From Gammaproteobacteria bacterium (GTDB lineage Bacteria; Pseudomonadota; Gammaproteobacteria; Steroidobacterales; Rariloculaceae): DNA of 64,000 bases. The notes under the pieces are model-generated. The model saw only the letters and a program-made list of their open reading frames with translations, did not search any database and had not been told where the DNA came from. Of the stretch, positions 1 to 64,000 are shown one piece after another (position 1 is the stretch's first letter; every line of letters starts with the position of its first letter). The DNA is taken from the NCBI GenBank assembly GCA_017577365.2, contig PKRJ02000006.1, forward strand, positions 2,116 to 66,115, written 5' to 3'. The translations under genes were made by a program, and so were the position numbers.

Positions 1-1862
1 TAGGCCTCTATATCGACGAGGTCTATTACGCGTCGGCGAACGGCTCGCTGCTGGACGTCGTGGACGTCGAGCGCGTCGAGGTCCTGCGCGGGCCGCAGGG
101 CACGCTGTTCGGCCGCAACACGACCGGCGGGCTGCTGCATTTCGTCACCGTGAAGCCGCAGCCCGAGTTCGGCGGGCAGATCCGCGGCAACTTCGGCAGC
201 TACGACCGTGCGGACCTGAGCGCGGTCGTCAACGTGCCGATCAACGACAAAGTCCTCACGCGTTTCACGGCGGCGAGCCTCAAGCAGGGCGGTTACGTCA
301 AGCAAGCGAACGGCATGCCGGATCTCGGCGACAAGGACACGGATCTCGTGCGCGCGCAGTTCCGCTTCTTGCCGACGGACTCGCTCACGGTCGATCTTTC
401 GCACGCGTACATCGAGTACGACGACCACGGCGCCGCGCAGGTCGCGATCAAGATTAGCCAGGAGCCGACGACGATCGGCAATCTCTTCGAATCGCAGAAT
501 CCAGATCTGCCGGAGATCGAGTCTTTCAGCGACAGCGACTGTATCGTCGGCAACAGCAATGACTGCGTGTCGCCGGGCAGCGATCTCGATCAGAGCCGCG
601 AGGGCCGCCTCTTGGTCACGACGCTGACGACGACCTGGGATATCACGGACAACCTCACGCTCAAGGCGATCACGGGCTTGATCGACGTCAGCGCGTATCA
701 GGTCGCGGCCGACTGGGACGGCTTGCCGCTCCCGATCTGGTCGAGCCAGGACGCGAAGGACGACGAGGAAACGTTCTCGCAGGAGCTGCAGTTCCTCGGC
801 GAGAGCTTCGACGGTTTCCTCTCGTGGCAGACGGGCGTCTACTTCTCGAAGCTTCGTCAGAACAACTATTCGACGACGGTCCGCTGCTGCGGCTTCGCGT
901 CGAGCGGCGGCCCCACGGGCGGCGCCGACATCATCCGGTCGTCGAATGTCGGCGTATACGGCGACGCAACCGCTTCGTTGACGGATCGCCTCAGCTTCTC
1001 CTTCGGCGGCCGGTATACGAAGGACGAGCTCGAGCACCAGGTGCTCGATGCCGTCGACTGGAACGAGTTCATCTGGCGCGCGAACGTCCAGTACGACTTG
1101 ACGGATGACGTGATGGTCTATGCAAGCGCTGGCACCGGCTACCGCGCGGGCGGCGTCTCGAGGCTCTGCGACAACCCCGTCCCGCAGTGCTACCACCTCT
1201 ACGGTGCCGAGACGCTCGTGAACCGCGAGATCGGCCTGCGCTCGACCTGGCTCGACCGGCGCCTGCGCATGAACCTCACGTACTTCGACATGACGTGGCG
1301 AGATCGGCAGGTGCAGACCCTGACGATCGATCCCGAGTCGGAGACGGGCGTCGTTGCGACGACGGAGAACATCGGCAAGGCCGCGCTCGACGGCATCGAG
1401 CTCGAGACGAGCTTCCTCGCGGGCGAGCGCTTCACGCTGTCGGCCGCCGCATCCGTCCTCGATGCGGATATCCTGCAGGGCGGCGCGCCCGGGTCGACGC
1501 TGCAGCCGGGCGACGAGATGCCGCGTGCGCCGAAGCTGAACTATCGGATCGGTGGCAGCTATACGCTGCCGCTCGATAACGGCGCGGCGCTCACGTTCCG
1601 CAGCGACCTGGCTTTCACGGACAAGCAGCGCTCGTTCCCGACGCCGACGAATTCCGACATCATCCCGAGCTACAAGGTCGTGCAGGCGCGCGTCGAGTAC
1701 GAGTCGCCGGACGGCCGTTGGTCGGTTGCCGGCTACTGCACGAACTGCGCCGACGAGAGGTACTGGATGTCCGCGTTCGACAACCGCGGCGTCTATCAGA
1801 TCGAGACCGGGCAGCTCGGCCGGCCTCGCGAGTTCGGCGTCGCGCTTCGCATGGACTACTAG
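1..1862 (+). CDS. TonB-dependent receptor, C-terminal ~620 codons (5' end lies outside the window; reading frame begins at nt 3)
   Basis: The frame is open from nt 3 ('GLYIDEVYYASANGSLLDV'). It continues 'VERVEVLRGPQGTLFGRNTTGG', the plug/barrel junction motif. The rest is a long beta-barrel-like sequence ending in an aromatic residue ('ALRMDY'). Confidence 0.9.
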   Translation, partial: GLYIDEVYYASANGSLLDVVDVERVEVLRGPQGTLFGRNTTGGLLHFVTVKPQPEFGGQIRGNFGSYDRADLSAVVNVPINDKVLTRFTAASLKQGGYVKQANGMPDLGDKDTDLVRAQFRFLPTDSLTVDLSHAYIEYDDHGAAQVAIKISQEPTTIGNLFESQNPDLPEIESFSDSDCIVGNSNDCVSPGSDLDQSREGRLLVTTLTTTWDITDNLTLKAITGLIDVSAYQVAADWDGLPLPIWSSQDAKDDEETFSQELQFLGESFDGFLSWQTGVYFSKLRQNNYSTTVRCCGFASSGGPTGGADIIRSSNVGVYGDATASLTDRLSFSFGGRYTKDELEHQVLDAVDWNEFIWRANVQYDLTDDVMVYASAGTGYRAGGVSRLCDNPVPQCYHLYGAETLVNREIGLRSTWLDRRLRMNLTYFDMTWRDRQVQTLTIDPESETGVVATTENIGKAALDGIELETSFLAGERFTLSAAASVLDADILQGGAPGSTLQPGDEMPRAPKLNYRIGGSYTLPLDNGAALTFRSDLAFTDKQRSFPTPTNSDIIPSYKVVQARVEYESPDGRWSVAGYCTNCADERYWMSAFDNRGVYQIETGQLGRPREFGVALRMDY

Positions 1863-1870
1863 TCGCCGGG

Positions 1871-1906
1871 GCGGGTCCGTGGAGGGAACCGCGGACCCGC
1901 TTTTTT
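1871..1906 (+). terminator. Rho-independent terminator after the TonB-dependent receptor
   Basis: A 9-bp GC stem, gcgggtccg (1871-1879) / cggacccgc (1892-1900), is followed by TTTTTT (1901-1906). It lies 9 nt after the TAG stop. Confidence 0.7.
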
Positions 1907-1921
1907 GACCAGCAGGAGGTG

Positions 1922-2347
1922 ATGGTCATGGCGCGAACACCGCGCAATGCAAAGTGGGCGGTCCTCCCTTTGTTGACCGCGATCGGAATGATGCTCGGCG
2001 GGATTGCGAATGCTCACCACGGGTATTCGCTGAACTACGAGACCGACAACATCGGCACGATCGAGGGCGTCGTCGAGGAAGTGTTCTGGTCGAACCCGCA
2101 CGTGCAGTACTACGTCGCGGTCAAGCGCGAAGACGGCTCGACGCAGACGTGGATCGTCGAGACGCACAATCTGCGCATCCTGCAGAACGCGGGCTGGACA
2201 CGCGACACGGTCAAGGTCGGGGACACGATCAAGGTCACGGGCTACCTCGGACGACAGGGTAGGCCGCGTATCGCGGGGATGAAGTTCGAGTTCGCGGACG
2301 GAAGCGTCCATTCCCTGTTCGGCGAAGAGAGAACCTCTTCCCAGTAA
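1922..2347 (+). CDS. DUF6152-like small secreted protein
   Basis: An AGGAGG Shine-Dalgarno lies at ~1914-1919 before the ATG at 1922. The signal peptide ends 'GIANA', so the mature N-terminus is 'HHGYSL'. The motifs 'FWSNPHV' and 'GWTRDTVKVGDTIKVTG' match my memory of the DUF6152 family, which often sits next to TonB receptors. Confidence 0.7.
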   Translation: MVMARTPRNAKWAVLPLLTAIGMMLGGIANAHHGYSLNYETDNIGTIEGVVEEVFWSNPHVQYYVAVKREDGSTQTWIVETHNLRILQNAGWTRDTVKVGDTIKVTGYLGRQGRPRIAGMKFEFADGSVHSLFGEERTSSQ

Positions 2348-2361
2348 GCCAGGGCGGCGAG

Positions 2362-3396
2362 ATGAATCGCGGACGCGCGCGCATAGGTTTGGCCTGGCTC
2401 GTCCTCGTGGCGATGCCGCTCGTAGCGGCGGCCGCACCCGAGGATTTCCAAGGCGAATGGTTGCTGGCCCTCGAGCGGGGCGCGACGGTCGATTACGGAA
2501 AACTCGCGTTCGAGTCATCGCCCGAAGGGATGCGGGCCTATATCGATGGTGGCCCGGTCAACGTGATCTTCGGTCGAAACGATTCCGTTACGGTCACGCT
2601 CGACTGGTCCGACAGCGGCGACCGTTTGCACGAAAGCCTCCTCGAGGGCCGGCTCTCGGACGGCATGATCACGGGCCAGATCCTCGAGAACGGCGCGCGC
2701 GTCGGCACGTGGCGCGCCGTTCCCGAGGCGGAACGCACGCGCATACTGAAACCCTCGAAGCTTCCGCCGGATCTGCTCGACCTCTCCGGCCTGTGGTCGG
2801 TCGGTTCGCGCGGCACGCACAAGGATACGTTCGACCTGACGCCGGAAGGGCGCGAGGTCGACGAGGCGTACGACCCGACGCTCGACGACCCGCATCTGCG
2901 ATGCGTGGCCGGCGGGTTGATCCGTATGCTCGACGGCCCGTTCCCGATCGAGATCATCCCGCGGCAGGATCATCTGCTCATCCTGTTCCAGTACTTCGAG
3001 GAGCAGCAGCGCATCTACACGGACGGCCGCGGCTTCCCCGAGGACCTCGAGAACACGCCGATGGGCTATTCGATCGGCCGCTGGGAAGGCTCGACGCTCG
3101 TCGTCGAGACGCGCGGGCTGTCGGAAGCCGTATGGGATTCGCGCGGCATGCCGATCTCCGATGAGGCCCGCGTGATCCAGCGCCTCTACCTCGACGAGAG
3201 CGGGAATCTGCACAACGAGATCACGCTGCACGATCCGCGCTACTACAACCGTCCGGTGCTGCGGCACGCGTACTGGACTTACGATCCGGACGCGGGGCAT
3301 CAGGAGTACGACTGCGACCCGCACTCGTTCTACCGCACGCTCGATATCGAGGGGCGGCTGGATGAGTATTGGGGACGCTCGCGAACGCGGCGTTGA
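2362..3396 (+). CDS. Secreted hypothetical protein (signal peptide, no recognised domain)
   Basis: The N-terminus 'MNRGRARIGLAWLVLVAMPLVAAAAP' is a signal peptide. GC3 codon bias is good. The gap to the upstream gene is 14 nt, consistent with an operon. Confidence 0.6.
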   Translation: MNRGRARIGLAWLVLVAMPLVAAAAPEDFQGEWLLALERGATVDYGKLAFESSPEGMRAYIDGGPVNVIFGRNDSVTVTLDWSDSGDRLHESLLEGRLSDGMITGQILENGARVGTWRAVPEAERTRILKPSKLPPDLLDLSGLWSVGSRGTHKDTFDLTPEGREVDEAYDPTLDDPHLRCVAGGLIRMLDGPFPIEIIPRQDHLLILFQYFEEQQRIYTDGRGFPEDLENTPMGYSIGRWEGSTLVVETRGLSEAVWDSRGMPISDEARVIQRLYLDESGNLHNEITLHDPRYYNRPVLRHAYWTYDPDAGHQEYDCDPHSFYRTLDIEGRLDEYWGRSRTRR

Positions 3397-3492
3397 CCGC
3401 GCTCGGCGGCGCGCTCTGCTTCCGCCGCCGCCGATGTGTCCCGCGCGCCGCGAACGCGCCGCACTCGCGCCGCTCTCCGATACAAAACGGCG

Positions 3493-4389
3493 TCACGCGC
3501 CGATGCCGTGATTCCCGCGCAGCGCTTCGACGACGAAGTCCACGAACGCGCTGACCTTCGTGCTCACGAGCCGCCGCGACGAGTGCAGCACCCAGAGCTC
3601 CGACGTCCGGTGCGGCACGGTGCTCCAGATCACGAGGCGGCCCTCGGCCGCGGCGTCCGCGACGACGCCGCGCGGCAGCAGCGCGGCGCCCGCGCCGGTG
3701 CAAACCGCATCGCGCACCATCAGCAGTGATGACAGGCGCAGCCGCACGTCCGGCATGATCTCGAGCCGGTCCGTGACCCTCCACGGCCCATTGTCCTGGA
3801 AACTGATCATCGCGACCGCCGGCACTCGCGGAGGGGTGCCGTCTTTGGGCGGTCTCGGCCGACGCATGCCGGGCGGCGCGACGACGACGAGGGTTTCTTC
3901 GCGGATCCGCCGCCCGACGAGGTTCTCATCGGAACGCGGGTTCGCGCGAATCACGACGTCGTAGCCTTCGTCGACGAGATCGACGTAGCGGTCTTCCGCA
4001 ATGACCTCGAGCTCGACCTCGGGGTAACGTCGGACAAACTCGGCGGCGAGCTGGCCGAACGTCGTCTGCCCCAGGAAGAGCGGGACGCTGACCTTGAGCC
4101 GTCCGCGGGGCTGCAACGAGCCTTCGGCGACGCACTGTCCGACCTCGAGAATCTCGGCGACGAGCGAACTCGTCCGCTCGTGCAGCGCGCGGCCGCTTTC
4201 GGTGAGCGTGAGCTTGTGCGTGCCGCGCTCGAAGAGCCGCACGCCGAGGCTCTCCTCGAGCGCCATCACGCGGCGGGACAACGTCGCCTTCGGTCTTCCG
4301 CTCAGGCGGCTCGCTCTGCCGAAGCCGCCGGCGGACGCGACGAGGTTGAAATCGGCCAGCAAGCCGAGGTCGATTTTCGAGTGATCCAT
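3493..4389 (-). CDS. LysR-family transcriptional regulator
   Basis: N-terminal wHTH 'FNLVASAGGFGRASRLSGRPKATLSRRVMALEESLGVRLFERGTHKLTLTESG'. The ~300-aa length is typical. It is divergent from the OYE reductase gene. Confidence 0.9.
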   Translation of the reverse strand: MDHSKIDLGLLADFNLVASAGGFGRASRLSGRPKATLSRRVMALEESLGVRLFERGTHKLTLTESGRALHERTSSLVAEILEVGQCVAEGSLQPRGRLKVSVPLFLGQTTFGQLAAEFVRRYPEVELEVIAEDRYVDLVDEGYDVVIRANPRSDENLVGRRIREETLVVVAPPGMRRPRPPKDGTPPRVPAVAMISFQDNGPWRVTDRLEIMPDVRLRLSSLLMVRDAVCTGAGAALLPRGVVADAAAEGRLVIWSTVPHRTSELWVLHSSRRLVSTKVSAFVDFVVEALRGNHGIGA

Positions 4390-4512
4390 TATTGGAACAA
4401 CCTGTCCATTCTTTGCGGATTGCGGGCCGATCCATGGACACTCTATCCTTTCCCCGCGCCGGAAGCGAGCCCAACCCCCGGCGCCTGAGGGAATGAACGA
4501 TCAGGAGCGACG

Positions 4513-5598
4513 ATGACGACGATCTGGGACGAAGCAAGAGTCGGACGGCTCAAGTGGCCGCACCGTTTCGCGATGGCCCCCATGACGCGCAGCCGGGCGC
4601 AGCCCGACGGCACGCCGGGTCCGCTCGCCGCAACGTACTACGCGCAGCGCGCGTCGCTCGGGCTTTTGATCAGCGAGGGCGTTCAGCCTTCGGACGACGG
4701 GCAGGGCTACATGCTGACGCCTGGCATCTACACCGACCGGCACGTGGAAGGCTGGCGGCGAGTCACCGATGCGGTGCATGACGCGGGCGGCTACATCTAC
4801 CTGCAGCTCATGCACGTCGGCCGCGTGAGCCATCCGGACAACACGCCGCATCATCGTCAGGCGCTCGCGCCTTCGGCAGTCGCGACCGGCGAGCAGATCT
4901 TCACGCCGGGCGGCTTGAAGCCCATGCCGGTCCCGCGCGCGATGACCATCGACGACATCCGCAAGACGATCGACGATTTCGCCTATGCCGCGACGCGCGC
5001 GATCGAAGCTGGCGCCGACGGCATCGAGATCCACGGCGCGAATGGTTATCTCGTGCAGCAGTTCTTGTCGGCGAACGCGAATCTGCGCGAGGACGAGTAC
5101 GGCGGCTCGATCGAGAACCGTGCGCGTTTCGCGATCGAGACCGCGGCGGCGGTCGCGGCGGCGATCGGCCCGGATCGCACCGGCATTCGCTTGTCGCCCG
5201 GCTCGACTTTCAACGCGATCGAGGAGGGCGAGGAGTACGAGGCGCTCTATCGCTATCTCGTCGCCGAGCTCGCGAAGCTCGATCTCGCGTACGTCCACAT
5301 CGTGCACCACGGCAACGAGTCGCTCGTACGGGATCTTCGCCGCCTCTGGCCGAACGCGTTGCTGGTCAATCGGCCCGGACAACCGCTCGACAAGCTCGCG
5401 GCCGACATCGAGTCGGGGCTCGCCGACGTCGTGACGATCGGCCGCTTCGCGCTCGCGAATCCGGATTTCGTCGAGCGCTACCGTATCGGCGCGGCGATGA
5501 ACGAGCCGGACCCGGCCACGTTCTACGGCGGAGGCGAGAGAGGGTATACGGACTATCCGCGGCTCTCCGAGGCCCCGCAAACGGCGCTCGCCGGATGA
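4513..5598 (+). CDS. Old Yellow Enzyme family alkene reductase / NADH:flavin oxidoreductase (NemA-like)
   Basis: Motifs 'RFAMAPMTRSRA', 'YYAQRAS.GLLISEG', 'LQLMHVGRVSHP' and 'EIHGANGYLVQQFL' are OYE hallmarks. Confidence 0.9.
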   Translation: MTTIWDEARVGRLKWPHRFAMAPMTRSRAQPDGTPGPLAATYYAQRASLGLLISEGVQPSDDGQGYMLTPGIYTDRHVEGWRRVTDAVHDAGGYIYLQLMHVGRVSHPDNTPHHRQALAPSAVATGEQIFTPGGLKPMPVPRAMTIDDIRKTIDDFAYAATRAIEAGADGIEIHGANGYLVQQFLSANANLREDEYGGSIENRARFAIETAAAVAAAIGPDRTGIRLSPGSTFNAIEEGEEYEALYRYLVAELAKLDLAYVHIVHHGNESLVRDLRRLWPNALLVNRPGQPLDKLAADIESGLADVVTIGRFALANPDFVERYRIGAAMNEPDPATFYGGGERGYTDYPRLSEAPQTALAG

Positions 5599-5709
5599 GC
5601 GGCCGGCGCGCGCTATCGCCCGCGATCGATCACGGCGATCGATCGCGCGGAGCGCGCGCGTGTTGAACAAGAGCGTGATCGCGGCGACGAGCCCCCGCAA
5701 ACGGGCTCG

Positions 5710-6063
5710 TCAGCCGCGTCGCTTGCGTCTTGGCGACGCGACGAGCGCGTAGCTTTCCGCGATCAGGTCGGCGAGCAGCGGCCACTTGATGCGCGGCCGA
5801 TCCATCCATACTCCTATCCAGCCTTTGTGGCCGACGTACGGCGGGACGAAGAAGCTGTCGGGATCGGTCGCCGTGAGGATCTCCTGCACGCCCGGTCCGC
5901 CCTTCATCCACACCGAGGGACGCCCTCCCGGATAGTTGCCCTTCGCCATCGCGAAGATCTTGTCGCGCACGCGCCAGGTCGGATCGCCCCACGCGATCTT
6001 CTCGGTCGCGTCGGGCAGGCCGAGGCAGATCTCACGCAGCCGGGCGAGGTGCTCCGGACGCAT
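5710..6063 (-). CDS. MmcQ/YjbR family DNA-binding protein
   Basis: 'LREICLGLPDATEKIAWGDPTWRVRDKIFAM...HKGWIGVW' fits the family. I chose the internal ATG at 6063, because the longer ORF to 6150 adds a non-conserved-looking extension. Confidence 0.7.
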   Translation of the reverse strand: MRPEHLARLREICLGLPDATEKIAWGDPTWRVRDKIFAMAKGNYPGGRPSVWMKGGPGVQEILTATDPDSFFVPPYVGHKGWIGVWMDRPRIKWPLLADLIAESYALVASPRRKRRG

Positions 6064-6232
6064 CGTCAGCTCGTTCACCGCGGCAGGCCTCGTGCTCTCG
6101 GTGCAGCGCTCGAGGCCACATGATAGGGTCGCGTGTCGATCGGAGGCCATGGCCGTCGCCGCCTCCCGACTTCGCTAGAATCTTTTGTGCGAGATTCGAT
6201 CCAACCGGCCGGGATCGAATCGGCGGTTCGCG

Positions 6233-8359
6233 ATGCAGGCAGTTCACACGAAGTCCGTCCACGACGCGGAGGCCGAGCGCGCCGCAGCGCAGCGCCTCGC
6301 GCGTATCGAAGCGGCCGTGCCGGCGGCTCAGCCCGCCTGCGCGCGGGGCCGCGCGCTGCTCGGCATCGTCGCCGGCCTCACGGACGACACCGAGATCCTC
6401 GAGGCGGCCGCGCTCCTTCCCGTGCTCGAGTCCGGCGCGATCGACGAAGAAGCCGCCGGCCGCTACTTCGGCGCGGAGTCCGTGCGCATGGCGGCCGAGC
6501 TGATCCGCATCGACACGCTCGGCCGAAAGGCGTGGAAGCCGGGCGGTGCGCCGTCGGGCGAGCAGGTCGAAGCGCTGCGCAAGATGCTGCTCGCGATCTT
6601 CGGCGATCCGCGGCTGTTGCTCGTGCGGCTCGCCGCGCAGCTCGCGCGGATGCGCGAGGTGAAACGCGGGCCTGCCGAGGAGCGCGAACGTCTCGCGCTC
6701 GAGACGCGCGAGGTGTATGCGCCGCTCGCGAACCGGCTCGGCGTCTGGCAGCTCAAGTGGGAGCTCGAGGACCTCGCGTTCCGCTATCTCGAGCCCGAGA
6801 ACTACCACCGCGTCGCGGGCTGGCTCGCGGCGAAGCGCGCGGATCGCGAGCGCTACGTCGCCGAGGTGAGCAAGATCATCGCGAACGCGCTAGAGCAGGC
6901 CGGGATTCGCGCGAGCGTCACGGGCCGGCCGAAGCACATCTACAGCATCTGGCGCAAGATGCAGCGCAAGGGCTTGTCGTTCGACCAGCTCTACGATCTG
7001 CGCGCGGTCCGGATCCTCGTCGATTCCGTCGCCGACTGCTATGCCGCCCTCGGCGTCGTCCACGGGCTCTGGCCGCACATCCCGGGGGAGTTCGACGACT
7101 ACATCGCGACGCCGAAGAGCAACGGTTATCAGTCTTTGCACACGGCGGTCGTCGGACCCGAGAAGCTGCCGGTCGAGATCCAGATCCGCACGTGGGACAT
7201 GCACGATCACGCCGAGCTCGGCGTCGCCGCGCATTGGCGTTACAAGGAAGGGACGCCGTCGGATCGATCGTTCGAGCAGAAGATCGCGTGGCTCAGGCAG
7301 CTCCTCGATCCCGCGGACGTGCGCGAGACGGACGGCGACTTTCTCGAGCGCGTGCGCGCGGAGATCTTCGAGGACCGCGTGTACGTCCTCTCGCCGCGCG
7401 GCGAGGTCATCGAGCTGCCGCGCGGCGCGACGCCGCTCGACTATGCCTACCAGGTGCACACCGGTCTCGGGCACCGTTGCCGCGGCGCGAAGGTCAACGG
7501 TCGAATCGTTCCGCTCGATCGACCGCTTTCGAACGGCGATCAGGTCGAGATCATCGCGGGCAAGCAGCCGAATCCGAGCCGCGATTGGCTCGTGCCTTCG
7601 CTGGGTTATCTCGTGTCGCCTCGCCACCGAGCGAAGGTGCGCGCGTGGTTCCGCAAGCAGGACGAGGCGCAGAACCGTGCAGCCGGCCGTCAGATTCTCG
7701 AGCGCGAGCTGCAGCGGCTCGGCGTGCGCGAGGTGCCCCTCGCCGAGCTCGCCGCCGAGTTTCACTACGAGACCCCCGAGCAGCTGTTCCAGGCGATCGG
7801 CGAAGGCGAGGTCACCGGGGCACAGATCGCCGGCGCGCTGCAGCGCCGGTTGCGCGAGGAAGAGCCCGCGCCCATTCCGAGCCGTCGTCCGACCGACGCG
7901 TCCGCGGACACGTCGAGTATCCGCATCGAAGGCGCGGGCGACCTGCTGTCGACGTTCGCGAAGTGTTGCCGGCCGGTGCCGCCCGAGCCGATCACGGGCT
8001 ATATCACGGTCGGGCGCGGCGTGACGGTGCATCGAAAGGATTGCCCGAACCTGCGCGTGCTCGAGGAGCGGCGTCCGCATCGCGTCATCGCGGTCGATTG
8101 GGGCTCGCGCGGCGACCGCGCGTTTCCCGTCGACGTGAACGTGCGGGCGTTCGACCGAAGAGGCCTGCTGCGCGACATCAGCTCGGTGCTCGCGGATTCG
8201 AAGATCGATATCCGCGCGATGACCACGTCGACGCAGGAGCAGGAAGGCACGGCCGACGTGAATCTCACGATCGCCGTGCAGGATCTCGAGGAACTCTCGC
8301 GCGTTCTCGCGCGTATTCAGAGCCTGCCGAACGTACTGAGCGCCGAGCGGCGCGCGTAG
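6233..8359 (+). CDS. relA: GTP pyrophosphokinase, (p)ppGpp synthetase I (RelA type)
   Basis: Synthetase core 'HIYSIWRKMQRKGLSFDQLYDLRAVRILV', 'DDYIATPKSNGYQSLHT', TGS 'VYVLSPRGEVIELPRGATPLDYAY', and a C-terminal ACT. The N-terminal HD-like region lacks the HD catalytic dyad ('AALLPVLESG'), so this is RelA rather than SpoT. The ATG at 6233 is preferred over the TTG at 6185. Confidence 0.9.
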   Translation: MQAVHTKSVHDAEAERAAAQRLARIEAAVPAAQPACARGRALLGIVAGLTDDTEILEAAALLPVLESGAIDEEAAGRYFGAESVRMAAELIRIDTLGRKAWKPGGAPSGEQVEALRKMLLAIFGDPRLLLVRLAAQLARMREVKRGPAEERERLALETREVYAPLANRLGVWQLKWELEDLAFRYLEPENYHRVAGWLAAKRADRERYVAEVSKIIANALEQAGIRASVTGRPKHIYSIWRKMQRKGLSFDQLYDLRAVRILVDSVADCYAALGVVHGLWPHIPGEFDDYIATPKSNGYQSLHTAVVGPEKLPVEIQIRTWDMHDHAELGVAAHWRYKEGTPSDRSFEQKIAWLRQLLDPADVRETDGDFLERVRAEIFEDRVYVLSPRGEVIELPRGATPLDYAYQVHTGLGHRCRGAKVNGRIVPLDRPLSNGDQVEIIAGKQPNPSRDWLVPSLGYLVSPRHRAKVRAWFRKQDEAQNRAAGRQILERELQRLGVREVPLAELAAEFHYETPEQLFQAIGEGEVTGAQIAGALQRRLREEEPAPIPSRRPTDASADTSSIRIEGAGDLLSTFAKCCRPVPPEPITGYITVGRGVTVHRKDCPNLRVLEERRPHRVIAVDWGSRGDRAFPVDVNVRAFDRRGLLRDISSVLADSKIDIRAMTTSTQEQEGTADVNLTIAVQDLEELSRVLARIQSLPNVLSAERRA

Positions 8360-8366
8360 CTTCGGA

Positions 8367-9404
8367 TCAGCGGCGCAGCGTTCGAACCCAGCGCGTGAGC
8401 GTCGCGGTGCCTTCGCGCCACGTTCCGCTGCCCGCGCCGCCGTCGGCGAGGTCGCGTTCGACTCGGACCGCGAGCTCCTCCGGCGCGTAGCCGAACGCCG
8501 CCCGAAACGCGCGCCGCAGCGCCTCCCGGCTCTCGAACCCGTAAGCGGCCGCGAGCCTCGTGATCGAGCGGCGTCTCGTGCTCCGCGCGATCTCGGAGCG
8601 GATGCGCTCGAGACGGCGGCTCAGAATGTGCTGCTCGATCCCGCCGAGCGGCTCGAACAGGGCCTCGAGCTGCGCCGGAGCGATGCCGACCGCTCTCGAG
8701 ATCGCGGCGGCGGTCAGCCGCGGCGAGCGGAGATGCTTGTCGATGTACCGCGTGACCTTCCGACGCATCAGAATCTCGATCTGATCTCGTGCCCGATCGA
8801 GATGCTCGGCGGACGGGGAGATGCACGCGGCGAGGAGCTCGCAGGTCGCGCGCACGATGTGCGGGGCCTGGGTCACCTCGAGCCCGGGCAGCCGCCGCTC
8901 GAGCGACGCGAGATAGTCGCCGAACAATCCGCCGCTCGCATCGGGGAGGACGAGACCGTGCAGGTTGCCGGACGCGGGCAGCACGTCGTCCATGATGTCT
9001 CGGGGAACGATCAGCGTGAGGCATTCGGCCGACGTCGCTTGCGTCCAGAGGGTTCGCGCCGTGTCGAGAATCGAGACGCTGCCTGGCTCGACGCGCACGT
9101 TCTCCTCGCCCACTCGCCCGATGTAGCCGCCCTCGCGATAGAACTGGACGAGATAGTGATCGAGCCGATCGCTGCGCGTGCGGCTCGACGTCCGTAGGAA
9201 GTACTGAGGCGCGAACCGGGTGCGCGCCAGGACGAAGTCGCCGACATGGTAGGCATCGACCTCCGCCGGGAAACCGCGATCCGTATCGGCGACCGGCGCG
9301 ACGTCGAAGACGGACGCGACCTGCTCCTGCCAGCCCGCGAACTGCTCGTCGAACGGAAGGACATCACTTCGAAAGCTGACGCTTGGAATCGTCAGAGCGG
9401 ACAT
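8367..9404 (-). CDS. AraC-family transcriptional regulator
   Basis: C-terminal double HTH '...ISRAVGIAPAQLEALF...SITRLAAAYGFESREALRRAFRAAFGYAPEE', with an N-terminal AraC-type effector domain. Confidence 0.85.
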   Translation of the reverse strand: MSALTIPSVSFRSDVLPFDEQFAGWQEQVASVFDVAPVADTDRGFPAEVDAYHVGDFVLARTRFAPQYFLRTSSRTRSDRLDHYLVQFYREGGYIGRVGEENVRVEPGSVSILDTARTLWTQATSAECLTLIVPRDIMDDVLPASGNLHGLVLPDASGGLFGDYLASLERRLPGLEVTQAPHIVRATCELLAACISPSAEHLDRARDQIEILMRRKVTRYIDKHLRSPRLTAAAISRAVGIAPAQLEALFEPLGGIEQHILSRRLERIRSEIARSTRRRSITRLAAAYGFESREALRRAFRAAFGYAPEELAVRVERDLADGGAGSGTWREGTATLTRWVRTLRR

Positions 9405-9441
9405 GCATCACCCCCTACGCCGAGCCGTCCGTCGCGTTCGA

Positions 9442-9603
9442 TTATGGATCAGATCCGTCCAGCTTCGCGAGAAATTCGCGAAACCATGGCGGATTCACGA
9501 GGATCACGTAGGCGAGGAATAGCGACGCGAGAGGCACGAAGAAAACGATGGCGTCAACGATCACGATGGCCGCCGCGAGCAGTATCCGTTGCAGTTGACT
9601 CAT
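9442..9603 (-). CDS. Possible small membrane protein (53 aa)
   Basis: 'MSQLQRILLAAAIVIVDAIVFFVPLASLFLAYVILVNPPWF' contains two hydrophobic helices. There is no clear Shine-Dalgarno, so the call is weak. Confidence 0.3.
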   Translation of the reverse strand: MSQLQRILLAAAIVIVDAIVFFVPLASLFLAYVILVNPPWFREFLAKLDGSDP

Positions 9604-9733
9604 CGCTCGTGCGTCGTCGCGTCGAGCATTTCCGCGGATACGGGTGAAGCGAGAAGCGTCGCGCCAGCCGCGACGGCGAGTTTCGGGAAAGGTTTCATTA
9701 CGACTCCAGGTCAAATGCGCGGGCGACGCGATG

Positions 9734-10867
9734 TTAACCGGAGGCGGAGTCGTCGACCGAGACGGAGTTTGCAGATCGCGATCCCGGGATGCGGCGAGGC
9801 GAGGAATCGAGCAGGTAGGCGACGGCGCCGACGAGGCTCAGCAGGATCAGCATGCCTCGATTCAGAACGACCGGTATGATCGATACGTCCGCAGGCACGC
9901 CGTGCTTCGAGAGAAGATAAACGAAGGTGCCCTCGAAGACGCCGAGACCGTTGATCGAGATCGGCAGGACGGCCGCGAGCGTGCAGACCGCAAGGACCGT
10001 CATCACCTCGAGGAGCGTGATCGATTGCTCCGCGCCGTAGCGCAGAACCATCAAGTACGCGCAAGCCACACCGAGGTGGAAGCCCACCGAGATCGCGGCG
10101 ATTGCGAGCGACCTGCCCGGCTGGCGCACGTAGTCGTCGAAGTGCTCGGCGATCGTGCCGTGCAGCGTGCGGAGCTTCTCGGGGACGTTCTGCAGACGCG
10201 AAGGAACGACGGAACGCAGCTTCAAAGCGACGAAGGGTGCGGCGACGCACGCGAGCAGCGCGACGAGGGGGGTCGGCGAGATTTCCCTCCCGACGTCGAT
10301 CGCGAGCAGCACCGCGGCGCCGGCTCCGAGGAGCACGAGGCCCCCGAATCCCGTGATCCGTTCGACCGCGATCGCGATGATCGCGCTCGCCTTGCTGCGG
10401 CCGTTGTCGAAGGTCTTGCAAATGCGGTATCCGTCGCCGCCGATGCTGGTCGGAAAGAAGTTGTTGAGGAAGACGGCGACGAAGTAGTACTTGCTGAGCT
10501 TTCGGAACGGGTAATCGATGCCGTGGACCTTCAAGAGGATCTGCCACTTGTAGGCACTCAAGAAGAAGGTGAAGGTCAAGATCGCGAACATACCCGCGAC
10601 GGGCATCCAGCCTATTGTCGCCAAACTGCGCCACGCGGCCGACCAGTCGATCCGTGCGATGATGACGCCGCAAAGCGTTGCCGCGACTGCAATTTTTGCG
10701 ACGAAGAAAGCGAACGAGCGAGACACGGCGAAGGCTCGGCGTCGCTCATCGGCGACAGTTTGGCCTGCAGGGCCCGACATCGCCATGCCGAGTTCCTTCG
10801 ACGCAACGGCCGACAAGCCTGGATCTTCCAGCGCCGAGGAGCTCACGTTCGCGCGCTCGTACGTCAC
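9734..10867 (-). CDS. Flippase-like / lysylphosphatidylglycerol-synthase TM-region family membrane protein (UPF0104)
   Basis: The protein is polytopic and hydrophobic. 'YKWQILLKVHGIDYPFRKLSKYYFVAVFLNNFFPTSIGGDGYR' is typical of the family. The start is uncertain (10867 or the ATG at 10786). Confidence 0.7.
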   Translation of the reverse strand: MTYERANVSSSALEDPGLSAVASKELGMAMSGPAGQTVADERRRAFAVSRSFAFFVAKIAVAATLCGVIIARIDWSAAWRSLATIGWMPVAGMFAILTFTFFLSAYKWQILLKVHGIDYPFRKLSKYYFVAVFLNNFFPTSIGGDGYRICKTFDNGRSKASAIIAIAVERITGFGGLVLLGAGAAVLLAIDVGREISPTPLVALLACVAAPFVALKLRSVVPSRLQNVPEKLRTLHGTIAEHFDDYVRQPGRSLAIAAISVGFHLGVACAYLMVLRYGAEQSITLLEVMTVLAVCTLAAVLPISINGLGVFEGTFVYLLSKHGVPADVSIIPVVLNRGMLILLSLVGAVAYLLDSSPRRIPGSRSANSVSVDDSASG

Positions 10868-11071
10868 AAATTCTGCAGTCCGGAGATTGTCGAGGTGAAA
10901 ATGCCTCGAGGCTCGGGCACGGCCTAAGATCGGCTATTGCGCGGATGCGCTGGCGATTACCGATTCCGCGTCTACAGCCCCCGGCGCAGAAGAAAGCAAG
11001 ACGCGTGCCAGGCGCCCCGGACGAGCGCCCGATCGTTCACGATGCGGAAGGGCCTGCGCGGCCCGAGCGGC

Positions 11072-12292
11072 TTACTCTTCGACCGGCTCGAGTCGAAGGA
11101 TCGTGCCGTCGGGCGAGCCGCTGCCGTAACGGACTTCGGTCGCGAGGTAGATCAGGCCGTCCGGTCCCTCGACGACGTCGCGGAAGCGCACGCCGAGCTC
11201 GGTCAGCATCGGATTACGCTGCTCCGACTGGCCGCTGCCGCCGAACACGATGCGTTGCACCTGCTGACCGCTCAACGCCGTCACGAACAGGTTGTGACGC
11301 CACTCGGGAAAGCGCGCGCCGCTGTAGAACGCGAGGCTCGACGGGCTGATCGCGGGCACCCAGAAGAGCCGCGGGTTGTCCATGCCGGGACGCCAATACG
11401 GATAGTCCGAGACGAGCGTGCCGGAGTAGTTGCGGCCCATCGAGACGAGCGGCCAGCCGTAGTTGTGGCCGGGGTAGAGGATGTTCACCTCGTCGCCGCC
11501 CATCGGCCCGATGTCGACGCTCCACAGCTCGCCGGTCTCGGGGTGATACGAGAAGCCGTACGTGTTGCGGTTACCGTACGTGAAGATCTCGGGCTTCGCG
11601 TACTTGCGGCCGACGAACGGGTTGTCGTCCGGCACCGTGCCGTCGTCGTTCAACCGCAGCACTTTGCCGACGTGGTTCGAGAGATCCTGCGACAGGATCC
11701 GAATGCTCGTGTCGTCGACGGGGCCGCAGCAGAGTCTGTCGCGGTCGCCGACGCTGACGATCAGCTTGCCCGCGGGATCGAAGATCATCCGTCCGGCCGT
11801 CGCGTTGAACGCGTTCTCCCACGCGTCCGCGACGAAGATGTCCTCGACGTCGACGAGCCGGTCGCCTTCGAGCCGGCCGCGGGCCACGGCGAGCGTTTGC
11901 CCGCGCCCCTCTTCGGATTTCGTGTACGAGACGTAAACGAAGCGGTTTTCCTCGAAGCGAGGATGCGTGATCACGCCGTGCAGCACGTCGCGGCCTTCGG
12001 TCGGCGCGGTCCAAAGCGGCTCGGGGAGCAGCTTCCCGTCGCGAACCATGCGCAGCCGGCCGTTCATCTCCGTGACGAGCATCGTGTTGCCGTCGGGCAG
12101 GATCTCGAGATCCCACGGACCGACGAGGCCCGAGGTCACGAGCACGACGCGGAAGCGCGTGCGTCCGGACTCGAGCACGAGCGGCTCGTCCGCGGTCGGG
12201 AGGTTCACGCGCGGCGCGGGCGGCTGCGCGGCGGCGCTTGCGGAAAAGATGGCGGCGCAAATGACCGTGATCGACGACGACAGCTTCTTCAT
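11072..12292 (-). CDS. PQQ-dependent (soluble) sugar dehydrogenase, Sec-exported
   Basis: Signal peptide 'MKKLSSSITVICAAIFSASAAA'. 'GLVGPWDLEILPDGNTMLVTEMNGRLRMV' and 'YGNRNTYGFSYHPETGELWSVDIGPMGGDEVN' resemble sorbosone/glucose dehydrogenase beta-propellers. Confidence 0.85.
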   Translation of the reverse strand: MKKLSSSITVICAAIFSASAAAQPPAPRVNLPTADEPLVLESGRTRFRVVLVTSGLVGPWDLEILPDGNTMLVTEMNGRLRMVRDGKLLPEPLWTAPTEGRDVLHGVITHPRFEENRFVYVSYTKSEEGRGQTLAVARGRLEGDRLVDVEDIFVADAWENAFNATAGRMIFDPAGKLIVSVGDRDRLCCGPVDDTSIRILSQDLSNHVGKVLRLNDDGTVPDDNPFVGRKYAKPEIFTYGNRNTYGFSYHPETGELWSVDIGPMGGDEVNILYPGHNYGWPLVSMGRNYSGTLVSDYPYWRPGMDNPRLFWVPAISPSSLAFYSGARFPEWRHNLFVTALSGQQVQRIVFGGSGQSEQRNPMLTELGVRFRDVVEGPDGLIYLATEVRYGSGSPDGTILRLEPVEE

Positions 12293-12471
12293 ATCGCGTA
12301 TTGCTCCCCCTCGACGCCCGCGCGGATCGTGGGCCCGAGCTCAGACCAATCCTCGCGAGCGAATCCTACACGCCGCGGTGCGGCTGCACCATACAAGTGC
12401 AGGACGAAAACATTGCGCCGAATCCAAAGAATTCCGACGTTCGAGAATCGGGCGCGAAAAGCATCGAGTCC

Positions 12472-12513
12472 GCCGACGCGGCCCGGCGAGCGAGCGCCGC
12501 GGGCCGCGTCGGC
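12472..12513 (-). terminator. Strong GC hairpin just downstream of the tandem-NTF2 gene (candidate terminator)
   Basis: A perfect 14-bp inverted repeat, gccgacgcggcccg (12472-12485) / cgggccgcgtcggc (12500-12513), starts 5 nt after the stop codon. Only a short, displaced T-run follows on the minus strand. Confidence 0.4.
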
Positions 12514-12517
12514 GGCG

Positions 12518-13921
12518 CTATTGCACGATGACCGGCCGGCCCGTCACCGGGTTGTCGTAATGGAACGGCGGCACGAACGTGCTCGGATACATCTCGAAGA
12601 TCACCGACGGCGGCTGGTCCGGAGGATTCGATTCCGTGATGCCGGGCGGATCGCGCGGCACGAGATCCCGCCAGCCGAGATCGTACGGCGCGAAGTACGT
12701 GTTGAAGACCTGATCCTTCCTGATCTTCCAGATGCCGTTTTCCTTGACGAGCTCGTTCTCGTACACGCCGCCCATGAAGAGGCCGGCCTGGCCGTAATTC
12801 CCCATGATGCTGAACGCGCGCGAGCGCATCTTCGCCGTGCGTCCGTCCGGCGCGACGTGAATCACCGGCTGATATTGCATATGGTTGTGCTGCACGCCGT
12901 GATGGATGCCCTGCTCGCCGTAGAGGTCGAGATTCCGGCGCACGCTCGCCTTGCCGACGTAGACGCCGCGGAGCGCGATCTCGATCGTGCCGTCGTCCGC
13001 GAAGATGCCGGCGAGATGATCCCATTGGTTGCGCGCGAGGTAATAGCCGTAGACCGAATGCAGCCGCTCGATCTGCGCGACGTCCTCGAGCAATCCGATG
13101 CGTTTCTCGACGTCGTCGAGCGCCGCTTCGATCGCGTCGAGATCGGCCGGCAGAGCCGCCGCATGCGCGGCGGGCGAGTCGGCGTACACCGGACCGCCGC
13201 TCACCGGATTCTCGTAGTGGAACGCGGGCGTCGCGGGCACGGCCGGATACGGCGCGTGGCTCAGCGACGAGGGCCGATCGGGCGCAAGCGTCGACGAGAA
13301 CGTCGGCTGCGGCAGCGCAGTCTTGCCCCAGCCGTCCTCGTAAGGCGCATACATGCGCTCGAAGCGGCGCAGGCTCGCGATCTTCCACACGCCGTTCTCG
13401 TTGACGTAGTCGTTCTCGTACCAGCCGACGCCCCATTCGGCGAACTCGCGGTACCGCGCCTCCTGCGCGAACAGCCGCCAGCGGCCTTTCGCGGTCTTGC
13501 CGTCGGGCGCGACGTGCACGATCGGCTGAAGCTGCATGCGGTCGAAGAGCCGGCCGTATTGCGGGAACTCGTCGTCGATCGAGCGCAGGTACTCGAGAAT
13601 TCGCTCGCGGCCCTCGTAGACGCCGCGTCCCGCGACCTCGAGCGTCGCGTCGTCCGCGAAGAGGCTCGCGGCCTCCGTCCAAAGACCTTCCTCGATGTAG
13701 AACCCGTACGTGCGCTGCAGGTTCTCGATCTCGTGCGCGTGCTCGAGGAGCGAGACCTCGTGCGCGAGCACCGCGGCACGCCGCGCGAGCTCCGCGACGC
13801 GATCGGCCGACTGCGCATTCGGACCGTCCGACGGTGTGACCGCCGACAGCGCAAGGCCGGCCGCGGTGGCCGTGCCGATCAGGCCGATCTTCCGGCGCCG
13901 CTCGAAGCGTCTGTCGTTCAT
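12518..13921 (-). CDS. Tandem NTF2/SnoaL-like domain protein (two modules), Tat-like signal
   Basis: N-terminus 'MNDRRFERRRKIGLIGTATAAGLALSAV'. It holds two ~200-aa repeats, each containing 'YG[YF]Y', 'FADD.T[IL]E', 'VAPDG[KR]TAK', 'YEN..V.ENG[VI]WKI' and a 'PFHY.NPV[ST]G' tail. An AAAGGAG Shine-Dalgarno precedes the ATG. Confidence 0.8.
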   Translation of the reverse strand: MNDRRFERRRKIGLIGTATAAGLALSAVTPSDGPNAQSADRVAELARRAAVLAHEVSLLEHAHEIENLQRTYGFYIEEGLWTEAASLFADDATLEVAGRGVYEGRERILEYLRSIDDEFPQYGRLFDRMQLQPIVHVAPDGKTAKGRWRLFAQEARYREFAEWGVGWYENDYVNENGVWKIASLRRFERMYAPYEDGWGKTALPQPTFSSTLAPDRPSSLSHAPYPAVPATPAFHYENPVSGGPVYADSPAAHAAALPADLDAIEAALDDVEKRIGLLEDVAQIERLHSVYGYYLARNQWDHLAGIFADDGTIEIALRGVYVGKASVRRNLDLYGEQGIHHGVQHNHMQYQPVIHVAPDGRTAKMRSRAFSIMGNYGQAGLFMGGVYENELVKENGIWKIRKDQVFNTYFAPYDLGWRDLVPRDPPGITESNPPDQPPSVIFEMYPSTFVPPFHYDNPVTGRPVIVQ

Positions 13922-13939
13922 CTCGTCCGCTCCTTTCCG

Positions 13940-14689
13940 TTATTCGCCGGTGACCGGATTCGGGAAGTGGAACGGCGGCAGGTAGGTCGCCGGCCACGTG
14001 TCGTACTCGACCGTCGGCGGCGCATCGGGAGGCAGGCGATCCGAGACGTATTTCGCGCCGTTCGCGTCCTCGTTTTTCGCCCAGCCGCCTTCGTACGGGA
14101 CGACGAAGCTCTGGAACCAATGGAGCTTCGAGATCTTCCAGACGCCGTCCTCTTTGACGTACTCGTTCTCGTAAGGGCCTTCGCCCCAATACGCGCCTTC
14201 GCCGAGCCGGCCGGTCATGATCAGTCCGCGCCAGCGCGCTTTCGCGGTCTTGCCGTCGGGCGCGACCGTGACCACCGGCATGAGCTGCATGTGCTCGTTG
14301 AGCTCGCCCTCCGCCAGGCCCGAGCGGCCGTTGCCGAGCGCGTAGAGGTATTCGCGCACGCGCTCCTTGCCGATGTAGACGCCGTCGAGGCCGATCTCGA
14401 TCGAGCCGTTCTCCGCGAAGAGGTCCGCGACCTCGTCCCACATCGCGTGATCGACGTAGTAGCCGTAGGCGCGTTGCAGGCGCTTGATGGCCGCGATGTC
14501 CTCGAGATGCGTCTTGCGGCGCTCGAGCTCCTCGATGCGTCGCTCGAGCGCCGCGATGCGCGCACCGTCGGCGCCCGAGGCGTTGCCTGTGGAAGCGTCG
14601 CTCGTCGATTCGCCGCAGCCCGCGAGCGAGAGACCCGCGAGAACGCCTGCGAGCGCGGCATACGCCTTCGAATGGTCGTCGTGCTTCAC
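13940..14689 (-). CDS. NTF2/SnoaL-like domain lipoprotein (single module)
   Basis: A GGAGG Shine-Dalgarno lies 8 nt before the GTG at 14689, giving 'MKHDDHSKAYAALAGVLAGLSLAGC' (lipobox). Module motifs are as in the neighbouring gene, ending 'PPFHFPNPVTGE'. Confidence 0.8.
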   Translation of the reverse strand: MKHDDHSKAYAALAGVLAGLSLAGCGESTSDASTGNASGADGARIAALERRIEELERRKTHLEDIAAIKRLQRAYGYYVDHAMWDEVADLFAENGSIEIGLDGVYIGKERVREYLYALGNGRSGLAEGELNEHMQLMPVVTVAPDGKTAKARWRGLIMTGRLGEGAYWGEGPYENEYVKEDGVWKISKLHWFQSFVVPYEGGWAKNEDANGAKYVSDRLPPDAPPTVEYDTWPATYLPPFHFPNPVTGE

Positions 14690-14741
14690 GCGCTGAACCT
14701 CCCCCTGTTTGGCGCGGCCCCGCACGGCCGAAGCATAGCGG

Positions 14742-14780
14742 AAAAAGAAAGGGGCCGAAGCATCGGCCGCTTCGGCCCCT
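14742..14780 (-). terminator. Rho-independent terminator after the carotenoid-oxygenase gene
   Basis: Read on the minus strand, an 11-bp stem (aggggccgaag / cttcggcccct) with a 9-nt loop is followed by TTTCTTTTT. Confidence 0.7.
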
Positions 14781-14804
14781 CGAGCATCGGCTCCGATGCG
14801 CGTA

Positions 14805-16373
14805 TCAAACGGCTGCCGGCAGCTTCTCCTCCGGCACCCACCACCCGTGGACCTGCCCGACGGCGCGCATCGGCAGATGCACGACCGCGACCGGTCCCTC
14901 GTCGAGGTGCTCGGCGTCGAGGATCACGAGATCGGCGCGGCCGCCCTCGTCGTTCCGGGTCGCTACACCCATCAGGTAGCCGCTGCCCTCGGGCGCGTCC
15001 GGGCCCCTCGGCGCGAAGCAGCATTCGGCGAGCGACGTATCCGGTCCCGCGTTGTACAGCGTCACCTTGCGCGTCTGATGGTCGAAGCGCACGTAGCACG
15101 CCCCGGGCCGGCCCTGCGGATTCGGCTCGGGGCAGCCGAGGAAGCCGTAGCGGTACGGCACCGTGTTGTAGCGGTCGTCCTGCCGCGGCAGCGCGCCGAT
15201 GTAGTCCTGATACATCGTTTCGATCTGGTAGCCTCGGGGCGTTCGGCCCGAGAGATTCGCCGAGAGCCGCGTGATGCGGCTTTGACCCGCGACCGGGTCC
15301 CACGGGTCGCCGCCCTTCATCGGCATGAACGGGAACGGATTCGACATCGACATCTCGACGTCGACGTAGATTCGATTGCCGTCGTCGAACGCGCCCATCA
15401 CGTGAGTGGCGCTCCGCGTCGGGCCCTCGAACCATTGGATGTCCTTGCCGTCGCCGAAGCGGCGCAGCACGCCGAAATACGTCGGCTTCGTCTTGTCCCA
15501 CGACCAGTGGATGCCGCCGCGCCGCATCTGCTCCTCGTCGATCGTCATCGGGATCACGTAGAACACGATGTGCCTCTGCGTGACCGCGAAGTCGTGCAGC
15601 ATGCCGACGTACGGCACCTTGATCATCGTGCTCCACACGAGCTTCCCGCCCGGCGTGAACTCGAAGATCGCAACGTCGTCGCTGCCGTGACCGGTCGCTT
15701 CATAACCGAACGCGACGATATTGCCTGTCTCCGAGTCGACCTTCGGATGCGCCGTGAACGTCTTGCTCGGCAGCTGATCGTCGAAGGTGTAGACCGGCGC
15801 GATCGTCTCGAGCGTCAGCAGGTCGAGCGCGGCCGGCGGGCTGTCCTCCTTCAGCGCGAGCAGGAGGTTGCGGTGATTGATGATGTGCGTGTTCGCCGTG
15901 CTCCGCGACAGCCCCTTGACGCTCGGATCGTCGAGGTAGGGGTTACGGTACATCGGGAACAGGATCCGGCGCGCCTTGTCCTGCGCGACGTAGCGCTCGG
16001 TGCGCACGAACCGGCTCTTGTAATCCACGCGGCCGTTCTTGATGCGGAACATGCTGACGTGGCCTTCGCCGTCGAACGGGATATTGCCCGGGCGCAGCGG
16101 ATACTGCGGGTCCGGTCCGACGCGATAGAACGCGCCGTTCAAGTCCGACGGGATCTCGCCCGTGACCTCGCAGTCGCGAACGTCCGCCTCGAGCCGATAG
16201 AGTGACGGCCGACGCGCCGACGGGCGCTCCTCGCTCGACGGGGCGCTCGGATACCGGTCCTCCTGCGCGTCCGCGGCGCGCGATGCGAGGGCCGCTGCGC
16301 CGACACCGACGGCGGCACCGAGCGCGCCGCGCATGAACGAGCGACGGTCCAGCTGGTCTCGATCTTCGGTCAT
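14805..16373 (-). CDS. Carotenoid oxygenase family (carotenoid/stilbene cleavage dioxygenase), Tat signal
   Basis: Twin-arginine leader 'DRRSFMRGALGAAVGVGAAALASRAADA'. 'FDGEGHVSMFRIKNGRVDYKSRFVRTERY' fits the family. All four Fe-ligand His contexts are present: 'TAHPKVD', 'MLHDFAVT', 'ATHVMGAF', 'QVHGWWV'. Confidence 0.9.
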   Translation of the reverse strand: MTEDRDQLDRRSFMRGALGAAVGVGAAALASRAADAQEDRYPSAPSSEERPSARRPSLYRLEADVRDCEVTGEIPSDLNGAFYRVGPDPQYPLRPGNIPFDGEGHVSMFRIKNGRVDYKSRFVRTERYVAQDKARRILFPMYRNPYLDDPSVKGLSRSTANTHIINHRNLLLALKEDSPPAALDLLTLETIAPVYTFDDQLPSKTFTAHPKVDSETGNIVAFGYEATGHGSDDVAIFEFTPGGKLVWSTMIKVPYVGMLHDFAVTQRHIVFYVIPMTIDEEQMRRGGIHWSWDKTKPTYFGVLRRFGDGKDIQWFEGPTRSATHVMGAFDDGNRIYVDVEMSMSNPFPFMPMKGGDPWDPVAGQSRITRLSANLSGRTPRGYQIETMYQDYIGALPRQDDRYNTVPYRYGFLGCPEPNPQGRPGACYVRFDHQTRKVTLYNAGPDTSLAECCFAPRGPDAPEGSGYLMGVATRNDEGGRADLVILDAEHLDEGPVAVVHLPMRAVGQVHGWWVPEEKLPAAV

Positions 16374-16505
16374 GACTCACTCCCCCGGCACATCGAAATG
16401 CTCGAGCCGGACACTATAAACCTCCGTGGAATATGGGGGAAACCGCGGACGCGGCGGCGCTATCCCGAAGCGGAAAGAACGCCGCCGCGGCGCTCGGTGG
16501 GGCTT

Positions 16506-17459
16506 TCAGCTCAGGTTGTCCCAGAAACGCTCGATCTCGCGCCTGAGCGCCTCGTCCGGCAGGCGGCCGCGCGCCGCAGCCTGGTTGTCGAGCAGGTGCC
16601 TCACCTGGGTCGTGCCGGGGATCGCGGCCGTGATCACGGGGTGCGAGACGACGTACTTCAAGAAGACCTGCGCCCAGCTCGAGGCGTCGATATCGCTCGC
16701 CCAGTCGGGCAGAGGCACATCGCGGACCCTCGCGAACAGGCTCGCGGCGTTGCGCCGCCCGCCGAAAGGCGTGTTCGCGAGCACGGCGAGCCCGCGCTCC
16801 TCGGCGAGGCGGAGGACGCTGTCGGCCGAGGAGCGATTGTCGATCGAGAAGTCGACCTGCACGAAATCGAGCGGATAGCGGCGCATGCCGTCCATCAGGC
16901 CTTCGTACTGGTCGTCGGTCGACGTGCTCATGCCGATGTAGCGAATCCGGCCGGCTTCCTTCGCCGCGATCAGCGCCGGCATCAAGACGTCCGTGCCGTG
17001 CAGATTGTGGATCTGCATCAGGTCGATGACGTCGGTCCGCAACGCCTCGAACGCCTTGGCGAGCGTCGCTTCCGGATCCGAGACGTCCCCCCGGATCGGC
17101 GTTTTCGTCGCGATGAACAATCGGTCGCGGTTGCCGAGCTCCTCGGTCAGCCGGCCGATGACTTGCTCGGAACGGCCGTACGCATGCGCCGTGTCGACGA
17201 CCTTGCCGCCGAGCTCGGGCAGGCGCGCGAGCACGTCTCTGAGCGGCGCGAGCTGCTCTTCGCTCTCGACGCCGAACGCGTTCGTGCCGATGCCGATCAC
17301 GGGAAGCCGTTCGCCGGTCGACGGAATGGGTTTCGTGATGAGCGGCATGTCGAAGATCTCCTGGGCGAGCGCGCCCGCCGGGCGGGCGAAGGCGGCGCCG
17401 GCGGCCGCGGCGATGCCGACTTTCAGCGCGTCGCGTCTCGTGATGCGAACCTGGTGCAT
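16506..17459 (-). CDS. Aldo/keto reductase with twin-arginine signal
   Basis: An ATG at 17459 preceded by GGAGG gives 'MHQVRITRRDALKVGIAAAAGAAFARPAGALA'. AKR core motifs: 'GIGTNAFG', 'VDTAHAYGRSEQVIG', 'FIATK' and 'YIGMSTS'. Confidence 0.85.
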   Translation of the reverse strand: MHQVRITRRDALKVGIAAAAGAAFARPAGALAQEIFDMPLITKPIPSTGERLPVIGIGTNAFGVESEEQLAPLRDVLARLPELGGKVVDTAHAYGRSEQVIGRLTEELGNRDRLFIATKTPIRGDVSDPEATLAKAFEALRTDVIDLMQIHNLHGTDVLMPALIAAKEAGRIRYIGMSTSTDDQYEGLMDGMRRYPLDFVQVDFSIDNRSSADSVLRLAEERGLAVLANTPFGGRRNAASLFARVRDVPLPDWASDIDASSWAQVFLKYVVSHPVITAAIPGTTQVRHLLDNQAAARGRLPDEALRREIERFWDNLS

Positions 17460-17589
17460 TGAACCTCCGTCGATCGGTGCTGCTCTGCTGGGACGTTCGC
17501 CGTGGATCGTAGCGCACGAGCGTGTGCCGGCGAATACCGTATCGACGGCGGCTAGGCTTTCCGGATCGCGTTCGGCACAATCCGCGCCG

Positions 17590-19017
17590 ATGGGGGTGAT
17601 TCGTTCGTGCTTCATCGGATTCGCGTTCGCCGCGTGCACGGCGTTCTTGCCGTGCGCGTTCGCCGAATCGTTGCCGGCGCCGGCCGCGCGGGTCTTGACC
17701 GGTCATTCGATCTCGCCGGATGACGTGAGCGTCGTGATCCACGCGCTCGACGACGCCGAGCCCGTGCTCGCGCATGCGCCCGACGCGTCGCGCAATCCCG
17801 CTTCCGTGATGAAGCTCGTGACGACGTGGGCCGCGCTCGAGCTGCTCGGGCCGGCCTATACCTGGCCGACCGAGGTGTATCTCGACGGCGAGCTCGAACG
17901 CGGCAAGCTCGACGGCGATCTCGTGCTCAAGGGTTACGGCGATCCGTTCCTCGTGCTCGAGGAGTTCTGGAAGATGCTGCGCGCGCTGCGCCGCTTGGGG
18001 CTCGAGGAGATCGACGGCGACCTCGTGATCGACGATAGCCACTTCGCCGTGGACGATCCGCCGCCCGGGGAGTTCGACGGCCAGCCGCATCGGACGTACA
18101 ACGTAGTGCCGAATGCGCTGCTCGTGAACTTCAAGGCCGTGAGCTTTCATTTCTTCGCCGATCCCGGCGAGGACAAGGTCCGCGTCGTGCCCGAGCCGCC
18201 GCTCGCGAACCTGAAGATCGTCAACCAGATCCGCTTCGCGGACGGACCGTGCCGCGGATATCAGGCCGGAATCAGCTTCGCCGTCGGCGGCAACGGGCTC
18301 GACGAGGTCCGGCTCGGCGGCGCGTTCCCGCGCCGCTGCGGCTCGTACTCGTTGAGCCGCACCGTTCTCGAGCACGACACGTATGTTTACGGTCTATTCA
18401 GCGCGCTCTGGGAGGAGCTCGGCGGACGCTTCGACGGCAAGCTGCGCAAGGCGACGGTCGCGAGCGACGCGGTGCCGGTGCTGAAGTGGCGCTCGCCGCC
18501 GCTCGCCGACGTCGTGCGCAGCATCAACAAGAACAGCAACAACGTCATGACGCGCCAGCTCGTCTATACGCTCGGCGCGGAGACCGCCGGACCGCCGGGA
18601 ATTCGGGCACACGGTATCGCCGCGATCCGGAACCTGCTCGAGTCGCACGGGCTCGATACGTCGTCGCTCGTGATCGACAACGGGTCGGGCCTTTCGCGCG
18701 ACGAGCGGATCTCGGCGCGCTTGCTCGTCGACATGCTGCGCCGCGCCGCGGCGAGCCCGTACGCGGCGGAGTTCGTCTCGTCCCTGTCGCTCGGCGGTCT
18801 CGACGGCACGACGCGGCGGCGCTTCAACGGCAACTCGGCCGTGATGCACGTGAAGACCGGCCGCCTCGATCACGTCTCGGCGCTCGCGGGATATCTGCGC
18901 GCGGCGAGCGGCAAGGACTATGCGCTCGCGATCATCGTGAACGCGCGCGACGCGCACCGCGGGCCGGGCCAGGAGTTCGAGGAGGCGATCGTGAAGTGGG
19001 CGTACGAGACGCTCTGA
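17590..19017 (+). CDS. dacB: D-alanyl-D-alanine carboxypeptidase/endopeptidase (PBP4, peptidase S13)
   Basis: A signal peptide precedes 'NPASVMKLVTTWAALELLGPAYTW' (SxxK), then 'DNGSGLSR' (SxN) and 'HVKTGRL' (KTG). Confidence 0.85.
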   Translation: MGVIRSCFIGFAFAACTAFLPCAFAESLPAPAARVLTGHSISPDDVSVVIHALDDAEPVLAHAPDASRNPASVMKLVTTWAALELLGPAYTWPTEVYLDGELERGKLDGDLVLKGYGDPFLVLEEFWKMLRALRRLGLEEIDGDLVIDDSHFAVDDPPPGEFDGQPHRTYNVVPNALLVNFKAVSFHFFADPGEDKVRVVPEPPLANLKIVNQIRFADGPCRGYQAGISFAVGGNGLDEVRLGGAFPRRCGSYSLSRTVLEHDTYVYGLFSALWEELGGRFDGKLRKATVASDAVPVLKWRSPPLADVVRSINKNSNNVMTRQLVYTLGAETAGPPGIRAHGIAAIRNLLESHGLDTSSLVIDNGSGLSRDERISARLLVDMLRRAAASPYAAEFVSSLSLGGLDGTTRRRFNGNSAVMHVKTGRLDHVSALAGYLRAASGKDYALAIIVNARDAHRGPGQEFEEAIVKWAYETL

Positions 19018-19067
19018 TCGTCCGGCCTCTTCCTCGGCACACCGCTCATCGGCTCTAATTCGCGCTC

Positions 19068-19556
19068 ATGGAAATCGCACGTAACAAAGTCGTCACGTTC
19101 CATTACGTCCTGACCGACGAGAACGGGGAACGGATCGAATCCTCCGAGGAGAAGGGACGGCCTGCGGCGTACCTGCACGGTCGGAACAATCTGCTGCCGG
19201 GGCTCGAGGCCGAGCTTCAAGGCAAGCGCGCGGGCGACCAGCTGAAAGTGACCGTGCCGCCCGAGCTCGGCTACGGCCTTCGCATCGACGACGCGGTGAA
19301 GCGGGTGCCGATCAAGCATCTCGTGCGGCCGGGCAAGCTTTCCGTCGGCAAGGTCGTGACGGTGAACACGACGGCCGGTCCGCGGCCCGCGACGGTCACG
19401 AAGGTCGGGCGCTTCAACGTCGACGTCGACTTCAATCACCCGCTCGCCGGCAAGACGCTCGTGTTCGACGTCAAGATCCTCGACGTGCGCGACGCGACGG
19501 ACGAGGAGATCGCGCACGGGCACGCGCACGGCCCGGGCGGGCACGAGCACGCGTGA
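19068..19556 (+). CDS. slyD: FKBP-type peptidyl-prolyl isomerase SlyD
   Basis: 'VVTFHYVLTDENGE...YLHG.NNLLPGLEAEL.GK.AGD' plus the IF-domain insert, 'NHPLAGKTLVFDVKILDVR', and a His-rich tail 'HGHAHGPGGHEHA'. Confidence 0.9.
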   Translation: MEIARNKVVTFHYVLTDENGERIESSEEKGRPAAYLHGRNNLLPGLEAELQGKRAGDQLKVTVPPELGYGLRIDDAVKRVPIKHLVRPGKLSVGKVVTVNTTAGPRPATVTKVGRFNVDVDFNHPLAGKTLVFDVKILDVRDATDEEIAHGHAHGPGGHEHA

Positions 19557-20302
19557 CGCGGCGGCAAACGGTGGCCGCCCACACGGAAGCGCAGAAGCGC
19601 CGCGATTACCGCTACTACGACCTGCTGCTCGCGGGCTTCGTCGCGGTGCTGCTCTGCTCGAATCTGATCGGGCCGGCGAAGGTCGCGCAGACGGCCGTGC
19701 CGCTCGTCGGCACGACGCTCGTGTTCGGCGCCGGCAATCTGTTCTTCCCGATCAGCTACGTGTTCGGCGACGTGCTGACCGAGGTCTACGGCTACGCTCG
19801 GATGCGCCGCGCGATCTGGGCCGGCGCGGCGGCGATGGTCTTCGCGTCGGCGATGGCCGCGGGCGTGATCGCGCTGCCGCCGAGTCCCGACGAGCCGTTC
19901 AATGCCGAGTTCCAGCCCGCGCTCGAGCTCGTCTTCGGCAACACGTGGCGCGTGGTGGTCGCTTCGGTGCTCGGCTTCTGGGCCGGCGATTTCGTCAACG
20001 CCTACGTGCTGGCGAAGATGAAAGTGGCGACGCGCGGCCGCTGGCTGTGGATGAGGACGATCGGCTCTACGCTCGTCGGTCAGGGCGTGGATACGCTGAT
20101 CTTCTTCCCCGTGGCGTTCGGCGGCATCTGGACGATCGACACGCTCGCGGCCGTCGTCGCCTTCAGCTGGCTCTTCAAGGTGATGGTCGAGGTCGTGATG
20201 ACCCCGATCACTTATCTCGTGATCGGCGGGTTGAAGCGGCTCGAAGGCGTCGACCACTTCGACACGGATACGCGCTTCACGCCGTTCACGCTGCGCGATT
20301 GA
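19553..20302 (+). CDS. yhhQ: Queuosine-precursor transporter (YhhQ/DUF165 family)
   Basis: 'YRYYDLLLAGFVAVLLCSNLIG.K', 'GAGNLFFPISYVFGDVLTEVYGY' and 'GQGVDTLIFFPVAF'. The GTG start overlaps the slyD stop (GTGA). Confidence 0.85.
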   Translation: MTRRQTVAAHTEAQKRRDYRYYDLLLAGFVAVLLCSNLIGPAKVAQTAVPLVGTTLVFGAGNLFFPISYVFGDVLTEVYGYARMRRAIWAGAAAMVFASAMAAGVIALPPSPDEPFNAEFQPALELVFGNTWRVVVASVLGFWAGDFVNAYVLAKMKVATRGRWLWMRTIGSTLVGQGVDTLIFFPVAFGGIWTIDTLAAVVAFSWLFKVMVEVVMTPITYLVIGGLKRLEGVDHFDTDTRFTPFTLRD

Positions 20303-20305
20303 AGG

Positions 20306-21145
20306 CTAGGGCGCGGTGAGCCATCTCGCGCGGAAGCCGCCCGCGCCGTCGACGGCGAGGCGGCGATGGAGCCACGGGAGGAGCGTCTCGAGCTCCGCGT
20401 CGACGCCGTAGGGAAGATTCGCGATCGCGAGCCCCGAGCCGAGCAGCCCGAAGCCGCCCGCGGGCTCGACCTCGAGCTCGACTCGATAGAACCGCGGCAG
20501 GTCGAGCGCGCAGAGTCTGCGGGCGAACGCGGCGGCTTGCGGTCGGCGCAGCAGCGGATACCAGACGGCGATCACGCCGTTGGTCCAACGTCGATGCAGG
20601 GCCGGCACGACGTCGAGCACGCGCGCGAAGTCGTCGTCGGTCTCGTACGACGGATCGATCAGCACGAGGCCGCGCCGCTCGGGAGGCGGAACGACGGCAA
20701 GCACGCCCTCGAAGCCGTCCCGTCGATGCACGTGCACTTGCCGATCGCGTCGAAACGCCGACTCGAGCGCGGCATGGGCTTTCGGATGAAGCTCGAACAG
20801 CTCGAGACGATCGGTCTCGCGGAGCAGCGCGCGGGCGATCCGCGGAGAGCCGGGATACGTTTCGAGCGCATCCCCGCGGTTGCACGCATCGACGATCTGG
20901 ATATACGCCGCGAGCTCCGGCGGCACCGGACGCTCTTCGAGCACTCGCGCGATCCCTCGCTCGAACTCGCGTCCGCGCTGCGCCTCCGGTGAGCCGAGGT
21001 CGTACGTTCCCGATCCGGCATGAGTGTCGAGCACCCGCATCGGCTTCGGCTTGCGTTGCAGCGCTCGAATCAGCAATGCGAGCACCGAATGCTTCAGGAC
21101 GTCCGCGTGATTGCCGGCGTGGTACTCGTGCTGATAGCTCAACAT
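20306..21145 (-). CDS. rlmJ: 23S rRNA (adenine2030-N6)-methyltransferase RlmJ
   Basis: 'MLSYQHEYHAGNHADVLKHSVL', 'LDTHAGSGTYDL', 'LVLIDPSYE' and 'WYPLL' are the RlmJ signature. Confidence 0.9.
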   Translation of the reverse strand: MLSYQHEYHAGNHADVLKHSVLALLIRALQRKPKPMRVLDTHAGSGTYDLGSPEAQRGREFERGIARVLEERPVPPELAAYIQIVDACNRGDALETYPGSPRIARALLRETDRLELFELHPKAHAALESAFRRDRQVHVHRRDGFEGVLAVVPPPERRGLVLIDPSYETDDDFARVLDVVPALHRRWTNGVIAVWYPLLRRPQAAAFARRLCALDLPRFYRVELEVEPAGGFGLLGSGLAIANLPYGVDAELETLLPWLHRRLAVDGAGGFRARWLTAP

Positions 21146-21277
21146 CGCCGCGACTGCGGAACCGAAGGAGTGCGGATGATACGTGAATTCGCTCGTTGCG
21201 GGAGGGAGCGGAAGCTCCGGCGAAGGGGCGCTCCGAGCCCCGCGCGTCGGGGCCCGAGCTAAGGGATGTGAGCTGGT

Positions 21278-21433
21278 CTACTGCCGGCGGTCGTCCGCCC
21301 CGTCTTCGATGGCGTCGCCCGCGGCCTCGATATCTTCGCCCACGCCTTCGACGGTGTTGCATCCTGCGACGCCGAACAGGCTCGCGGCCGCGGCAACAAT
21401 GCCGATACGTCGAATCGTTTCGGTCAATGACAT
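21278..21433 (-). CDS. Entericidin EcnA/B-family small lipoprotein
   Basis: 'MSLTETIRRIGIVAAAASLFGVAGCNTVEGVGEDIEAAGDAIE' has a VAGC lipobox followed by the GCNT.EG.G.D motif. A GGAG lies upstream of the ATG at 21433. Confidence 0.65.
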   Translation of the reverse strand: MSLTETIRRIGIVAAAASLFGVAGCNTVEGVGEDIEAAGDAIEDGADDRRQ

Positions 21434-21546
21434 TTCTCGATCTCCGTCCTTGAGTCGAAGCGGTCCCGCAGTGGTTCGCCGCGGACCGGAACGCCCGGGT
21501 GCAACATCCATGCCAGTGAATGATCGACTCCGCGCCTGGGCCGTGT

Positions 21547-22464
21547 TCAGTCTTGGAATGCGCCGCCGTTCAGCATCCCCGGGGTGTAGAAGCAGTATTG
21601 ACGTTTGCCTTTGCGCTTCGCGGCGTACATGGCGCGGTCGGCGAGCTCGAGCAGCGTGTCCGGATCGTCTCCCTGATCGGGGAAGACCGCCACGCCGATG
21701 CTCGTCGATACCGGAATCGCTCGGCCGTCGACATAGAAAAGATAGGTCGTCGTCTCGCTCGCCTTGCGCGCGGCAGCGGCCGCATCTTCGCGATCGTGCA
21801 GCCCTTCGAGAATGAGCACGAACTCGTCGCCGCCCATTCTTCCGAGGCTGTCGCCGGCGCGCGCGGCGGCGGTCAAGCGCGCCGCGACGTCTCTCAGCAC
21901 CGCGTCTCCCGCCTGGTGCCCGAAGTTGTCGTTGATCTGCTTGAAGTCGTCGATATCGATCACCATCACGGCTCCGCGGTAGACGCCGCGGCTCGCGTGG
22001 CTGATCGCCTTGCCGAGCTGCCTGAAGAGCTCGCTGCGATTCATCACGCCGGTCAACGGATCGTACGAAGCGGCACGACGCAGCGCGGTCTCCTGTCGAT
22101 GCCGCTCGACGGCGAGCTGCAGCACTTGATGGATGCGCTGCACGGACGTGTTGCCCTTCTGAAGAAAGTCCTGCACGCCGAGCCTGACGAGCTCGAGCGC
22201 GACCGCTTCGAAATTCTTTCCGGTCAGCGCGACGAGCGGCAGATCCGGAGCGACTTGGCGCAGCGTGATCGCCGCGTCGCAGCCGTCCGCGTCCGGCAGC
22301 GTGAGATCGATGAGCGCCACCTCGAGCGGTTCTTTCTGGACGATGTCTTCCGCGTCCTTGAGCTGTGTGACGCGGCGAATTTCGTAGCGGTTATCGAGAT
22401 ACTTCAACGCCTCCGCGAGCGAAGCTGCGGCGTCGACATTGTCCTCGAGCAGTAGAACGCGCAC
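21547..22464 (-). CDS. Response regulator receiver + GGDEF diguanylate cyclase
   Basis: REC domain 'MRVLLLEDN...ALIDLTLPDADG'. GGDEF domain with an intact 'GGDEF' and an I-site 'RAGD' 5 residues upstream. Confidence 0.9.
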   Translation of the reverse strand: MRVLLLEDNVDAAASLAEALKYLDNRYEIRRVTQLKDAEDIVQKEPLEVALIDLTLPDADGCDAAITLRQVAPDLPLVALTGKNFEAVALELVRLGVQDFLQKGNTSVQRIHQVLQLAVERHRQETALRRAASYDPLTGVMNRSELFRQLGKAISHASRGVYRGAVMVIDIDDFKQINDNFGHQAGDAVLRDVAARLTAAARAGDSLGRMGGDEFVLILEGLHDREDAAAAARKASETTTYLFYVDGRAIPVSTSIGVAVFPDQGDDPDTLLELADRAMYAAKRKGKRQYCFYTPGMLNGGAFQD

Positions 22465-22641
22465 GGATCGAGATTTGGAGTACCAACCGCCGCGAGGTCA
22501 GCAAGAATCGTACCATTGCGTCTGGAGCCGTTTTCGCGGTTTTTCTCGTCGACGCGTCGCGCGTCGGCACATTCGTTACACGTGCGGCGTCATGCGCCGG
22601 CACGCGCGTCGATTAGTGTCACGGTCAATATATTCTGAATC

Positions 22642-23859
22642 TCAAAATGAAAGTTCGGCGCGGAGCGTGATCACGTCGAGGCCGACGGCCGCTGCCCGCA
22701 CCGCGTTCGATTCGTCCGTGTCGACGATTCGCGACCAATCGAGCATCGTGCGGACGTGCCGGTTGACGTACCAATTCGCGCCGAGCGTCAAGCGTTCCTC
22801 GTCGCCGCCGACGAACGCTCCGTCGTTGAGATCGAGCGAAGCGTAGCGGGCGACGAGCTCCCATGTTCCGCCGCCGGCGCCGCGCGAGAACGCGCGCGTC
22901 GGCTGAAGCCGCTGGAACTTGCCCGATTCGAGCGAATACGCGTCGGCCCTCGACTCGCCGCCGATGGTCCATGCCGCGCCGATGTGCCAGGCGTCGAAGC
23001 TCGCGGAAGAGGCGCCGCGGTCGACGTCGGCGAGGGTGTATTCGGCGAACAAGGAAAACGGTCCGGATACGAGCGCGGCCTCGGGCCCCACGAGCACGAC
23101 GCGCTCGACGTCCGCGAGCGGCCCGGTGTCGACGATGTGGAGCGACGAGAAGTCGGTCGTCTCGTCGCGAATCCGGACCGGCTCGGCCGCGGCGTCGGGC
23201 TCGCGATACGCGGCGCGCACGGCGAGATGCACGACGCGGCTCGTTTCGGCGACCGGCGCGTAGACGAAGCGGGCGGTCGTGCCCCAGCCGCTGCCGCTTT
23301 CGCCGGCCCGCTCGCCGTAGACGCCCGCCGCGGCGAACCAGCGTCCGCGACTCAGGTCGATGCGAACCCCGACCGCGCGGTCGACGAACGGGGCGATGAG
23401 CGCGGCGTCGATGCCCCTTTCGACGAACGGCAGATCGTTCGAGCTCGTCTCGAGCGCCAGGCTGTACGGCTGCTTCACGTGGCCGGCCGTGATGCCGATG
23501 CCGTCGAACCCGTCGTAGCGCAGCCAGAAATCCCGCACGGGCTGGTCCGGATCGGCGGCATCGACCTCGGCCGTGAAACTCCAGTCGCCGTCGAGCCTCC
23601 CGCTCAGCTTGATGCGCGCGCGCCGGAGGTCCGCCCCGTCGGTCGCGCGCGCCGGCGGGTCGTCGCCTCGATGCCTGGAGACGTGGACGTGGAGACGGCC
23701 GCCGAGCGTGAGCTCGAACGGGGTCTGCACCGGCACGGCGTTGCGCTCCGTCGCGTCAACGGGAGAGCCGGCCGGGACCGAGTCCTCGGAGACATGGCCG
23801 GCTCGCGCGGCGGCGACGAGCGGCAACGCCAACGCGAGCGGCAGGAGCGCGAATCGCAT
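22642..23859 (-). CDS. OprO/OprP-family (phosphate-selective-type) porin
   Basis: Signal peptide 'MRFALLPLALALPLVAAARA'. The sequence has beta-barrel periodicity, contains 'LRRARIKLSGRL' and 'GANWYVNRHVRTMLDW', and ends in Phe. ATG 23859 is preferred over 23922. Confidence 0.75.
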   Translation of the reverse strand: MRFALLPLALALPLVAAARAGHVSEDSVPAGSPVDATERNAVPVQTPFELTLGGRLHVHVSRHRGDDPPARATDGADLRRARIKLSGRLDGDWSFTAEVDAADPDQPVRDFWLRYDGFDGIGITAGHVKQPYSLALETSSNDLPFVERGIDAALIAPFVDRAVGVRIDLSRGRWFAAAGVYGERAGESGSGWGTTARFVYAPVAETSRVVHLAVRAAYREPDAAAEPVRIRDETTDFSSLHIVDTGPLADVERVVLVGPEAALVSGPFSLFAEYTLADVDRGASSASFDAWHIGAAWTIGGESRADAYSLESGKFQRLQPTRAFSRGAGGGTWELVARYASLDLNDGAFVGGDEERLTLGANWYVNRHVRTMLDWSRIVDTDESNAVRAAAVGLDVITLRAELSF

Positions 23860-24146
23860 CGTGTTTCGAAATATCCAGTACGGATGACGGCGGCTGCGCG
23901 ATCGTGCCTGCGGCGCGCGCAACCCGTCTCGAGCCCGTGCTCGTGTTACGATCGGTGACGATCCTATGATCGCGATGTGACGGTTCAGTTACGCTCGAGC
24001 CTGGCCGTTTCGAGCGCTCGCTCGCATTTTTCGCAACGGATTTCCAATTTCTGGGTCGTATGGTGTTAGTATCCCCGCCGTCGGAGTGCCGCTCGACGGT
24101 TATTGCGGCCTACTAAGTATCTCTCTGGGGGGAATAAGACGGTTTC

Positions 24147-24180
24147 GGGCTTGAGCCGCGCTGCGCGCGGCAGCAAGCCC
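24147..24180 (+). other. GC-rich two-tier hairpin in the 5' leader of the S9 peptidase gene
   Basis: Outer pairing gggcttg / caagccc (7 bp) encloses inner pairing gccgcgc / gcgcggc (7 bp) with a 3-nt loop. No T-tract follows. It ends 35 nt before the GTG at 24215. Confidence 0.4.
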
Positions 24181-24214
24181 CGCATGGCTCGACGTAACGG
24201 AGGGCGAGCGCCTC

Positions 24215-26794
24215 GTGGTCGAGGAAAGGACGACTAGCACCGAACGACGCGTGAAACAGCCGCTCATCGCCCGCCTCCGCGCCGCCGTCGGCAGCGTCAA
24301 GGAGGCGACCGAGGCGAGATTCGTACGCGAAATGTCCCGTACGCTCGCCGAGCGGCTCCGCGCGGTCGTTCCGTCGTGCAGATCGAACGTGCTCGCCGTT
24401 CCGTGCGCTCGTGCGCGGCTCCTCGCGGCAGGGGGCCTCACAGCGGTCGGCTTCGCCGCCGCGGCGCCCGAGGTCACGGTCGCATCCGCGTTGCTCCCGC
24501 CGCCCGAGGTCGTGCGCCTGCTGGAGGCCGAGCCCCTGCCGAGGCTGTCGCGGGATCCGAGCCGCCGACATCTCTTGCTCGTGCACGAGCATCGATTGCT
24601 GCCGACGAGTCATCTCGACGAGCCTGCGGTCGCGGTCGTCGGATACAAGGTCAACCCGCGAACGTACGGCCGCCACGCGCCGATCGCGTACTACGGGCTG
24701 ACGCTCGTCGATCTCGCGAGCGGCGAAGAGCGGAGGCTCGACGTTCCGTCGGACGCCGTGATCGGTTATCCGTTCTGGTCGGCCGACGGGCAGCGCTTCG
24801 CGTTCACGGTGACCGTCGGCGACGGCATCGAGCTTTGGATCGGCGATCCGGCCCGGCGCAGCGTTCGTCGCCTGATCGGGCCCGAGCTCAACGGCACGCT
24901 CGGCGCGCCGTGCACGTGGATGCCGGACAATCGGCGCGTGCTCTGTCGGCTCATCGACGGCGAGAAGCGCCGTTTCTCGATCTCGCCGAGCGCATCCGAT
25001 CTGTTCTGGCTGACCGGATCGACCGCGATGCAGAGCCTGTCTCAGCAGGCGCTCGACCCGTGGATGGTTCGTCAGCTCATCGAATCGCAGCTCACGCTGA
25101 TCGACACCGAGACGGGCTTCCGCCAGAAGGTCGGCTCGCCGGCAGCAGTCGAAGCCGTCGATCCCGCGCCGAGCGGCGCGTTCCTGCTGGTAGCGAGGAT
25201 CGTGCCGCCGTACCCGCAGGTTTCGGGCGTCGACGGGCCTTTGCGCACGATCGAGGTGTGGGATCGCTTCGGTAACGTCGTCAAAACGTTCCCGGCCAGC
25301 GGCAGTCAGCCGAACGCGCCTCGCGCGATGCAGTGGCATGCGTCGATGCCGGCGACGCTCGTCTGGGCGGAACGTTACGGCGACGGCGACCGGCTCATGC
25401 GCCTCGCCGCGCCGTTCACGGGAAATCCGGCCGAGCTGTTCCGCTCGGAGAACGGCTACGCGGGGCTCGAGTGGCTCGAGGATCGTCCCGATGCGCTCTT
25501 CAGCGAGTACGACGCGGCGAAAAGGATCAGGCGCCACTGGCTGATCGGGTGGCACGGCGGCGAAGCGAAGCTGCTCGCCGAGGGCAGCGTGGACTCGGCG
25601 TACTCGGGCTTCGGCCGTCCGATGCACACGATGAACGCTTTCGGCAAGGAAGTCGTCGAGGTGCACGACGGCGCGATCTTCCTGCGCGGCGTCGCGGCGT
25701 CCGATCGCGGTGCCGTGAGCTACGTCGAAAGGATGAGCCTCGAGACGCTCGAGACCGAGCGCCTCTGGGCTTCCGACGGGAACGCGCACGAGAGCGTGCT
25801 CGGATTGCTCGCAGACGACGGAAGCGCGATTCTCACGCGCCGCGAAACGGCGAGCGATCCGCCGAACTACTACGCGCACACCCGCGCGGGAACGGCACCG
25901 ATCACCCAATACGAGCATCCGGCGCCCGCGCTCAAAGCGGTGAAGCGGATTCCGCTCCGCTATCGACGGGCGGACGGGCTCCGCCTTTCCGCGAACTTGT
26001 TCCTGCCGCCCGAGAACGAGTCGCTCGAGCCGCTGCCGCTCATCGTCTGGGCGTATCCGCGCGTGTACGGCGAGAACACCGAGGCGGTCGAGACGATCAA
26101 CGCCGAGCAGTTCCCGTCGTTCGAGCGCGCCTTCAAGCTGTTCTACCTGCTGCAGGGCTATGCCGTGCTCGACGACGTCTCGATGCCGGTCGTCGGCAAC
26201 GTCGCGACGGCGAACGACACCTTCATCGAGCAGATCGTGAACAACGCGCTCGCCGCGATCGAAGCCGCGGCGGCGACCGGTTTCGTCGATCGCGAGCGAG
26301 TCGCGGTCGCGGGGCACAGCTACGGCGCGTTCATGGTGGCGAACCTGCTCGCGCATTCGGACTTGTTCGACGCCGGCGCCGCGCTGAGCGGCGCGTACAA
26401 CCGCACGTTGACGCCGTTCGGATTCCAGACCGAGCGCCGCTCGCTGTGGGAGGCCCGCGAGACGTATCTCGCGATGTCACCGTTCCTCTACTCGAACATG
26501 ATCAACGAGCCGCTGCTGCTCGTGCACGGCTTGCTCGACGACAACGCCGGCACGCCGCCGATCCAGTCGATCCAGTTCTACGAGGCGATTCGACACAACG
26601 GCGGAAATGCCGATATTCTGCTGCTGCCGCGCGAGGGCCATTCGTATCGCGGACGGGATTCGGTGCTCGCGACCGCAGCGACGATGCTCGAGTTCTTCGA
26701 TCGTCACTTGAAGCGGCAAGATACGCGCGAGCCGACGCGTCCGGTGACGTTGCGGGCTTCCGCGACGGACCAGAGCGCGACGCTCGCGCGCTGA
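24215..26794 (+). CDS. Prolyl oligopeptidase (S9) family serine peptidase with N-terminal beta-propeller
   Basis: C-terminal catalytic domain with 'VAVAGHSYGAFM' (GxSxG), 'LLLVHGLLDDNAG' and 'PREGHSY'. The start is uncertain (GTG 24215 with GGAGGG upstream, or ATG 24332). Confidence 0.85.
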   Translation: MVEERTTSTERRVKQPLIARLRAAVGSVKEATEARFVREMSRTLAERLRAVVPSCRSNVLAVPCARARLLAAGGLTAVGFAAAAPEVTVASALLPPPEVVRLLEAEPLPRLSRDPSRRHLLLVHEHRLLPTSHLDEPAVAVVGYKVNPRTYGRHAPIAYYGLTLVDLASGEERRLDVPSDAVIGYPFWSADGQRFAFTVTVGDGIELWIGDPARRSVRRLIGPELNGTLGAPCTWMPDNRRVLCRLIDGEKRRFSISPSASDLFWLTGSTAMQSLSQQALDPWMVRQLIESQLTLIDTETGFRQKVGSPAAVEAVDPAPSGAFLLVARIVPPYPQVSGVDGPLRTIEVWDRFGNVVKTFPASGSQPNAPRAMQWHASMPATLVWAERYGDGDRLMRLAAPFTGNPAELFRSENGYAGLEWLEDRPDALFSEYDAAKRIRRHWLIGWHGGEAKLLAEGSVDSAYSGFGRPMHTMNAFGKEVVEVHDGAIFLRGVAASDRGAVSYVERMSLETLETERLWASDGNAHESVLGLLADDGSAILTRRETASDPPNYYAHTRAGTAPITQYEHPAPALKAVKRIPLRYRRADGLRLSANLFLPPENESLEPLPLIVWAYPRVYGENTEAVETINAEQFPSFERAFKLFYLLQGYAVLDDVSMPVVGNVATANDTFIEQIVNNALAAIEAAAATGFVDRERVAVAGHSYGAFMVANLLAHSDLFDAGAALSGAYNRTLTPFGFQTERRSLWEARETYLAMSPFLYSNMINEPLLLVHGLLDDNAGTPPIQSIQFYEAIRHNGGNADILLLPREGHSYRGRDSVLATAATMLEFFDRHLKRQDTREPTRPVTLRASATDQSATLAR

Positions 26795-27067
26795 AGGATC
26801 GGCGAAAAAGGCGAGCACTTCCGTGTGCTCTCGCGGCTGCTCATCCGAGTTGATCAGCCTCGACTCCGATACCCGCACGAGTCACGGTAGTGCGTCGCTC
26901 GGCGCGCGCCAACCTGTCTGCGCGCGGCGACAGGGCAATCTTGCGGATCAGACGGTGTGCCGGGATGGCCGGCCGACGCGAGCCTCGGTACGTTGGTCGT
27001 CCTGGCGGAGCTAAACTCGACGCTTTCGAGCCGGAGCACGGACGTGAAGAGCGGTTATTGGCAAGAC

Positions 27068-27832
27068 ATGACGACGAGCGATTTCGCGGACGTCGATCCC
27101 GAGTCCTCGATCGCGCTGTTGCCGGTCGCGGCAGTCGAGCAGCACGGGCCGCACCTTCCGCTCGGCACCGACGCGATGATCGTGAACGCCGCATCCCGCG
27201 CACTGCTCGACCGCGTGCCGCCCGGCGTTACGCTCCTCGTCCTCCCGGCGCTCGAGATCGGTCACAGCCCGGAGCACGAGTCGTTCGCGGGGACGCTGAG
27301 CGCGGATGCTTCGACGCTGCTCGATCTCTGGACCGAGGTCGGTCGGCGCGTCGCCGCCGCGGGCGTGCGCAAGCTGATCGTGCTGAACGCGCACGGCGGA
27401 CAGAAATCGCTCGTCGATCTCGTGGCGGTGCGTCTGCGCCGCGAGCAGCGCATGCTCGTCGTGCGCGCGAGCACGTTCTCGTTCGGTGTGCCGCCCGGGC
27501 TCTTCGACGCGCGCGAGCGGATGAACGGGCTGCACGGCGGAGACCTCGAGACGTCGCTGATGCTCTACTTGCGGCCGGACCTGGTGCGAAAGGACGCGCT
27601 CGCGGATTTCGGCGGACTGCCGGAGCGGCTCGCCGCGGACAACGAAGTCCTCGGCGTCGAGAAGCCGATCGGCTTCGGCTGGATGAGCGAGGACTTGAGT
27701 CCCGCGGGCGTCACCGGCAACGCGGCCGCCGCGACCGCCGACAAGGGCAGGGCGTGCTTCGAGCATATCGTCGCGCAGCTCGCGAAGCTCGTCGCCGAGG
27801 TCGCGGCCGCGCCGTTGTCGATGTTGAAGTAA
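27068..27832 (+). CDS. Creatininase (creatinine amidohydrolase) family protein
   Basis: 'ALLPVAAVEQHGPHLPLGTDA', 'GHSPEH', 'VLNAHGGQ' and 'LHGGDLETS' are family motifs. Confidence 0.85.
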   Translation: MTTSDFADVDPESSIALLPVAAVEQHGPHLPLGTDAMIVNAASRALLDRVPPGVTLLVLPALEIGHSPEHESFAGTLSADASTLLDLWTEVGRRVAAAGVRKLIVLNAHGGQKSLVDLVAVRLRREQRMLVVRASTFSFGVPPGLFDARERMNGLHGGDLETSLMLYLRPDLVRKDALADFGGLPERLAADNEVLGVEKPIGFGWMSEDLSPAGVTGNAAAATADKGRACFEHIVAQLAKLVAEVAAAPLSMLK

Positions 27833-27859
27833 GCGAGACGGGCGGATCGCGTCGAGGTA

Positions 27860-28564
27860 TCAGCAGTCCGCGTCGCGCGAATCAGCGGCATCGCGTAGAT
27901 AAGCGAGGCCGCCGCGTTTGATATAAAGCGTGCAGCCCGTTTCCGTCGCAGGCGTATGCGCGCCGCCGCGCGGCAAACGGAGCCACGCGTGCATGCCGTG
28001 CCGACCGTGCTCGTCGGTGAACGCGCCTTCGAGCACGAAGATCTCCGCGCCTTCCGGATGAACCAGCGTGCCGAGCTCGGCGCCTGCAGCCCAACGCTCG
28101 AGCTGCACCGTGTCGCTGTAGTCTGCTTGCGCGTAGAGCGGTTTGATCTCGATGCCGGGCGCGGGGCCGGATTGCCAAGGCAGCGAGTCCGTGCGGATCG
28201 CGACGTGCATGCGATCGCGTCCCGGGAACTGTCTGAGCTTCACGAGCAGCGTGCAGCCCTCGCGCGAGAACGGCGCGTGGCGGAAGCCGTCGGGGTTCAG
28301 TAAGTATGTGCCGGCGGGCCAATCGCCGTGCTCGTCGGAAAACACGCCCTCGAGCACGAGGATCTCTTCGCCGTCCGGGTGACCGTGCGCGGGGAATGTC
28401 GCGCCGGGCTCGTAACGGACGACCGACGTCACCTGGCCCGATTCCGGCGGGCCGACCAGGTGCACGCGCTTTCTCCATACGGTCCGGCTCGGGCTCGGCG
28501 TCCATTCCATCGAGCGCGTGTCGGCGAGGGCTATCACGCTCAAGTCGCCGTTGATCGAAGTCAT
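27860..28564 (-). CDS. Bicupin protein (ChrR-like cupin domains)
   Basis: Two cupin repeats: 'VVRYEPGATFPAHGHPDGEEILVLEGVFSDEHGDWPAGTY' and 'LVHPEGAEIFVLEGAFTDEHGRH'. The internal ATG at 28564 is chosen as the start. Confidence 0.7.
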   Translation of the reverse strand: MTSINGDLSVIALADTRSMEWTPSPSRTVWRKRVHLVGPPESGQVTSVVRYEPGATFPAHGHPDGEEILVLEGVFSDEHGDWPAGTYLLNPDGFRHAPFSREGCTLLVKLRQFPGRDRMHVAIRTDSLPWQSGPAPGIEIKPLYAQADYSDTVQLERWAAGAELGTLVHPEGAEIFVLEGAFTDEHGRHGMHAWLRLPRGGAHTPATETGCTLYIKRGGLAYLRDAADSRDADC

Positions 28565-28677
28565 GGCACACCTCGGGCGATTCGTCGCTCGAGTGTAGCT
28601 CGTCCTTGCTCGAGGCGCGGCGATCCGACCGCGGGTCGAGATCGTGCTTCGCGGAACGCAAGCTGTGAAACCGATGA

Positions 28678-29688
28678 TTGCGTTCAGTTTCCGTCGACAG
28701 CAGGATACGGGCACCGCGTTCGCTCGGGATCGACTGCGCCTTGAGATTCGAATTCGGCCGTTTTCGGCCGCTCCGTGCGTCATCGCGACTTGCCGAGCCG
28801 CGCCGAGCGCTCCCGCGCATCGGCGCGTGCATCGTCGTGCTGCTGCTGGTCGGCGTGCTGCCGGCCGCCGCGGCCACGCTCGCGTCGTGGAATATCCGTC
28901 ACCTCGGGCATGGAGAGCTCAAGCAATACGAAGTGCTGGGCCGGATCGTCGAGCAGGCGGAGTTCGATTTTCTCGCCGTGCAAGAGGTGATGACCGAGGA
29001 AGGCGTCGAGCGGCTGCGGACCGCGATCGAGGCCGCAACGGGCGCCGCGTGGGACGCGCTCGCCTCGCACGGTGTCGGCCGCGGTGCTCACAAGGAGAGG
29101 TATGCCTTCCTGTGGAACCGCGACGTCATCGAGTACGTCGACGGCGCCGTGGTCTATCTGGACGTCACGGATCGCTTCGCACGCGAGCCGTTCTCCGCGC
29201 GCTTCCGTATACGGGACGGCGGCCTGACGTTCGTCGCGGCGACCGTGCATATCCTGTATGGGCGCGGCGTCGAGGACCGCGCTCCGGAGATCGAAGCGCT
29301 CGCGGCGTATTGGCGGTGGCTCGAGGAGACTTATCCCGATGACGCCGGGCGCGTGCTGCTCATGGGCGACTTCAATCTTTCGCCGCATCATTCGGCATGG
29401 GCGGTGCTGCGCGTTGCGGCCGCGCCTCTGATCGTGCACGGCGCGACGACGCTGTCGACGATCGACGGGCGATTCGCGAATCTCTACGACAACATTTGGG
29501 TATCTACCGCGCACGAGTTGCCGATCGCATCGAGCGGCACGCTCGCTTTTCCGAGCCTCCTCGGCGTGACGCACGAGCATGCTCGGCGGCATCTCTCCGA
29601 TCACGCTCCGGTGTTCGTGCGTTTGAGAACCGCCGCCGCCCGGGAGAGCGAGGCGATCGCTTCACCCGCCGTCGGAGCGATGCCCTGA
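28678..29688 (+). CDS. Endonuclease/exonuclease/phosphatase (EEP, DNase I-like) family protein, secreted
   Basis: Motifs 'LASWNIRHLG', 'DFLAVQEV', 'ERYAFLWN', 'GDFNLSP' and 'SDHAPVFVRL'. A hydrophobic N-terminal segment is present. Confidence 0.8.
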   Translation: MRSVSVDSRIRAPRSLGIDCALRFEFGRFRPLRASSRLAEPRRALPRIGACIVVLLLVGVLPAAAATLASWNIRHLGHGELKQYEVLGRIVEQAEFDFLAVQEVMTEEGVERLRTAIEAATGAAWDALASHGVGRGAHKERYAFLWNRDVIEYVDGAVVYLDVTDRFAREPFSARFRIRDGGLTFVAATVHILYGRGVEDRAPEIEALAAYWRWLEETYPDDAGRVLLMGDFNLSPHHSAWAVLRVAAAPLIVHGATTLSTIDGRFANLYDNIWVSTAHELPIASSGTLAFPSLLGVTHEHARRHLSDHAPVFVRLRTAAARESEAIASPAVGAMP

Positions 29689-30819
29689 CCGTAGGTCCTC
29701 GGTTAGCGCGTCGATCAGCTTCCCGTCGATACCCCAGTCGCGCAGCGCTTCGACGCCGCCCGTGCCCGCCGGCTTCGGGCCGTGCCGTATCCGCGCCGGC
29801 GTGCGCGAGAAGCGCGGCAGCGGCGCCGGCTGCGGGACGCCGTCGATCGTCACGAATGCGTCGCGCGCGACGTTGTGCGGATGATGCGGCGCCTCTGCGA
29901 GGCTCAGCACGGGCGCGAAGCAGACCTCGGAGCCCTCGAAGAGCGCGCACCATTCGTCTCTCGTGCGTGTCTTGAAGATCGCCTCGAGGCGGCGCTTCAG
30001 CGTCGGCCAATTCGCCCGGTTCATCTGATCGGCGAAGTCCGCGTCGTCGGCGAGCCCGAGTTTCTCGAGCAGCGCGCGGTAGAACGGCGGCTCGATCGAG
30101 CCGATCGAAATCCACTTGCCGTCCGCGCATTCGTAGTTGTTGTAGAAGTGCGCGCCGCCGTCGATGATGTTGCTCTCGCGCGCATCTTTCCAGCGGCCGG
30201 CCGCGTGCTCGCCGTAGATCATCCCCATCGTGGAGATCACGCCGTCGGTCATCGCACAGTCGATGACCTGACCCTCGCCGCCGTTCGCGACGTGTCTGAG
30301 CGCCGCGAGCACGCCGAACGCGAGATAGAGCGCACCGCCGCCGAAATCGGCGATGAGATTCAGCGGCACCGCGGGCTTCTCTTTCGAGCCCAGCGCGTGC
30401 AACGCGCCGGAGAGGGCGACGTAGTTGATGTCGTGGCCCGGCTGCCGTGCATAGGGGCCCGTCTGACCGAAGCCGGTCATGCGGCCGTAGACGAGCTTCG
30501 GATTGCGCACGAAAGCATCACGAGGCCCGAGGCCGAGCCGCTCCATCACGCCCGGCCGGAAGCCCTCGATCAGCGCGTCGGCCTTCTCGATCAACGCGAG
30601 CGCGATCTCCCGGCCGCGCGGTTCCTTGAGATTCAGGATCAGCGAGCGGCGTCCGCGCGTCTCGACGGAGTGCCGGTCGTAGCGACGGCCGTTCTCGCGA
30701 TCGATGCGCAGCACGTCGGCGCCGAGATCGGAGAACAGCATGCCGCAGAACGGCACCGGCCCGAGCGCGCCGAACTCGAGAATCCTGAGCCCTCTTAGCG
30801 GTCCGGGATGAGCGTCCAT
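29662..30819 (-). CDS. Family III CoA-transferase (CaiB/BaiF; alpha-methylacyl-CoA racemase-like)
   Basis: 'PLRGLRILEFGALGPVPFCGMLFSDLGADVLRIDR', 'ALIEGFRPGVMERLGLGP', 'GRMTGFGQTGPYA..PGHDINY'. ATG 30819 is the start; the longer ORF to 31443 overlaps the ligase gene. Confidence 0.9.
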   Translation of the reverse strand: MDAHPGPLRGLRILEFGALGPVPFCGMLFSDLGADVLRIDRENGRRYDRHSVETRGRRSLILNLKEPRGREIALALIEKADALIEGFRPGVMERLGLGPRDAFVRNPKLVYGRMTGFGQTGPYARQPGHDINYVALSGALHALGSKEKPAVPLNLIADFGGGALYLAFGVLAALRHVANGGEGQVIDCAMTDGVISTMGMIYGEHAAGRWKDARESNIIDGGAHFYNNYECADGKWISIGSIEPPFYRALLEKLGLADDADFADQMNRANWPTLKRRLEAIFKTRTRDEWCALFEGSEVCFAPVLSLAEAPHHPHNVARDAFVTIDGVPQPAPLPRFSRTPARIRHGPKPAGTGGVEALRDWGIDGKLIDALTEDLRSGHRSDGG

Positions 30820-30836
30820 GAGTGCACCGAAAGCCG

Positions 30837-32438
30837 CTAGCGCGCCGACAGCCGGTCGCGCTCGACACGAACGCCGGCCGCGACGCGATCCCACGTATCC
30901 GCGGTGATGCCGGCCGAGCGCAGCACATGCTTCTCGACCTTCTGCGTCGGCGTCTTCGGCAACTCGTCGAGCCGCCGCACGTAGCGCGGGATCATGAAGT
31001 ACGGGAGCTTGTCGCGCAGGAAACCGACGAGCTCCGCGGGCTCGAGTGACGCGCCGGGAACGAGCGCGACGACCGCGAGCACCTCGTCTTCCGAGCCGTC
31101 GCCCGGCACCGGCACGACGGCCGCCTCGCGCACCGCGGGATGCGCGAGGATGGCGGTCTCGACCTCGAACGACGAGATGTTCTCGCCGCGGCGCCGGATC
31201 GCGTCCTTCAGCCGATCGACGAAGAAATAGTTGCCGTCGGTGTCGCGGCGCAGCAGGTCGCCGGTATGGAACCAGCCGTTCCGCCACGCCTTCGCCGTCG
31301 CTTCCGGGTCGTTCAAGTAGCCATGGCTCAGCATCCAGGGCCGCGCCGTGCGCACGACGAGCTCGCCCGCGGCGCCCGGCGGCACCTCGATATCGTGCTC
31401 GTCGACGAGCTTGAGCTCGACGTCCGGCCGCGGCCGGCCGCACGTGCCGGGCACGGTCGGATTCGGTCCGGCCCAGAGCGGCACGCAGAGCTCGGTCATG
31501 TTGTATTCGGTGTAGACCGGCACGCCGAAGCGCTTACCGAACGCGATCGCGTTCTCGTCGAACGGCGCGATGATCACGGAGCGCAAGGTGTGCCGCCTGT
31601 CGTCCGGCGATTCGGGCTGCTTCAGCAGGAACTGCGCCATCGCGCCGAGCAGCCCGACCGTCGTGATCTCGTAGCGGCGGACGAGATCCCAGAACCGCGA
31701 GACGCTGAACGCGTCGACGACGACGGTCGAGCCCGCGTGGATCAGCGCCCAGAGCAGCGCATATGGGCCGCCGACGTGGTACATCGGCAGCTGCATCAGC
31801 GTGCGGTCGCCCGCACCGATGTTCCGAAAACCGGTCGCCGCCGTGTAGCTGTGGATGTACGACGACAGCACGCCCTTGGACGGTCCGGTCGTGCCGGACG
31901 TGAAGATGACCATGTGGGTGTCCCACGGCGCGATGTCGTGAAGCGGCGGGGTATCGCCCGCCCCGTCGAGCGCGCTTTGCGGGATCATGCGGAGACCCGG
32001 CACATCGGCGCGCTCATCGCCGATCACGATGACGGTCTCGAGCGCGCCGCGGTCGACCGACGCGAGCCGGTCGAGCAGCCGGCCGTCGGCGATCAAGACG
32101 CGCGCGCCCGCCTTGCGCACGACGTGCTCGAGCAGCGCGCCGCGATAGCTCGTGTTGATCGGAACGTAGACGGCACCGAGATAGTTCAACGCCAGGAACG
32201 TCGCGACGGCCGACGGTCCGTTCGCCTGCCACGAGAGCACGAGCTCGCCGGCACGGACGCCGAGCGCATCGAGCCCGGCGGCCATGCGGCGAACGCGGCG
32301 GAGCGTATCCGCATATGTCCAGCGCTCGCCGCCGTCGAACAGCACGAAATCCTGCTCCGCGCATTCGGCCGCACGGTGATGCAGCAGCTCGCGGACGATG
32401 CATTCGTCGCGGGCAGGCGGACGAGTCGGCTTCGGCAT
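30837..32438 (-). CDS. AMP-dependent acyl-CoA synthetase/ligase (CaiC-like)
   Basis: AMP-binding motif 'VIFTSGTTGPSKGV', then 'YTEYNMTE', 'GWFHTGDL...DGNYFFVDRLKD' and 'PKTPTQKVEK'. Confidence 0.9.
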   Translation of the reverse strand: MPKPTRPPARDECIVRELLHHRAAECAEQDFVLFDGGERWTYADTLRRVRRMAAGLDALGVRAGELVLSWQANGPSAVATFLALNYLGAVYVPINTSYRGALLEHVVRKAGARVLIADGRLLDRLASVDRGALETVIVIGDERADVPGLRMIPQSALDGAGDTPPLHDIAPWDTHMVIFTSGTTGPSKGVLSSYIHSYTAATGFRNIGAGDRTLMQLPMYHVGGPYALLWALIHAGSTVVVDAFSVSRFWDLVRRYEITTVGLLGAMAQFLLKQPESPDDRRHTLRSVIIAPFDENAIAFGKRFGVPVYTEYNMTELCVPLWAGPNPTVPGTCGRPRPDVELKLVDEHDIEVPPGAAGELVVRTARPWMLSHGYLNDPEATAKAWRNGWFHTGDLLRRDTDGNYFFVDRLKDAIRRRGENISSFEVETAILAHPAVREAAVVPVPGDGSEDEVLAVVALVPGASLEPAELVGFLRDKLPYFMIPRYVRRLDELPKTPTQKVEKHVLRSAGITADTWDRVAAGVRVERDRLSAR

Positions 32439-32460
32439 TGCGGCATGATAGCCACGAACA

Positions 32461-32745
32461 GTGCGGATCGCACCGCGCTCGAGCGTGGTAACAGGTTGGG
32501 CGACGATCGAGGTGCGCGTGCTTTCTTCTCGGGATGCCGCCGAGTTCCAGCGTCTGCGTCTCGAGGGTCTACGCCCTCGGGGCGAGCGCTTCGAATCAGC
32601 AGCGATCGGGCTTTACGAGGCGGCGGGCTTCGAGTCCCGCGGCATCGACGAAACCTTCATGGTCGTCGATGGAATCGATCAGGACGAGGTTCGGATGGTT
32701 TATGTCGTCGACCGGGAGCGAGGGAGCGGTTCGCGCGGACCGTGA
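32461..32745 (+). pseudogene. GNAT acetyltransferase remnant with the catalytic core apparently deleted
   Basis: This 94-aa ORF joins a GNAT-like N-terminus ('IEVRVLSSRDAAEFQRLRLEGL') directly to a GNAT-like C-terminus ('AIGLYEAAGFESRG...DEVRMVY'). No acetyl-CoA-binding R/QxxGxG/A segment lies between them. Confidence 0.35.
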
Positions 32746-32811
32746 CACGACGGTCGTTCGGCGATCCGGCTCCGACGCTCGATGCGAGCGAGCTCGCGAC
32801 TCTCTCGCGCG

Positions 32812-33189
32812 TCATCGAGACCCCGCCGACGTGCGCGCGAAATAGGCCGCAATCGCCGCGATATCCTCGTCGCTCAGCTCCGTCTTGCGGAACGGCGGCA
32901 TCGAGCCGGTGCCTTTGCGCAAGAACATGCTGAGCACCTCGTAGCTCGCGAGATCGGGCCGCTCCGTGATGTACGGCGACAGCGCGCCGCGGTACTTCAA
33001 CGTCAGCGATTCCGGCCCCGCCAGCATCTCGATCGCTGCGCCCTCGGGCAAGCGATCGTGACAAGGCGCGCAAACGTTACGGTAGACCTCGGCGCCGCGC
33101 TCGGCAGCCGCGTCGTTCGCGGATTGCGCGCCCGCCGCCGCCGGAACGAGCGCCGCGAGCGCGGCCGCGAGTGAATACGTCGCTCTCAT
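32812..33189 (-). CDS. c-type cytochrome (mono-haem), Sec signal; cytochrome subunit of the adjacent flavoprotein
   Basis: Signal peptide 'MRATYSLAAALAALVPAAAGA'. Haem motif 'CAPCH' and distal 'GSMPPF'. The ATG overlaps the upstream stop codon (ATGA at 33186-33189). Confidence 0.8.
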   Translation of the reverse strand: MRATYSLAAALAALVPAAAGAQSANDAAAERGAEVYRNVCAPCHDRLPEGAAIEMLAGPESLTLKYRGALSPYITERPDLASYEVLSMFLRKGTGSMPPFRKTELSDEDIAAIAAYFARTSAGSR

Positions 33190-34841
33190 GCTTCGCGATC
33201 CCAGTCGAGACGATATTGGCTGTACGCGCTCGGCCACACGCCGCCGCGTCCGGGCGCGAGGATGCCGTTCGGATCGATCGCGTCCTTGAGCGTCTCATGG
33301 AAGCGCCGCAGCGCGTTGCCGCCGAACGAGTACGTCGAGCTCACGAGATCCTGATACATCGGCGGCGCACGATAGTCTCCGAAGCCGTTCTCGGCGCCGA
33401 CGCGGATCAGATGGAGTAACACGCGATGCGCGCGCTCGAGGTCGCCGTCCGGGACCGGAAACACCATCTGATACGCGAACATCGCCCACACGAGCGGCGT
33501 CGACAGCGCGGCGTTGAACGGCGGCAGGCCGAGGTCGTGGAACGCGTCGCCGAAGACGCGCTGCGCTTTGAACACCGCTTCGCCGCTGCGCGGGATGATC
33601 GGGAAGAAGCCCGCGTGCGCGACGACCTCGCCGTCGGGGTTCGCAGGCGAGCGGCTGTTGACGAGCGACCACGCGTCCATCGACGGGATGCCCTGGCTCG
33701 CGAGCCGGTGCCACAGGCCGTTGCGGAACCACGGCTTCGGGTTATAGAGCTGCTCCTCGGTCAACGGCACGTCGAGGCTTTCGCCGTCGACGAAGGTCGC
33801 GCCGGGAATCTCGCGCTCGAAGCGTTCCTTCGCGTATTCCCAGTTCGCGAGGCACGTCTTCTCGGGACCGTAGAATTGAAGCTCGATTTGCCACGCCGGG
33901 AGCTTCGCTTCGGCCGCGTAACGGTCGAGCTCGGCGTCGTCTGCGCCGCCGCGCCGGTTCGCGGCATCTCTGAAGCCCGCATCGCCGAGCAATGCGCGCA
34001 GCGGGCTTTCGTAGAAGACCTCGCCGATCATGTGCGAGTCGGAGAGGTAGTTGACGATCTTGATCGCCGGAATCAGGTCGCGGCGTTTCGGGATCCGGAT
34101 CAGACCCGTGCGGTAATGCTCGGGCTGCGGCATCAGTCGAAATCCCATCTTCGTGACGATGCCGAAATTGCCTTGCGGAAACAGTCCCGCCGGATCCGGC
34201 CCGTAGCCGTGCCGGTACTCCTGCCACGTGTCGGCGCCCGGCAGCGCGCCCATGCCCGTGCGCATGATCTCGCCGTTCGGCAGCACGACCTCGAGGCCGC
34301 AGATCGCGTTCGCGTGCTCGCGGAAGAACGGCATCGTGTAGCCCATGCCGCGGTCGAGCGCGTTGCCGACGAGGCCGCCCCAGCCGACGTCGGCGCAATC
34401 GATCCAGACCTTGAGCCCGCGCTCCTGGATGTAGCGATACAGATCGAAGTACGTGACGCCCGGCTCGACGAGCGCGAAGTTGCGCTCGTCGTCGACGCGC
34501 AGGATACGGTTCATGCGCTTGAGATCGACGATGATGCTGCCGCTCAAGTTCGGCGACGCGCCGCCGTAGCCGTAATTCTTGCCGGTCGAGATCGGGTAGA
34601 GCGGCGTCTTGTATTTGTTCGCGATCCGCACGATCTGCTGCACCTGCTCGACCGATGCGGGTGCGACGGCCGCGGAGGCGAGCAGCTCTCTCGGGGTATC
34701 GCGCATCGGCGAATACGGATCGCGATAGGGCTCGAGGTCTTCGTCCGACGTGAAGACCCATTCGGGGCCGACGGCGTCGGCGAGCTCGCGGATCGCGCTT
34801 TGAAACGCTTCGGCGCTGACGTTCGGCGGTAAGACGGCCAT
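33186..34841 (-). CDS. VAO/PCMH-family FAD-binding oxidoreductase (p-cresol methylhydroxylase / eugenol hydroxylase flavoprotein-like)
   Basis: 'VQQIVRIANKYKTPLYPISTGKNYGYGG', 'IIVDLKRMNRIL.VDDERNFALVEPGVTY', 'VGWGGLVGNALDRGMGYT'. An AAGGAG Shine-Dalgarno precedes the ATG at 34841. No signal peptide is present. Confidence 0.85.
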   Translation of the reverse strand: MAVLPPNVSAEAFQSAIRELADAVGPEWVFTSDEDLEPYRDPYSPMRDTPRELLASAAVAPASVEQVQQIVRIANKYKTPLYPISTGKNYGYGGASPNLSGSIIVDLKRMNRILRVDDERNFALVEPGVTYFDLYRYIQERGLKVWIDCADVGWGGLVGNALDRGMGYTMPFFREHANAICGLEVVLPNGEIMRTGMGALPGADTWQEYRHGYGPDPAGLFPQGNFGIVTKMGFRLMPQPEHYRTGLIRIPKRRDLIPAIKIVNYLSDSHMIGEVFYESPLRALLGDAGFRDAANRRGGADDAELDRYAAEAKLPAWQIELQFYGPEKTCLANWEYAKERFEREIPGATFVDGESLDVPLTEEQLYNPKPWFRNGLWHRLASQGIPSMDAWSLVNSRSPANPDGEVVAHAGFFPIIPRSGEAVFKAQRVFGDAFHDLGLPPFNAALSTPLVWAMFAYQMVFPVPDGDLERAHRVLLHLIRVGAENGFGDYRAPPMYQDLVSSTYSFGGNALRRFHETLKDAIDPNGILAPGRGGVWPSAYSQYRLDWDREA

Positions 34842-34869
34842 TCGAGATGCTCCTTGGAGGTCTTCCGCT

Positions 34870-35439
34870 TCAGAAGGCGGTGCCGCCGCGGCGCGGCGCG
34901 AGCAGCCATGAGACGAGCACGGATCCGTCCGGGCCGGGCGGTGCGAGCATCGGAAGCGGCTCGAGACTCGTCGCCGCAAGCGGGAAGTCGACGAGCGACA
35001 TGCCGAGCGCCTCGGTCCAGCCGGCCGTCGCGAGAACTTCGGCAGGCACGGTCGGCGCGCCCGACGCTTCGTGCACGAGACGGCCGTCCGCGCCGCGTCG
35101 ATGAATGCCGCGATAGACGGTCCTCGAGCCTCGATCGGCCGCGAGCCGCTCGATGACGAAGAGTGCGCTCGACGTCGTCAATCCCGCCACGGGGAACGGA
35201 TGCTCCCTCCACGCGCGATCGAGCCGATCGTAAAGGGCCGTGAGATCATCCGAGATCGCGTGGACCGCGGCGCCCTTTCTCGCCGCCGCGCTCGCCGCCG
35301 CGCGTGCTTCGGCGAATCGCTCGTCGGCGACGAAAAGCGGCGTGGGCCGAGGCGCGGCGCCTGCCGCTCCGACCGCCTTCGTGCAGGTGAGCAGCGAGAC
35401 GGTCAATCCCGCTGCCAAGACTTCGCGTCTGTCGATCAC
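34870..35439 (-). CDS. Hypothetical protein with Tat-like leader, first gene of the flavocytochrome operon
   Basis: 'MIDRREVLAAGLTVSLLTCTKAVGAAGA' resembles a Tat leader. Codon bias is good. The gene lies 28 nt upstream of the flavoprotein gene. I recognise no domain. Confidence 0.55.
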   Translation of the reverse strand: MIDRREVLAAGLTVSLLTCTKAVGAAGAAPRPTPLFVADERFAEARAAASAAARKGAAVHAISDDLTALYDRLDRAWREHPFPVAGLTTSSALFVIERLAADRGSRTVYRGIHRRGADGRLVHEASGAPTVPAEVLATAGWTEALGMSLVDFPLAATSLEPLPMLAPPGPDGSVLVSWLLAPRRGGTAF

Positions 35440-35626
35440 CGCTCCCCTCTGCGGCGACAGCGACTCGGCGAATGCGCCGAGTTCCCCCCCGCGCCGATGC
35501 GGATCATGTTAACCCAGCCTCGAGCGCTCGCCACGGGCGGCGCCGGGCGCGGCCCGCTCGTGAATTCCATGACGTTCGCCCGCTTTCGTCCAGTCTCGCC
35601 CGCCGGAGAATTGCCGCGCGGAGAAG

Positions 35627-36391
35627 TCAGCGCAGCCTGAAGTCGCCGAGCAGCGCCGCCGCGGAGAGGATCAGGATCGCGATCAGCACGGCGCGCACGA
35701 ACGGCGCGCCGCGCACGACGGCGAGATGCGCCGCGGCCCATGCGCCTGCAGCGCTGCCGGCCGCGAGCAGCGCGCCGAGGCCCCAGCGCACTTGATCGTT
35801 CACGACGAAGACCGCGAGCGCGGCGACCGTGAAGACCAGCACGATGAGGTTCTTCACGGCGTTGCCGCCGACGAGCTCGAAGCCCGCGCCGAGCACGAGA
35901 CCCGCGAGCAGGAAGATGCCGACGCCGGCCTGAATGAATCCGCCGTAGACGCCGATCGCGAAAAACAGAACGGCTTGGAGCCACGCACGGAGCGGCGGCC
36001 GGCCGACGTGGCTCTCGAGGAAGCGCCGGGGCCTCAGCAGCACGACCGCGAGCATCACGAGCATCAGCACGCCGATCGTGCGGCGCAGCAGCGCCTCGTC
36101 GAGATCCGCGGCGAGCTCGGCGCCGACCGCTGCACCGAGCACGGACGGCGCGAGGATCGTGAGCACGTCCGCGCGCGGTAACGCATCGCGGCGCCTGAAC
36201 GTCGCGACCGACACGATGCACTGCACGAGGATGCCGACCCGATTCGTGCCGTTCGCGACATTCGCGGGCAGCCCGAGCACGATCAGGAGCGGCAGCGTGA
36301 TCAGCGAGCCGCTGCCGGCAAGCGTGTTGACGAAGCCCGAGACGAAGCCGACGAGCGGCACCGCCGCGAGCAGCCACCAATCGTGAGTCAT
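35627..36391 (-). CDS. TauE/SafE family sulfite/anion exporter
   Basis: 'LVGFVSGFVNTLAGSGSLITLPLLIVLGLP...ANGTNRVG' and a repeated 4-TM architecture. Confidence 0.85.
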   Translation of the reverse strand: MTHDWWLLAAVPLVGFVSGFVNTLAGSGSLITLPLLIVLGLPANVANGTNRVGILVQCIVSVATFRRRDALPRADVLTILAPSVLGAAVGAELAADLDEALLRRTIGVLMLVMLAVVLLRPRRFLESHVGRPPLRAWLQAVLFFAIGVYGGFIQAGVGIFLLAGLVLGAGFELVGGNAVKNLIVLVFTVAALAVFVVNDQVRWGLGALLAAGSAAGAWAAAHLAVVRGAPFVRAVLIAILILSAAALLGDFRLR

Positions 36392-36584
36392 CGCACCGGG
36401 GATCTTACACGCACCAATCGAGAGCAGTCCGTTTCAACGTGCACCACGAAAGCGCACGGCCCTGCGCGTCGGGTCACGTAACTCGATGAGTGTGCAGGAG
36501 TTTTTGTGGTGGCACGCTTCCTGCTAACCCTGCCCGCAGCGTGCTCTCACGCCATCCAATTTTCACGAAGAGGAAGGAACCAAG

Positions 36585-37298
36585 ATGAAGATCGATTCCA
36601 GGCTCGTCTCGGCTTTCGTCGCGGCGGGATGGCTTTCGGCCGCGTCCGCTCAGGAGGCCTCGCTGACCGCGAACGCGGCAGTCACGAACAACTACGTCTG
36701 GCGAGGGCTGACCCAGACGATGAACGAGCCCGCGGTCTCGGGCGGACTCGACTACGTGACCGACAGTGGTTTCTACATCGGCACGTGGGTCTCGAACGTC
36801 AGCTTCGCGCCTTCGGATGTCTTCTCGTACGAGCATGACATCTATTTCGGCTTCTCCGGCGGAGATAACGTCACGTGGGACATCGGCTATCTCTACTACA
36901 ACTACGACGATATCGCGGACACCGATTTCGGTGAGATTTACGCGACGCTCGGCTTCGGCGATTTCAGCATCAGCGCGTACGTGCTCGCGAACACGCAGCT
37001 CGAAGAGCCGCCGGGCCTGAGCTTCGATTTCGGCGATTCGTACTACTTGGCGCTCGACTACGCGATACCGTTGAAGAACGATTTCGCGCTCGGTTTGCAC
37101 CTTGGCCGGCACAAGGGCGACTTCATGGAGGTCTTCAACGGCGTGCCGGGAGACTACATCGACTACGGCCTGTCGCTGTCGAAGGGAGGTTTCACCTTCA
37201 CGATCTCCGACACCGATCTCGACGACGAGCAGGACGACGGCCTCGACAACGGCTCCGTGAAGTTCGTGATCGGCTACACGTTCGACTTCAATCTGTAG
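36585..37298 (+). CDS. TorF-family putative outer-membrane porin (TIGR02001-like)
   Basis: After a signal peptide comes 'NAAVTNNYVWRGLTQT...PAVSGGLDY....GFYIGTWVSNV'. The C-terminus is 'GYTFDFNL'. Confidence 0.75.
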   Translation: MKIDSRLVSAFVAAGWLSAASAQEASLTANAAVTNNYVWRGLTQTMNEPAVSGGLDYVTDSGFYIGTWVSNVSFAPSDVFSYEHDIYFGFSGGDNVTWDIGYLYYNYDDIADTDFGEIYATLGFGDFSISAYVLANTQLEEPPGLSFDFGDSYYLALDYAIPLKNDFALGLHLGRHKGDFMEVFNGVPGDYIDYGLSLSKGGFTFTISDTDLDDEQDDGLDNGSVKFVIGYTFDFNL

Positions 37299-37304
37299 GC
37301 GCTC

Positions 37305-37337
37305 GGGTCTGACCCCCGTGATGGGGTCAGACCCTTT
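37305..37337. terminator. Hairpin between the convergent porin and SulP genes
   Basis: A 12-bp perfect stem, gggtctgacccc / ggggtcagaccc, with a 6-nt loop and a short TTT. It starts 7 nt after the porin TAG. Confidence 0.6.
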
Positions 37338-37384
37338 CCGCGGTCGAGCAGGCGTCGGCCGTCGTCGTCTTCTCGGGGATCTTC

Positions 37385-39031
37385 TCAGCCCGCGATCGCC
37401 GTCCTGCGGGGAAGCGCCGAATCGTGCGCGGTCTCGAGCATGCTTACCGCCTCGCGCAGCGCTTCGATTCGAGTCGGGAACACGTGACGCTCGTCTATGC
37501 CGTGATCGGCGCCGAGCGCCGTGAGCACGCGCAGGACCTCGTCTTTCACGCCGGCGAGGAAAGCGGTTCGATTCGATTGCCGTGCGTCGGTCACGATCGC
37601 CTCGATCGCGCGCGCCGCGGAGACGTCGACGAAAGGTACTCGCGACAAGTCGAGGATCAGGATCTTCGTTCCGTCGCGACGCGAGCGCTCGCGCACGTGA
37701 TGCACCAGATCCGCGGTCGCGCCGAAAGACAGCGGACCCGCGAAGTCGAGCACGTGGATGCGTCCGCCGGCGCGTCGCGTGAGCTCCGCTTCCTCTTCGG
37801 TGCGGGGGACGTGCGGCCACTCGGCGACCGCTTCGATCTGCGCGGTCGCGACCTGCCGAACATACGCGATCGACGCGAGCACGACGCCGATCGCGACCGC
37901 CGTGATCAAGTCGGCGAAGACCGTGAGCCCGAGCACGACGAACATCAGCAACAGATCCCACCGCGGGCCGCGATGCGCTCGCTTCAAGTAGTTCCAGTCG
38001 ATGATGTCCCAGCCGACTTTCACGAGGATCCCGGCGAGCGCCGCGTGCGGAATGCGCGCCGCGAGCGGTCCCAGCCCGAGCACGAAGGCGAGCAGCACGA
38101 CGGCATGCAGCATGCCGGACAACGGCGTGCGCCCGCCGGTGCGGATGTTCGCGATCGTGCGCATCGTCGCCCCGGCACCGGCGATGCCGCCGAAGAGTCC
38201 CGCGACCGTATTGCCGATACCCTGCCCGATCAGCTCGCGGTTCGAGTCGTGCCGCGTGCGCGTCACGTTGTCCGCGACGAGCGACGTCAGCAGCGAATCG
38301 ATGGCGCCGAGCGCGGCGAGGACGATCGCTACCTCGAGGACCAGCAGCATCGCTTCGCGATCGAAGACCGGCATTTGGAGCCGCGGCAGCCCGGAAGGGA
38401 TATCGCCGAGCACCGGCGCATTGACGAAGAGACCGGCGATCGTGCCCGCGATCAGTGCGGCGAGCGGCGCCGGCAAATACTTCGCGAATCCCTTCGGCCA
38501 GCAGAAAGCGACCGCGACCGTCAGCACGCCGACCGTGCTCGCGCCGCGATCGACCTCCGAAAGCGCATGCGCAATGTGCACGAGCGCGGAGACGGTGTCG
38601 CCGGGCGGCTCGCTGCCCAGGAGCCGGCCGACCTGCAGCAGAACGATGATCACGCCGATTCCGCTCATGAAGCCGGAGACGACGGGATAGGGCACGAGCC
38701 GGATGTACTCGCCGAGGCGCAGCACGCCGAAACCGATCTGGAACAGCCCGGCGAGCATCACCGCGGTGAATACGAGGTCCGGGCGGCCCGGAAGACTTGC
38801 GGCGACGCCCGCGAGCACGACGACCATCGGCCCGGTCGGCCCGGAGATCTGCGCGGGCGTGCCGCCGAAAAGCGCGGCGAAGAAACCGACGAAGATCGCT
38901 CCGTAGAGCCCGGCGATCGGCCCCATGCCGGAGGCGACGCCGAGCGCGAGCGCGAGCGGCAGCGCGACGATCCCGGCGGTGATGCCGCCGAAGAGGTCGC
39001 CTCTGAGATTGGATATGTCTATTCGCGGCAT
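37385..39031 (-). CDS. SulP-family inorganic anion transporter with C-terminal STAS domain
   Basis: 'DLFGGITAGIVALPLALALGVASG', 'LYGAIFVGFFAALFGGTPAQISGPTGPM', and STAS 'VLDFAGPLSFGA...LDLSRVPFVDVSA'. ATG 39031 is the start. Confidence 0.9.
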   Translation of the reverse strand: MPRIDISNLRGDLFGGITAGIVALPLALALGVASGMGPIAGLYGAIFVGFFAALFGGTPAQISGPTGPMVVVLAGVAASLPGRPDLVFTAVMLAGLFQIGFGVLRLGEYIRLVPYPVVSGFMSGIGVIIVLLQVGRLLGSEPPGDTVSALVHIAHALSEVDRGASTVGVLTVAVAFCWPKGFAKYLPAPLAALIAGTIAGLFVNAPVLGDIPSGLPRLQMPVFDREAMLLVLEVAIVLAALGAIDSLLTSLVADNVTRTRHDSNRELIGQGIGNTVAGLFGGIAGAGATMRTIANIRTGGRTPLSGMLHAVVLLAFVLGLGPLAARIPHAALAGILVKVGWDIIDWNYLKRAHRGPRWDLLLMFVVLGLTVFADLITAVAIGVVLASIAYVRQVATAQIEAVAEWPHVPRTEEEAELTRRAGGRIHVLDFAGPLSFGATADLVHHVRERSRRDGTKILILDLSRVPFVDVSAARAIEAIVTDARQSNRTAFLAGVKDEVLRVLTALGADHGIDERHVFPTRIEALREAVSMLETAHDSALPRRTAIAG

Positions 39032-39047
39032 CGGCGCTCTTCGGGCT

Positions 39048-39704
39048 TCAACCGGCCTTGACCGTCTCGTCGGCGAGCAGCGTCCGGTAGCGCTCCGCGA
39101 GAGAGTGGAAACGCTCGGACGACTCGTCCCAGCAGTGCACGTCGCCCGTCTCGATTTCGTAGACCCAGCCGTGGAGCTCGAGCCGGCCGGCGGCGATGCC
39201 CGCGGCGACGACTGGATGCGTGCGCAGATGCTGCAGCTGCACGAGCACGTTCTGCTCGATGACGTCGCGGATATGCTCCGGGCCCGCATGGCCTTTGCGC
39301 GCGCGGACGATCTCGACGGCTGCGCGCGCATGCTCCAGCCACTCGCGAACGTGCGTCAGCGACGCGATGGACTCGGGCATCAAAGCGCCATGGAGCGCAC
39401 CGCAATGCGTGTGGCCGCAGACGATGACGTGCCGGATATCGAGCACGGACACCGCGTACTCGATCGACGCGGTGACGCCGCCGGCGTGACGCGTGTGCGG
39501 CGGCACGATGTTCCCGGCGTTTCGAATGATGAAAAGATCGCCGGGCCGCGTTTGCGTGACGAGGCACGGATCGATCCTCGAATCCGAGCACGTGATGAAC
39601 AGCGCCTCGGGGCGCTGACCGCCCACGAGCTTCGCGAAAAGCTCCCGGTGCTTCGGGAAGACGTCTTCTCGAAAACTGACGGCGCCGGCGACGACCTGCT
39701 CCAT
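39048..39704 (-). CDS. Beta-class carbonic anhydrase
   Basis: Zn-site motifs 'ITCSDSRIDP' and 'CGHTHCGA'. It lies 16 nt upstream of the SulP gene on the same strand. Confidence 0.9.
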   Translation of the reverse strand: MEQVVAGAVSFREDVFPKHRELFAKLVGGQRPEALFITCSDSRIDPCLVTQTRPGDLFIIRNAGNIVPPHTRHAGGVTASIEYAVSVLDIRHVIVCGHTHCGALHGALMPESIASLTHVREWLEHARAAVEIVRARKGHAGPEHIRDVIEQNVLVQLQHLRTHPVVAAGIAAGRLELHGWVYEIETGDVHCWDESSERFHSLAERYRTLLADETVKAG

Positions 39705-39787
39705 GCGAAGGCTCTCTGCTCGTAACGGTGGTAGAGGAGGGTAAGCGCGTGCTCACTGATAACGCTAGACAATCTGCCAAGAAGTAG

Positions 39788-39806
39788 TGATAGTTTCTCC
39801 CTATCA
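39788..39806. promoter_or_regulatory. Candidate LysR-type binding dyad (T-N11-A)
   Basis: Perfect inverted repeat TGATAG-N7-CTATCA, with ATAG-N7-CTAT containing T-N11-A. It lies in the divergent LysR / carbonic anhydrase intergenic region. Its last base is the A of the LysR ATG. Confidence 0.45.
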
Positions 39807-40750
39807 TGCCGACGTCGGGCGACAAACCTCGCATCACGCTTCGCCAGCTCGAGTATTTCGTCGCGGTCGCGGAGACGCGCAGCTTCCGGCGCGCCGCGGA
39901 GCGGCTCGGCGTCAGCCAGCCGACGCTGACCTCTCAGATCGCCAACCTCGAGAACGCGATCGGCGCTCGGCTATTCGAGCGCGGCCGCGGGGGCACCTTC
40001 CTGGGCACGCTCGGCCGAGAGCTCGTGCGTGACGCGCGCCGGGTGCTCGAGGAGCTCGACGGGCTCGTCGAGCGCGCGCAGTCGTTGAGCCGAGGACCCG
40101 GAGGAACGTTTCGGCTCGGCGTTCCGAAAACCGTCGGGCCATATCTCTTGCCGCACGTGCTGCCCGAGATCCACCGTGCTTATTCGGCGGTTCGCTTCTA
40201 CGTCCGCGAGGACCCGCCGCATGTCCTCGAGGCCGCGCTGCTCGACGGCGAGTACGATCTGATCCTGACGACGCTGCCGATTTCCGCACGGCAGCTCGTG
40301 CACGTGTCGCTGTGCCGCGAGCCGCTGAAGCTGGTCGTCTCGAGCGAGCACCGGCTCGCGGGCAGAAAGCAGGTGGGGGATGTGGATCTCGCCGGCGAGC
40401 CGGTGCTCGCGATCGAGGAAAGCCATCCGCTTCACTCGCAGATTCAGCGGCTTTGCGAGCGCTTCGGCGCGACGATCCGTCGCGATTACGAGGGCACGAG
40501 CCTCGATACGCTGCGTCAGATGGTGCAGCTCGGCATGGGCGTTTCGTTCCTGCCGGCACTTTACGTGCATTCCGAGATCCGTGCGGCCGACGGTCTCGAG
40601 GTGATCTCGGTCGTGGGCGACGGCGTGCTGCGCGAGCACGCGCTCGTATGGCGGCCGGCATCTCCTTCACGCACGCTGTTTCGCGAGCTGGCGATGCGGA
40701 TGCGGCGCACGATTCGAGAGAAGCTAGCGAGCGTCACGTTGCCCGTGTGA
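39806..40750 (+). CDS. LysR-family transcriptional regulator (OxyR/CynR-like arrangement)
   Basis: 'ITLRQLEYFVAVAETRSFRRAAERLGVSQPTLTSQIANLENAIGARLFER'. An in-frame TAG at 39791 makes ATG 39806 the only possible start. Confidence 0.85.
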   Translation: MPTSGDKPRITLRQLEYFVAVAETRSFRRAAERLGVSQPTLTSQIANLENAIGARLFERGRGGTFLGTLGRELVRDARRVLEELDGLVERAQSLSRGPGGTFRLGVPKTVGPYLLPHVLPEIHRAYSAVRFYVREDPPHVLEAALLDGEYDLILTTLPISARQLVHVSLCREPLKLVVSSEHRLAGRKQVGDVDLAGEPVLAIEESHPLHSQIQRLCERFGATIRRDYEGTSLDTLRQMVQLGMGVSFLPALYVHSEIRAADGLEVISVVGDGVLREHALVWRPASPSRTLFRELAMRMRRTIREKLASVTLPV

Positions 40751-40818
40751 CGAGGAGCGTGTAAACGGTGCTCTTGTTACGATCTTGCCGACGTTCGAAC
40801 GAGTCAGGACCGGAGGTT

Positions 40819-41850
40819 ATGACGATGAGCCAGCGATTTCTGATCGCCGCGTTTGCGGCAGCGATGCTCGCGGCGTGCACCGAGGAGCCGTCGACGAGCC
40901 CGTCGGTGGATTCCACCGCCGAGCCTTCCGCCAGCCCCTCGGCCCAGCCCGCTGCGGAGCCGGCCGCCCCTGCTCCCGCCGCGCAAAGTGCGGGTGCCGG
41001 GGACATTCCCGATCGAATCGTCATCGAGCGCCAGGGCGTGATCCCCGAAGGCATCGAGTACGACCAGACGAATCGGCGCTTTCTCGTCGGCTCGCTCGGG
41101 GAAGGCACGGTATTCGAGGTCGGGCTCGACGGTCGGCTCACGCCTTTCGTCACCGACGACGAGCTCGTCTCGTCGGTCGGCATCGAGGTCGACGAGGAGC
41201 GCAACCGCCTGCTCGTTTGCAACTCGGACCGTAACGTTTTCGGCGGCAGTGCAACCGGTCACGCGAAGCTCGGCATCTACGCGCTCGATTCGGGCGAACG
41301 CATCTCGATGATCGATCTCGGCGCCGCCCTCGGCGACTCGCCCGAAGGCGCGTTCTTCGCGAACGACGTCGCGGTCGGGGCGGACGGCACGGCGTACGTG
41401 ACCGACACGCGGCAGAACCTCGTCTATCGTGTCGGCAACGACGGCGTGCCGAGCGTGCTGCACCGTTTCGACGGCGACGCGGGCCCGAACGGCATCGTGT
41501 ACCACGACGGAGGGTACCTCCTCGTCGTAGGGCTCACGAGCCAGGCGCTGTACAAGATCCCGGTCGACAACCCCGACGCGGCCGCGGAGGTCACGCTGCC
41601 CGAGCCGCTCGCCGGCGGCGACGGGATGGTCTGGGCGCCCGACGGGCGTCTCGCGGTCGTGAGCAACAGCACGAGCCGCGTGATCCTTCTATCGAGCGAC
41701 GACGATTGGGCGACGGCCGAGATCGCCGGCATCGGCACGTTCGAGGGCCAAGGCACGACGGCAGCGGTCGTCGGCGACGACATCTTCGTCGTCAAGCCGC
41801 AGTTCCAGGATCAGGCGCCGCCCGAGATCGAGCGCGTCTCGATCCAGTGA
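40819..41850 (+). CDS. Lipoprotein with beta-propeller (SMP-30/gluconolactonase/LRE-like) body
   Basis: A GGAGG precedes the ATG at 40819. Lipobox 'LAAC', then a Pro/Ser/Ala-rich linker, then 'PEGIEYDQTNRRFLVGSL' with repeated blade-like segments. Confidence 0.65.
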   Translation: MTMSQRFLIAAFAAAMLAACTEEPSTSPSVDSTAEPSASPSAQPAAEPAAPAPAAQSAGAGDIPDRIVIERQGVIPEGIEYDQTNRRFLVGSLGEGTVFEVGLDGRLTPFVTDDELVSSVGIEVDEERNRLLVCNSDRNVFGGSATGHAKLGIYALDSGERISMIDLGAALGDSPEGAFFANDVAVGADGTAYVTDTRQNLVYRVGNDGVPSVLHRFDGDAGPNGIVYHDGGYLLVVGLTSQALYKIPVDNPDAAAEVTLPEPLAGGDGMVWAPDGRLAVVSNSTSRVILLSSDDDWATAEIAGIGTFEGQGTTAAVVGDDIFVVKPQFQDQAPPEIERVSIQ

Positions 41851-41897
41851 GCGGCACGAGCGAACGCGAGTCCGGCGAGCCGATTCGCTTTGCATCG

Positions 41898-41927
41898 CGG
41901 CGCGTCGCGTAGCGGCGCGCCGTTTTT
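41898..41927 (+). terminator. Rho-independent terminator after the lipoprotein gene
   Basis: Stem cggcgcg / cgcgccg (7 bp, 11-nt loop) is followed by TTTTT. Confidence 0.65.
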
Positions 41928-42164
41928 CTTGATGCCCCAGCGCAGCCCTCTTTTTCGAGCAACGCCGGCGGCCCCACGCCGCATGGGTGAGCGGGTACGG
42001 ACACGCTCGGGTGTGCGCTCTTGGTTTCCGTGGGAGCAAAGTAGGCTGGTCCATGAATTCTCTCACGCGGGATAGGGCAGGTCTCCCAGAACATATGTGA
42101 GACGAGACGATCTGGAGTTGTGCGGCGCTTCGAGACAAAAAGCGCAAAAAACGAGAACGCATAG

Positions 42165-42437
42165 GGGGACAACCAATGCCGATCCAGGGGGGGTGCCGCC
42201 CGGCCAGCGCGTGGTCGGTCTTGCGCGGCTGCCGAGGGCGCGGCGATCGACCCGCTGACCGGCGCGTTCCTGTTCTCGACGTTCGGCGGCGGTGACCTGG
42301 TCGTCATGGTCAGCGGTTTTGCCGCACCGCAGCCCCAAGAGCCGGAGGAGCCGCCGGTCCAGGTGTCGGAGCCCGCGTCGATCGCGGTGCTCGCGTTGGG
42401 CTCGCTGTCTCTCGTCGTCGCGGGCCAGCGCCGCTAA
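42165..42437 (+). pseudogene. C-terminal remnant of a PEP-CTERM-anchored secreted protein
   Basis: The open frame has no usable start codon until the ATG at 42306. Its end reads 'AAIDPLTGAFLFSTFGGGDLVVMVSGFAPPQPQEPEEPPVQVSEPASIAVLALGSLSLVVAGQRR*'. That is a (S/P)EP motif, a hydrophobic helix and an Arg cluster, which together form a PEP-CTERM sorting signal. No signal peptide or body lies upstream. Confidence 0.5.
42187..42193 (+). repeat. Homopolymeric G7 tract
   Basis: GGGGGGG lies between an SD+ATG (AGGGGGA 42163-42169, ATG 42175) and the PEP-CTERM reading frame. Confidence 0.9.
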
Positions 42438-44821
42438 CGCACTTCGCTCGCCGCTCCAGTCGGCACGAGCGTGAACGACTCGACCGTCTCGCCGGCGAGG
42501 AACGGCGCCGGCGAGCCCTCGTGCCACGCGTGCCACTGATCGTCGAAATGTCGTGACAGGAAATGACCGCTCTGTCCGCCCGCGAGCTGGAGGATTCCGA
42601 GCTCGGGACGGGCGGGCGCGACGACCATTCGCATCACGGCGCCGCGCGACGGCTCGGCGACGCGCACGGACACCGACGAGCCCGACTGCGGCACGTCGGG
42701 GAGCTCGAGCATCGGACCGATCAGCGGCAGACCGGAGAGCGGGTGCCGCACGGCGAGCCGATTCGCTTCGCCCCACGGCGTATCGAGGGCGTGCCCGCCG
42801 GCTTCGAGAGCTTGCATCGTCTCGACGAATATCTCGCGGAGAAACGACGGCCAGTCGGCGGCGTCCGCCGGCAACAGATGCGGCGGGCGCTCCTCGAGCA
42901 CGCGGCGCAACGCTTCGTCGCCGAGCGGCCAGCGATACACGAAACCGGGATCGACGGCCAGCGCCGGCAGAAGCAGCGGCCCGAGCACCTCGTCGAGCAA
43001 CGCCAGATAGTAGGCGTTGAGCAGCGTGAAGCCGATTTCCGATGCGTCGGCGTGTCCGTTCCATGCCGCGATGCGCGCGCGTGCCGCCGCGAGCTTGGGA
43101 TCCGCTTCCTCGTCATCGAGGACCTCGAGCGCGATATCGCGGATCGGGTCGTACGCCTCGGCACGCGTATCGAGCTGGAGCGCCGCGAGATCGGCTTCGT
43201 CGAAACGCGCATGCTCGCGGAGACGGTCCGCGATCCGCTTCGCGCGGAACGGCGGCATGAAGATGCGGCCGAGCGCGTTCGTCCGGTCGAGCGGCAGCGG
43301 ACGGCTGTTCGCCGCATAGACGACATCGTCGGCGTCGCCTTCGATGCGCGGCGGCGCCGCGAATCCGTTCCAGCCGACCGTGCCGTCGGCCCACGATCTC
43401 GGCGCCGAGCCGTCGAAGCCGACCCGATCGGGGAGCGGTCCGTTCGCGATCCATCCGACACGTCCGTCCTGGTCGGCGAGCACCCAGCCGAGCGACGGTC
43501 CCGCCCATCGGGCGATCACGTCGAGCCCTTCGCGCACGGATCGCGCGAACACGAGGTCGAGCATGTCGACGTTCGTGCCGCGAGGCTCGAGCCACGTCGC
43601 GCGCAGCGCGAGCGGCCGGCCGAGCCCGTCGTTGCGCACGATCGGACCCCAACGCGTGAGCACGACGTCGAGCGGTTCCGGCTCCGCGCGGCCGCGCACG
43701 TCGATGAGCTCGCGCTCGACGACGAACGGCTCCGCGCCTTCGGGAACGCGATAGCGCCCGCCGGGCAACGGCTCGACGACGACCCAGTCGCTTTGATCCG
43801 CGTAGCTAGCCGTCAGGCCCCACGCGAGGCCCTCGGTCGCGCCGATCACGATGCCCGGCACTCCGGGAATGCCGACGCCGCGAACGACGCCGTCGCGCCA
43901 ATGAAGCTCCGCTCGGTGGAAGGAGCTCGGCAGCTGCAGCGTGAGATGGGGATCGACGGCGACGATCGCCGCGCCGTGCTCGCTTCGCGCCGCGCCGACG
44001 GCCCACGCGTTCGACGCCGCATCGGCCGGCGGCGGCACGACGACCGCCGGCGCGCCGCGGGGGCGACGCGGGCCGACGTCGGCGGCGAGCGGAACGGGGA
44101 GCGGGCGGTATCCGCCCGTCGGATCGGAGGCGGGTGCTGCGAGCGGGCGATCGAAACGCGACGTCGACGGGGTCAAGAACTCGGCGAGGGCAGGCGGCAG
44201 CGCGGCTTCGATGACCGCTTGCGGCAGCTCGTACGCGGCGTTCGGCGAAAGCAGCGTGTAGAACGCGAACACGACGAGCATGCTGTCTTCGGCGGTCCAG
44301 GGCTCGGGGCGGGCTCGGAGCGCCCAGTACTCGGGCGGACGTGCATCGAGGTCGGCGAGGCCCGCGTTCACGCCTTCGGTGTACGCCGCGAGGTACGCGC
44401 GGTGCCGCTCCGGCAGCGATTCGAGCACCCTCCGTGCACGCTTGCGAAATTGAAAGACGCGTTGCGCGCGATCGCGCTCGAGCAGCGCGGGGCCCGCGAG
44501 CGCGGCGAGCTCGCCGGCGGCGCTGCGGCGCGTGAGATCCATCTGGAAGAAGCGCGCCTGGGCGTGCAGGAACCCCTGCGCACGAAACGCGTCCTCGAGC
44601 GTCTCCGCGCGGATCCTTGCGATGCCGACGCGGTCGAGCTCGACGCCGACCCGCGCCTCGAGCCCCGGTATGACGGCTTCCCCGCTTCGCCGCGGCAGCG
44701 ACGCTGCGAGCACGGCGACCACGGCCGCGGCCGCGACGACGAGCAGAACGACGAGAGCGGCGAGCGCCCGAAGAAGTCTTTGCATCGGTTCACGTCGTGG
44801 GCTCCGCGCAGCATACTTCAA
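42434..44821 (-). CDS. Penicillin acylase family Ntn-hydrolase (AHL-acylase-like, peptidase S45)
   Basis: 'DAFRAQGFLHAQARFFQMDL.RR', and 'ASNAWAVG', which marks the autoprocessing site and the beta-chain N-terminal Ser. The ~790-aa length fits. The start is TTG 44821 or ATG 44785. Confidence 0.9.
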   Translation of the reverse strand: MKYAARSPRREPMQRLLRALAALVVLLVVAAAAVVAVLAASLPRRSGEAVIPGLEARVGVELDRVGIARIRAETLEDAFRAQGFLHAQARFFQMDLTRRSAAGELAALAGPALLERDRAQRVFQFRKRARRVLESLPERHRAYLAAYTEGVNAGLADLDARPPEYWALRARPEPWTAEDSMLVVFAFYTLLSPNAAYELPQAVIEAALPPALAEFLTPSTSRFDRPLAAPASDPTGGYRPLPVPLAADVGPRRPRGAPAVVVPPPADAASNAWAVGAARSEHGAAIVAVDPHLTLQLPSSFHRAELHWRDGVVRGVGIPGVPGIVIGATEGLAWGLTASYADQSDWVVVEPLPGGRYRVPEGAEPFVVERELIDVRGRAEPEPLDVVLTRWGPIVRNDGLGRPLALRATWLEPRGTNVDMLDLVFARSVREGLDVIARWAGPSLGWVLADQDGRVGWIANGPLPDRVGFDGSAPRSWADGTVGWNGFAAPPRIEGDADDVVYAANSRPLPLDRTNALGRIFMPPFRAKRIADRLREHARFDEADLAALQLDTRAEAYDPIRDIALEVLDDEEADPKLAAARARIAAWNGHADASEIGFTLLNAYYLALLDEVLGPLLLPALAVDPGFVYRWPLGDEALRRVLEERPPHLLPADAADWPSFLREIFVETMQALEAGGHALDTPWGEANRLAVRHPLSGLPLIGPMLELPDVPQSGSSVSVRVAEPSRGAVMRMVVAPARPELGILQLAGGQSGHFLSRHFDDQWHAWHEGSPAPFLAGETVESFTLVPTGAASEVR

Positions 44822-44850
44822 CGGCCGAGCGGCTGCGGGGAGCCTCGAGA

Positions 44851-45729
44851 ATGCAAGGGATCGTCAGGATAGTCGCGTATCTCGGCGTCGGGCTCGTCGC
44901 GGGATTCGCGATTGCCCAATGGATGAGCCAGGACGACGGCGAAACGGCGTCGCCGGATGATGCAACCTGGCTCGCCGGTCGGATCGACGCGCTCGAGCGG
45001 GAGCTCGCCCGCGAGAGAAGCGCGCGTGCGGCGCTTGCGGCGGCCATCGAGGAGCTGCGCGCCGCGATCTCGAGCGAAGACGCCTACGGAAGCGATGCCG
45101 ATCTCCCGTGGATGCGGGAGCCCGGCGGCATCGTGCGCGTCGAGCGAGAGCTCGCGGAGAGTGCCGCCGAGCTCGAAGGCTCGCCCGTTCCTGCTGCCGG
45201 GAGCGTCCGCTTCGGCGGACGGCCGTCGGCCGAGGAGATCGAGCGACGGCGCCGAGAGCGGTTCATCGCCGCGGGCTTCACGCCGGACCGCGTCCAGTGG
45301 ATCGAGCGCCGCATCGACGAGCTCAGGCTCGAGGCCCTCGAAGCCGAGTACGAGGCGGCCCGACGCGGCGAAGTCGTGGATCCGCGCGCCCGGAGCGGGA
45401 TCGACGAGCGGCTGCGCGCCGAGCTCGGCGACGCCGAGTACGAGAAGTATCTGACGGCGATGGGGCGGCCGACCGCGGTCGCGGTCCGCGAAGTCCTGCC
45501 CGGATCGGCGGCCGAGCGGTCGGGCTTGCGCGCGGGGGACGCCATCGTGTCGTACGGAGGCCGGCGCGTCTTCGGCGTCGCGGAGCTGAACCGGCTCACG
45601 CTCGAGGGCCAGCCCGGCGAGACGGTCGTCGTCGACGTCCTACGCGACGGGCAGCCGATGCAGATCTATCTGCCGCGCGGCCCGATCGGCATCGCGTCGG
45701 GACGCGGGCCGGGATTCCGCGGCCCCTGA
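44851..45729 (+). CDS. Membrane-anchored coiled-coil protein with C-terminal PDZ domain
   Basis: TM segment 'IVRIVAYLGVGLVAGFAIAQW', coiled coil 'LERELARERSARAALAAAIEELR', and PDZ 'VLPGSAAERSGLRAGDAIVSYGGRRV...GETVVVDVLRDGQ'. Confidence 0.75.
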   Translation: MQGIVRIVAYLGVGLVAGFAIAQWMSQDDGETASPDDATWLAGRIDALERELARERSARAALAAAIEELRAAISSEDAYGSDADLPWMREPGGIVRVERELAESAAELEGSPVPAAGSVRFGGRPSAEEIERRRRERFIAAGFTPDRVQWIERRIDELRLEALEAEYEAARRGEVVDPRARSGIDERLRAELGDAEYEKYLTAMGRPTAVAVREVLPGSAAERSGLRAGDAIVSYGGRRVFGVAELNRLTLEGQPGETVVVDVLRDGQPMQIYLPRGPIGIASGRGPGFRGP

Positions 45730-45790
45730 CCGTCGCCGAGCCGCTCGCTCCGCCTTGCTAGAATCACCGCCTTTGGTTCCGGACCGTTCG

Positions 45791-46777
45791 ATGTCGTCGC
45801 TGCAGCAGAAATTCGTCCGTCTCGAGTCGCACCTGAAGAGCCTCGTCGTCGGCCAGGAGCGTTTGCTGAACCGCATGCTGATCGCGCTCCTGTGCGACGG
45901 GCATCTGCTCGTCGAGGGCGCGCCGGGCCTGGCGAAAACGCGCGCGATCAAGGTGTTGAGTCATAACATCGAGGGCGACTTCCATCGCCTGCAGTTCACG
46001 CCGGATCTGCTGCCGGCTGACCTCACCGGCACCGAGATCTATCGGCCGCAGGACGGCACGTTCGTGTTCCGCGAGGGTCCGCTTTTTCACAACCTCGTGC
46101 TGGCCGACGAGGTGAACCGCGCACCGGCGAAGGTGCAATCCGCGTTGCTCGAGGCGATGGCCGAGCGGCAGATCACCGTCGGCTCGGTGACGTATCCGCT
46201 TCCCCGCCTGTTCATGGTGATGGCGACGCAGAACCCGATCGAGCAGGAAGGCACGTATCCGTTGCCGGAAGCCCAGCTCGATCGCTTTCTGCTGCACGTC
46301 CTCGTCGGTTATCCGGACGCCGCGGGCGAGCGCGCGATTCTCGCGCTCAATCGCGCGGAAGCGCGGAAACCGACCGGACCCGGCACGGAGCGCGAGATGT
46401 TCGCGTCGAAGGAGCCGCTGACGCAGGACGAGGTGCTCGCCGCGCGGCAAGAGGTGCTCGATCTCTATCTCGCCGAGCCGCTCGAGGAGTACATCGTGCA
46501 GATCGTTCTCGCGACGCGGGATCCGGGACGTTACGGCGCCGATCTCGCAGGCGTGCTGCAGTACGGCGCGAGCCCGCGCGCGACCATCGCGCTCGACCGT
46601 TGCTCGCGTGCGAGGGCGTGGCTCGCCGGCCGCGAGTACGTGACGCCGGAGGATATACAAGACGTCGCGCACGACATCTTGAGGCATCGCGTGCTATTGA
46701 GCTTCGAGGCCGAGGCGGCGGGCCGGACGCCGGACGAGATCATCGACGCGCTGCTCGCGAGGATAGGCGTGCCGTGA
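45791..46777 (+). CDS. MoxR-family AAA+ ATPase
   Basis: 'VVGQERLLNRMLIALLCDGHLLVEGAPGLAKT' (Walker A), 'LLADEVNRAPAKVQSALLEAM' (Walker B), 'ATQNPIEQEGTYPLPEAQLDRF'. Confidence 0.9.
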   Translation: MSSLQQKFVRLESHLKSLVVGQERLLNRMLIALLCDGHLLVEGAPGLAKTRAIKVLSHNIEGDFHRLQFTPDLLPADLTGTEIYRPQDGTFVFREGPLFHNLVLADEVNRAPAKVQSALLEAMAERQITVGSVTYPLPRLFMVMATQNPIEQEGTYPLPEAQLDRFLLHVLVGYPDAAGERAILALNRAEARKPTGPGTEREMFASKEPLTQDEVLAARQEVLDLYLAEPLEEYIVQIVLATRDPGRYGADLAGVLQYGASPRATIALDRCSRARAWLAGREYVTPEDIQDVAHDILRHRVLLSFEAEAAGRTPDEIIDALLARIGVP

Positions 46778-47751
46778 TCGATACCGGCGTCATCGGCCGC
46801 ATTCGCAGGCACGCCGTCCGCGACAACGCCGCGCCGGACCGCGTGACGATCGAGCGGCTGATTGCGCTGCGTGCGGCCGGCGAATCGCTCAAGATCGGAA
46901 CGCCGCGTGTCCGCGCGGTCGGCGCAGGCGGGCATCTGTCGACGTTCAAGGGCCGCGGCGTCGAGTTCGACGAGTCGCGTCCGTATCAGCCCGGTGACGA
47001 TCCGCGAACGATGGACTGGCGCGTCACGGCGCGCACGGGCAAGCCGCACACGAAAGTCTTTCGCGAGGAGCGCAATCGACCCGTGATGCTGTGGGTCGAT
47101 CTGCGCGCGTCGATGCGCTTCGGCACGCAGCGGGCGTTCAAGGCCGTGCGCGCGGCCGAGCTCGCGGCGCTCGTCGCGTGGAGCGCCGTGGCGAACGGCG
47201 ACCGGCTCGGCGGGCTCGTGTTCTCCGACACCGCGCACGACGAGCGCAGACCGAGTCTCGGGCGGCGCGCGGCGCTTTCGATGCTGAAGCTCGTCGCCGG
47301 CGATGCGTTCTGGACGCCGCGCGAACCGTCGCGAGCCGACGGCGAGGCCGGCGCGGACCACGCGCTCGAGCGGCTCGCGCGGGTCGCTCGGCCCGGGAGC
47401 CTTTGTTTTCTCCTCAGCGACTTTCGCGGCTTGGGGGAGGCCGCCGAGCGGCATCTCTTCGAGCTCGCGCGTCACGGCGACGTTTTTCTCGTCCACATTT
47501 ACGATCCGATCGAGGCTGAACTTCCGCCGCCCGGCCGGTATCGAATCCTCGTCGGCGGGCGGTCGGTATCGATCGACACATCGGATGCCGACCTGCGCGC
47601 CCGGTACCGGGCGCAGTTCGAGGGCCGCAGGGCACGCCTCGCTGCGCTCGCTCGCGTTCCGGGGCTGCACGTGATCGACTGCGCAACGAGCGACGATCCG
47701 CACGGCGTGCTCGTGCGGCGCTTCGGCGGTGCGCGCCGGCTCATGCGGTAA
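46774..47751 (+). CDS. DUF58 domain protein (MoxR-associated)
   Basis: 'FKGRGVEFDESRPYQPGDDPRTMDWRVTARTGKPHTKVFREE'. The GTG start overlaps the moxR stop (GTGA). Confidence 0.85.
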   Translation: MIDTGVIGRIRRHAVRDNAAPDRVTIERLIALRAAGESLKIGTPRVRAVGAGGHLSTFKGRGVEFDESRPYQPGDDPRTMDWRVTARTGKPHTKVFREERNRPVMLWVDLRASMRFGTQRAFKAVRAAELAALVAWSAVANGDRLGGLVFSDTAHDERRPSLGRRAALSMLKLVAGDAFWTPREPSRADGEAGADHALERLARVARPGSLCFLLSDFRGLGEAAERHLFELARHGDVFLVHIYDPIEAELPPPGRYRILVGGRSVSIDTSDADLRARYRAQFEGRRARLAALARVPGLHVIDCATSDDPHGVLVRRFGGARRLMR

Positions 47752-47764
47752 CGTCGAACGGAAG

Positions 47765-48319
47765 ATGGATCCGAGCATCGACTACAGTGCGCTGCCGCTT
47801 CGGGACATTCACCTCCCGGAGCCGGTCTCGTGGTGGCCGCCTGCGCCGGGCTGGTGGGTGCTCTTGGCTTTCGGTCTGGCCGTGCTCGTCTTCGCCTTGT
47901 ATCGGCGCCACCGCGAGCGGGGCCGCCGCGCCGCGCTCGCCGCGATCGACCGCATCGTCGCGGATCTTCGCGCCGGTGCGGATCCCGCCGAGTCGTTGCG
48001 CGAGATGTCGATCGTGCTCAGGCGCTTCGCGATGTCGGTCGCCGCAGACGGCGAAGCGCGAATGGTGCCCGGGCTGGTTGGTCGCAGCTGGCTCGAGTAT
48101 CTCGATCGGCACGGCGGCGGAGAGGCGTTTCGCCGGGGGCCCGGCCGGTTGCTCGCCGATGCGCCGTATCGGCCGGGCGGCGTCGCGCGAGACGACGCGC
48201 TCGAGGCCGCGCTTGTCGTTTCGGCCTTCGTTCGCGCTGCGCAGCTCGCGCCGAGTCGCGGCTCCAGAGTGTTCGCCGTCGCGCTGCGCGGCCTCGTGCC
48301 GCACAAGGCCGGGGGCTGA
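47765..48319 (+). CDS. DUF4381-like membrane protein
   Basis: 'LRDIHLPEPVSWWPPAPGWWVLLAFGLAVLVFALYRRHR' matches my recollection of the DUF4381 N-terminus. Its position in the operon is the typical one. Confidence 0.65.
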   Translation: MDPSIDYSALPLRDIHLPEPVSWWPPAPGWWVLLAFGLAVLVFALYRRHRERGRRAALAAIDRIVADLRAGADPAESLREMSIVLRRFAMSVAADGEARMVPGLVGRSWLEYLDRHGGGEAFRRGPGRLLADAPYRPGGVARDDALEAALVVSAFVRAAQLAPSRGSRVFAVALRGLVPHKAGG

Positions 48320-48323
48320 GCGC

Positions 48324-49364
48324 ATGTGGACGTTCGCGTGGCCGTGGCTCTTGATCTTCCTGCCGATGCCGTGGCTCGTCCGGCGGGTGCTGCCGCCCGC
48401 GTCGGTCGAGCGCGGCGCGGCGCTCGTGGCGCCGCCCGGAAGCCCTCTCGCCGACCTCGCCTCGTCTCGCGCCGGCCGAACGGCTCGCGTGCCGCGCCTC
48501 GCGCTGCTCTGGCTCGTGTGGACGCTCGCGGTGTTTGCCGCGGCGCGGCCGCAATGGGTCGGCGATGCGGTCGCGATTCCGATCACCGGGCGCGACTTGC
48601 TGCTCGCGGTCGACCTCTCCGGCAGCATGGAGGAGCAGGACTTCCAGCTCGAGGGGCGATGGGTGAACCGGCTCGTCGCGACCAAGGCCGTCGCCGATGA
48701 CTTCATCGAGCGGCGCGTCGGCGACCGGATCGGCCTGATCCTGTTCGGCCGCGAGGCGTATCTGCAGGCGCCGCTCACCTTCGATCGCGAGACGGTGCGC
48801 ACGCTGCTCGACGAGGCCGTGATCGGGCTCGCCGGCAAGGAGACCGCCATCGGCGACGCGATCGGCCTTGCGATTCGCACGCTCGACGACGCCGGCATCG
48901 AGCAAGGTCGCCGCGTGCTGATCCTGCTGACCGACGGCGCGAACACGGCAGGCGCGGTCGATCCGCTCAAGGCGGCCGAGCTCGCGGCGCGCCGAGGCGT
49001 CGTGATCTACACGGTCGGCATCGGCGCCGACGCGCTGACGGTGCGCTCTTTGTTCGGCCTGCGTCAGATCAACCCGTCCGCCGATCTCGACGAGAAGACG
49101 CTGACGCAGATCGCGGAGCTCACCGGCGGACGTTATTTCAGGGCGCGCGATACCGAGGAATTCGCCGAGATCTACGCGATCCTCGACGAGCTCGAGCCGG
49201 CGGAAACGGAAGCTTCGGGGTATCGGCCCGTGAAGGAGCTGTTCTTCTGGCCGCTCGCGGCCGCCGTGCTGATCGTGCTCGCTGCCGCCGCGAGCGAGGC
49301 CGCGATCGCAGCCTTTCGCCGGCGCGCCGCGGCGACGACTTCGAGCGAGGCCGCGTATGGCTGA
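48324..49364 (+). CDS. VWA domain protein (BatA-like)
   Basis: N-terminal TM 'MWTFAWPWLLIFLPMPWL', MIDAS 'LLLAVDLSGSM', 'LLTDGANTAG', and a C-terminal TM. Confidence 0.85.
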   Translation: MWTFAWPWLLIFLPMPWLVRRVLPPASVERGAALVAPPGSPLADLASSRAGRTARVPRLALLWLVWTLAVFAAARPQWVGDAVAIPITGRDLLLAVDLSGSMEEQDFQLEGRWVNRLVATKAVADDFIERRVGDRIGLILFGREAYLQAPLTFDRETVRTLLDEAVIGLAGKETAIGDAIGLAIRTLDDAGIEQGRRVLILLTDGANTAGAVDPLKAAELAARRGVVIYTVGIGADALTVRSLFGLRQINPSADLDEKTLTQIAELTGGRYFRARDTEEFAEIYAILDELEPAETEASGYRPVKELFFWPLAAAVLIVLAAAASEAAIAAFRRRAAATTSSEAAYG

Positions 49365-51306
49365 GCTTCATTTCCTGCGTCCCGGCTGGCTTCTCGCGCT
49401 GCCGATCGGCGTCGGACTGATCCTCTATCTGTTTCGGCTTCAAGGCCGCGGCGGCGCGTGGCGCAACGTCGTCGATCGCGCGCTGCAGCCGTTCGTGCTA
49501 ACGGCGTCCGACGGCTACTCGGGCCGGCGCTGGCCGCTCGCCGTGGCGCTTGCCGCGTGGACCGTCGCGACCGTCGCGCTGGCCGGGCCCGCGTGGGAGC
49601 GCCTGCCGGTCCCCGCGTTTCGCTCGAATGACGCGCTCGTCGTCGCGCTCGACCTGTCGCGGTCGATGGATGCTGCGGATCTCGCGCCGAGCCGTCTCGC
49701 GCGTGCGAAGCTGAAGCTGCTCTCGCTGCTCGATCGGCGCGTCAGCGGGCAGACCGCCCTCGTCGTGTTCTCGTCGCACGCGTTCACGGTCACGCCGCTC
49801 ACGACCGATACCCAGACGATCGCGTCGCTCGTCGCGGCGTTGTCGACGGACATCATGCCGACGCGCGGAAGCCGGATCGGCGCGGGGCTCGAGACTTCCG
49901 CCGAGCTGATCCGCCGCGCGGGGCTCACGCGCGGACGGATCCTCTTGATGACCGACGCGGAGCCGACGGCGGCGGATCTTCGGTCCGCGGCGGCGCTGCG
50001 CGACGCCGGGATCGACATCGACGTGCTCGCGATCGGCACCGAAGAGGGCGCGCCGATTCCCGAGCGCGACGGCGGCTTCGTCACCGATGCGAGAGGCAAC
50101 GTCGTCGTTCCGAAGGTCGATACGGCCGCGCTCGCGCGGCTCGCCGAAGCGGGCGGCGGCCGTTTCTCGGTGATCACCGCGGACGACAGCGACTTGATGC
50201 GGCTCGAGTCTCCCGATTCGGGCGGCGTGCTCGACGAAGGCGGCGACGACGTCCACGTCGCCGACACGTGGCGCGACGCGGGAGCGTGGCTCGCCGTGCT
50301 GTTGCTTCCGCTGATCGCGCTCGGTTTCCGGCGCGGCTGGATCGCCGTGATCGCGGGCTTCCTGCTCGCGCTCCCGCCGCACGCCGATGCGCAGCCGGTC
50401 GCCGAGAGCGAGCCACCGGCCGCGAGCGCCGACGACGGAGGTCTCGCGGATCTCTGGTGGTCTCTGTGGCGTCGCCCGGATCAGCGTGCCGCTGCCGCTT
50501 TCGAGCGCGGCGCGCCGCAACGGGCCGCCGAGCTGTTCGAGGATCCCGAATGGCGGGCCGCGGCGCAGTATCGCGCCGGCGACTATGAGGCGAGCGCGGC
50601 AACGCTTGCCGGGCTCGACACCGCGACGGCGCATTACAACCGCGGCAACGCGCTCGCGCGCGCCGGGGAGCTCCGTGCGGCGATTGCGGCATATGACCGC
50701 GCTCTCGAGCTCGATCCCGACCACGAGGATGCTCGCTACAATCGCGACTTGCTCGAGAAGCTGCTGGAGCAGCAACGGCAACACCCGCAGCAGTCGGTCG
50801 GGCAGGAGCAGGCTCCGGGACAGCAGCAGTCGCCGCAGGACCCGCCGGGCGAGCCCGGCAACGAGCCTGATCCCGAAAGCCGGCTCGCCGAGTCCGGCGA
50901 GTCGAGCGCCGAGGCGGGCGAGCGCGACGCGGGCGAGCCGGGACAGCGCCAAGCCGATGGCACGCCCGGCGGCGCTTCATCGGCCGAGGACGACTCGAGC
51001 GGCGAGCGGCTCGCAGACGCGACGCCGTCGCCCGGCGAAGGCGAGGGCGTCGACGGCGAGCCGCAAGAGAGCGAGACGGAGGCCGCGTCGGAGCCGCAGC
51101 TCGCGGACGGATCGGATGCTGTTCCGGTGGATGCCGAGGAGCTCGAGCGTTGGGCGTCGGATCAGGCGGCCGAGCAATGGCTGCGCCGGATTCGGCAGGA
51201 TCCGGGCGGGCTGCTGCGGCGCAAGTTCCTGTATCAGTATCAGCGCCTCGGCATCGACCAACAGGGCAACGACCTGTACTCCGTGCAGGAGTCCGAGCCA
51301 TGGTGA
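49357..51306 (+). CDS. VWA + TPR protein (BatB/BatC-like fusion)
   Basis: MIDAS 'LVVALDLSRSM'; TPR 'AHYNRGNALARAGELRAAIAAYDRALELDPDHEDARYNRDLL'; an acidic/Gln-rich linker; and a 'WLRRIRQDPGGLLRRKF' tail. It overlaps batA by 8 nt. Confidence 0.85.
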   Translation: MAELHFLRPGWLLALPIGVGLILYLFRLQGRGGAWRNVVDRALQPFVLTASDGYSGRRWPLAVALAAWTVATVALAGPAWERLPVPAFRSNDALVVALDLSRSMDAADLAPSRLARAKLKLLSLLDRRVSGQTALVVFSSHAFTVTPLTTDTQTIASLVAALSTDIMPTRGSRIGAGLETSAELIRRAGLTRGRILLMTDAEPTAADLRSAAALRDAGIDIDVLAIGTEEGAPIPERDGGFVTDARGNVVVPKVDTAALARLAEAGGGRFSVITADDSDLMRLESPDSGGVLDEGGDDVHVADTWRDAGAWLAVLLLPLIALGFRRGWIAVIAGFLLALPPHADAQPVAESEPPAASADDGGLADLWWSLWRRPDQRAAAAFERGAPQRAAELFEDPEWRAAAQYRAGDYEASAATLAGLDTATAHYNRGNALARAGELRAAIAAYDRALELDPDHEDARYNRDLLEKLLEQQRQHPQQSVGQEQAPGQQQSPQDPPGEPGNEPDPESRLAESGESSAEAGERDAGEPGQRQADGTPGGASSAEDDSSGERLADATPSPGEGEGVDGEPQESETEAASEPQLADGSDAVPVDAEELERWASDQAAEQWLRRIRQDPGGLLRRKFLYQYQRLGIDQQGNDLYSVQESEPW

Positions 51307-53036
51307 ACGCAGGGTCAGGCAGGCACGGCACGCGCGGCCGAATCGGCCGCGGCGCGGCCTTGCTGCATGCGTTCGCCGTGCTCCTCGCGGCGCTCGCATG
51401 CTGCGGCGTGCGCATCGCGCACGCGCAGCAGGACGACGTCGAGATCCACGCGTCCGTCGACCGCGCGACGCCGCGGCTCAACGAATCGCTGACCTACGTG
51501 CTGACCGCGCGCGGCCGCGTGCGCGGCGAGCCCGACATCACGCCGCTGACCGAGATGTTCGAGGTCTTGCGCACTCAGGAGTCGACGCGCATTCAGATCG
51601 TGAACGGCCGCGCGGAGCAGATCGCGGAGTGGATCTATCTGCTGATGCCGCGTCGGCCCGGTAAGGCGCTGATCCCGCCGATCGAGGTCGGCGGCCGTTA
51701 TTCGAATGCGGTCGAGATCGAGGTGCTGCCGCCCGCGGACACCAACGCGGAAGTGCCGGGAGAAATCTTCCTCGAGGTCGAGGTCGCGCCGCAGGACCGC
51801 GTGTACGTTCAATCGCAGATCGTGTTCACGCTTCGGCTGTTCATCGGCACGATGACCGGCCGCGCGGGCATCACGCCGCCGGAGATCGTCGAAGGCGACG
51901 CGATCATCGAGCGCCTCGGAGACGACGTCGAGTACCGGGTCAATCGCGGCGGCCGCGATTTCACGGTACGCGAGCGGCTCTACGCGATCTTCCCGCAGCG
52001 CGCCGGCAAGCTGACGATCGGCCCGGCGACGTTCGAGGCGATGGTCATTCCGCCGCGCGGCTTCTCGCGCGTGCAGCGCTTCACGTCCGAGCCGATCGAG
52101 ATCGAGGTGCTGCCGGCCGTGCCGCCGCCGCCGTCGCATCCGAGCGCGGCGTGGCTTCCGGCGAAGCGGCTCGAGATCACGGAGCGCTGGGCCGGCGGCG
52201 CCGAGGATCCGCCTATGCTTACCGTCGGCGTGCCGACGACGCGGTCGCTCACGATCGTCGCCGAGGGCTTGCTCGAGACGCAGCTTCCGGAGCTTGCGCC
52301 GGCCCAGGCGGACGGCGTTCGCCTCTACGCCGACCGTCCCGAGCTGTCGCGCGCGTCGGGGCCGGGCGGGCTCGTCGCGACGCGCGTCGAGCGCTACGCC
52401 GTGCTGCCGCAATCGGCGCGCGAAACGACGCTGCCGCCGATCGAGCTTCCGTGGTTCGACGTCGAGCGCGGACGCTGGGAAATCGCTTCGGTGCCGGCGA
52501 GAACGCTCAAGATCGCGCCCGGAAGCGAGCCGGCCTCGCCGCCCGCGGCGACTCCGGCGCCGGTCACCGGGACGCCGTCCGCGGCGCCGTCGGGCTCGAA
52601 GGCGGGCCCCTGGCCCGCGCTCGCCGCGGTCTTCGCGGTCGGCTGGATGCTGACCGCGTTTTTCTGGTGGCGGGCGGCCCGGCGTGACGCGCGCGCGGTC
52701 CCCGGCTCGCCGGGGGCTCGGACGATCACGGACCGCTCCGCGGCTCGCATCCGCGACGCCTGCAAGCGAAACGATCCGGCCGCGGCGCGCGACGCGCTGC
52801 TCGCGTGGGCCGCGGAGCGTTTCCCCGAGTCGCCGCCGCGTTCCCTCGGCGCGCTCGCGGCGCGCGTTCCCGAGCCCATGGCGGCCGCGCTGAGCGAGCT
52901 CGACGCGGCGCTTTATGCCCCGCATCGGAGTGCCTGGAACGGCGAGGCGCTCGCGGCCGCGTTCGCCTCGCGCGCGACGCGCATCACAGGTTCGCCGCGC
53001 CGGCGCCGCGAGCCGCTGCTGCCGCTTTATCGGTGA
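51300..53036 (+). CDS. BatD-like (oxygen-tolerance family) protein
   Basis: After a signal peptide comes 'VDRATPRLNESLTYVLTA'. 'PIE[IV]..L' Ig-like segments repeat, a TM lies near residue ~480, and the ATG overlaps the upstream stop (ATGGTGA). Confidence 0.8.
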   Translation: MVNAGSGRHGTRGRIGRGAALLHAFAVLLAALACCGVRIAHAQQDDVEIHASVDRATPRLNESLTYVLTARGRVRGEPDITPLTEMFEVLRTQESTRIQIVNGRAEQIAEWIYLLMPRRPGKALIPPIEVGGRYSNAVEIEVLPPADTNAEVPGEIFLEVEVAPQDRVYVQSQIVFTLRLFIGTMTGRAGITPPEIVEGDAIIERLGDDVEYRVNRGGRDFTVRERLYAIFPQRAGKLTIGPATFEAMVIPPRGFSRVQRFTSEPIEIEVLPAVPPPPSHPSAAWLPAKRLEITERWAGGAEDPPMLTVGVPTTRSLTIVAEGLLETQLPELAPAQADGVRLYADRPELSRASGPGGLVATRVERYAVLPQSARETTLPPIELPWFDVERGRWEIASVPARTLKIAPGSEPASPPAATPAPVTGTPSAAPSGSKAGPWPALAAVFAVGWMLTAFFWWRAARRDARAVPGSPGARTITDRSAARIRDACKRNDPAAARDALLAWAAERFPESPPRSLGALAARVPEPMAAALSELDAALYAPHRSAWNGEALAAAFASRATRITGSPRRRREPLLPLYR

Positions 53037-53121
53037 CGAGCGGACTGTGACCTGATCGACCGTTACCGCCGGCCCTATCGGGCATGCTTGCGTCCTCGAG
53101 ATTAGTCGATCGACGGAATAG

Positions 53122-54336
53122 ATGGAGCGGCCGGCTCTCGATCGTGCAAGCCTTCAGTCTCCGTACGCGGATCAGCTGAACCAAGGCTTCGTACGATTGC
53201 GTTTCAACGGACTCCTCGAGAAGGAGTTTCGTGACTTCTACGTCACGCAGAACCTGCCTCGCGGCCGGCTCGCACTGCTGACGGCACTCGGCCCGCTCTG
53301 CGTGCTCGCGTTGATTCAATTTCTTGCAGACGAGCCGAATCATCCGCTGACGTTGTGGCGAGTCGCGCTCGTTCCGCTGATCGCGGCGGCGCTGATCACG
53401 GTGTACGTGCCGGCGGCGAAGCGCTACTACATGGGCATCGCCGGCACGACCGTGCTGCTCGGCGGCGGATTGATCACGTATTTCTCGCATGCCGAAGCGC
53501 TCGCCGGCGGCGCGAACCTCCTCGCCGCGCAAACCCTCGTGGTGCTGTTCGCGTGCGTGTTCCTCGGCCTGCTGTTCGATATCGCGACGGCAATCGGAGC
53601 GGCGCTCCTCGTGTGGCATTTCGCGGCAGGATCGTTGCTCGGCGTCGGATGGGAGGATCTTTCGTACTCCGGTGCGATTCTCGCGACCGCCGTTGCCGCC
53701 GCGCTGATCACGACGTACAAGCTCGAGCACGTGCTTCGCACGAATTTTCTCGAAGCGAGGCTGCTCAACTCGCTCGCGGAGCGCGACGGCCTGACCGGTC
53801 TCTACAATCGCCGGATGTTCGACGACTACGCGAAACGCGTTTGGCGGCAGTCGCGCCGCGAAGGCCAAGTGCTCGCGGTCGTGATGGTCGATATCGACGA
53901 CTTCAAGGTCTACAACGATCTCTACGGCCATCAGGCCGGGGACGATACGCTGAAGAAGGTCGCGGAGACGATCGCGCGCTGCGCGAAGCGGCCGTTCGAC
54001 TTCACGGCGCGCTACGGCGGCGAGGAGTTCGTGCTGCTCCTGTACGGCCCGCCGAAAGATTACGCGCGCTCGCTGCCGGAGCAGATTCGCCGTGATGTGA
54101 TGGCGCTCGAGATTCCCCACGAGGGCTCGCGCGCCGCGGACGTCGTGACCGTGAGCATCGGCGTCGCGGTCGCGGAGCCCGGCACCTCCCGAAGCCTCGC
54201 CGGAACGCTGCAGGTCGCCGACCAGGCGCTCTACCAGGCGAAGCAGGAAGGGCGGAACCGCGTGGTCGTCATGACGACCGACGACGCGGAAGTGGAGACG
54301 GGCAATTTCCGCGTGCGGTTCCGCGACAGCGCCTAA
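53122..54336 (+). CDS. Membrane-bound GGDEF diguanylate cyclase
   Basis: About 6 N-terminal TM helices. 'ERDGLTGLYNRRMFD', active-site 'GGEEF', and an I-site 'RPFD' 5 residues upstream. Confidence 0.85.
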   Translation: MERPALDRASLQSPYADQLNQGFVRLRFNGLLEKEFRDFYVTQNLPRGRLALLTALGPLCVLALIQFLADEPNHPLTLWRVALVPLIAAALITVYVPAAKRYYMGIAGTTVLLGGGLITYFSHAEALAGGANLLAAQTLVVLFACVFLGLLFDIATAIGAALLVWHFAAGSLLGVGWEDLSYSGAILATAVAAALITTYKLEHVLRTNFLEARLLNSLAERDGLTGLYNRRMFDDYAKRVWRQSRREGQVLAVVMVDIDDFKVYNDLYGHQAGDDTLKKVAETIARCAKRPFDFTARYGGEEFVLLLYGPPKDYARSLPEQIRRDVMALEIPHEGSRAADVVTVSIGVAVAEPGTSRSLAGTLQVADQALYQAKQEGRNRVVVMTTDDAEVETGNFRVRFRDSA

Positions 54337-54342
54337 CGCCGA

Positions 54343-54762
54343 TTACCACTTGCCCTGATTCGGCATCGATGCCCACGGCTCCTCGGGCGGTTTCGCCGGG
54401 CCTTTCTGCAGCAGCTCGATCGAGATGTTGTCCGGCGAACGGATGAACGCCATGCGCCCGTCGCGCGGCGGGCGATTGATCGTCACGCCCATCTCCATGA
54501 GCCGGCGGCACGTCTCGTAGATGTCGTCCACCTCGTACGCGATGTGCCCGAAATTGCGCCCTTCGGTGTATTGCTCCGGATCCCAGTTGTACGTCAGCTC
54601 GAGTTGCGCGTCCTCCTGCCCCTCCGGCGCGAGGAACACGAGCGTGTAGCGGCCGGCTTCGTTCTCGTGCCGTCGGATCTCCTTCAACCCGAGCTTGCGG
54701 CAGTAGAAATCGAGCGATTCCTCGAGGTTGCTGACGCGCACCATCGTGTGCAGGTAACGCAA
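54343..54762 (-). CDS. gloA: Lactoylglutathione lyase (glyoxalase I)
   Basis: '[26 protein letters not shown]', 'ELTYNW', '[11 protein letters not shown]' and '[16 protein letters not shown]'. Confidence 0.9.
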
Positions 54763-54816
54763 GGCGGCTCCTCCGCGGCGTCCCCGACGGGACGGCCAAT
54801 GTTGTGACGTGATTCA

Positions 54817-55812
54817 ATGCGACTATACATTCTACAGTCCGCCCGATTGATTCCGCATGAAGCCCGATCGTTGACTACGCCCCGCATCGTCTTCGTTCCC
54901 GGCATGAAGCCGAAGCCGCCGCCGCGGCCCCACAAGCGCGAGCTGCTGAGAACGCTCGTCGCCGGCCTCGCGTGGGTCCGTCCCGCGGCGGCGCGCTGGC
55001 TGCGCGAGCACGAGGATCGGTTCACGCTCGTCTCGTGGACGCATCGCTTCTACGGCCGCTATCGCGACATCTCGCTCGACCTGCCGGGTGTCGAACGGCT
55101 TCTGCATCAGCCCGAGGCGAGCGACGAGGATCGCGCCGAGATCGATGCGGCGGCGCGCGGCGCGCGCCGGCTCGCGCATCTGGTCGGCGACGCGCTGCCG
55201 TTCGTCGGACGCCTGATCGCCCGGCCCGAGCTCAGGCTGACGATGACCGAGGTGCACCGGTACTTCAGCGACGAGGACGGCGTCTCGAGCGAGATCCGTT
55301 CGCTGCTGAAGACCGTGATCCGCCAGGCCTGGCTCGCCGGCGAGCGCGTCTGCCTCATCGGTCATAGCCTGGGCTCCGTCATCGCATACGACGCGTTGTG
55401 GGAGCTGTCCCGCGAGGACGGCGACACGCGGCGTATCGAGCTCTTCGTCACGCTCGGCAGCCCGCTCGCGACGCGCTTCATCCGCCGCTCGCTGCGCGGC
55501 GCGGAACGGAAGGGCGCCGAGCGATACCCGTCGAATATCGTCCGGTGGGCGAATTTCGCGGCGAAGGGCGAGACGATCGCTCTGAAGCCGATGCGCGGCT
55601 TTTTCGCGCCGATGCAGGAGCTCGGGCTCGTCGAGTCGATCTCGGACGAAACCGAGCTCTACAACCACTACCGCGGCGACCGCGGCCTCAATGTGCACGA
55701 ATCGTACGGCTACCTGATCCACCCGCACGTCGCGGGCTGCATCGGTGACTGGATCGAAGCCGTATCGACGGAGCGCGCGCTCGATGCGGCTCCGGCCGCT
55801 TCGTCGAGCTAA
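54817..55812 (+). CDS. Alpha/beta-hydrolase-fold protein (putative esterase/lipase)
   Basis: Nucleophile elbow 'LIGHSLGSVIAYDAL', early 'IVFVPGMKPKP', and late 'TLGSPL'. The start is uncertain. Confidence 0.55.
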   Translation: MRLYILQSARLIPHEARSLTTPRIVFVPGMKPKPPPRPHKRELLRTLVAGLAWVRPAAARWLREHEDRFTLVSWTHRFYGRYRDISLDLPGVERLLHQPEASDEDRAEIDAAARGARRLAHLVGDALPFVGRLIARPELRLTMTEVHRYFSDEDGVSSEIRSLLKTVIRQAWLAGERVCLIGHSLGSVIAYDALWELSREDGDTRRIELFVTLGSPLATRFIRRSLRGAERKGAERYPSNIVRWANFAAKGETIALKPMRGFFAPMQELGLVESISDETELYNHYRGDRGLNVHESYGYLIHPHVAGCIGDWIEAVSTERALDAAPAASSS

Positions 55813-57248
55813 TCGAGCTGCGGTCGGATGCGGATATCGATGCGTCGATTGCGCTCGCGTCCCTGCGGCGTCTCGTTGTTCGCGATCGGCCGCGTCTCGC
55901 CGTAGCCGATCGCGCTGACGCGAAACGCCTCGACCCCGAGCTCGCTCGTCAGGTGACGGCTGACGGCTTCCGCGCGCTGCCGCGAAAGCACCATGTTCGA
56001 CTCGTCGCCGCCGTACGAGTCGGTGTGACCTTCGATGACGATCTGGGAGTTGGGGAAGACGTCGATCGCCTGCCGAACCTTCTCGAGCAGCGGCCGGTGC
56101 TTGGGATCGATGTCCGCGCGTCCGCTCGCGAACGTGAGGCCGACGAGGCGCACGACGATCTCGTTGCCTTCGCGCGAGACGCGTGCTTCGTCGCGCGTGA
56201 ACATTCTCTCGATCGTGTCGAACTGCTCGCGCACGCGCGTCTCGGCTTCGAGGCGCTGAATCAGCGCGGCCCGTTCCTGCGAAACGCCGCCGAGCCGCTC
56301 GTCGAGCTCGCGGATCTCGTCCTCGAGCTCCGCGATGCGCTGGCGGCTCGACGCGAGGTCGAGCGCGGCCTCGCGCTCGCGCTCGCGCAGATCCTCGATA
56401 TAGGCGACGAGATCCGCGGCGATCGCCTCGATGCCGCGTTCGAGATCCGCGGCCTGGTCCGCGGCCGCGGCGACCTGAATCAACGGCTCCTCGTAGGCGA
56501 GGATCACGTCCTCGAGCTGCCAGCCCTCGTCGCGCATCGTGCGGATCCGCTCAGCGAGATGAATGGCGTGACGCGCTTCGCGATTCGCCTGCTGCGCGAG
56601 GCTGCGCGGCACGTCCGTGTCGTAGCGGTTCTCGTTGAGCTCTCGCTCGGCCTGCGCGAGCAGCTCGCGCGCGCGCGCGAGGGTCTTCGGCGCGTAGCGG
56701 CCGACGCGTGCCTGCTCGGCCTGCGCGAGCAACGCGCGCGTTTGGCTCAAGTACTGCGCTTTGATCGCAGTGAGCTCGGCGTCGCGATAGAGTGCCTCGG
56801 CTTCCTCGGCGCGACCGCGCGCGCCGCGGAGGTCGCCCGCTTCGAGTCGGCGCATCGCGGCCGTGAACGTTTCCTCGGCGCGTCGCCAGAGCTCCGTGGC
56901 GAACGTCTCGGCGCTCGCGTTCATCGCGTCGCCGCGCGTCTTGATCAGCGATGCGAGAGAGATCTTCGCGATCTCCGCGGCTTCGGCGGCCTGCTCGAAC
57001 GCGCGCTCCGCGTCCGCGAGCCTGGCGCGGATGCGCTCCATGTTCCGGCCGCGCTCGAGGTCGGATTCGGCGGCCTCGTAAGCCTCCACACCTCTGCGAA
57101 ACGCGTCGGGCGCGAGGAGCGGCGCTTCCGCTTCCACCGCCGCGGCGCGAGCCGCGTCGGCCTCGGCGAACAGCGTCGTCCGCAAGTCCTGTTGCGCCGC
57201 CGCCGGGACGGCGAGAAGCGCCAAGAAGCACAGGAGGATCCGGGGCAT
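55809..57248 (-). CDS. OmpA-family protein with long N-terminal coiled coil (DUF4398-like)
   Basis: Signal peptide 'MPRILLCFLALLAVPAAA'. About 330 aa of Ala/Glu/Arg-rich helical sequence. OmpA_C domain 'IEGHTDSYGGDESNMVLSRQRAEAV...GYGETRPIA'. Confidence 0.8.
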   Translation of the reverse strand: MPRILLCFLALLAVPAAAQQDLRTTLFAEADAARAAAVEAEAPLLAPDAFRRGVEAYEAAESDLERGRNMERIRARLADAERAFEQAAEAAEIAKISLASLIKTRGDAMNASAETFATELWRRAEETFTAAMRRLEAGDLRGARGRAEEAEALYRDAELTAIKAQYLSQTRALLAQAEQARVGRYAPKTLARARELLAQAERELNENRYDTDVPRSLAQQANREARHAIHLAERIRTMRDEGWQLEDVILAYEEPLIQVAAAADQAADLERGIEAIAADLVAYIEDLREREREAALDLASSRQRIAELEDEIRELDERLGGVSQERAALIQRLEAETRVREQFDTIERMFTRDEARVSREGNEIVVRLVGLTFASGRADIDPKHRPLLEKVRQAIDVFPNSQIVIEGHTDSYGGDESNMVLSRQRAEAVSRHLTSELGVEAFRVSAIGYGETRPIANNETPQGRERNRRIDIRIRPQLD

Positions 57249-57394
57249 CGAGGAAACCCGCGTCGAGAGAAGGCTTCTAGGTAATCGTGCGGGGGAAACG
57301 CTGTCAAGCGGACGGCCCGGGCCGAAAATTCTCGACGTCGATAATGTGCGCACGTTCACAGCAAGAGGCCCTTGCGGCCGCTAAATTGCGCGCC

Positions 57395-57595
57395 ATGGGC
57401 ATCAAGTACTACACGCACTTCATCCTGACGGGTTCGGCTGTGGACGGACACGATCAGGAGTTCAGCGGTGTCGTGGAGGTCAATCAGCCGACCGAGGATC
57501 GCTACGGGGTGAAGGATATCGAGGCGCTACTCGCGCGCAACTTCGACCTGAGCTCGAGCGCGGTTCGTCTGATCGACTGGGCCCGATTGCAGTAG
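57395..57595 (+). CDS. Small hypothetical protein (66 aa)
   Basis: GC3 codon bias is good, and a strong terminator follows immediately. I recognise no domain. Confidence 0.5.
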   Translation: MGIKYYTHFILTGSAVDGHDQEFSGVVEVNQPTEDRYGVKDIEALLARNFDLSSSAVRLIDWARLQ

Positions 57596-57626
57596 CGGTT
57601 GCTTCATCTGTTTCCCCCTGTGTTCG

Positions 57627-57651
57627 CCCGGCCCCGCGCCGGGTTTTTTTT
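57627..57651 (+). terminator. Rho-independent terminator
   Basis: Stem cccggc / gccggg with a 5-nt loop, followed by T8. Confidence 0.7.
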
Positions 57652-57686
57652 GCTCCGCTCTCGGCGCACCGAGCCGTACGCGCCGC

Positions 57687-58181
57687 TCAGTAGCGGATGC
57701 TGACCACGGCGTACCACTTCTCTCCGTGCGGCGTGTGCACGGTGAGCTCGTCGTCGACGGCCTTACCCCGCACCGCGCGTCCGAGCGGCGAATCCATGCT
57801 GACGTAACGCGGGTCGTCGCCGATCTCGTCGGGACCCACGAGCCGATACTCGCGTTTCTGTCCGTGCTCGTCCTCGAGCTCGAACCATGCGCCGAAATAG
57901 ATCCTGCCGGTATCCGCCGGCGGCGAGTCGACGATGGTCATGCCGTCGAGACGCTTGCGCAGAAAGCGGATCCGCCGATCGATCTCGGCGAGCTGCTTCT
58001 TGCCGTAGATGTACTCGGCGTTCTCCGAGCGGTCTCCCTGGGCCGCCGCTTCCGCGACGGCCTTCGTGACCGCCGGGCGCTTGCGCCGCCAGAGCTCGTC
58101 GAGCTCCGCCTTCAGACGCTCCGCGCCCTCCTTCGTGATGAACTTCGACCCCGCGGGGCGAGGGGGGCGATAGCGGCTCAT
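57687..58181 (-). CDS. greB: Transcription elongation factor GreB
   Basis: 'FITKEGAERLKAELDELW..KRP.VTKAV..AAAQGDRSENAEYIYGKK', a C-terminal globular domain, and a basic N-terminal patch. ATG 58181 is the start. Confidence 0.9.
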   Translation of the reverse strand: MSRYRPPRPAGSKFITKEGAERLKAELDELWRRKRPAVTKAVAEAAAQGDRSENAEYIYGKKQLAEIDRRIRFLRKRLDGMTIVDSPPADTGRIYFGAWFELEDEHGQKREYRLVGPDEIGDDPRYVSMDSPLGRAVRGKAVDDELTVHTPHGEKWYAVVSIRY

Positions 58182-58215
58182 ATCGTCGTTTGCGGAACCG
58201 TGAGATACTTGTCGC

Positions 58216-59226
58216 GTGAGCGAAAAGTCTAGCAGGATCGAGGCCGCCCTCCGCGCGATTCCCGTCGTCGTCACCGGGGAGAAGTACCGGACGCCGCAAG
58301 GTTTCACGGCGATCAAGAACGGCGTGAAGCCGCGCGACGAGCGCCGCGAGCTCAAATCGCCGCCGAAGCCGCCGTGGCTCAAGGCGAAGCTACCGTCGGG
58401 CGAGCGCTACGACGCCGTGAAGGCCACCGTTCGCGCTCATCGCCTCGCGACCGTCTGCGAGGAGTCGATGTGCCCGAATATCGGCGAGTGCTGGTCGAAC
58501 GGCACGGCGACGATCATGGTCATGGGATCGGTCTGCACGCGCGCGTGCCAGTTCTGCGCCGTCGATACCGGCAATCCGCGCGGCTGGCTCGATCCGGAGG
58601 AGCCCGAGAACACCGCTCGTACCGTCGAGCTGATGGGGCTCAAGTACGTCGTGCTGACGTCCGTCGACCGCGACGATCTGCCCGACGGCGGCGCGAGTCA
58701 TTTCGCCGCGTGCGTGCGTGCGATCAAGGCGCGATGCCCGGCGACGAAGGTCGAGGCGCTGACGCCCGATTTCTGCGGGCGCCTCGCCGACGTCGAGACG
58801 GTCGTCGATTCGGGGCTCGAGGTCTTCGCGCAGAACGTCGAGACCGTCGAGCGTCTCACGCACGTCGTGCGCGATCCGCGTGCCGGTTACGGCCAGACGC
58901 TGCGCGTCCTCGAGCACGCGAAGCGCCATCGGCCCGACGTGCTGACGAAGACGAGCCTGATGCTCGGCCTCGGCGAGCGCGACGACGAGATCCTGCGCAC
59001 GCTCGACGATCTCGCCGCGATCGGCGTCGACATCGTCACGTTCGGGCAGTACCTCCGGCCGACGCCGAATCACCTTCCGGTCGATCGGTACGTGACGCCC
59101 GAGGAGTTCGCACGCTATCGGGAATGGGGCCTCGAGCGCGGCTTCGTCGAGGTCGTGTCCGGTCCGCTCGTTCGCTCGAGCTACCGGGCGGACCGCGTCT
59201 TCGAGCACAACAACGTCGGACTGTAG
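58216..59226 (+). CDS. lipA: Lipoyl synthase
   Basis: '[15 protein letters not shown]' (auxiliary cluster), '[10 protein letters not shown]' (radical-SAM CxxxCxxC), 'TSVDRDDL' and 'SYRA'. Confidence 0.95.
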
Positions 59227-60200
59227 TGGGCGAGCTCTTCGGCGAATACGCGCTCTTCGTCGCGCAGCTCATCACGATCCTCGCCTTGTTGCTGCTCGCG
59301 GGCTCCGCGCTCGTCGCGCTCGGCCGGCGCAGCGAGCCGACGGACGCGATCGTCGTCCGACACCTGAACCGCGAGCTCGAGAAGCAGGCCGACGTGCTCC
59401 GGCGCGCCGTGCACGGCAAGGCCGGGTTCAAGAAGCTCGTGAAGGAACGTCGCGCGCGAGACCGCAAGAAGGCGCGCGACATCGACGCGAAGCCGCGCGT
59501 CTTCGTCATCGATTTCAAGGGCGATCTGCGCGCGAGCGCGGCCGCGTCGCTGCGGCACGAGGTCTCGGCGGTGCTCGCCGTCGCGACCGAGAAGGACAAG
59601 GTGCTCGTGCGGCTCGAGAACTCGGGCGGCACCGTGCATGACCACGGCTTCGCGGCGTCGCAGCTCGAGCGGATCAAGCGGCGCGGCATTCCGCTGATCG
59701 TCGCCGTCGACAAGGTCGCCGCGAGCGGCGGGTATCTCATGGCATGCGTCGCGGACCGGATCATCGCCGCGCCGTTCGCGGTCGTCGGCTCGATCGGCGT
59801 GCTGGTGCAGCTGCCGAACTTCAATCGGCTGCTCGAGGGCAAGGGCATCGACTTCGAGCAGGTTTCCGCTGGCCGTTACAAGCGCACGTTGACGATGTTC
59901 GGCAAGAACACCGACGAGGCGCGCGAGAAAATGAAGGAGGAGCTCGAAGAGGTTCACGAGCTCTTCAAGCGCCAGGTCGCGGAGCACAGGCCCCAGGTCG
60001 ATATCGAGCAAGTGTCGACCGGCGAGCATTGGTACGGCGCGAACGCGCTCGAGCGGAAGCTCGTCGACGAGATCGCGTCGAGCGACGACTGGCTGCTCGA
60101 GGCGGCGAAGGAGCACGAGATCTATCTCGTGACGTACAAGCGGCGGCGCCATCTGCTCGAGCGGGTATTGGGCAGCGCCGAGATGCTGCTCTCGCGCTGA
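59226..60200 (+). CDS. sohB: Peptidase S49 family protease SohB
   Basis: An N-terminal TM, then 'VFVIDFKGDL.ASA', 'VAASGGYLMACVADRI.AAPFA..GSIGV' and 'AGRYKRTLT.FG'. The GTG start shares one base with the lipA TAG. Confidence 0.85.
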   Translation: MGELFGEYALFVAQLITILALLLLAGSALVALGRRSEPTDAIVVRHLNRELEKQADVLRRAVHGKAGFKKLVKERRARDRKKARDIDAKPRVFVIDFKGDLRASAAASLRHEVSAVLAVATEKDKVLVRLENSGGTVHDHGFAASQLERIKRRGIPLIVAVDKVAASGGYLMACVADRIIAAPFAVVGSIGVLVQLPNFNRLLEGKGIDFEQVSAGRYKRTLTMFGKNTDEAREKMKEELEEVHELFKRQVAEHRPQVDIEQVSTGEHWYGANALERKLVDEIASSDDWLLEAAKEHEIYLVTYKRRRHLLERVLGSAEMLLSR

Positions 60201-60283
60201 TCGCGGGCGCGTCCTTTCCGCAAAGCGTCGGCGTTGGGCGTCGTCTGTTCCTGACGGCGGAAAGACCGGTATACTCCGCGCCG

Positions 60284-61411
60284 ATGGCGGCGCAAAGAAA
60301 AGTTCTCCTGTCGATAGCAATCACGTCGTTCGCGTCGCTTGCCGCCGGTTGCGTTTTCGTCGTTCCGGAAGACCAGCTTGCGGGACAGTTCGCCGCCGCG
60401 GAGACTCTCGGTCCGCGTCACGACGCAGAGCGTCTGCCGCCGCTCGAGACGCGCCGCTTCGAGAACGTTGCCGAATCCACCGAGATCGTCGGCGACGTGC
60501 AGGTCATCTTCGCTCGTTACGAGAATACGTTCGCGAAGATCGCGCGCGCGTACGACATCGGTTACAACGCGCTGCGCCGCGCGAATCCGGGGGTCGACGA
60601 CTGGCTGCCCGGCGAAGGCACGCCGATCTACCTGCCGACGAGCTCGATTCTGCCGTCCGCGCCGCGCGAAGGGATTCTGATCAATCTGCCGGCGATGCGT
60701 CTTTACCATTTCGAGCCTGCGCGCGATAGCGACGAAGGCGAGCGCGAGGTGACGATCACGATGCATCCAATCGGCATCGGACGCGAGGGCTGGTCGACGC
60801 CGACGGGCGAGGCGACGGTCACGGAGAAGCTCGTCGACCCGACGTGGTATCCGTCGGAGGCCGTGCGTCGGGATCATGCCGAGCGCGGCGAGCCGCTGCC
60901 CGCGGTCGTGCCGCCCGGCCCCGACAACCCGCTCGGCCGCCACGCGATGCTGCTGTCGATACCGGGCTATCTGATCCACGGCACGAACAAGCCGTCCGGC
61001 GTCGGGATGCGGGTCAGCGCCGGCTGCATCCGGATGTATCCCGAGGACATCGAGGCGCTGTTCGGGCGCGTGCCGCGCGGGACGAAGGTGCGTATCGTCA
61101 ATGAGCCGGTGCTCGCCGGCTGGCGCGACGGAGAGCTCTATCTGGAGGTTCACCCGCCGCTCGACGAGGACGAGCGCGACCTCATGGAGGAGGCGTCGCG
61201 GGTCATCGCCGCGGCGCTCGAGCGTGCCGGCCAGGCCGGCGTCGAGCTCGATGCGGCGGCGATCCAACGTGTCGTCGACGAGCGGCGCGGAATCCCGTTC
61301 CCGATCGGCGTCGCGTCGCGCTCGCCCGCCGAATACCTCGCGGCCGCGCGCGTCGTCGTCAATACCGTCGACGAGCCTCGACCCGAGACCGCGGCGGCGC
61401 TCGATCAATGA
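60284..61411 (+). CDS. L,D-transpeptidase (YkuD domain) with LysM domain, lipoprotein
   Basis: Lipobox 'LAAGC', LysM-like 'FAKIARAYDIGYNALRRANPGV', and YkuD catalytic 'LIHGTNKPSGVGMRVSAGCIRM'. Confidence 0.9.
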   Translation: MAAQRKVLLSIAITSFASLAAGCVFVVPEDQLAGQFAAAETLGPRHDAERLPPLETRRFENVAESTEIVGDVQVIFARYENTFAKIARAYDIGYNALRRANPGVDDWLPGEGTPIYLPTSSILPSAPREGILINLPAMRLYHFEPARDSDEGEREVTITMHPIGIGREGWSTPTGEATVTEKLVDPTWYPSEAVRRDHAERGEPLPAVVPPGPDNPLGRHAMLLSIPGYLIHGTNKPSGVGMRVSAGCIRMYPEDIEALFGRVPRGTKVRIVNEPVLAGWRDGELYLEVHPPLDEDERDLMEEASRVIAAALERAGQAGVELDAAAIQRVVDERRGIPFPIGVASRSPAEYLAAARVVVNTVDEPRPETAAALDQ

Positions 61412-62871
61412 CCGTCGTCGCCTTCATCGGCAGAACGGAGCGCGGCCCCGTCGATCGGGCCGTGCCCGTTACGAGCTTCGACGAGTACTGCCGGATATTC
61501 GGGGGACACACGCCTCTCGGTTTCGTTTCGTACGCGGTTCAGCATTTCTTCCTGCACGGCGGCGAGAACGCGGTCGTCGTGCGGCTCACGAACGGCGCGA
61601 CGCCGGGCTCGATCGACGTCCCGGCCGGCGACGGTCTGTTGCGGCTCGTCGCACGGCGGCCGGGCAGCCGCGAGCACCTGCGCGTCTCCGTCGATTACCA
61701 GGGCGTCGAGCATTCTTCCGACCGCTTCAACCTCGTCGTGCAGCGGGTCGCCGGGCCGGGGTCTCAGCTCGTCGAGGATCAGGAGCTCTATCCCGCGCTG
61801 TCGCTCGACCCGGCGGATCCGCGCTTCGTCGTCGACGCGCTGCGGGAATCGGAGCTCGTGCGCCTCGTCGGTCCGCTTCCGAGCTGCCGGCCGGACGCGA
61901 CGCCGCCCAAGTTTCCGGGAGAGCCGTTCCGATACGTCGACATGTCGACCGCCGGCACGGACGGCGACGAGCTGACCGATTACGACATCGTCGGCTCGAA
62001 AGACGAAGGCACCGGGCTTTTCGCGCTCGATCGCGTCGCGAGGATCGACATCCTGTGCGTGCCGGCGCCGCCGCAGCGCGATTTCGGCACGACGGCGCTG
62101 ATCGCCGCCGAGCGTTATTGCCGACGCAGAAGAGCGTTGTTGGTCTGGGATCCGCCGTCGGCCTGGCCGACGAGCGATTCGGCGGTGATCGGCATGCGCT
62201 CGATCGGCTTCGCGAGCACGAACGCGATGACGTATTTCCCGCGGCTTCGCCCGCGCGGGCGATTCGGCGACTTTCCGCCGGGCATGCCGGCCTGCGGCGC
62301 GCTCGCGGGGCTGTTCGCGAGCGGCGATAAGGAGCGCGGTCATCCGGGCGGGCCCGTCGGCGCGTTGAAGGCGAGCTTCTCGACGCTCTGCGATCTCGGC
62401 GAGCGCGAAGCGACGAGGCTTCTCCGTTTCGGCGTGAATCCGCTGATGCGCATCGCCGGCGGCGCGGTCGTGCTCGACGGGAACGTTTGCCTCGCGCCCG
62501 AGGACGGCCGCGACGCTTTCGCGCGCCGTCTCGATTTCAGCCGCGCGACGCTGCACGTGCTCGATACCCTCGAGCGCGTCGCGCAACGGTCTTCCGATTC
62601 GCTGGGCGAGCCCGGCGCCGCCGACCGTTACGCGCAAGAGGTTCGCGCGAAGCTCGCGGAGCTCCACGCGAGCGGCGTCCTCGCGGGTCGGCATCAGACC
62701 GAGGCCTACTTCGTGCGCATCGTCGCGAGCGGTCCGGAAGCGATCGTGATTCGCGTCGGCGTCGCGATCGCGGGACCCGGCTGCTTCAGGACCTACGATC
62801 TCGAGCTCGGCCGCACGGGGCTCGCGGTGCGCGAAGTGCCGCCGCTCGACGGCGAGCAGCTCGTCGGCTGA
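61408..62871 (+). CDS. Phage-tail/eCIS contractile sheath homologue, orphan and lacking the usual N-terminal segment
   Basis: 'VVAFIGRTERGPVDRAVPVTSFDEYCRIFGG', 'FFLHGGENAVVVRL', 'FNLVV', 'LSLDPADPRFV', 'GTGLFALDRV.RIDILCVPA' and 'YFPRL' follow the sheath family order as I remember it. The ATG overlaps the ldt stop (ATGA). Confidence 0.7.
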   Translation: MTVVAFIGRTERGPVDRAVPVTSFDEYCRIFGGHTPLGFVSYAVQHFFLHGGENAVVVRLTNGATPGSIDVPAGDGLLRLVARRPGSREHLRVSVDYQGVEHSSDRFNLVVQRVAGPGSQLVEDQELYPALSLDPADPRFVVDALRESELVRLVGPLPSCRPDATPPKFPGEPFRYVDMSTAGTDGDELTDYDIVGSKDEGTGLFALDRVARIDILCVPAPPQRDFGTTALIAAERYCRRRRALLVWDPPSAWPTSDSAVIGMRSIGFASTNAMTYFPRLRPRGRFGDFPPGMPACGALAGLFASGDKERGHPGGPVGALKASFSTLCDLGEREATRLLRFGVNPLMRIAGGAVVLDGNVCLAPEDGRDAFARRLDFSRATLHVLDTLERVAQRSSDSLGEPGAADRYAQEVRAKLAELHASGVLAGRHQTEAYFVRIVASGPEAIVIRVGVAIAGPGCFRTYDLELGRTGLAVREVPPLDGEQLVG

Positions 62872-62887
62872 AGTCGCTCGAGGCCGC

Positions 62888-64000
62888 TCAAGGCGCGCCG
62901 TATCCGCCGCCGCCGGGCGTCTCGATGACGAAGCGGTCGCCGGCCTCGACGGCGATCGACGCGACCGGCCCGAGCTCGACGATCTCTCCGTTGTGCCGCA
63001 CGACGTAGTTGCGGCCCGGCGCACCGTCGCCGCCGCCGGCCAGGCCGAAGGGCACGGTGCGCCTGCGATTCGACAGGATCGCCGCGTGCATCGGCGCCAA
63101 GAACTCGATCTCGCGAACGACGCCGTCGCCGCCGCGATGCCGTCCCGAGCCGCCCGAGCCTCGTCGGATCTCGAAGCGGCGCACGCGCACCGGATAACGC
63201 GACTCGAGCACCTCGGGGTCCGTGAGGCGCGAGTTCGTCATGTGCGTGTGCACGGCGCTCGCGCCGTCGAACGCCGGGCCCGCGCCGGCGCCGCCGCAGA
63301 GCGTCTCGTAGTACTGGAGCGCCGCGTTGCCGAACGTGAAGTTGTTCATCGTGCCTTGAGACGCAGCGGCCGCACCGAGCGCGGCGAGGAGCGCGTCCGC
63401 GATGCATTGCGACGTCTCGACGTTGCCGGCGACGACCGCCGCCGGATAGCGCGGATCGACGAGGCTGTCCCGCGGCAACAGGATCGTCAACGGCTTCAAG
63501 CACCCGGCGTTGAGCGGGATATGCTCGCGCACGAGAGCTCGGAACACGTACAGAACGACCGCGCGCGCGATCGCGGGCGGCGCGTTCAGGTTCGACGCGC
63601 TCGTCGGCGACGTGCCCGCGAAATCGATCACGGCCTCGCGGCGCTCGCGGTCGATACGCACCGCGACGCTGATCCGTTCGCCGCCGTCGAGCTCGACCGT
63701 GCGCTCGCCGTCGGAGAGCCTTGCGATCGCGTCGCGAACGCACGCCTCGGCATTCTGCTTCACGTGGCCCATGTACGCGTGGACGACGCCGCGTCCGTAG
63801 CGGGCGACGAGCTCGCCGAGCAGCTCGACGCCGCGTGCGTTCGCCGCGAGCTGCGCCTTGAGATCGGCGATGTTCTGCTCGGGATTGCGCGCGGGATACG
63901 GTCCGCTCGCAAGCACCGAGCGCACGTCGTCCTCGAGGAAGCGGCCGCCCGAGACGATGCGCATGCCTTCGATCAGCACGCCCTCGTCGTCGATCGTGCG
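62888..64000 (-). CDS. Hydantoinase B/oxoprolinase family protein, C-terminal part (5' end beyond the window)
   Basis: '[18 protein letters not shown]', 'NLNAP.AI..A.VLYVFR', 'NAGCLKP', '[11 protein letters not shown]', 'GTMNNFTFG' and '[19 protein letters not shown]'. The frame stays open to nt 64000. Confidence 0.9.

What the first reader, a model, noticed from the sequence alone, without database searches (positions are those of the whole stretch)
61408..62871. Orphan contractile-sheath homologue missing its N-terminal segment, with its start codon overlapping the stop of an L,D-transpeptidase
The 487-aa ORF reads like a phage-tail/extracellular-contractile-injection-system sheath. The matching blocks, in family order, are:
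- 'VVAFIGRTERGPVDRAVPVTSFDEYCRIFGG...YAVQHFFLHGGENAVVVRL'
- 'RFNLVV...LSLDPADPRFV'
- 'DGDELTDYDIVGSKDEGTGLFALDRVARIDILCVPA'
- 'YFPRL'
- a C-terminal 'EAYFVR' block

Four things are odd.
1. No other contractile-machine gene is nearby: no tube, baseplate, spike, tape measure or ATPase. Upstream are greB, lipA, sohB and ldt. A convergent hydantoinase B gene ends 17 nt after the sheath stop.
2. The protein starts directly at the 'AAFVG'-type strand. As I recall, the 20-30 aa N-terminal segment (PGVYxEE-type) contributes to inter-subunit strand exchange in solved sheaths. It is absent here. The in-frame upstream sequence looks non-coding and is occupied by ldt.
3. ATG 61408 overlaps the ldt TGA (61409-61411, ATGA). 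This implies co-transcription and translational coupling with a LysM-YkuD peptidoglycan enzyme.
4. Positions I remember as near-invariant in the sheath C-domain (KAPAN-like, WGARTL-like) appear substituted ('GHPGGPVG', 'VLDGNVCL'). The ORF nevertheless stays open with normal GC3 bias.

The gene is therefore either an exapted single-gene sheath derivative linked to the envelope, or an unusually intact relic.
Basis: partly seen in the sequence, partly recalled or inferred. Interest (0 to 1): 0.7.

Follow-up and report, generated by a model that had tools for sequence, protein, structure and literature searches.

The report
Domesticated solo tail-sheath gene, N-arm deleted
This gene is a real, selectively maintained copy of the "sheath" protein of phage-tail-like injection machines that a whole lineage of sediment and soil Gammaproteobacteria has kept as a single chromosomal gene without any other machine part nearby, and in this organism a 130-base deletion has removed one of its two assembly arms.

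Summary
ORF 61408-62871 (487 aa) is intact, its ATG overlaps the ldt TGA (ATGA), and its AF2 model (pLDDT 92) matches solved contractile sheaths (Foldseek E 6e-24).

The interpretation needs re-centring. The orphan status is not peculiar to this gene.
- It belongs to a large, undescribed family with over 1,000 database proteins.
- Members were found in 77 species-level MAGs of Woeseiaceae, Steroidobacteraceae and allied uncultured Gammaproteobacteria.
- In nearly all of these the gene sits downstream of lipA-sohB-ldt(-rhomboid).
- No tube or baseplate gene lies within 8-10 kb.
- The gene co-diverges with its housekeeping neighbours (r about 0.9) and is under purifying selection (dN/dS 0.07-0.3).

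Nearly all family members keep the N-terminal strand-exchange arm. In Woeseiaceae it aligns residue for residue with PGVYVEE-type arms. The window gene and three orthologues lost it through one clean deletion of about 130 nt. That deletion fused the sheath to the ldt stop codon and created the ATGA start. The truncated genes evolve no faster than ldt or their full-length sisters.

The hallmark KAPAN and WGARTL motifs are replaced family-wide, and the family falls below every Pfam sheath threshold.

The gene is an exapted solo sheath, not a relic. Its function and polymerisation remain inferred.

The parts
61408..62871 (+). Solo sheath-like gene, 487 aa, lacking the N-arm. It has the three-domain contractile-sheath fold.
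   Evidence: ORF. PHROG_23 1e-13. PDB sheaths at about 1e-9. AF2 pLDDT 91.9, pTM 0.88. Foldseek 9ezm_A E 6e-24. dN/dS 0.24-0.32 against its three truncated orthologues.
61408..61411 (+). ATGA start/stop overlap (sheath ATG 61408-61410, ldt TGA 61409-61411). The deletion junction lies immediately 3' of it (61411|61412).
   Evidence: Sequence. The DNA alignment with the full-length sisters L007, L008 and L004 shows a clean gap of about 130 nt from the ldt TGA to codon ACC-GTC. The same GATC[A/G]ATGA motif occurs in L006, L086 and L087.
61411..61449 (+). First conserved strand and loop, 'TVVAFIGRTERGP' (residues 2-14). In canonical sheaths this follows the N-terminal exchange arm.
   Evidence: It aligns to residues 27-40 of 8bky and 9ezm. 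It is invariant or nearly invariant in the family.
61960..62067 (+). Most conserved family block, 'DGDELTDYDIVGS..GTGLFALDR...CVP' (residues 185-220). It falls in the Phage_sheath_1-like region.
   Evidence: Invariant columns in A1, A2 and A4. These peptide patterns retrieved the 77 genome loci.
62338..62361 (+). 'GHPGGPVG', the position of the canonical 'GVHKAPAN' motif, replaced here.
   Evidence: phmmer alignment to 8bky and 9ezm. Canonical relatives keep GVWKAPAG.
62470..62493 (+). 'VLDGNVCL', the position of the canonical 'xVWGARTL' motif, replaced here. The family has its own conserved G-N motif.
   Evidence: G358 is invariant in A1, A2 and A4.
62836..62868 (+). C-terminal tail 'VPPLDGEQLVG' (residues 477-487). 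It is conserved among near relatives but flexible in the monomer model, and is a candidate C-terminal exchange arm.
   Evidence: pLDDT <50 for residues 481-487. VPPLD is conserved in A1. C-tail conservation profile.
60284..61411 (+). ldt: L,D-transpeptidase (YkuD plus a weak Ldt_C match), 375 aa. Its stop codon overlaps the sheath start.
   Evidence: Pfam YkuD 3.9e-20. Gene call in the identical contigs L083-L085.
59226..60200 (+). sohB-like S49 peptidase, part of the conserved syntenic block.
   Evidence: Pfam Peptidase_S49_N and Peptidase_S49. Synteny.
58216..59226 (+). lipA (lipoyl synthase), part of the syntenic block.
   Evidence: Pfam LIAS_N and Radical_SAM on the identical contig. 68-90% identity across loci.
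57687..58181 (-). greB, divergent from lipA, part of the syntenic block.
   Evidence: Pfam GreA_GreB_N and GreA_GreB. Synteny.
62888..63979 (-). 3' part (hydantoinase B domain) of a convergent hydantoinase A/B (oxoprolinase-type) gene. Its stop codon lies 16 nt after the sheath stop, and the ORF continues upstream, probably beyond the window end.
   Evidence: ORF. Pfam Hydant_A_N, Hydantoinase_A and Hydantoinase_B on the identical contig. Conserved in most loci.

Best explanation
**What it is (shown).** The gene is a functional, N-terminally truncated orthologue of a previously undescribed family of 'solo' sheath proteins.
- An ancestor of Woeseiales, Steroidobacterales and allied Gammaproteobacteria captured one sheath gene. 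It came from a contractile injection system of the Afp / CIS-Sc / haloarchaeal type.
- The gene sits at one chromosomal site, downstream of lipA-sohB-ldt(-rhomboid), without tube, baseplate or spike genes.
- It has been inherited vertically and kept under purifying selection ever since.
- The three-domain sheath fold is kept, but the hallmark C-domain motifs (KAPAN, WGARTL) were replaced.
- In the window's subclade, one deletion of about 130 nt removed the ldt-sheath spacer and the N-arm. It created a new ATG from the last base of the penultimate ldt codon plus the TG of the stop codon.
- The truncated gene stayed under the same constraint.

**How it probably works (inferred).**
- In most family members both terminal arms are conserved yet disordered in the monomer model. 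This is the signature of sheath strand-exchange arms.
- The family therefore most likely self-assembles without a tube into polysheath-like rings, filaments or tubules in the cytoplasm. T4 gp18 and phiKZ sheath proteins do this when expressed alone.
- The polymer would serve a housekeeping structural or scaffolding role, possibly tied to the co-oriented envelope-maintenance genes.
- The truncated version is probably translated by termination-reinitiation after ldt.
- Its function therefore does not need the N-arm-mediated mesh. It would rely on C-arm or lateral contacts only, or on a property of the folded body.
For: **Fold and homology:**

**Family size and annotation**
- 643 and 1,332 proteins matched at E<=1e-3, each from searches capped at 8,000 candidates.
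- Sources name them only 'hypothetical' or 'phage tail sheath'.

**Fixed locus**
- 77 species-level genome loci were found, and nearly all carry ompA/greB/lipA/sohB/ldt upstream and mostly hydantoinase downstream.
- The same order is seen with Pfam-annotated neighbours on Mb-scale contigs.

**Vertical inheritance**
- Pairwise distances of the sheath gene correlate with those of lipA (r 0.90), sohB (0.89), ldt (0.94) and hydB (0.91).

**Selection**
- dN/dS is 0.07-0.15 for close pairs.
- It is 0.24-0.32 inside the truncated clade, 0.20-0.33 for ldt in the same genomes, and 0.21-0.25 in the full-length sister clade.
- The sheath/ldt dN ratio is constant at about 1.25.

**No machine partners**
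- No tube, baseplate or spike Pfam family occurs in the flanks.
- The only tail-annotated PHROG family seen among 41 window ORFs is the sheath itself.
- tblastn of a canonical tube protein against the window plus 97 loci (1.39 Mb) hits only the viral control loci.
- In the nearest viral-contig relatives, a PF06841 tube gene starts 12 nt after the sheath gene.

**N-arm ancestral, then deleted**
- The Woeseiaceae member aligns from residue 1 to residue 1 of 9ezm and 8bky.
- In-frame arms are present in nearly all loci.
- The deletion is clean in the DNA alignment.
- The four truncated genes are monophyletic and nested inside the full-length clade, and their branches are no longer.

**Arms conserved but disordered**
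- N-arm conservation (mean frequency of the commonest residue per column) is 0.89 against 0.80 for the core in Woeseiaceae.
- pLDDT is 33-60 for residues 1-27 and below 50 for residues 505-525.

**Literature**
- The role of the arms in the interwoven mesh, and tube-less polysheaths of T4 and phiKZ, are described in PMC6088184.
Against: - No direct evidence of polymerisation, expression or localisation exists.
- The whole genomes could not be scanned, so tube or baseplate genes elsewhere are not excluded.
- The most conserved canonical C-domain motifs are replaced family-wide. This could mean that canonical sheath-sheath or sheath-tube contacts are lost and the protein no longer polymerises.
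- The N-arm degenerates along the soil lineage (conservation 0.58 against 0.75 for the core). It is dispensable in the window's clade, which argues that arm exchange is not essential for the selected function, at least there.
- dS values are near saturation for distant pairs, so absolute dN/dS values are rough.
- The envelope link is gene order only. It is broken in Woeseiaceae by a divergent PLP-enzyme gene.
Confidence: 0.55

Rival explanations
1. Dispersed contractile injection system. The sheath gene is the only component at this locus. It works with tube, baseplate, spike and ATPase genes encoded elsewhere in the same genomes, as a lineage-wide core CIS or T6SS-like machine.
For: - The fold is intact, and both exchange arms are conserved in most members.
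- Whole genomes were not searchable with the tools at hand.
Against: - In characterised CIS and tailocin loci the sheath and tube genes are adjacent. The nearest viral-contig relatives show this, with the tube gene 12 nt downstream.
- No tube-like sequence occurs in 1.39 Mb of flanks.
- The hallmark C-domain motifs KAPAN and WGARTL, kept by all canonical relatives, are replaced.
- The N-arm that ties sheath discs together is dispensable in the window's clade.
- CIS loci are typically patchy and mobile (established knowledge), whereas this gene is fixed and co-diverges with lipA.
Confidence: 0.12
2. Non-polymeric moonlighting protein. The sheath fold has been retooled as a soluble monomer or small oligomer, for example an adaptor or regulator of the neighbouring envelope proteases or transpeptidase. 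The terminal arms would bind a different partner.
For: - The canonical C-domain motifs are replaced family-wide.
- The N-arm is progressively degenerate and then deleted without any change in constraint.
- Many family-specific invariant charged residues occur (R9, R12, D96, Q112, R113, D124-E126, D185, D193, D248, R379).
- The co-orientation with sohB, M48, ldt and rhomboid is conserved.
Against: - No catalytic or ligand-binding family matched in Pfam or NCBIfam.
- The neighbours act in the periplasm or membrane, whereas this protein has no signal peptide or TM segment (sequence; secondary structure).
- In Woeseiaceae the N-arm is the best conserved part and still resembles the canonical exchange arm.
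Confidence: 0.23
3. Anti-phage or anti-tailocin decoy. A domesticated sheath subunit co-assembles with the sheaths of infecting myoviruses and poisons tail assembly. A copy without the N-arm would act as a chain terminator.
For: - Structural-protein decoys are a known defence logic (general knowledge).
- A subunit with an acceptor site but no N-arm would in principle cap a growing sheath (inference from PMC6088184).
Against: - No PADLOC family matched.
- The gene is not in a defence island. It sits in a housekeeping block, is single-copy, co-diverges with lipA and is under purifying rather than diversifying selection.
- Identity to any phage sheath in GenBank phages is at most 25%. That is too remote for co-assembly with contemporary phages.
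Confidence: 0.04
4. Slowly decaying prophage or CIS relic that happens still to be open.
For: - The N-terminal arm is lost.
- The canonical motifs are lost.
- The Pfam scores are sub-threshold.
Against: - 72 of the loci fetched for the family keep an uninterrupted ORF of at least 440 codons. The interrupted ones lie in contigs whose other genes are also fragmented.
- dN/dS is 0.07-0.32.
- The truncated form is conserved in four lineages at 69-79% identity, each with the ATGA junction intact.
- GC3 is 0.86, like the neighbouring genes.
- The AF2 model is confident.
Confidence: 0.03

Closest known systems
Sheath of the haloarchaeal T6SS-like contractile injection system (Halogeometricum borinquense; PDB 9ezm; PMC11566945)
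   Same: It is the best structural and sequence match: Foldseek E 6e-24, TM 0.69, 20% identity, and phmmer 4e-10. It shares the three-domain single-chain architecture of about 500-570 aa. The N-arm of the Woeseiaceae family members aligns to it from residue 1.
   Different: 9ezm is part of a full CIS gene cluster and forms a contractile sheath around a tube. The window gene has no tube or baseplate neighbour, lacks the N-arm, has KAPAN and WGARTL replaced, and carries a C-terminal extension of about 20 aa.
Streptomyces coelicolor cytoplasmic CIS (CIS-Sc) sheath (PDB 8bky, 8bl4, 9gtp)
   Same: phmmer scores are 8.5e-10 for the window protein and 3e-22 for the Woeseiaceae member. It is also a cytoplasmic, non-phage chromosomal sheath. 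The closest plasmid-borne relative is a Streptomyces sheath at 33% identity.
   Different: CIS-Sc is encoded in a complete CIS cluster and fires. Here there is a single gene in a housekeeping block.
Canonical Afp/PVC-type eCIS sheath plus tube pairs in metagenomic or viral contigs (L090-L097)
   Same: They are 31-34% identical over nearly the whole length and about the same size (526 aa). They score 300-370 bits with the family profile. They are the probable ancestral type.
   Different: They keep PGVYIEE, GVWKAPAG and WGARTL, and have a PF06841 tube gene 12 nt downstream.
T4 gp18 and phiKZ polysheaths (sheath protein assembling without tube or baseplate)
   Same: They are the functional analogy proposed here: a sheath subunit polymerising on its own (PMC6088184).
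   Different: Polysheaths are an off-pathway product of a phage structural gene. They are not a selected cellular function, and assembly of the present family has not been shown.
T6SS TssB/TssC (VipA/VipB)
   Same: It has the same sheath superfamily core and is a chromosomal bacterial system.
   Different: The T6SS sheath is split into two genes and is linked to Hcp, the baseplate and ClpV. The present protein is one chain, and no TssC entry appears among the top 50 Foldseek hits.

Membership tests
Contractile sheath superfamily (phage tail, tailocin, eCIS or T6SS sheath; Pfam PF04984/PF17482) | Sheath fold (domain 1 with nested domain 2, plus or minus domain 3) | tested here: met
   AF2 pLDDT 91.9. 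Foldseek prob 1.0 to 9ezm, P1, T4, phiCD508, Lin1278, CIS-Sc, PVC and AFP sheaths.
Contractile sheath superfamily (phage tail, tailocin, eCIS or T6SS sheath; Pfam PF04984/PF17482) | Significant sequence-profile match to the curated sheath models | tested here: inconclusive
   PHROG_23 1e-13 and PDB sheaths at 1e-9. Pfam Phage_sheath_1 scores only 20 bits against a gathering score of 31.4. Other family members are also below the gathering score or unmatched. NCBIfam finds nothing.
Contractile sheath superfamily (phage tail, tailocin, eCIS or T6SS sheath; Pfam PF04984/PF17482) | N-terminal strand-exchange arm (PGVYVEE-type, about 25 aa) | tested here: not met
   Absent in the window protein and three orthologues because of a deletion of about 130 nt. 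Present in the rest of the family.
Contractile sheath superfamily (phage tail, tailocin, eCIS or T6SS sheath; Pfam PF04984/PF17482) | C-terminal exchange arm | tested here: inconclusive
   A conserved C-tail with low pLDDT is present. Its insertion into a neighbouring subunit cannot be tested with a monomer model.
Contractile sheath superfamily (phage tail, tailocin, eCIS or T6SS sheath; Pfam PF04984/PF17482) | Hallmark C-domain motifs (KAPAN/KAPAG, WGARTL) | tested here: not met
   Replaced by GHPGGPVG and LDGNVCL here, and by other residues across the family. Canonical relatives keep them.
Functional contractile injection system (eCIS/Afp/PVC, CIS-Sc, tailocin, prophage tail) | Adjacent tube gene and baseplate, spike or tape-measure genes | tested here: not met
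   None occurs within 8-10 kb in the window's own contigs or in the related loci examined. None was seen among the 41 window ORFs scanned. The positive control has a tube gene 12 nt downstream.
Functional contractile injection system (eCIS/Afp/PVC, CIS-Sc, tailocin, prophage tail) | Machine components present elsewhere in the genome | not testable with these tools
Functional contractile injection system (eCIS/Afp/PVC, CIS-Sc, tailocin, prophage tail) | Polymerisation around a tube, and contraction | not testable with these tools
   Needs biochemistry, EM or multimer modelling.
T6SS sheath TssB/TssC | Two-gene split sheath (TssB plus TssC) with a ClpV-binding N-terminal domain, linked to Hcp | tested here: not met
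   It is a single 487-aa chain, and the upstream gene is ldt. No TssC or VipB entry appears among the top 50 Foldseek hits.
Prophage or CIS pseudogene relic | Disrupted ORF, patchy distribution, dN/dS near 1 | tested here: not met
   Intact in 72 of the fetched loci. Fixed synteny. dN/dS 0.07-0.32.
Known anti-phage defence systems (PADLOC) | Match to a defence-system protein model | tested here: not met
   No PADLOC family matched four family members.

The most novel reading that the evidence does not exclude
A contractile-machine sheath protein has been domesticated as a core, vertically inherited, tube-less self-assembling element. It would be a new kind of bacterial cytoskeletal or scaffolding polymer, in Woeseiales, Steroidobacterales and allied Gammaproteobacteria. 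Woeseiaceae are, from general knowledge not checked here, among the most abundant bacteria of marine sediments. The polymer would be co-expressed with envelope-maintenance enzymes. The window's lineage would show a natural 'one-armed' variant, so the function needs only part of the canonical strand-exchange mesh.
Probability: 0.35. Interest if true: 0.85.

Novelty: new variant of a known kind. Interest (0 to 1): 0.7.

Why it matters
Sheath proteins are known only as parts of complete contractile machines: phage tails, tailocins, eCIS and T6SS. Here a sheath gene has been kept alone at one housekeeping locus across deeply divergent branches of Gammaproteobacteria. It is under purifying selection, and its hallmark motifs have been rewritten. 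That would be a clear case of a viral or CIS structural protein exapted for a cellular role.

The family is invisible to Pfam and NCBIfam thresholds and is annotated 'hypothetical' or 'phage tail sheath'. Prophage and CIS predictors can therefore mis-score these genomes.

The natural series of N-arm states runs from canonical to degenerate to deleted. It offers a ready-made experiment on what the sheath exchange arms are needed for. It gives CIS structural biologists a testable question: does a sheath without a tube, and without one arm, still polymerise, and into what?

Tried and rejected
- **Alternative upstream start or frameshifted N-arm.** The upstream frame is open but has no start codon. 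It is off-frame ldt sequence, conserved as such in L006. Rejected.
- **NCBIfam** found no family.
- **PADLOC** found none.
- **Rfam and tRNA scans** of the window found nothing.
- **Promoter and terminator scan** of 57-64 kb found no promoter-like site. Terminator-like hits were at chance level, so it was uninformative.
- **Literature.** Four full-text searches gave no paper describing such a family. The terms were orphan/standalone/solitary sheath, sheath-like protein, Woeseiaceae plus tail sheath, and CIS plus tube-less.
- **Phage and plasmid collections.** The best phage hit is 24.7% identical over 57% of the length. The best plasmid hit is a Streptomyces CIS sheath at 32.8%. There is no sign of recent mobile origin.
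- **Apparent pseudogenes** in a few loci (L019, L043, L050, L059). The neighbouring genes in the same contigs are fragmented too, so these are most likely assembly indel errors and not decay.
- **Profile search of 1.84 billion representatives**. Scores fall continuously from 727 to 300 bits with no gap. The family boundary was therefore drawn from motifs and synteny and not from score.

Full report
**1. The observation.**
- The ORF list gives 61408..62871 (+), 487 aa.
- In the sequence the ATG is 61408-61410 and the TGA of the upstream gene is 61409-61411 (GATCAATGACC).
- The frame upstream of the ATG stays open for at least 69 codons. It contains no ATG, GTG or TTG and translates to Arg-rich off-frame text.
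- The upstream genes are greB (-), lipA, an S49 SohB-type peptidase and a YkuD L,D-transpeptidase with a weak Ldt_C domain.
- No LysM domain was detected at E<=0.001.
- A convergent hydantoinase A/B gene has its stop codon 16 nt after the sheath stop.

**2. It is a sheath.**
- Pfam gives only a sub-threshold Phage_sheath_1 match: 20 bits against a cut-off of 31.4. NCBIfam gives nothing.
- PHROG_23 'tail sheath' matches residues 2-427 at 1.2e-13.
- phmmer against PDB sequences finds the Halogeometricum CIS sheath 9ezm (4e-10) and the Streptomyces CIS sheaths 8bky and 8bl4 (9e-10). Query residue 2 aligns to chain residue 27.
- An AlphaFold2 model built on 118 homologues is confident, with pLDDT 91.9 and pTM 0.88.
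- Foldseek against the PDB returns almost only sheath chains. These are 9ezm_A (E 6e-24, TM 0.69), then P1, T4, phiCD508, Lin1278, CIS-Sc, PVC and AFP.

**3. The gene is one member of a large solo-sheath family at a fixed chromosomal site.**
- The first protein search found 643 relatives, and the top 120 all cover 95-100% of the query at 47-70% identity. A Woeseiaceae member as query found 1,332. A third, deeper branch gave 524.
- Sources call these proteins 'hypothetical' or 'phage tail sheath'.
- A scan of one genome per species returned 77 loci. All are MAGs of Gammaproteobacteria: Woeseiaceae, Steroidobacteraceae, Ca. Rariloculaceae and unnamed groups. Three bins are labelled Rhodospirillales.
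- tblastn of the window's neighbours against these loci shows the same order almost everywhere: ompA-like <, greB <, lipA >, sohB >, ldt >, [0-1.4 kb], sheath-like >, and mostly < hydantoinase.
- Pfam-annotated gene tables on 0.46-5.45 Mb contigs show the same block. A rhomboid gene often lies between ldt and the sheath gene. In the third branch an M48 peptidase lies between sohB and ldt. There is no tube, baseplate, spike or ATPase family.
- In Woeseiaceae a divergent PLP-enzyme gene separates ldt from the sheath gene, and an ECF sigma factor gene follows it.

**4. Inheritance and selection.**
- Pairwise protein distances of the sheath gene correlate with those of lipA (r 0.90), sohB (0.89), ldt (0.94) and the hydantoinase (0.91). 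The sheath gene evolves about 1.2-1.6 times faster than these neighbours. This is co-divergence, not repeated acquisition.
- Nei-Gojobori dN/dS for close pairs is 0.07-0.15.
- 72 of the fetched loci keep an uninterrupted ORF of at least 440 codons. The few broken ones lie in contigs whose neighbouring genes are also fragmented.
- The closest GenBank phage sheath is 24.7% identical over 57% of the length. The closest plasmid gene is a Streptomyces CIS sheath at 32.8%.

**5. The missing N-terminal arm is a recent, clean deletion.**
- Almost every locus has 23-30 extra in-frame codons before the conserved TVAAF strand.
- In Woeseiaceae these read MSEAVDHGITVTEIAAMDQ.IDVS. They align from residue 1 to residue 1 of 9ezm (MSEYQSPGVYVEEVQSGSKSVEGV) and of 8bky. 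The arm is therefore ancestral and homologous to the canonical exchange arm.
- In that clade the arm is better conserved than the rest of the protein. The mean frequency of the commonest residue per column is 0.89 against 0.80. In the soil clade it is degenerate (MA.EP.DF...EVIPIV; 0.58 against 0.75).
- Only the window gene, L006 (79% identity), P0003 and P0004 (69-71%) lack the arm.
- Aligning the junction DNA with the full-length sisters L007, L008 and L004 shows one gap of about 130 nt. It runs from the ldt TGA to the ACC-GTC codons. The new ATG is made of the last base of the penultimate ldt codon plus the TG of the stop.
- All four truncated genes carry GATC[A/G]ATGA and a 4-nt overlap with ldt.
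- They form one clade nested inside the full-length soil clade, and their branches are no longer than those of the sister clade.
- dN/dS within the truncated clade is 0.24-0.32. For ldt in the same genomes it is 0.20-0.33, and in the full-length sister clade it is 0.21-0.25. The sheath/ldt dN ratio is about 1.25 both within the truncated clade and between it and L004.
- Loss of the arm therefore did not relax constraint.

**6. Family-wide departures from canonical sheaths.**
- A profile of the family, searched against 1.84 billion representatives, gives 2,929 hits below 1e-30. Scores fall continuously from 727 to 300 bits.
- Sampled sequences at 370 bits or less are canonical. They have PGVYVEE, GVWKAPAG, VIWGARTL and AYFVKCD..TTTQADID.
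- In the solo family these motifs are replaced. Here they read GHPGGPVG and VLDGNVCL. In Woeseiaceae they read YGAWQDPNQQ and RLTGSVTMG.
- Family-specific invariant residues appear instead, many of them charged.
- Representative members of all three branches fail every Pfam sheath threshold.

**7. Positive control for 'no tube'.**
- The nearest relatives in IMG/VR contigs are 31-34% identical.
- They are canonical sheaths followed 12 nt later by a 174-aa gene that matches PF06841 (T4 gp19-type tube) at 2.8e-46.
- tblastn with that tube protein against the window and all 97 loci (1.39 Mb) hits only those viral loci.
- A PHROG scan of 41 window ORFs showed no tail-annotated family other than the sheath. 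25 of the 31 matched families were displayed.

**8. How it most likely works.**
- Shown: the protein has the sheath fold, is a solo gene, sits at a fixed locus, is vertically inherited, is under purifying selection, and lost the arm by deletion.
- Inferred: in solved sheaths the N-terminus adds a strand to the domain-I sheet of a subunit in the next disc. A neighbour's C-terminus extends that sheet, giving an interwoven mesh. T4 and phiKZ sheath proteins alone form polysheaths (PMC6088184).
- In a full-length family member the N-arm (residues 1-27) and the C-tail (residues 505-525) are conserved but modelled as low-confidence coil. That is what one expects of segments that fold only on a partner subunit.
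- I therefore favour tube-independent self-assembly into rings, filaments or tubules with a cellular structural role.
- The window's one-armed variant would be made by translational reinitiation after ldt. It would keep whatever part of the function does not need the N-arm.
- The repeated co-orientation with SohB, M48, Ldt and rhomboid hints at an envelope connection, but this is gene order only.

**9. Rivals.**
- A dispersed CIS with partners elsewhere cannot be excluded, because whole genomes could not be scanned. Against it stand the universal sheath-tube adjacency in relatives, the rewritten motifs and the dispensable arm.
- A non-polymeric moonlighting role is the strongest rival. It is favoured by the motif loss and the arm degeneration.
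- A defence decoy is unlikely: there is no PADLOC hit, the context is housekeeping, and selection is purifying.
- A decaying relic is refuted.

**10. Novelty.**
- Four full-text searches found no description of an orphan or stand-alone sheath, nor of a tail sheath in Woeseiaceae.
- The thing is a new variant of a known kind: a sheath-fold protein outside any contractile machine. If it proves to polymerise, it would be a new class of bacterial polymer derived from a CIS.

**11. Limits.**
- There are no expression data, multimer models or whole-genome scans.
- dS is near saturation for distant pairs.
- The NJ tree and the NG86 estimates are simple methods.
- The taxonomy rests on MAG labels.

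Noticed in passing
window 57395-57595 (+): A small 66-aa ORF lies between the OmpA-like gene and greB. It has no Pfam match. A gene of 65-89 aa is called at the same position in every related contig examined. It is a conserved unknown micro-gene within the same syntenic block.
   Followed up: partly
L001 9269-9958; L002 9247-9927; L088 9239-9937 (no counterpart in window 61411/61412): Most soil-clade and third-branch relatives carry a rhomboid protease gene between ldt and the sheath-like gene. The window's clade and its sisters (L004, L007, L008) have lost it. The window clade then also lost the remaining spacer together with the N-arm.
   Followed up: partly
L061 9583-10881; L060 9547-10831: In Woeseiaceae the sheath-like gene is followed about 85-100 nt later, on the same strand, by an ECF sigma-70 gene (Pfam Sigma70_r2/r4). 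After it come two small genes with no Pfam match, the second with a signal-peptide-like N-terminus. This may be an envelope-stress module. In L052 the same module lies further downstream.
   Followed up: partly
L088 7342-8118: The third deep branch of the family has an M48 peptidase gene inserted between sohB and ldt. The run sohB-M48-ldt-rhomboid-sheath is tightly packed and co-oriented, with overlaps of about 13 and 4 nt.
   Followed up: no
L090 839-2077 (-); L092 87-1388 (-): Some IMG/VR contigs carry a canonical sheath plus tube pair. They also encode a P-loop protein beginning MAIHAYFGLPGAGKSYGVV. From memory this looks Zot-like (filamentous-phage assembly ATPase). An inovirus next to a CIS locus may be why these contigs are filed as viral.
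   Followed up: no
L019, L043, L050, L059 (MFD-series MAG contigs): Several genes in these loci, not only the sheath gene, give fragmented tblastn hits or premature stops. This is most likely indel error in the assemblies. It should not be read as pseudogenisation of the sheath gene.
   Followed up: partly
L039, L040, L042: Three MAGs labelled Rhodospirillaceae or Rhodospirillales carry the sheath-like gene with parts of the gammaproteobacterial syntenic block. L039 and L040 have greB-lipA-sohB-sheath-hydantoinase at 60-77% identity, and L042 has only ldt upstream. The bins are probably mislabelled or contaminated.
   Followed up: no
window about 45755-57359: The block upstream of greB is also syntenic in relatives across the family. 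It comprises MoxR-like and BatD-type aerotolerance genes, GGDEF, glyoxalase, an alpha/beta-hydrolase-like gene and an OmpA-domain coiled-coil protein. The whole region of about 20 kb is an unusually stable piece of chromosome.
   Followed up: no
window 61408-62871 (protein P0001): The identical 487-aa protein is indexed in 48 blocks of the public assembly collection, including JGI, ENA and NCBI samples. The organism, or very close strains, therefore recurs across many metagenomes.
   Followed up: no
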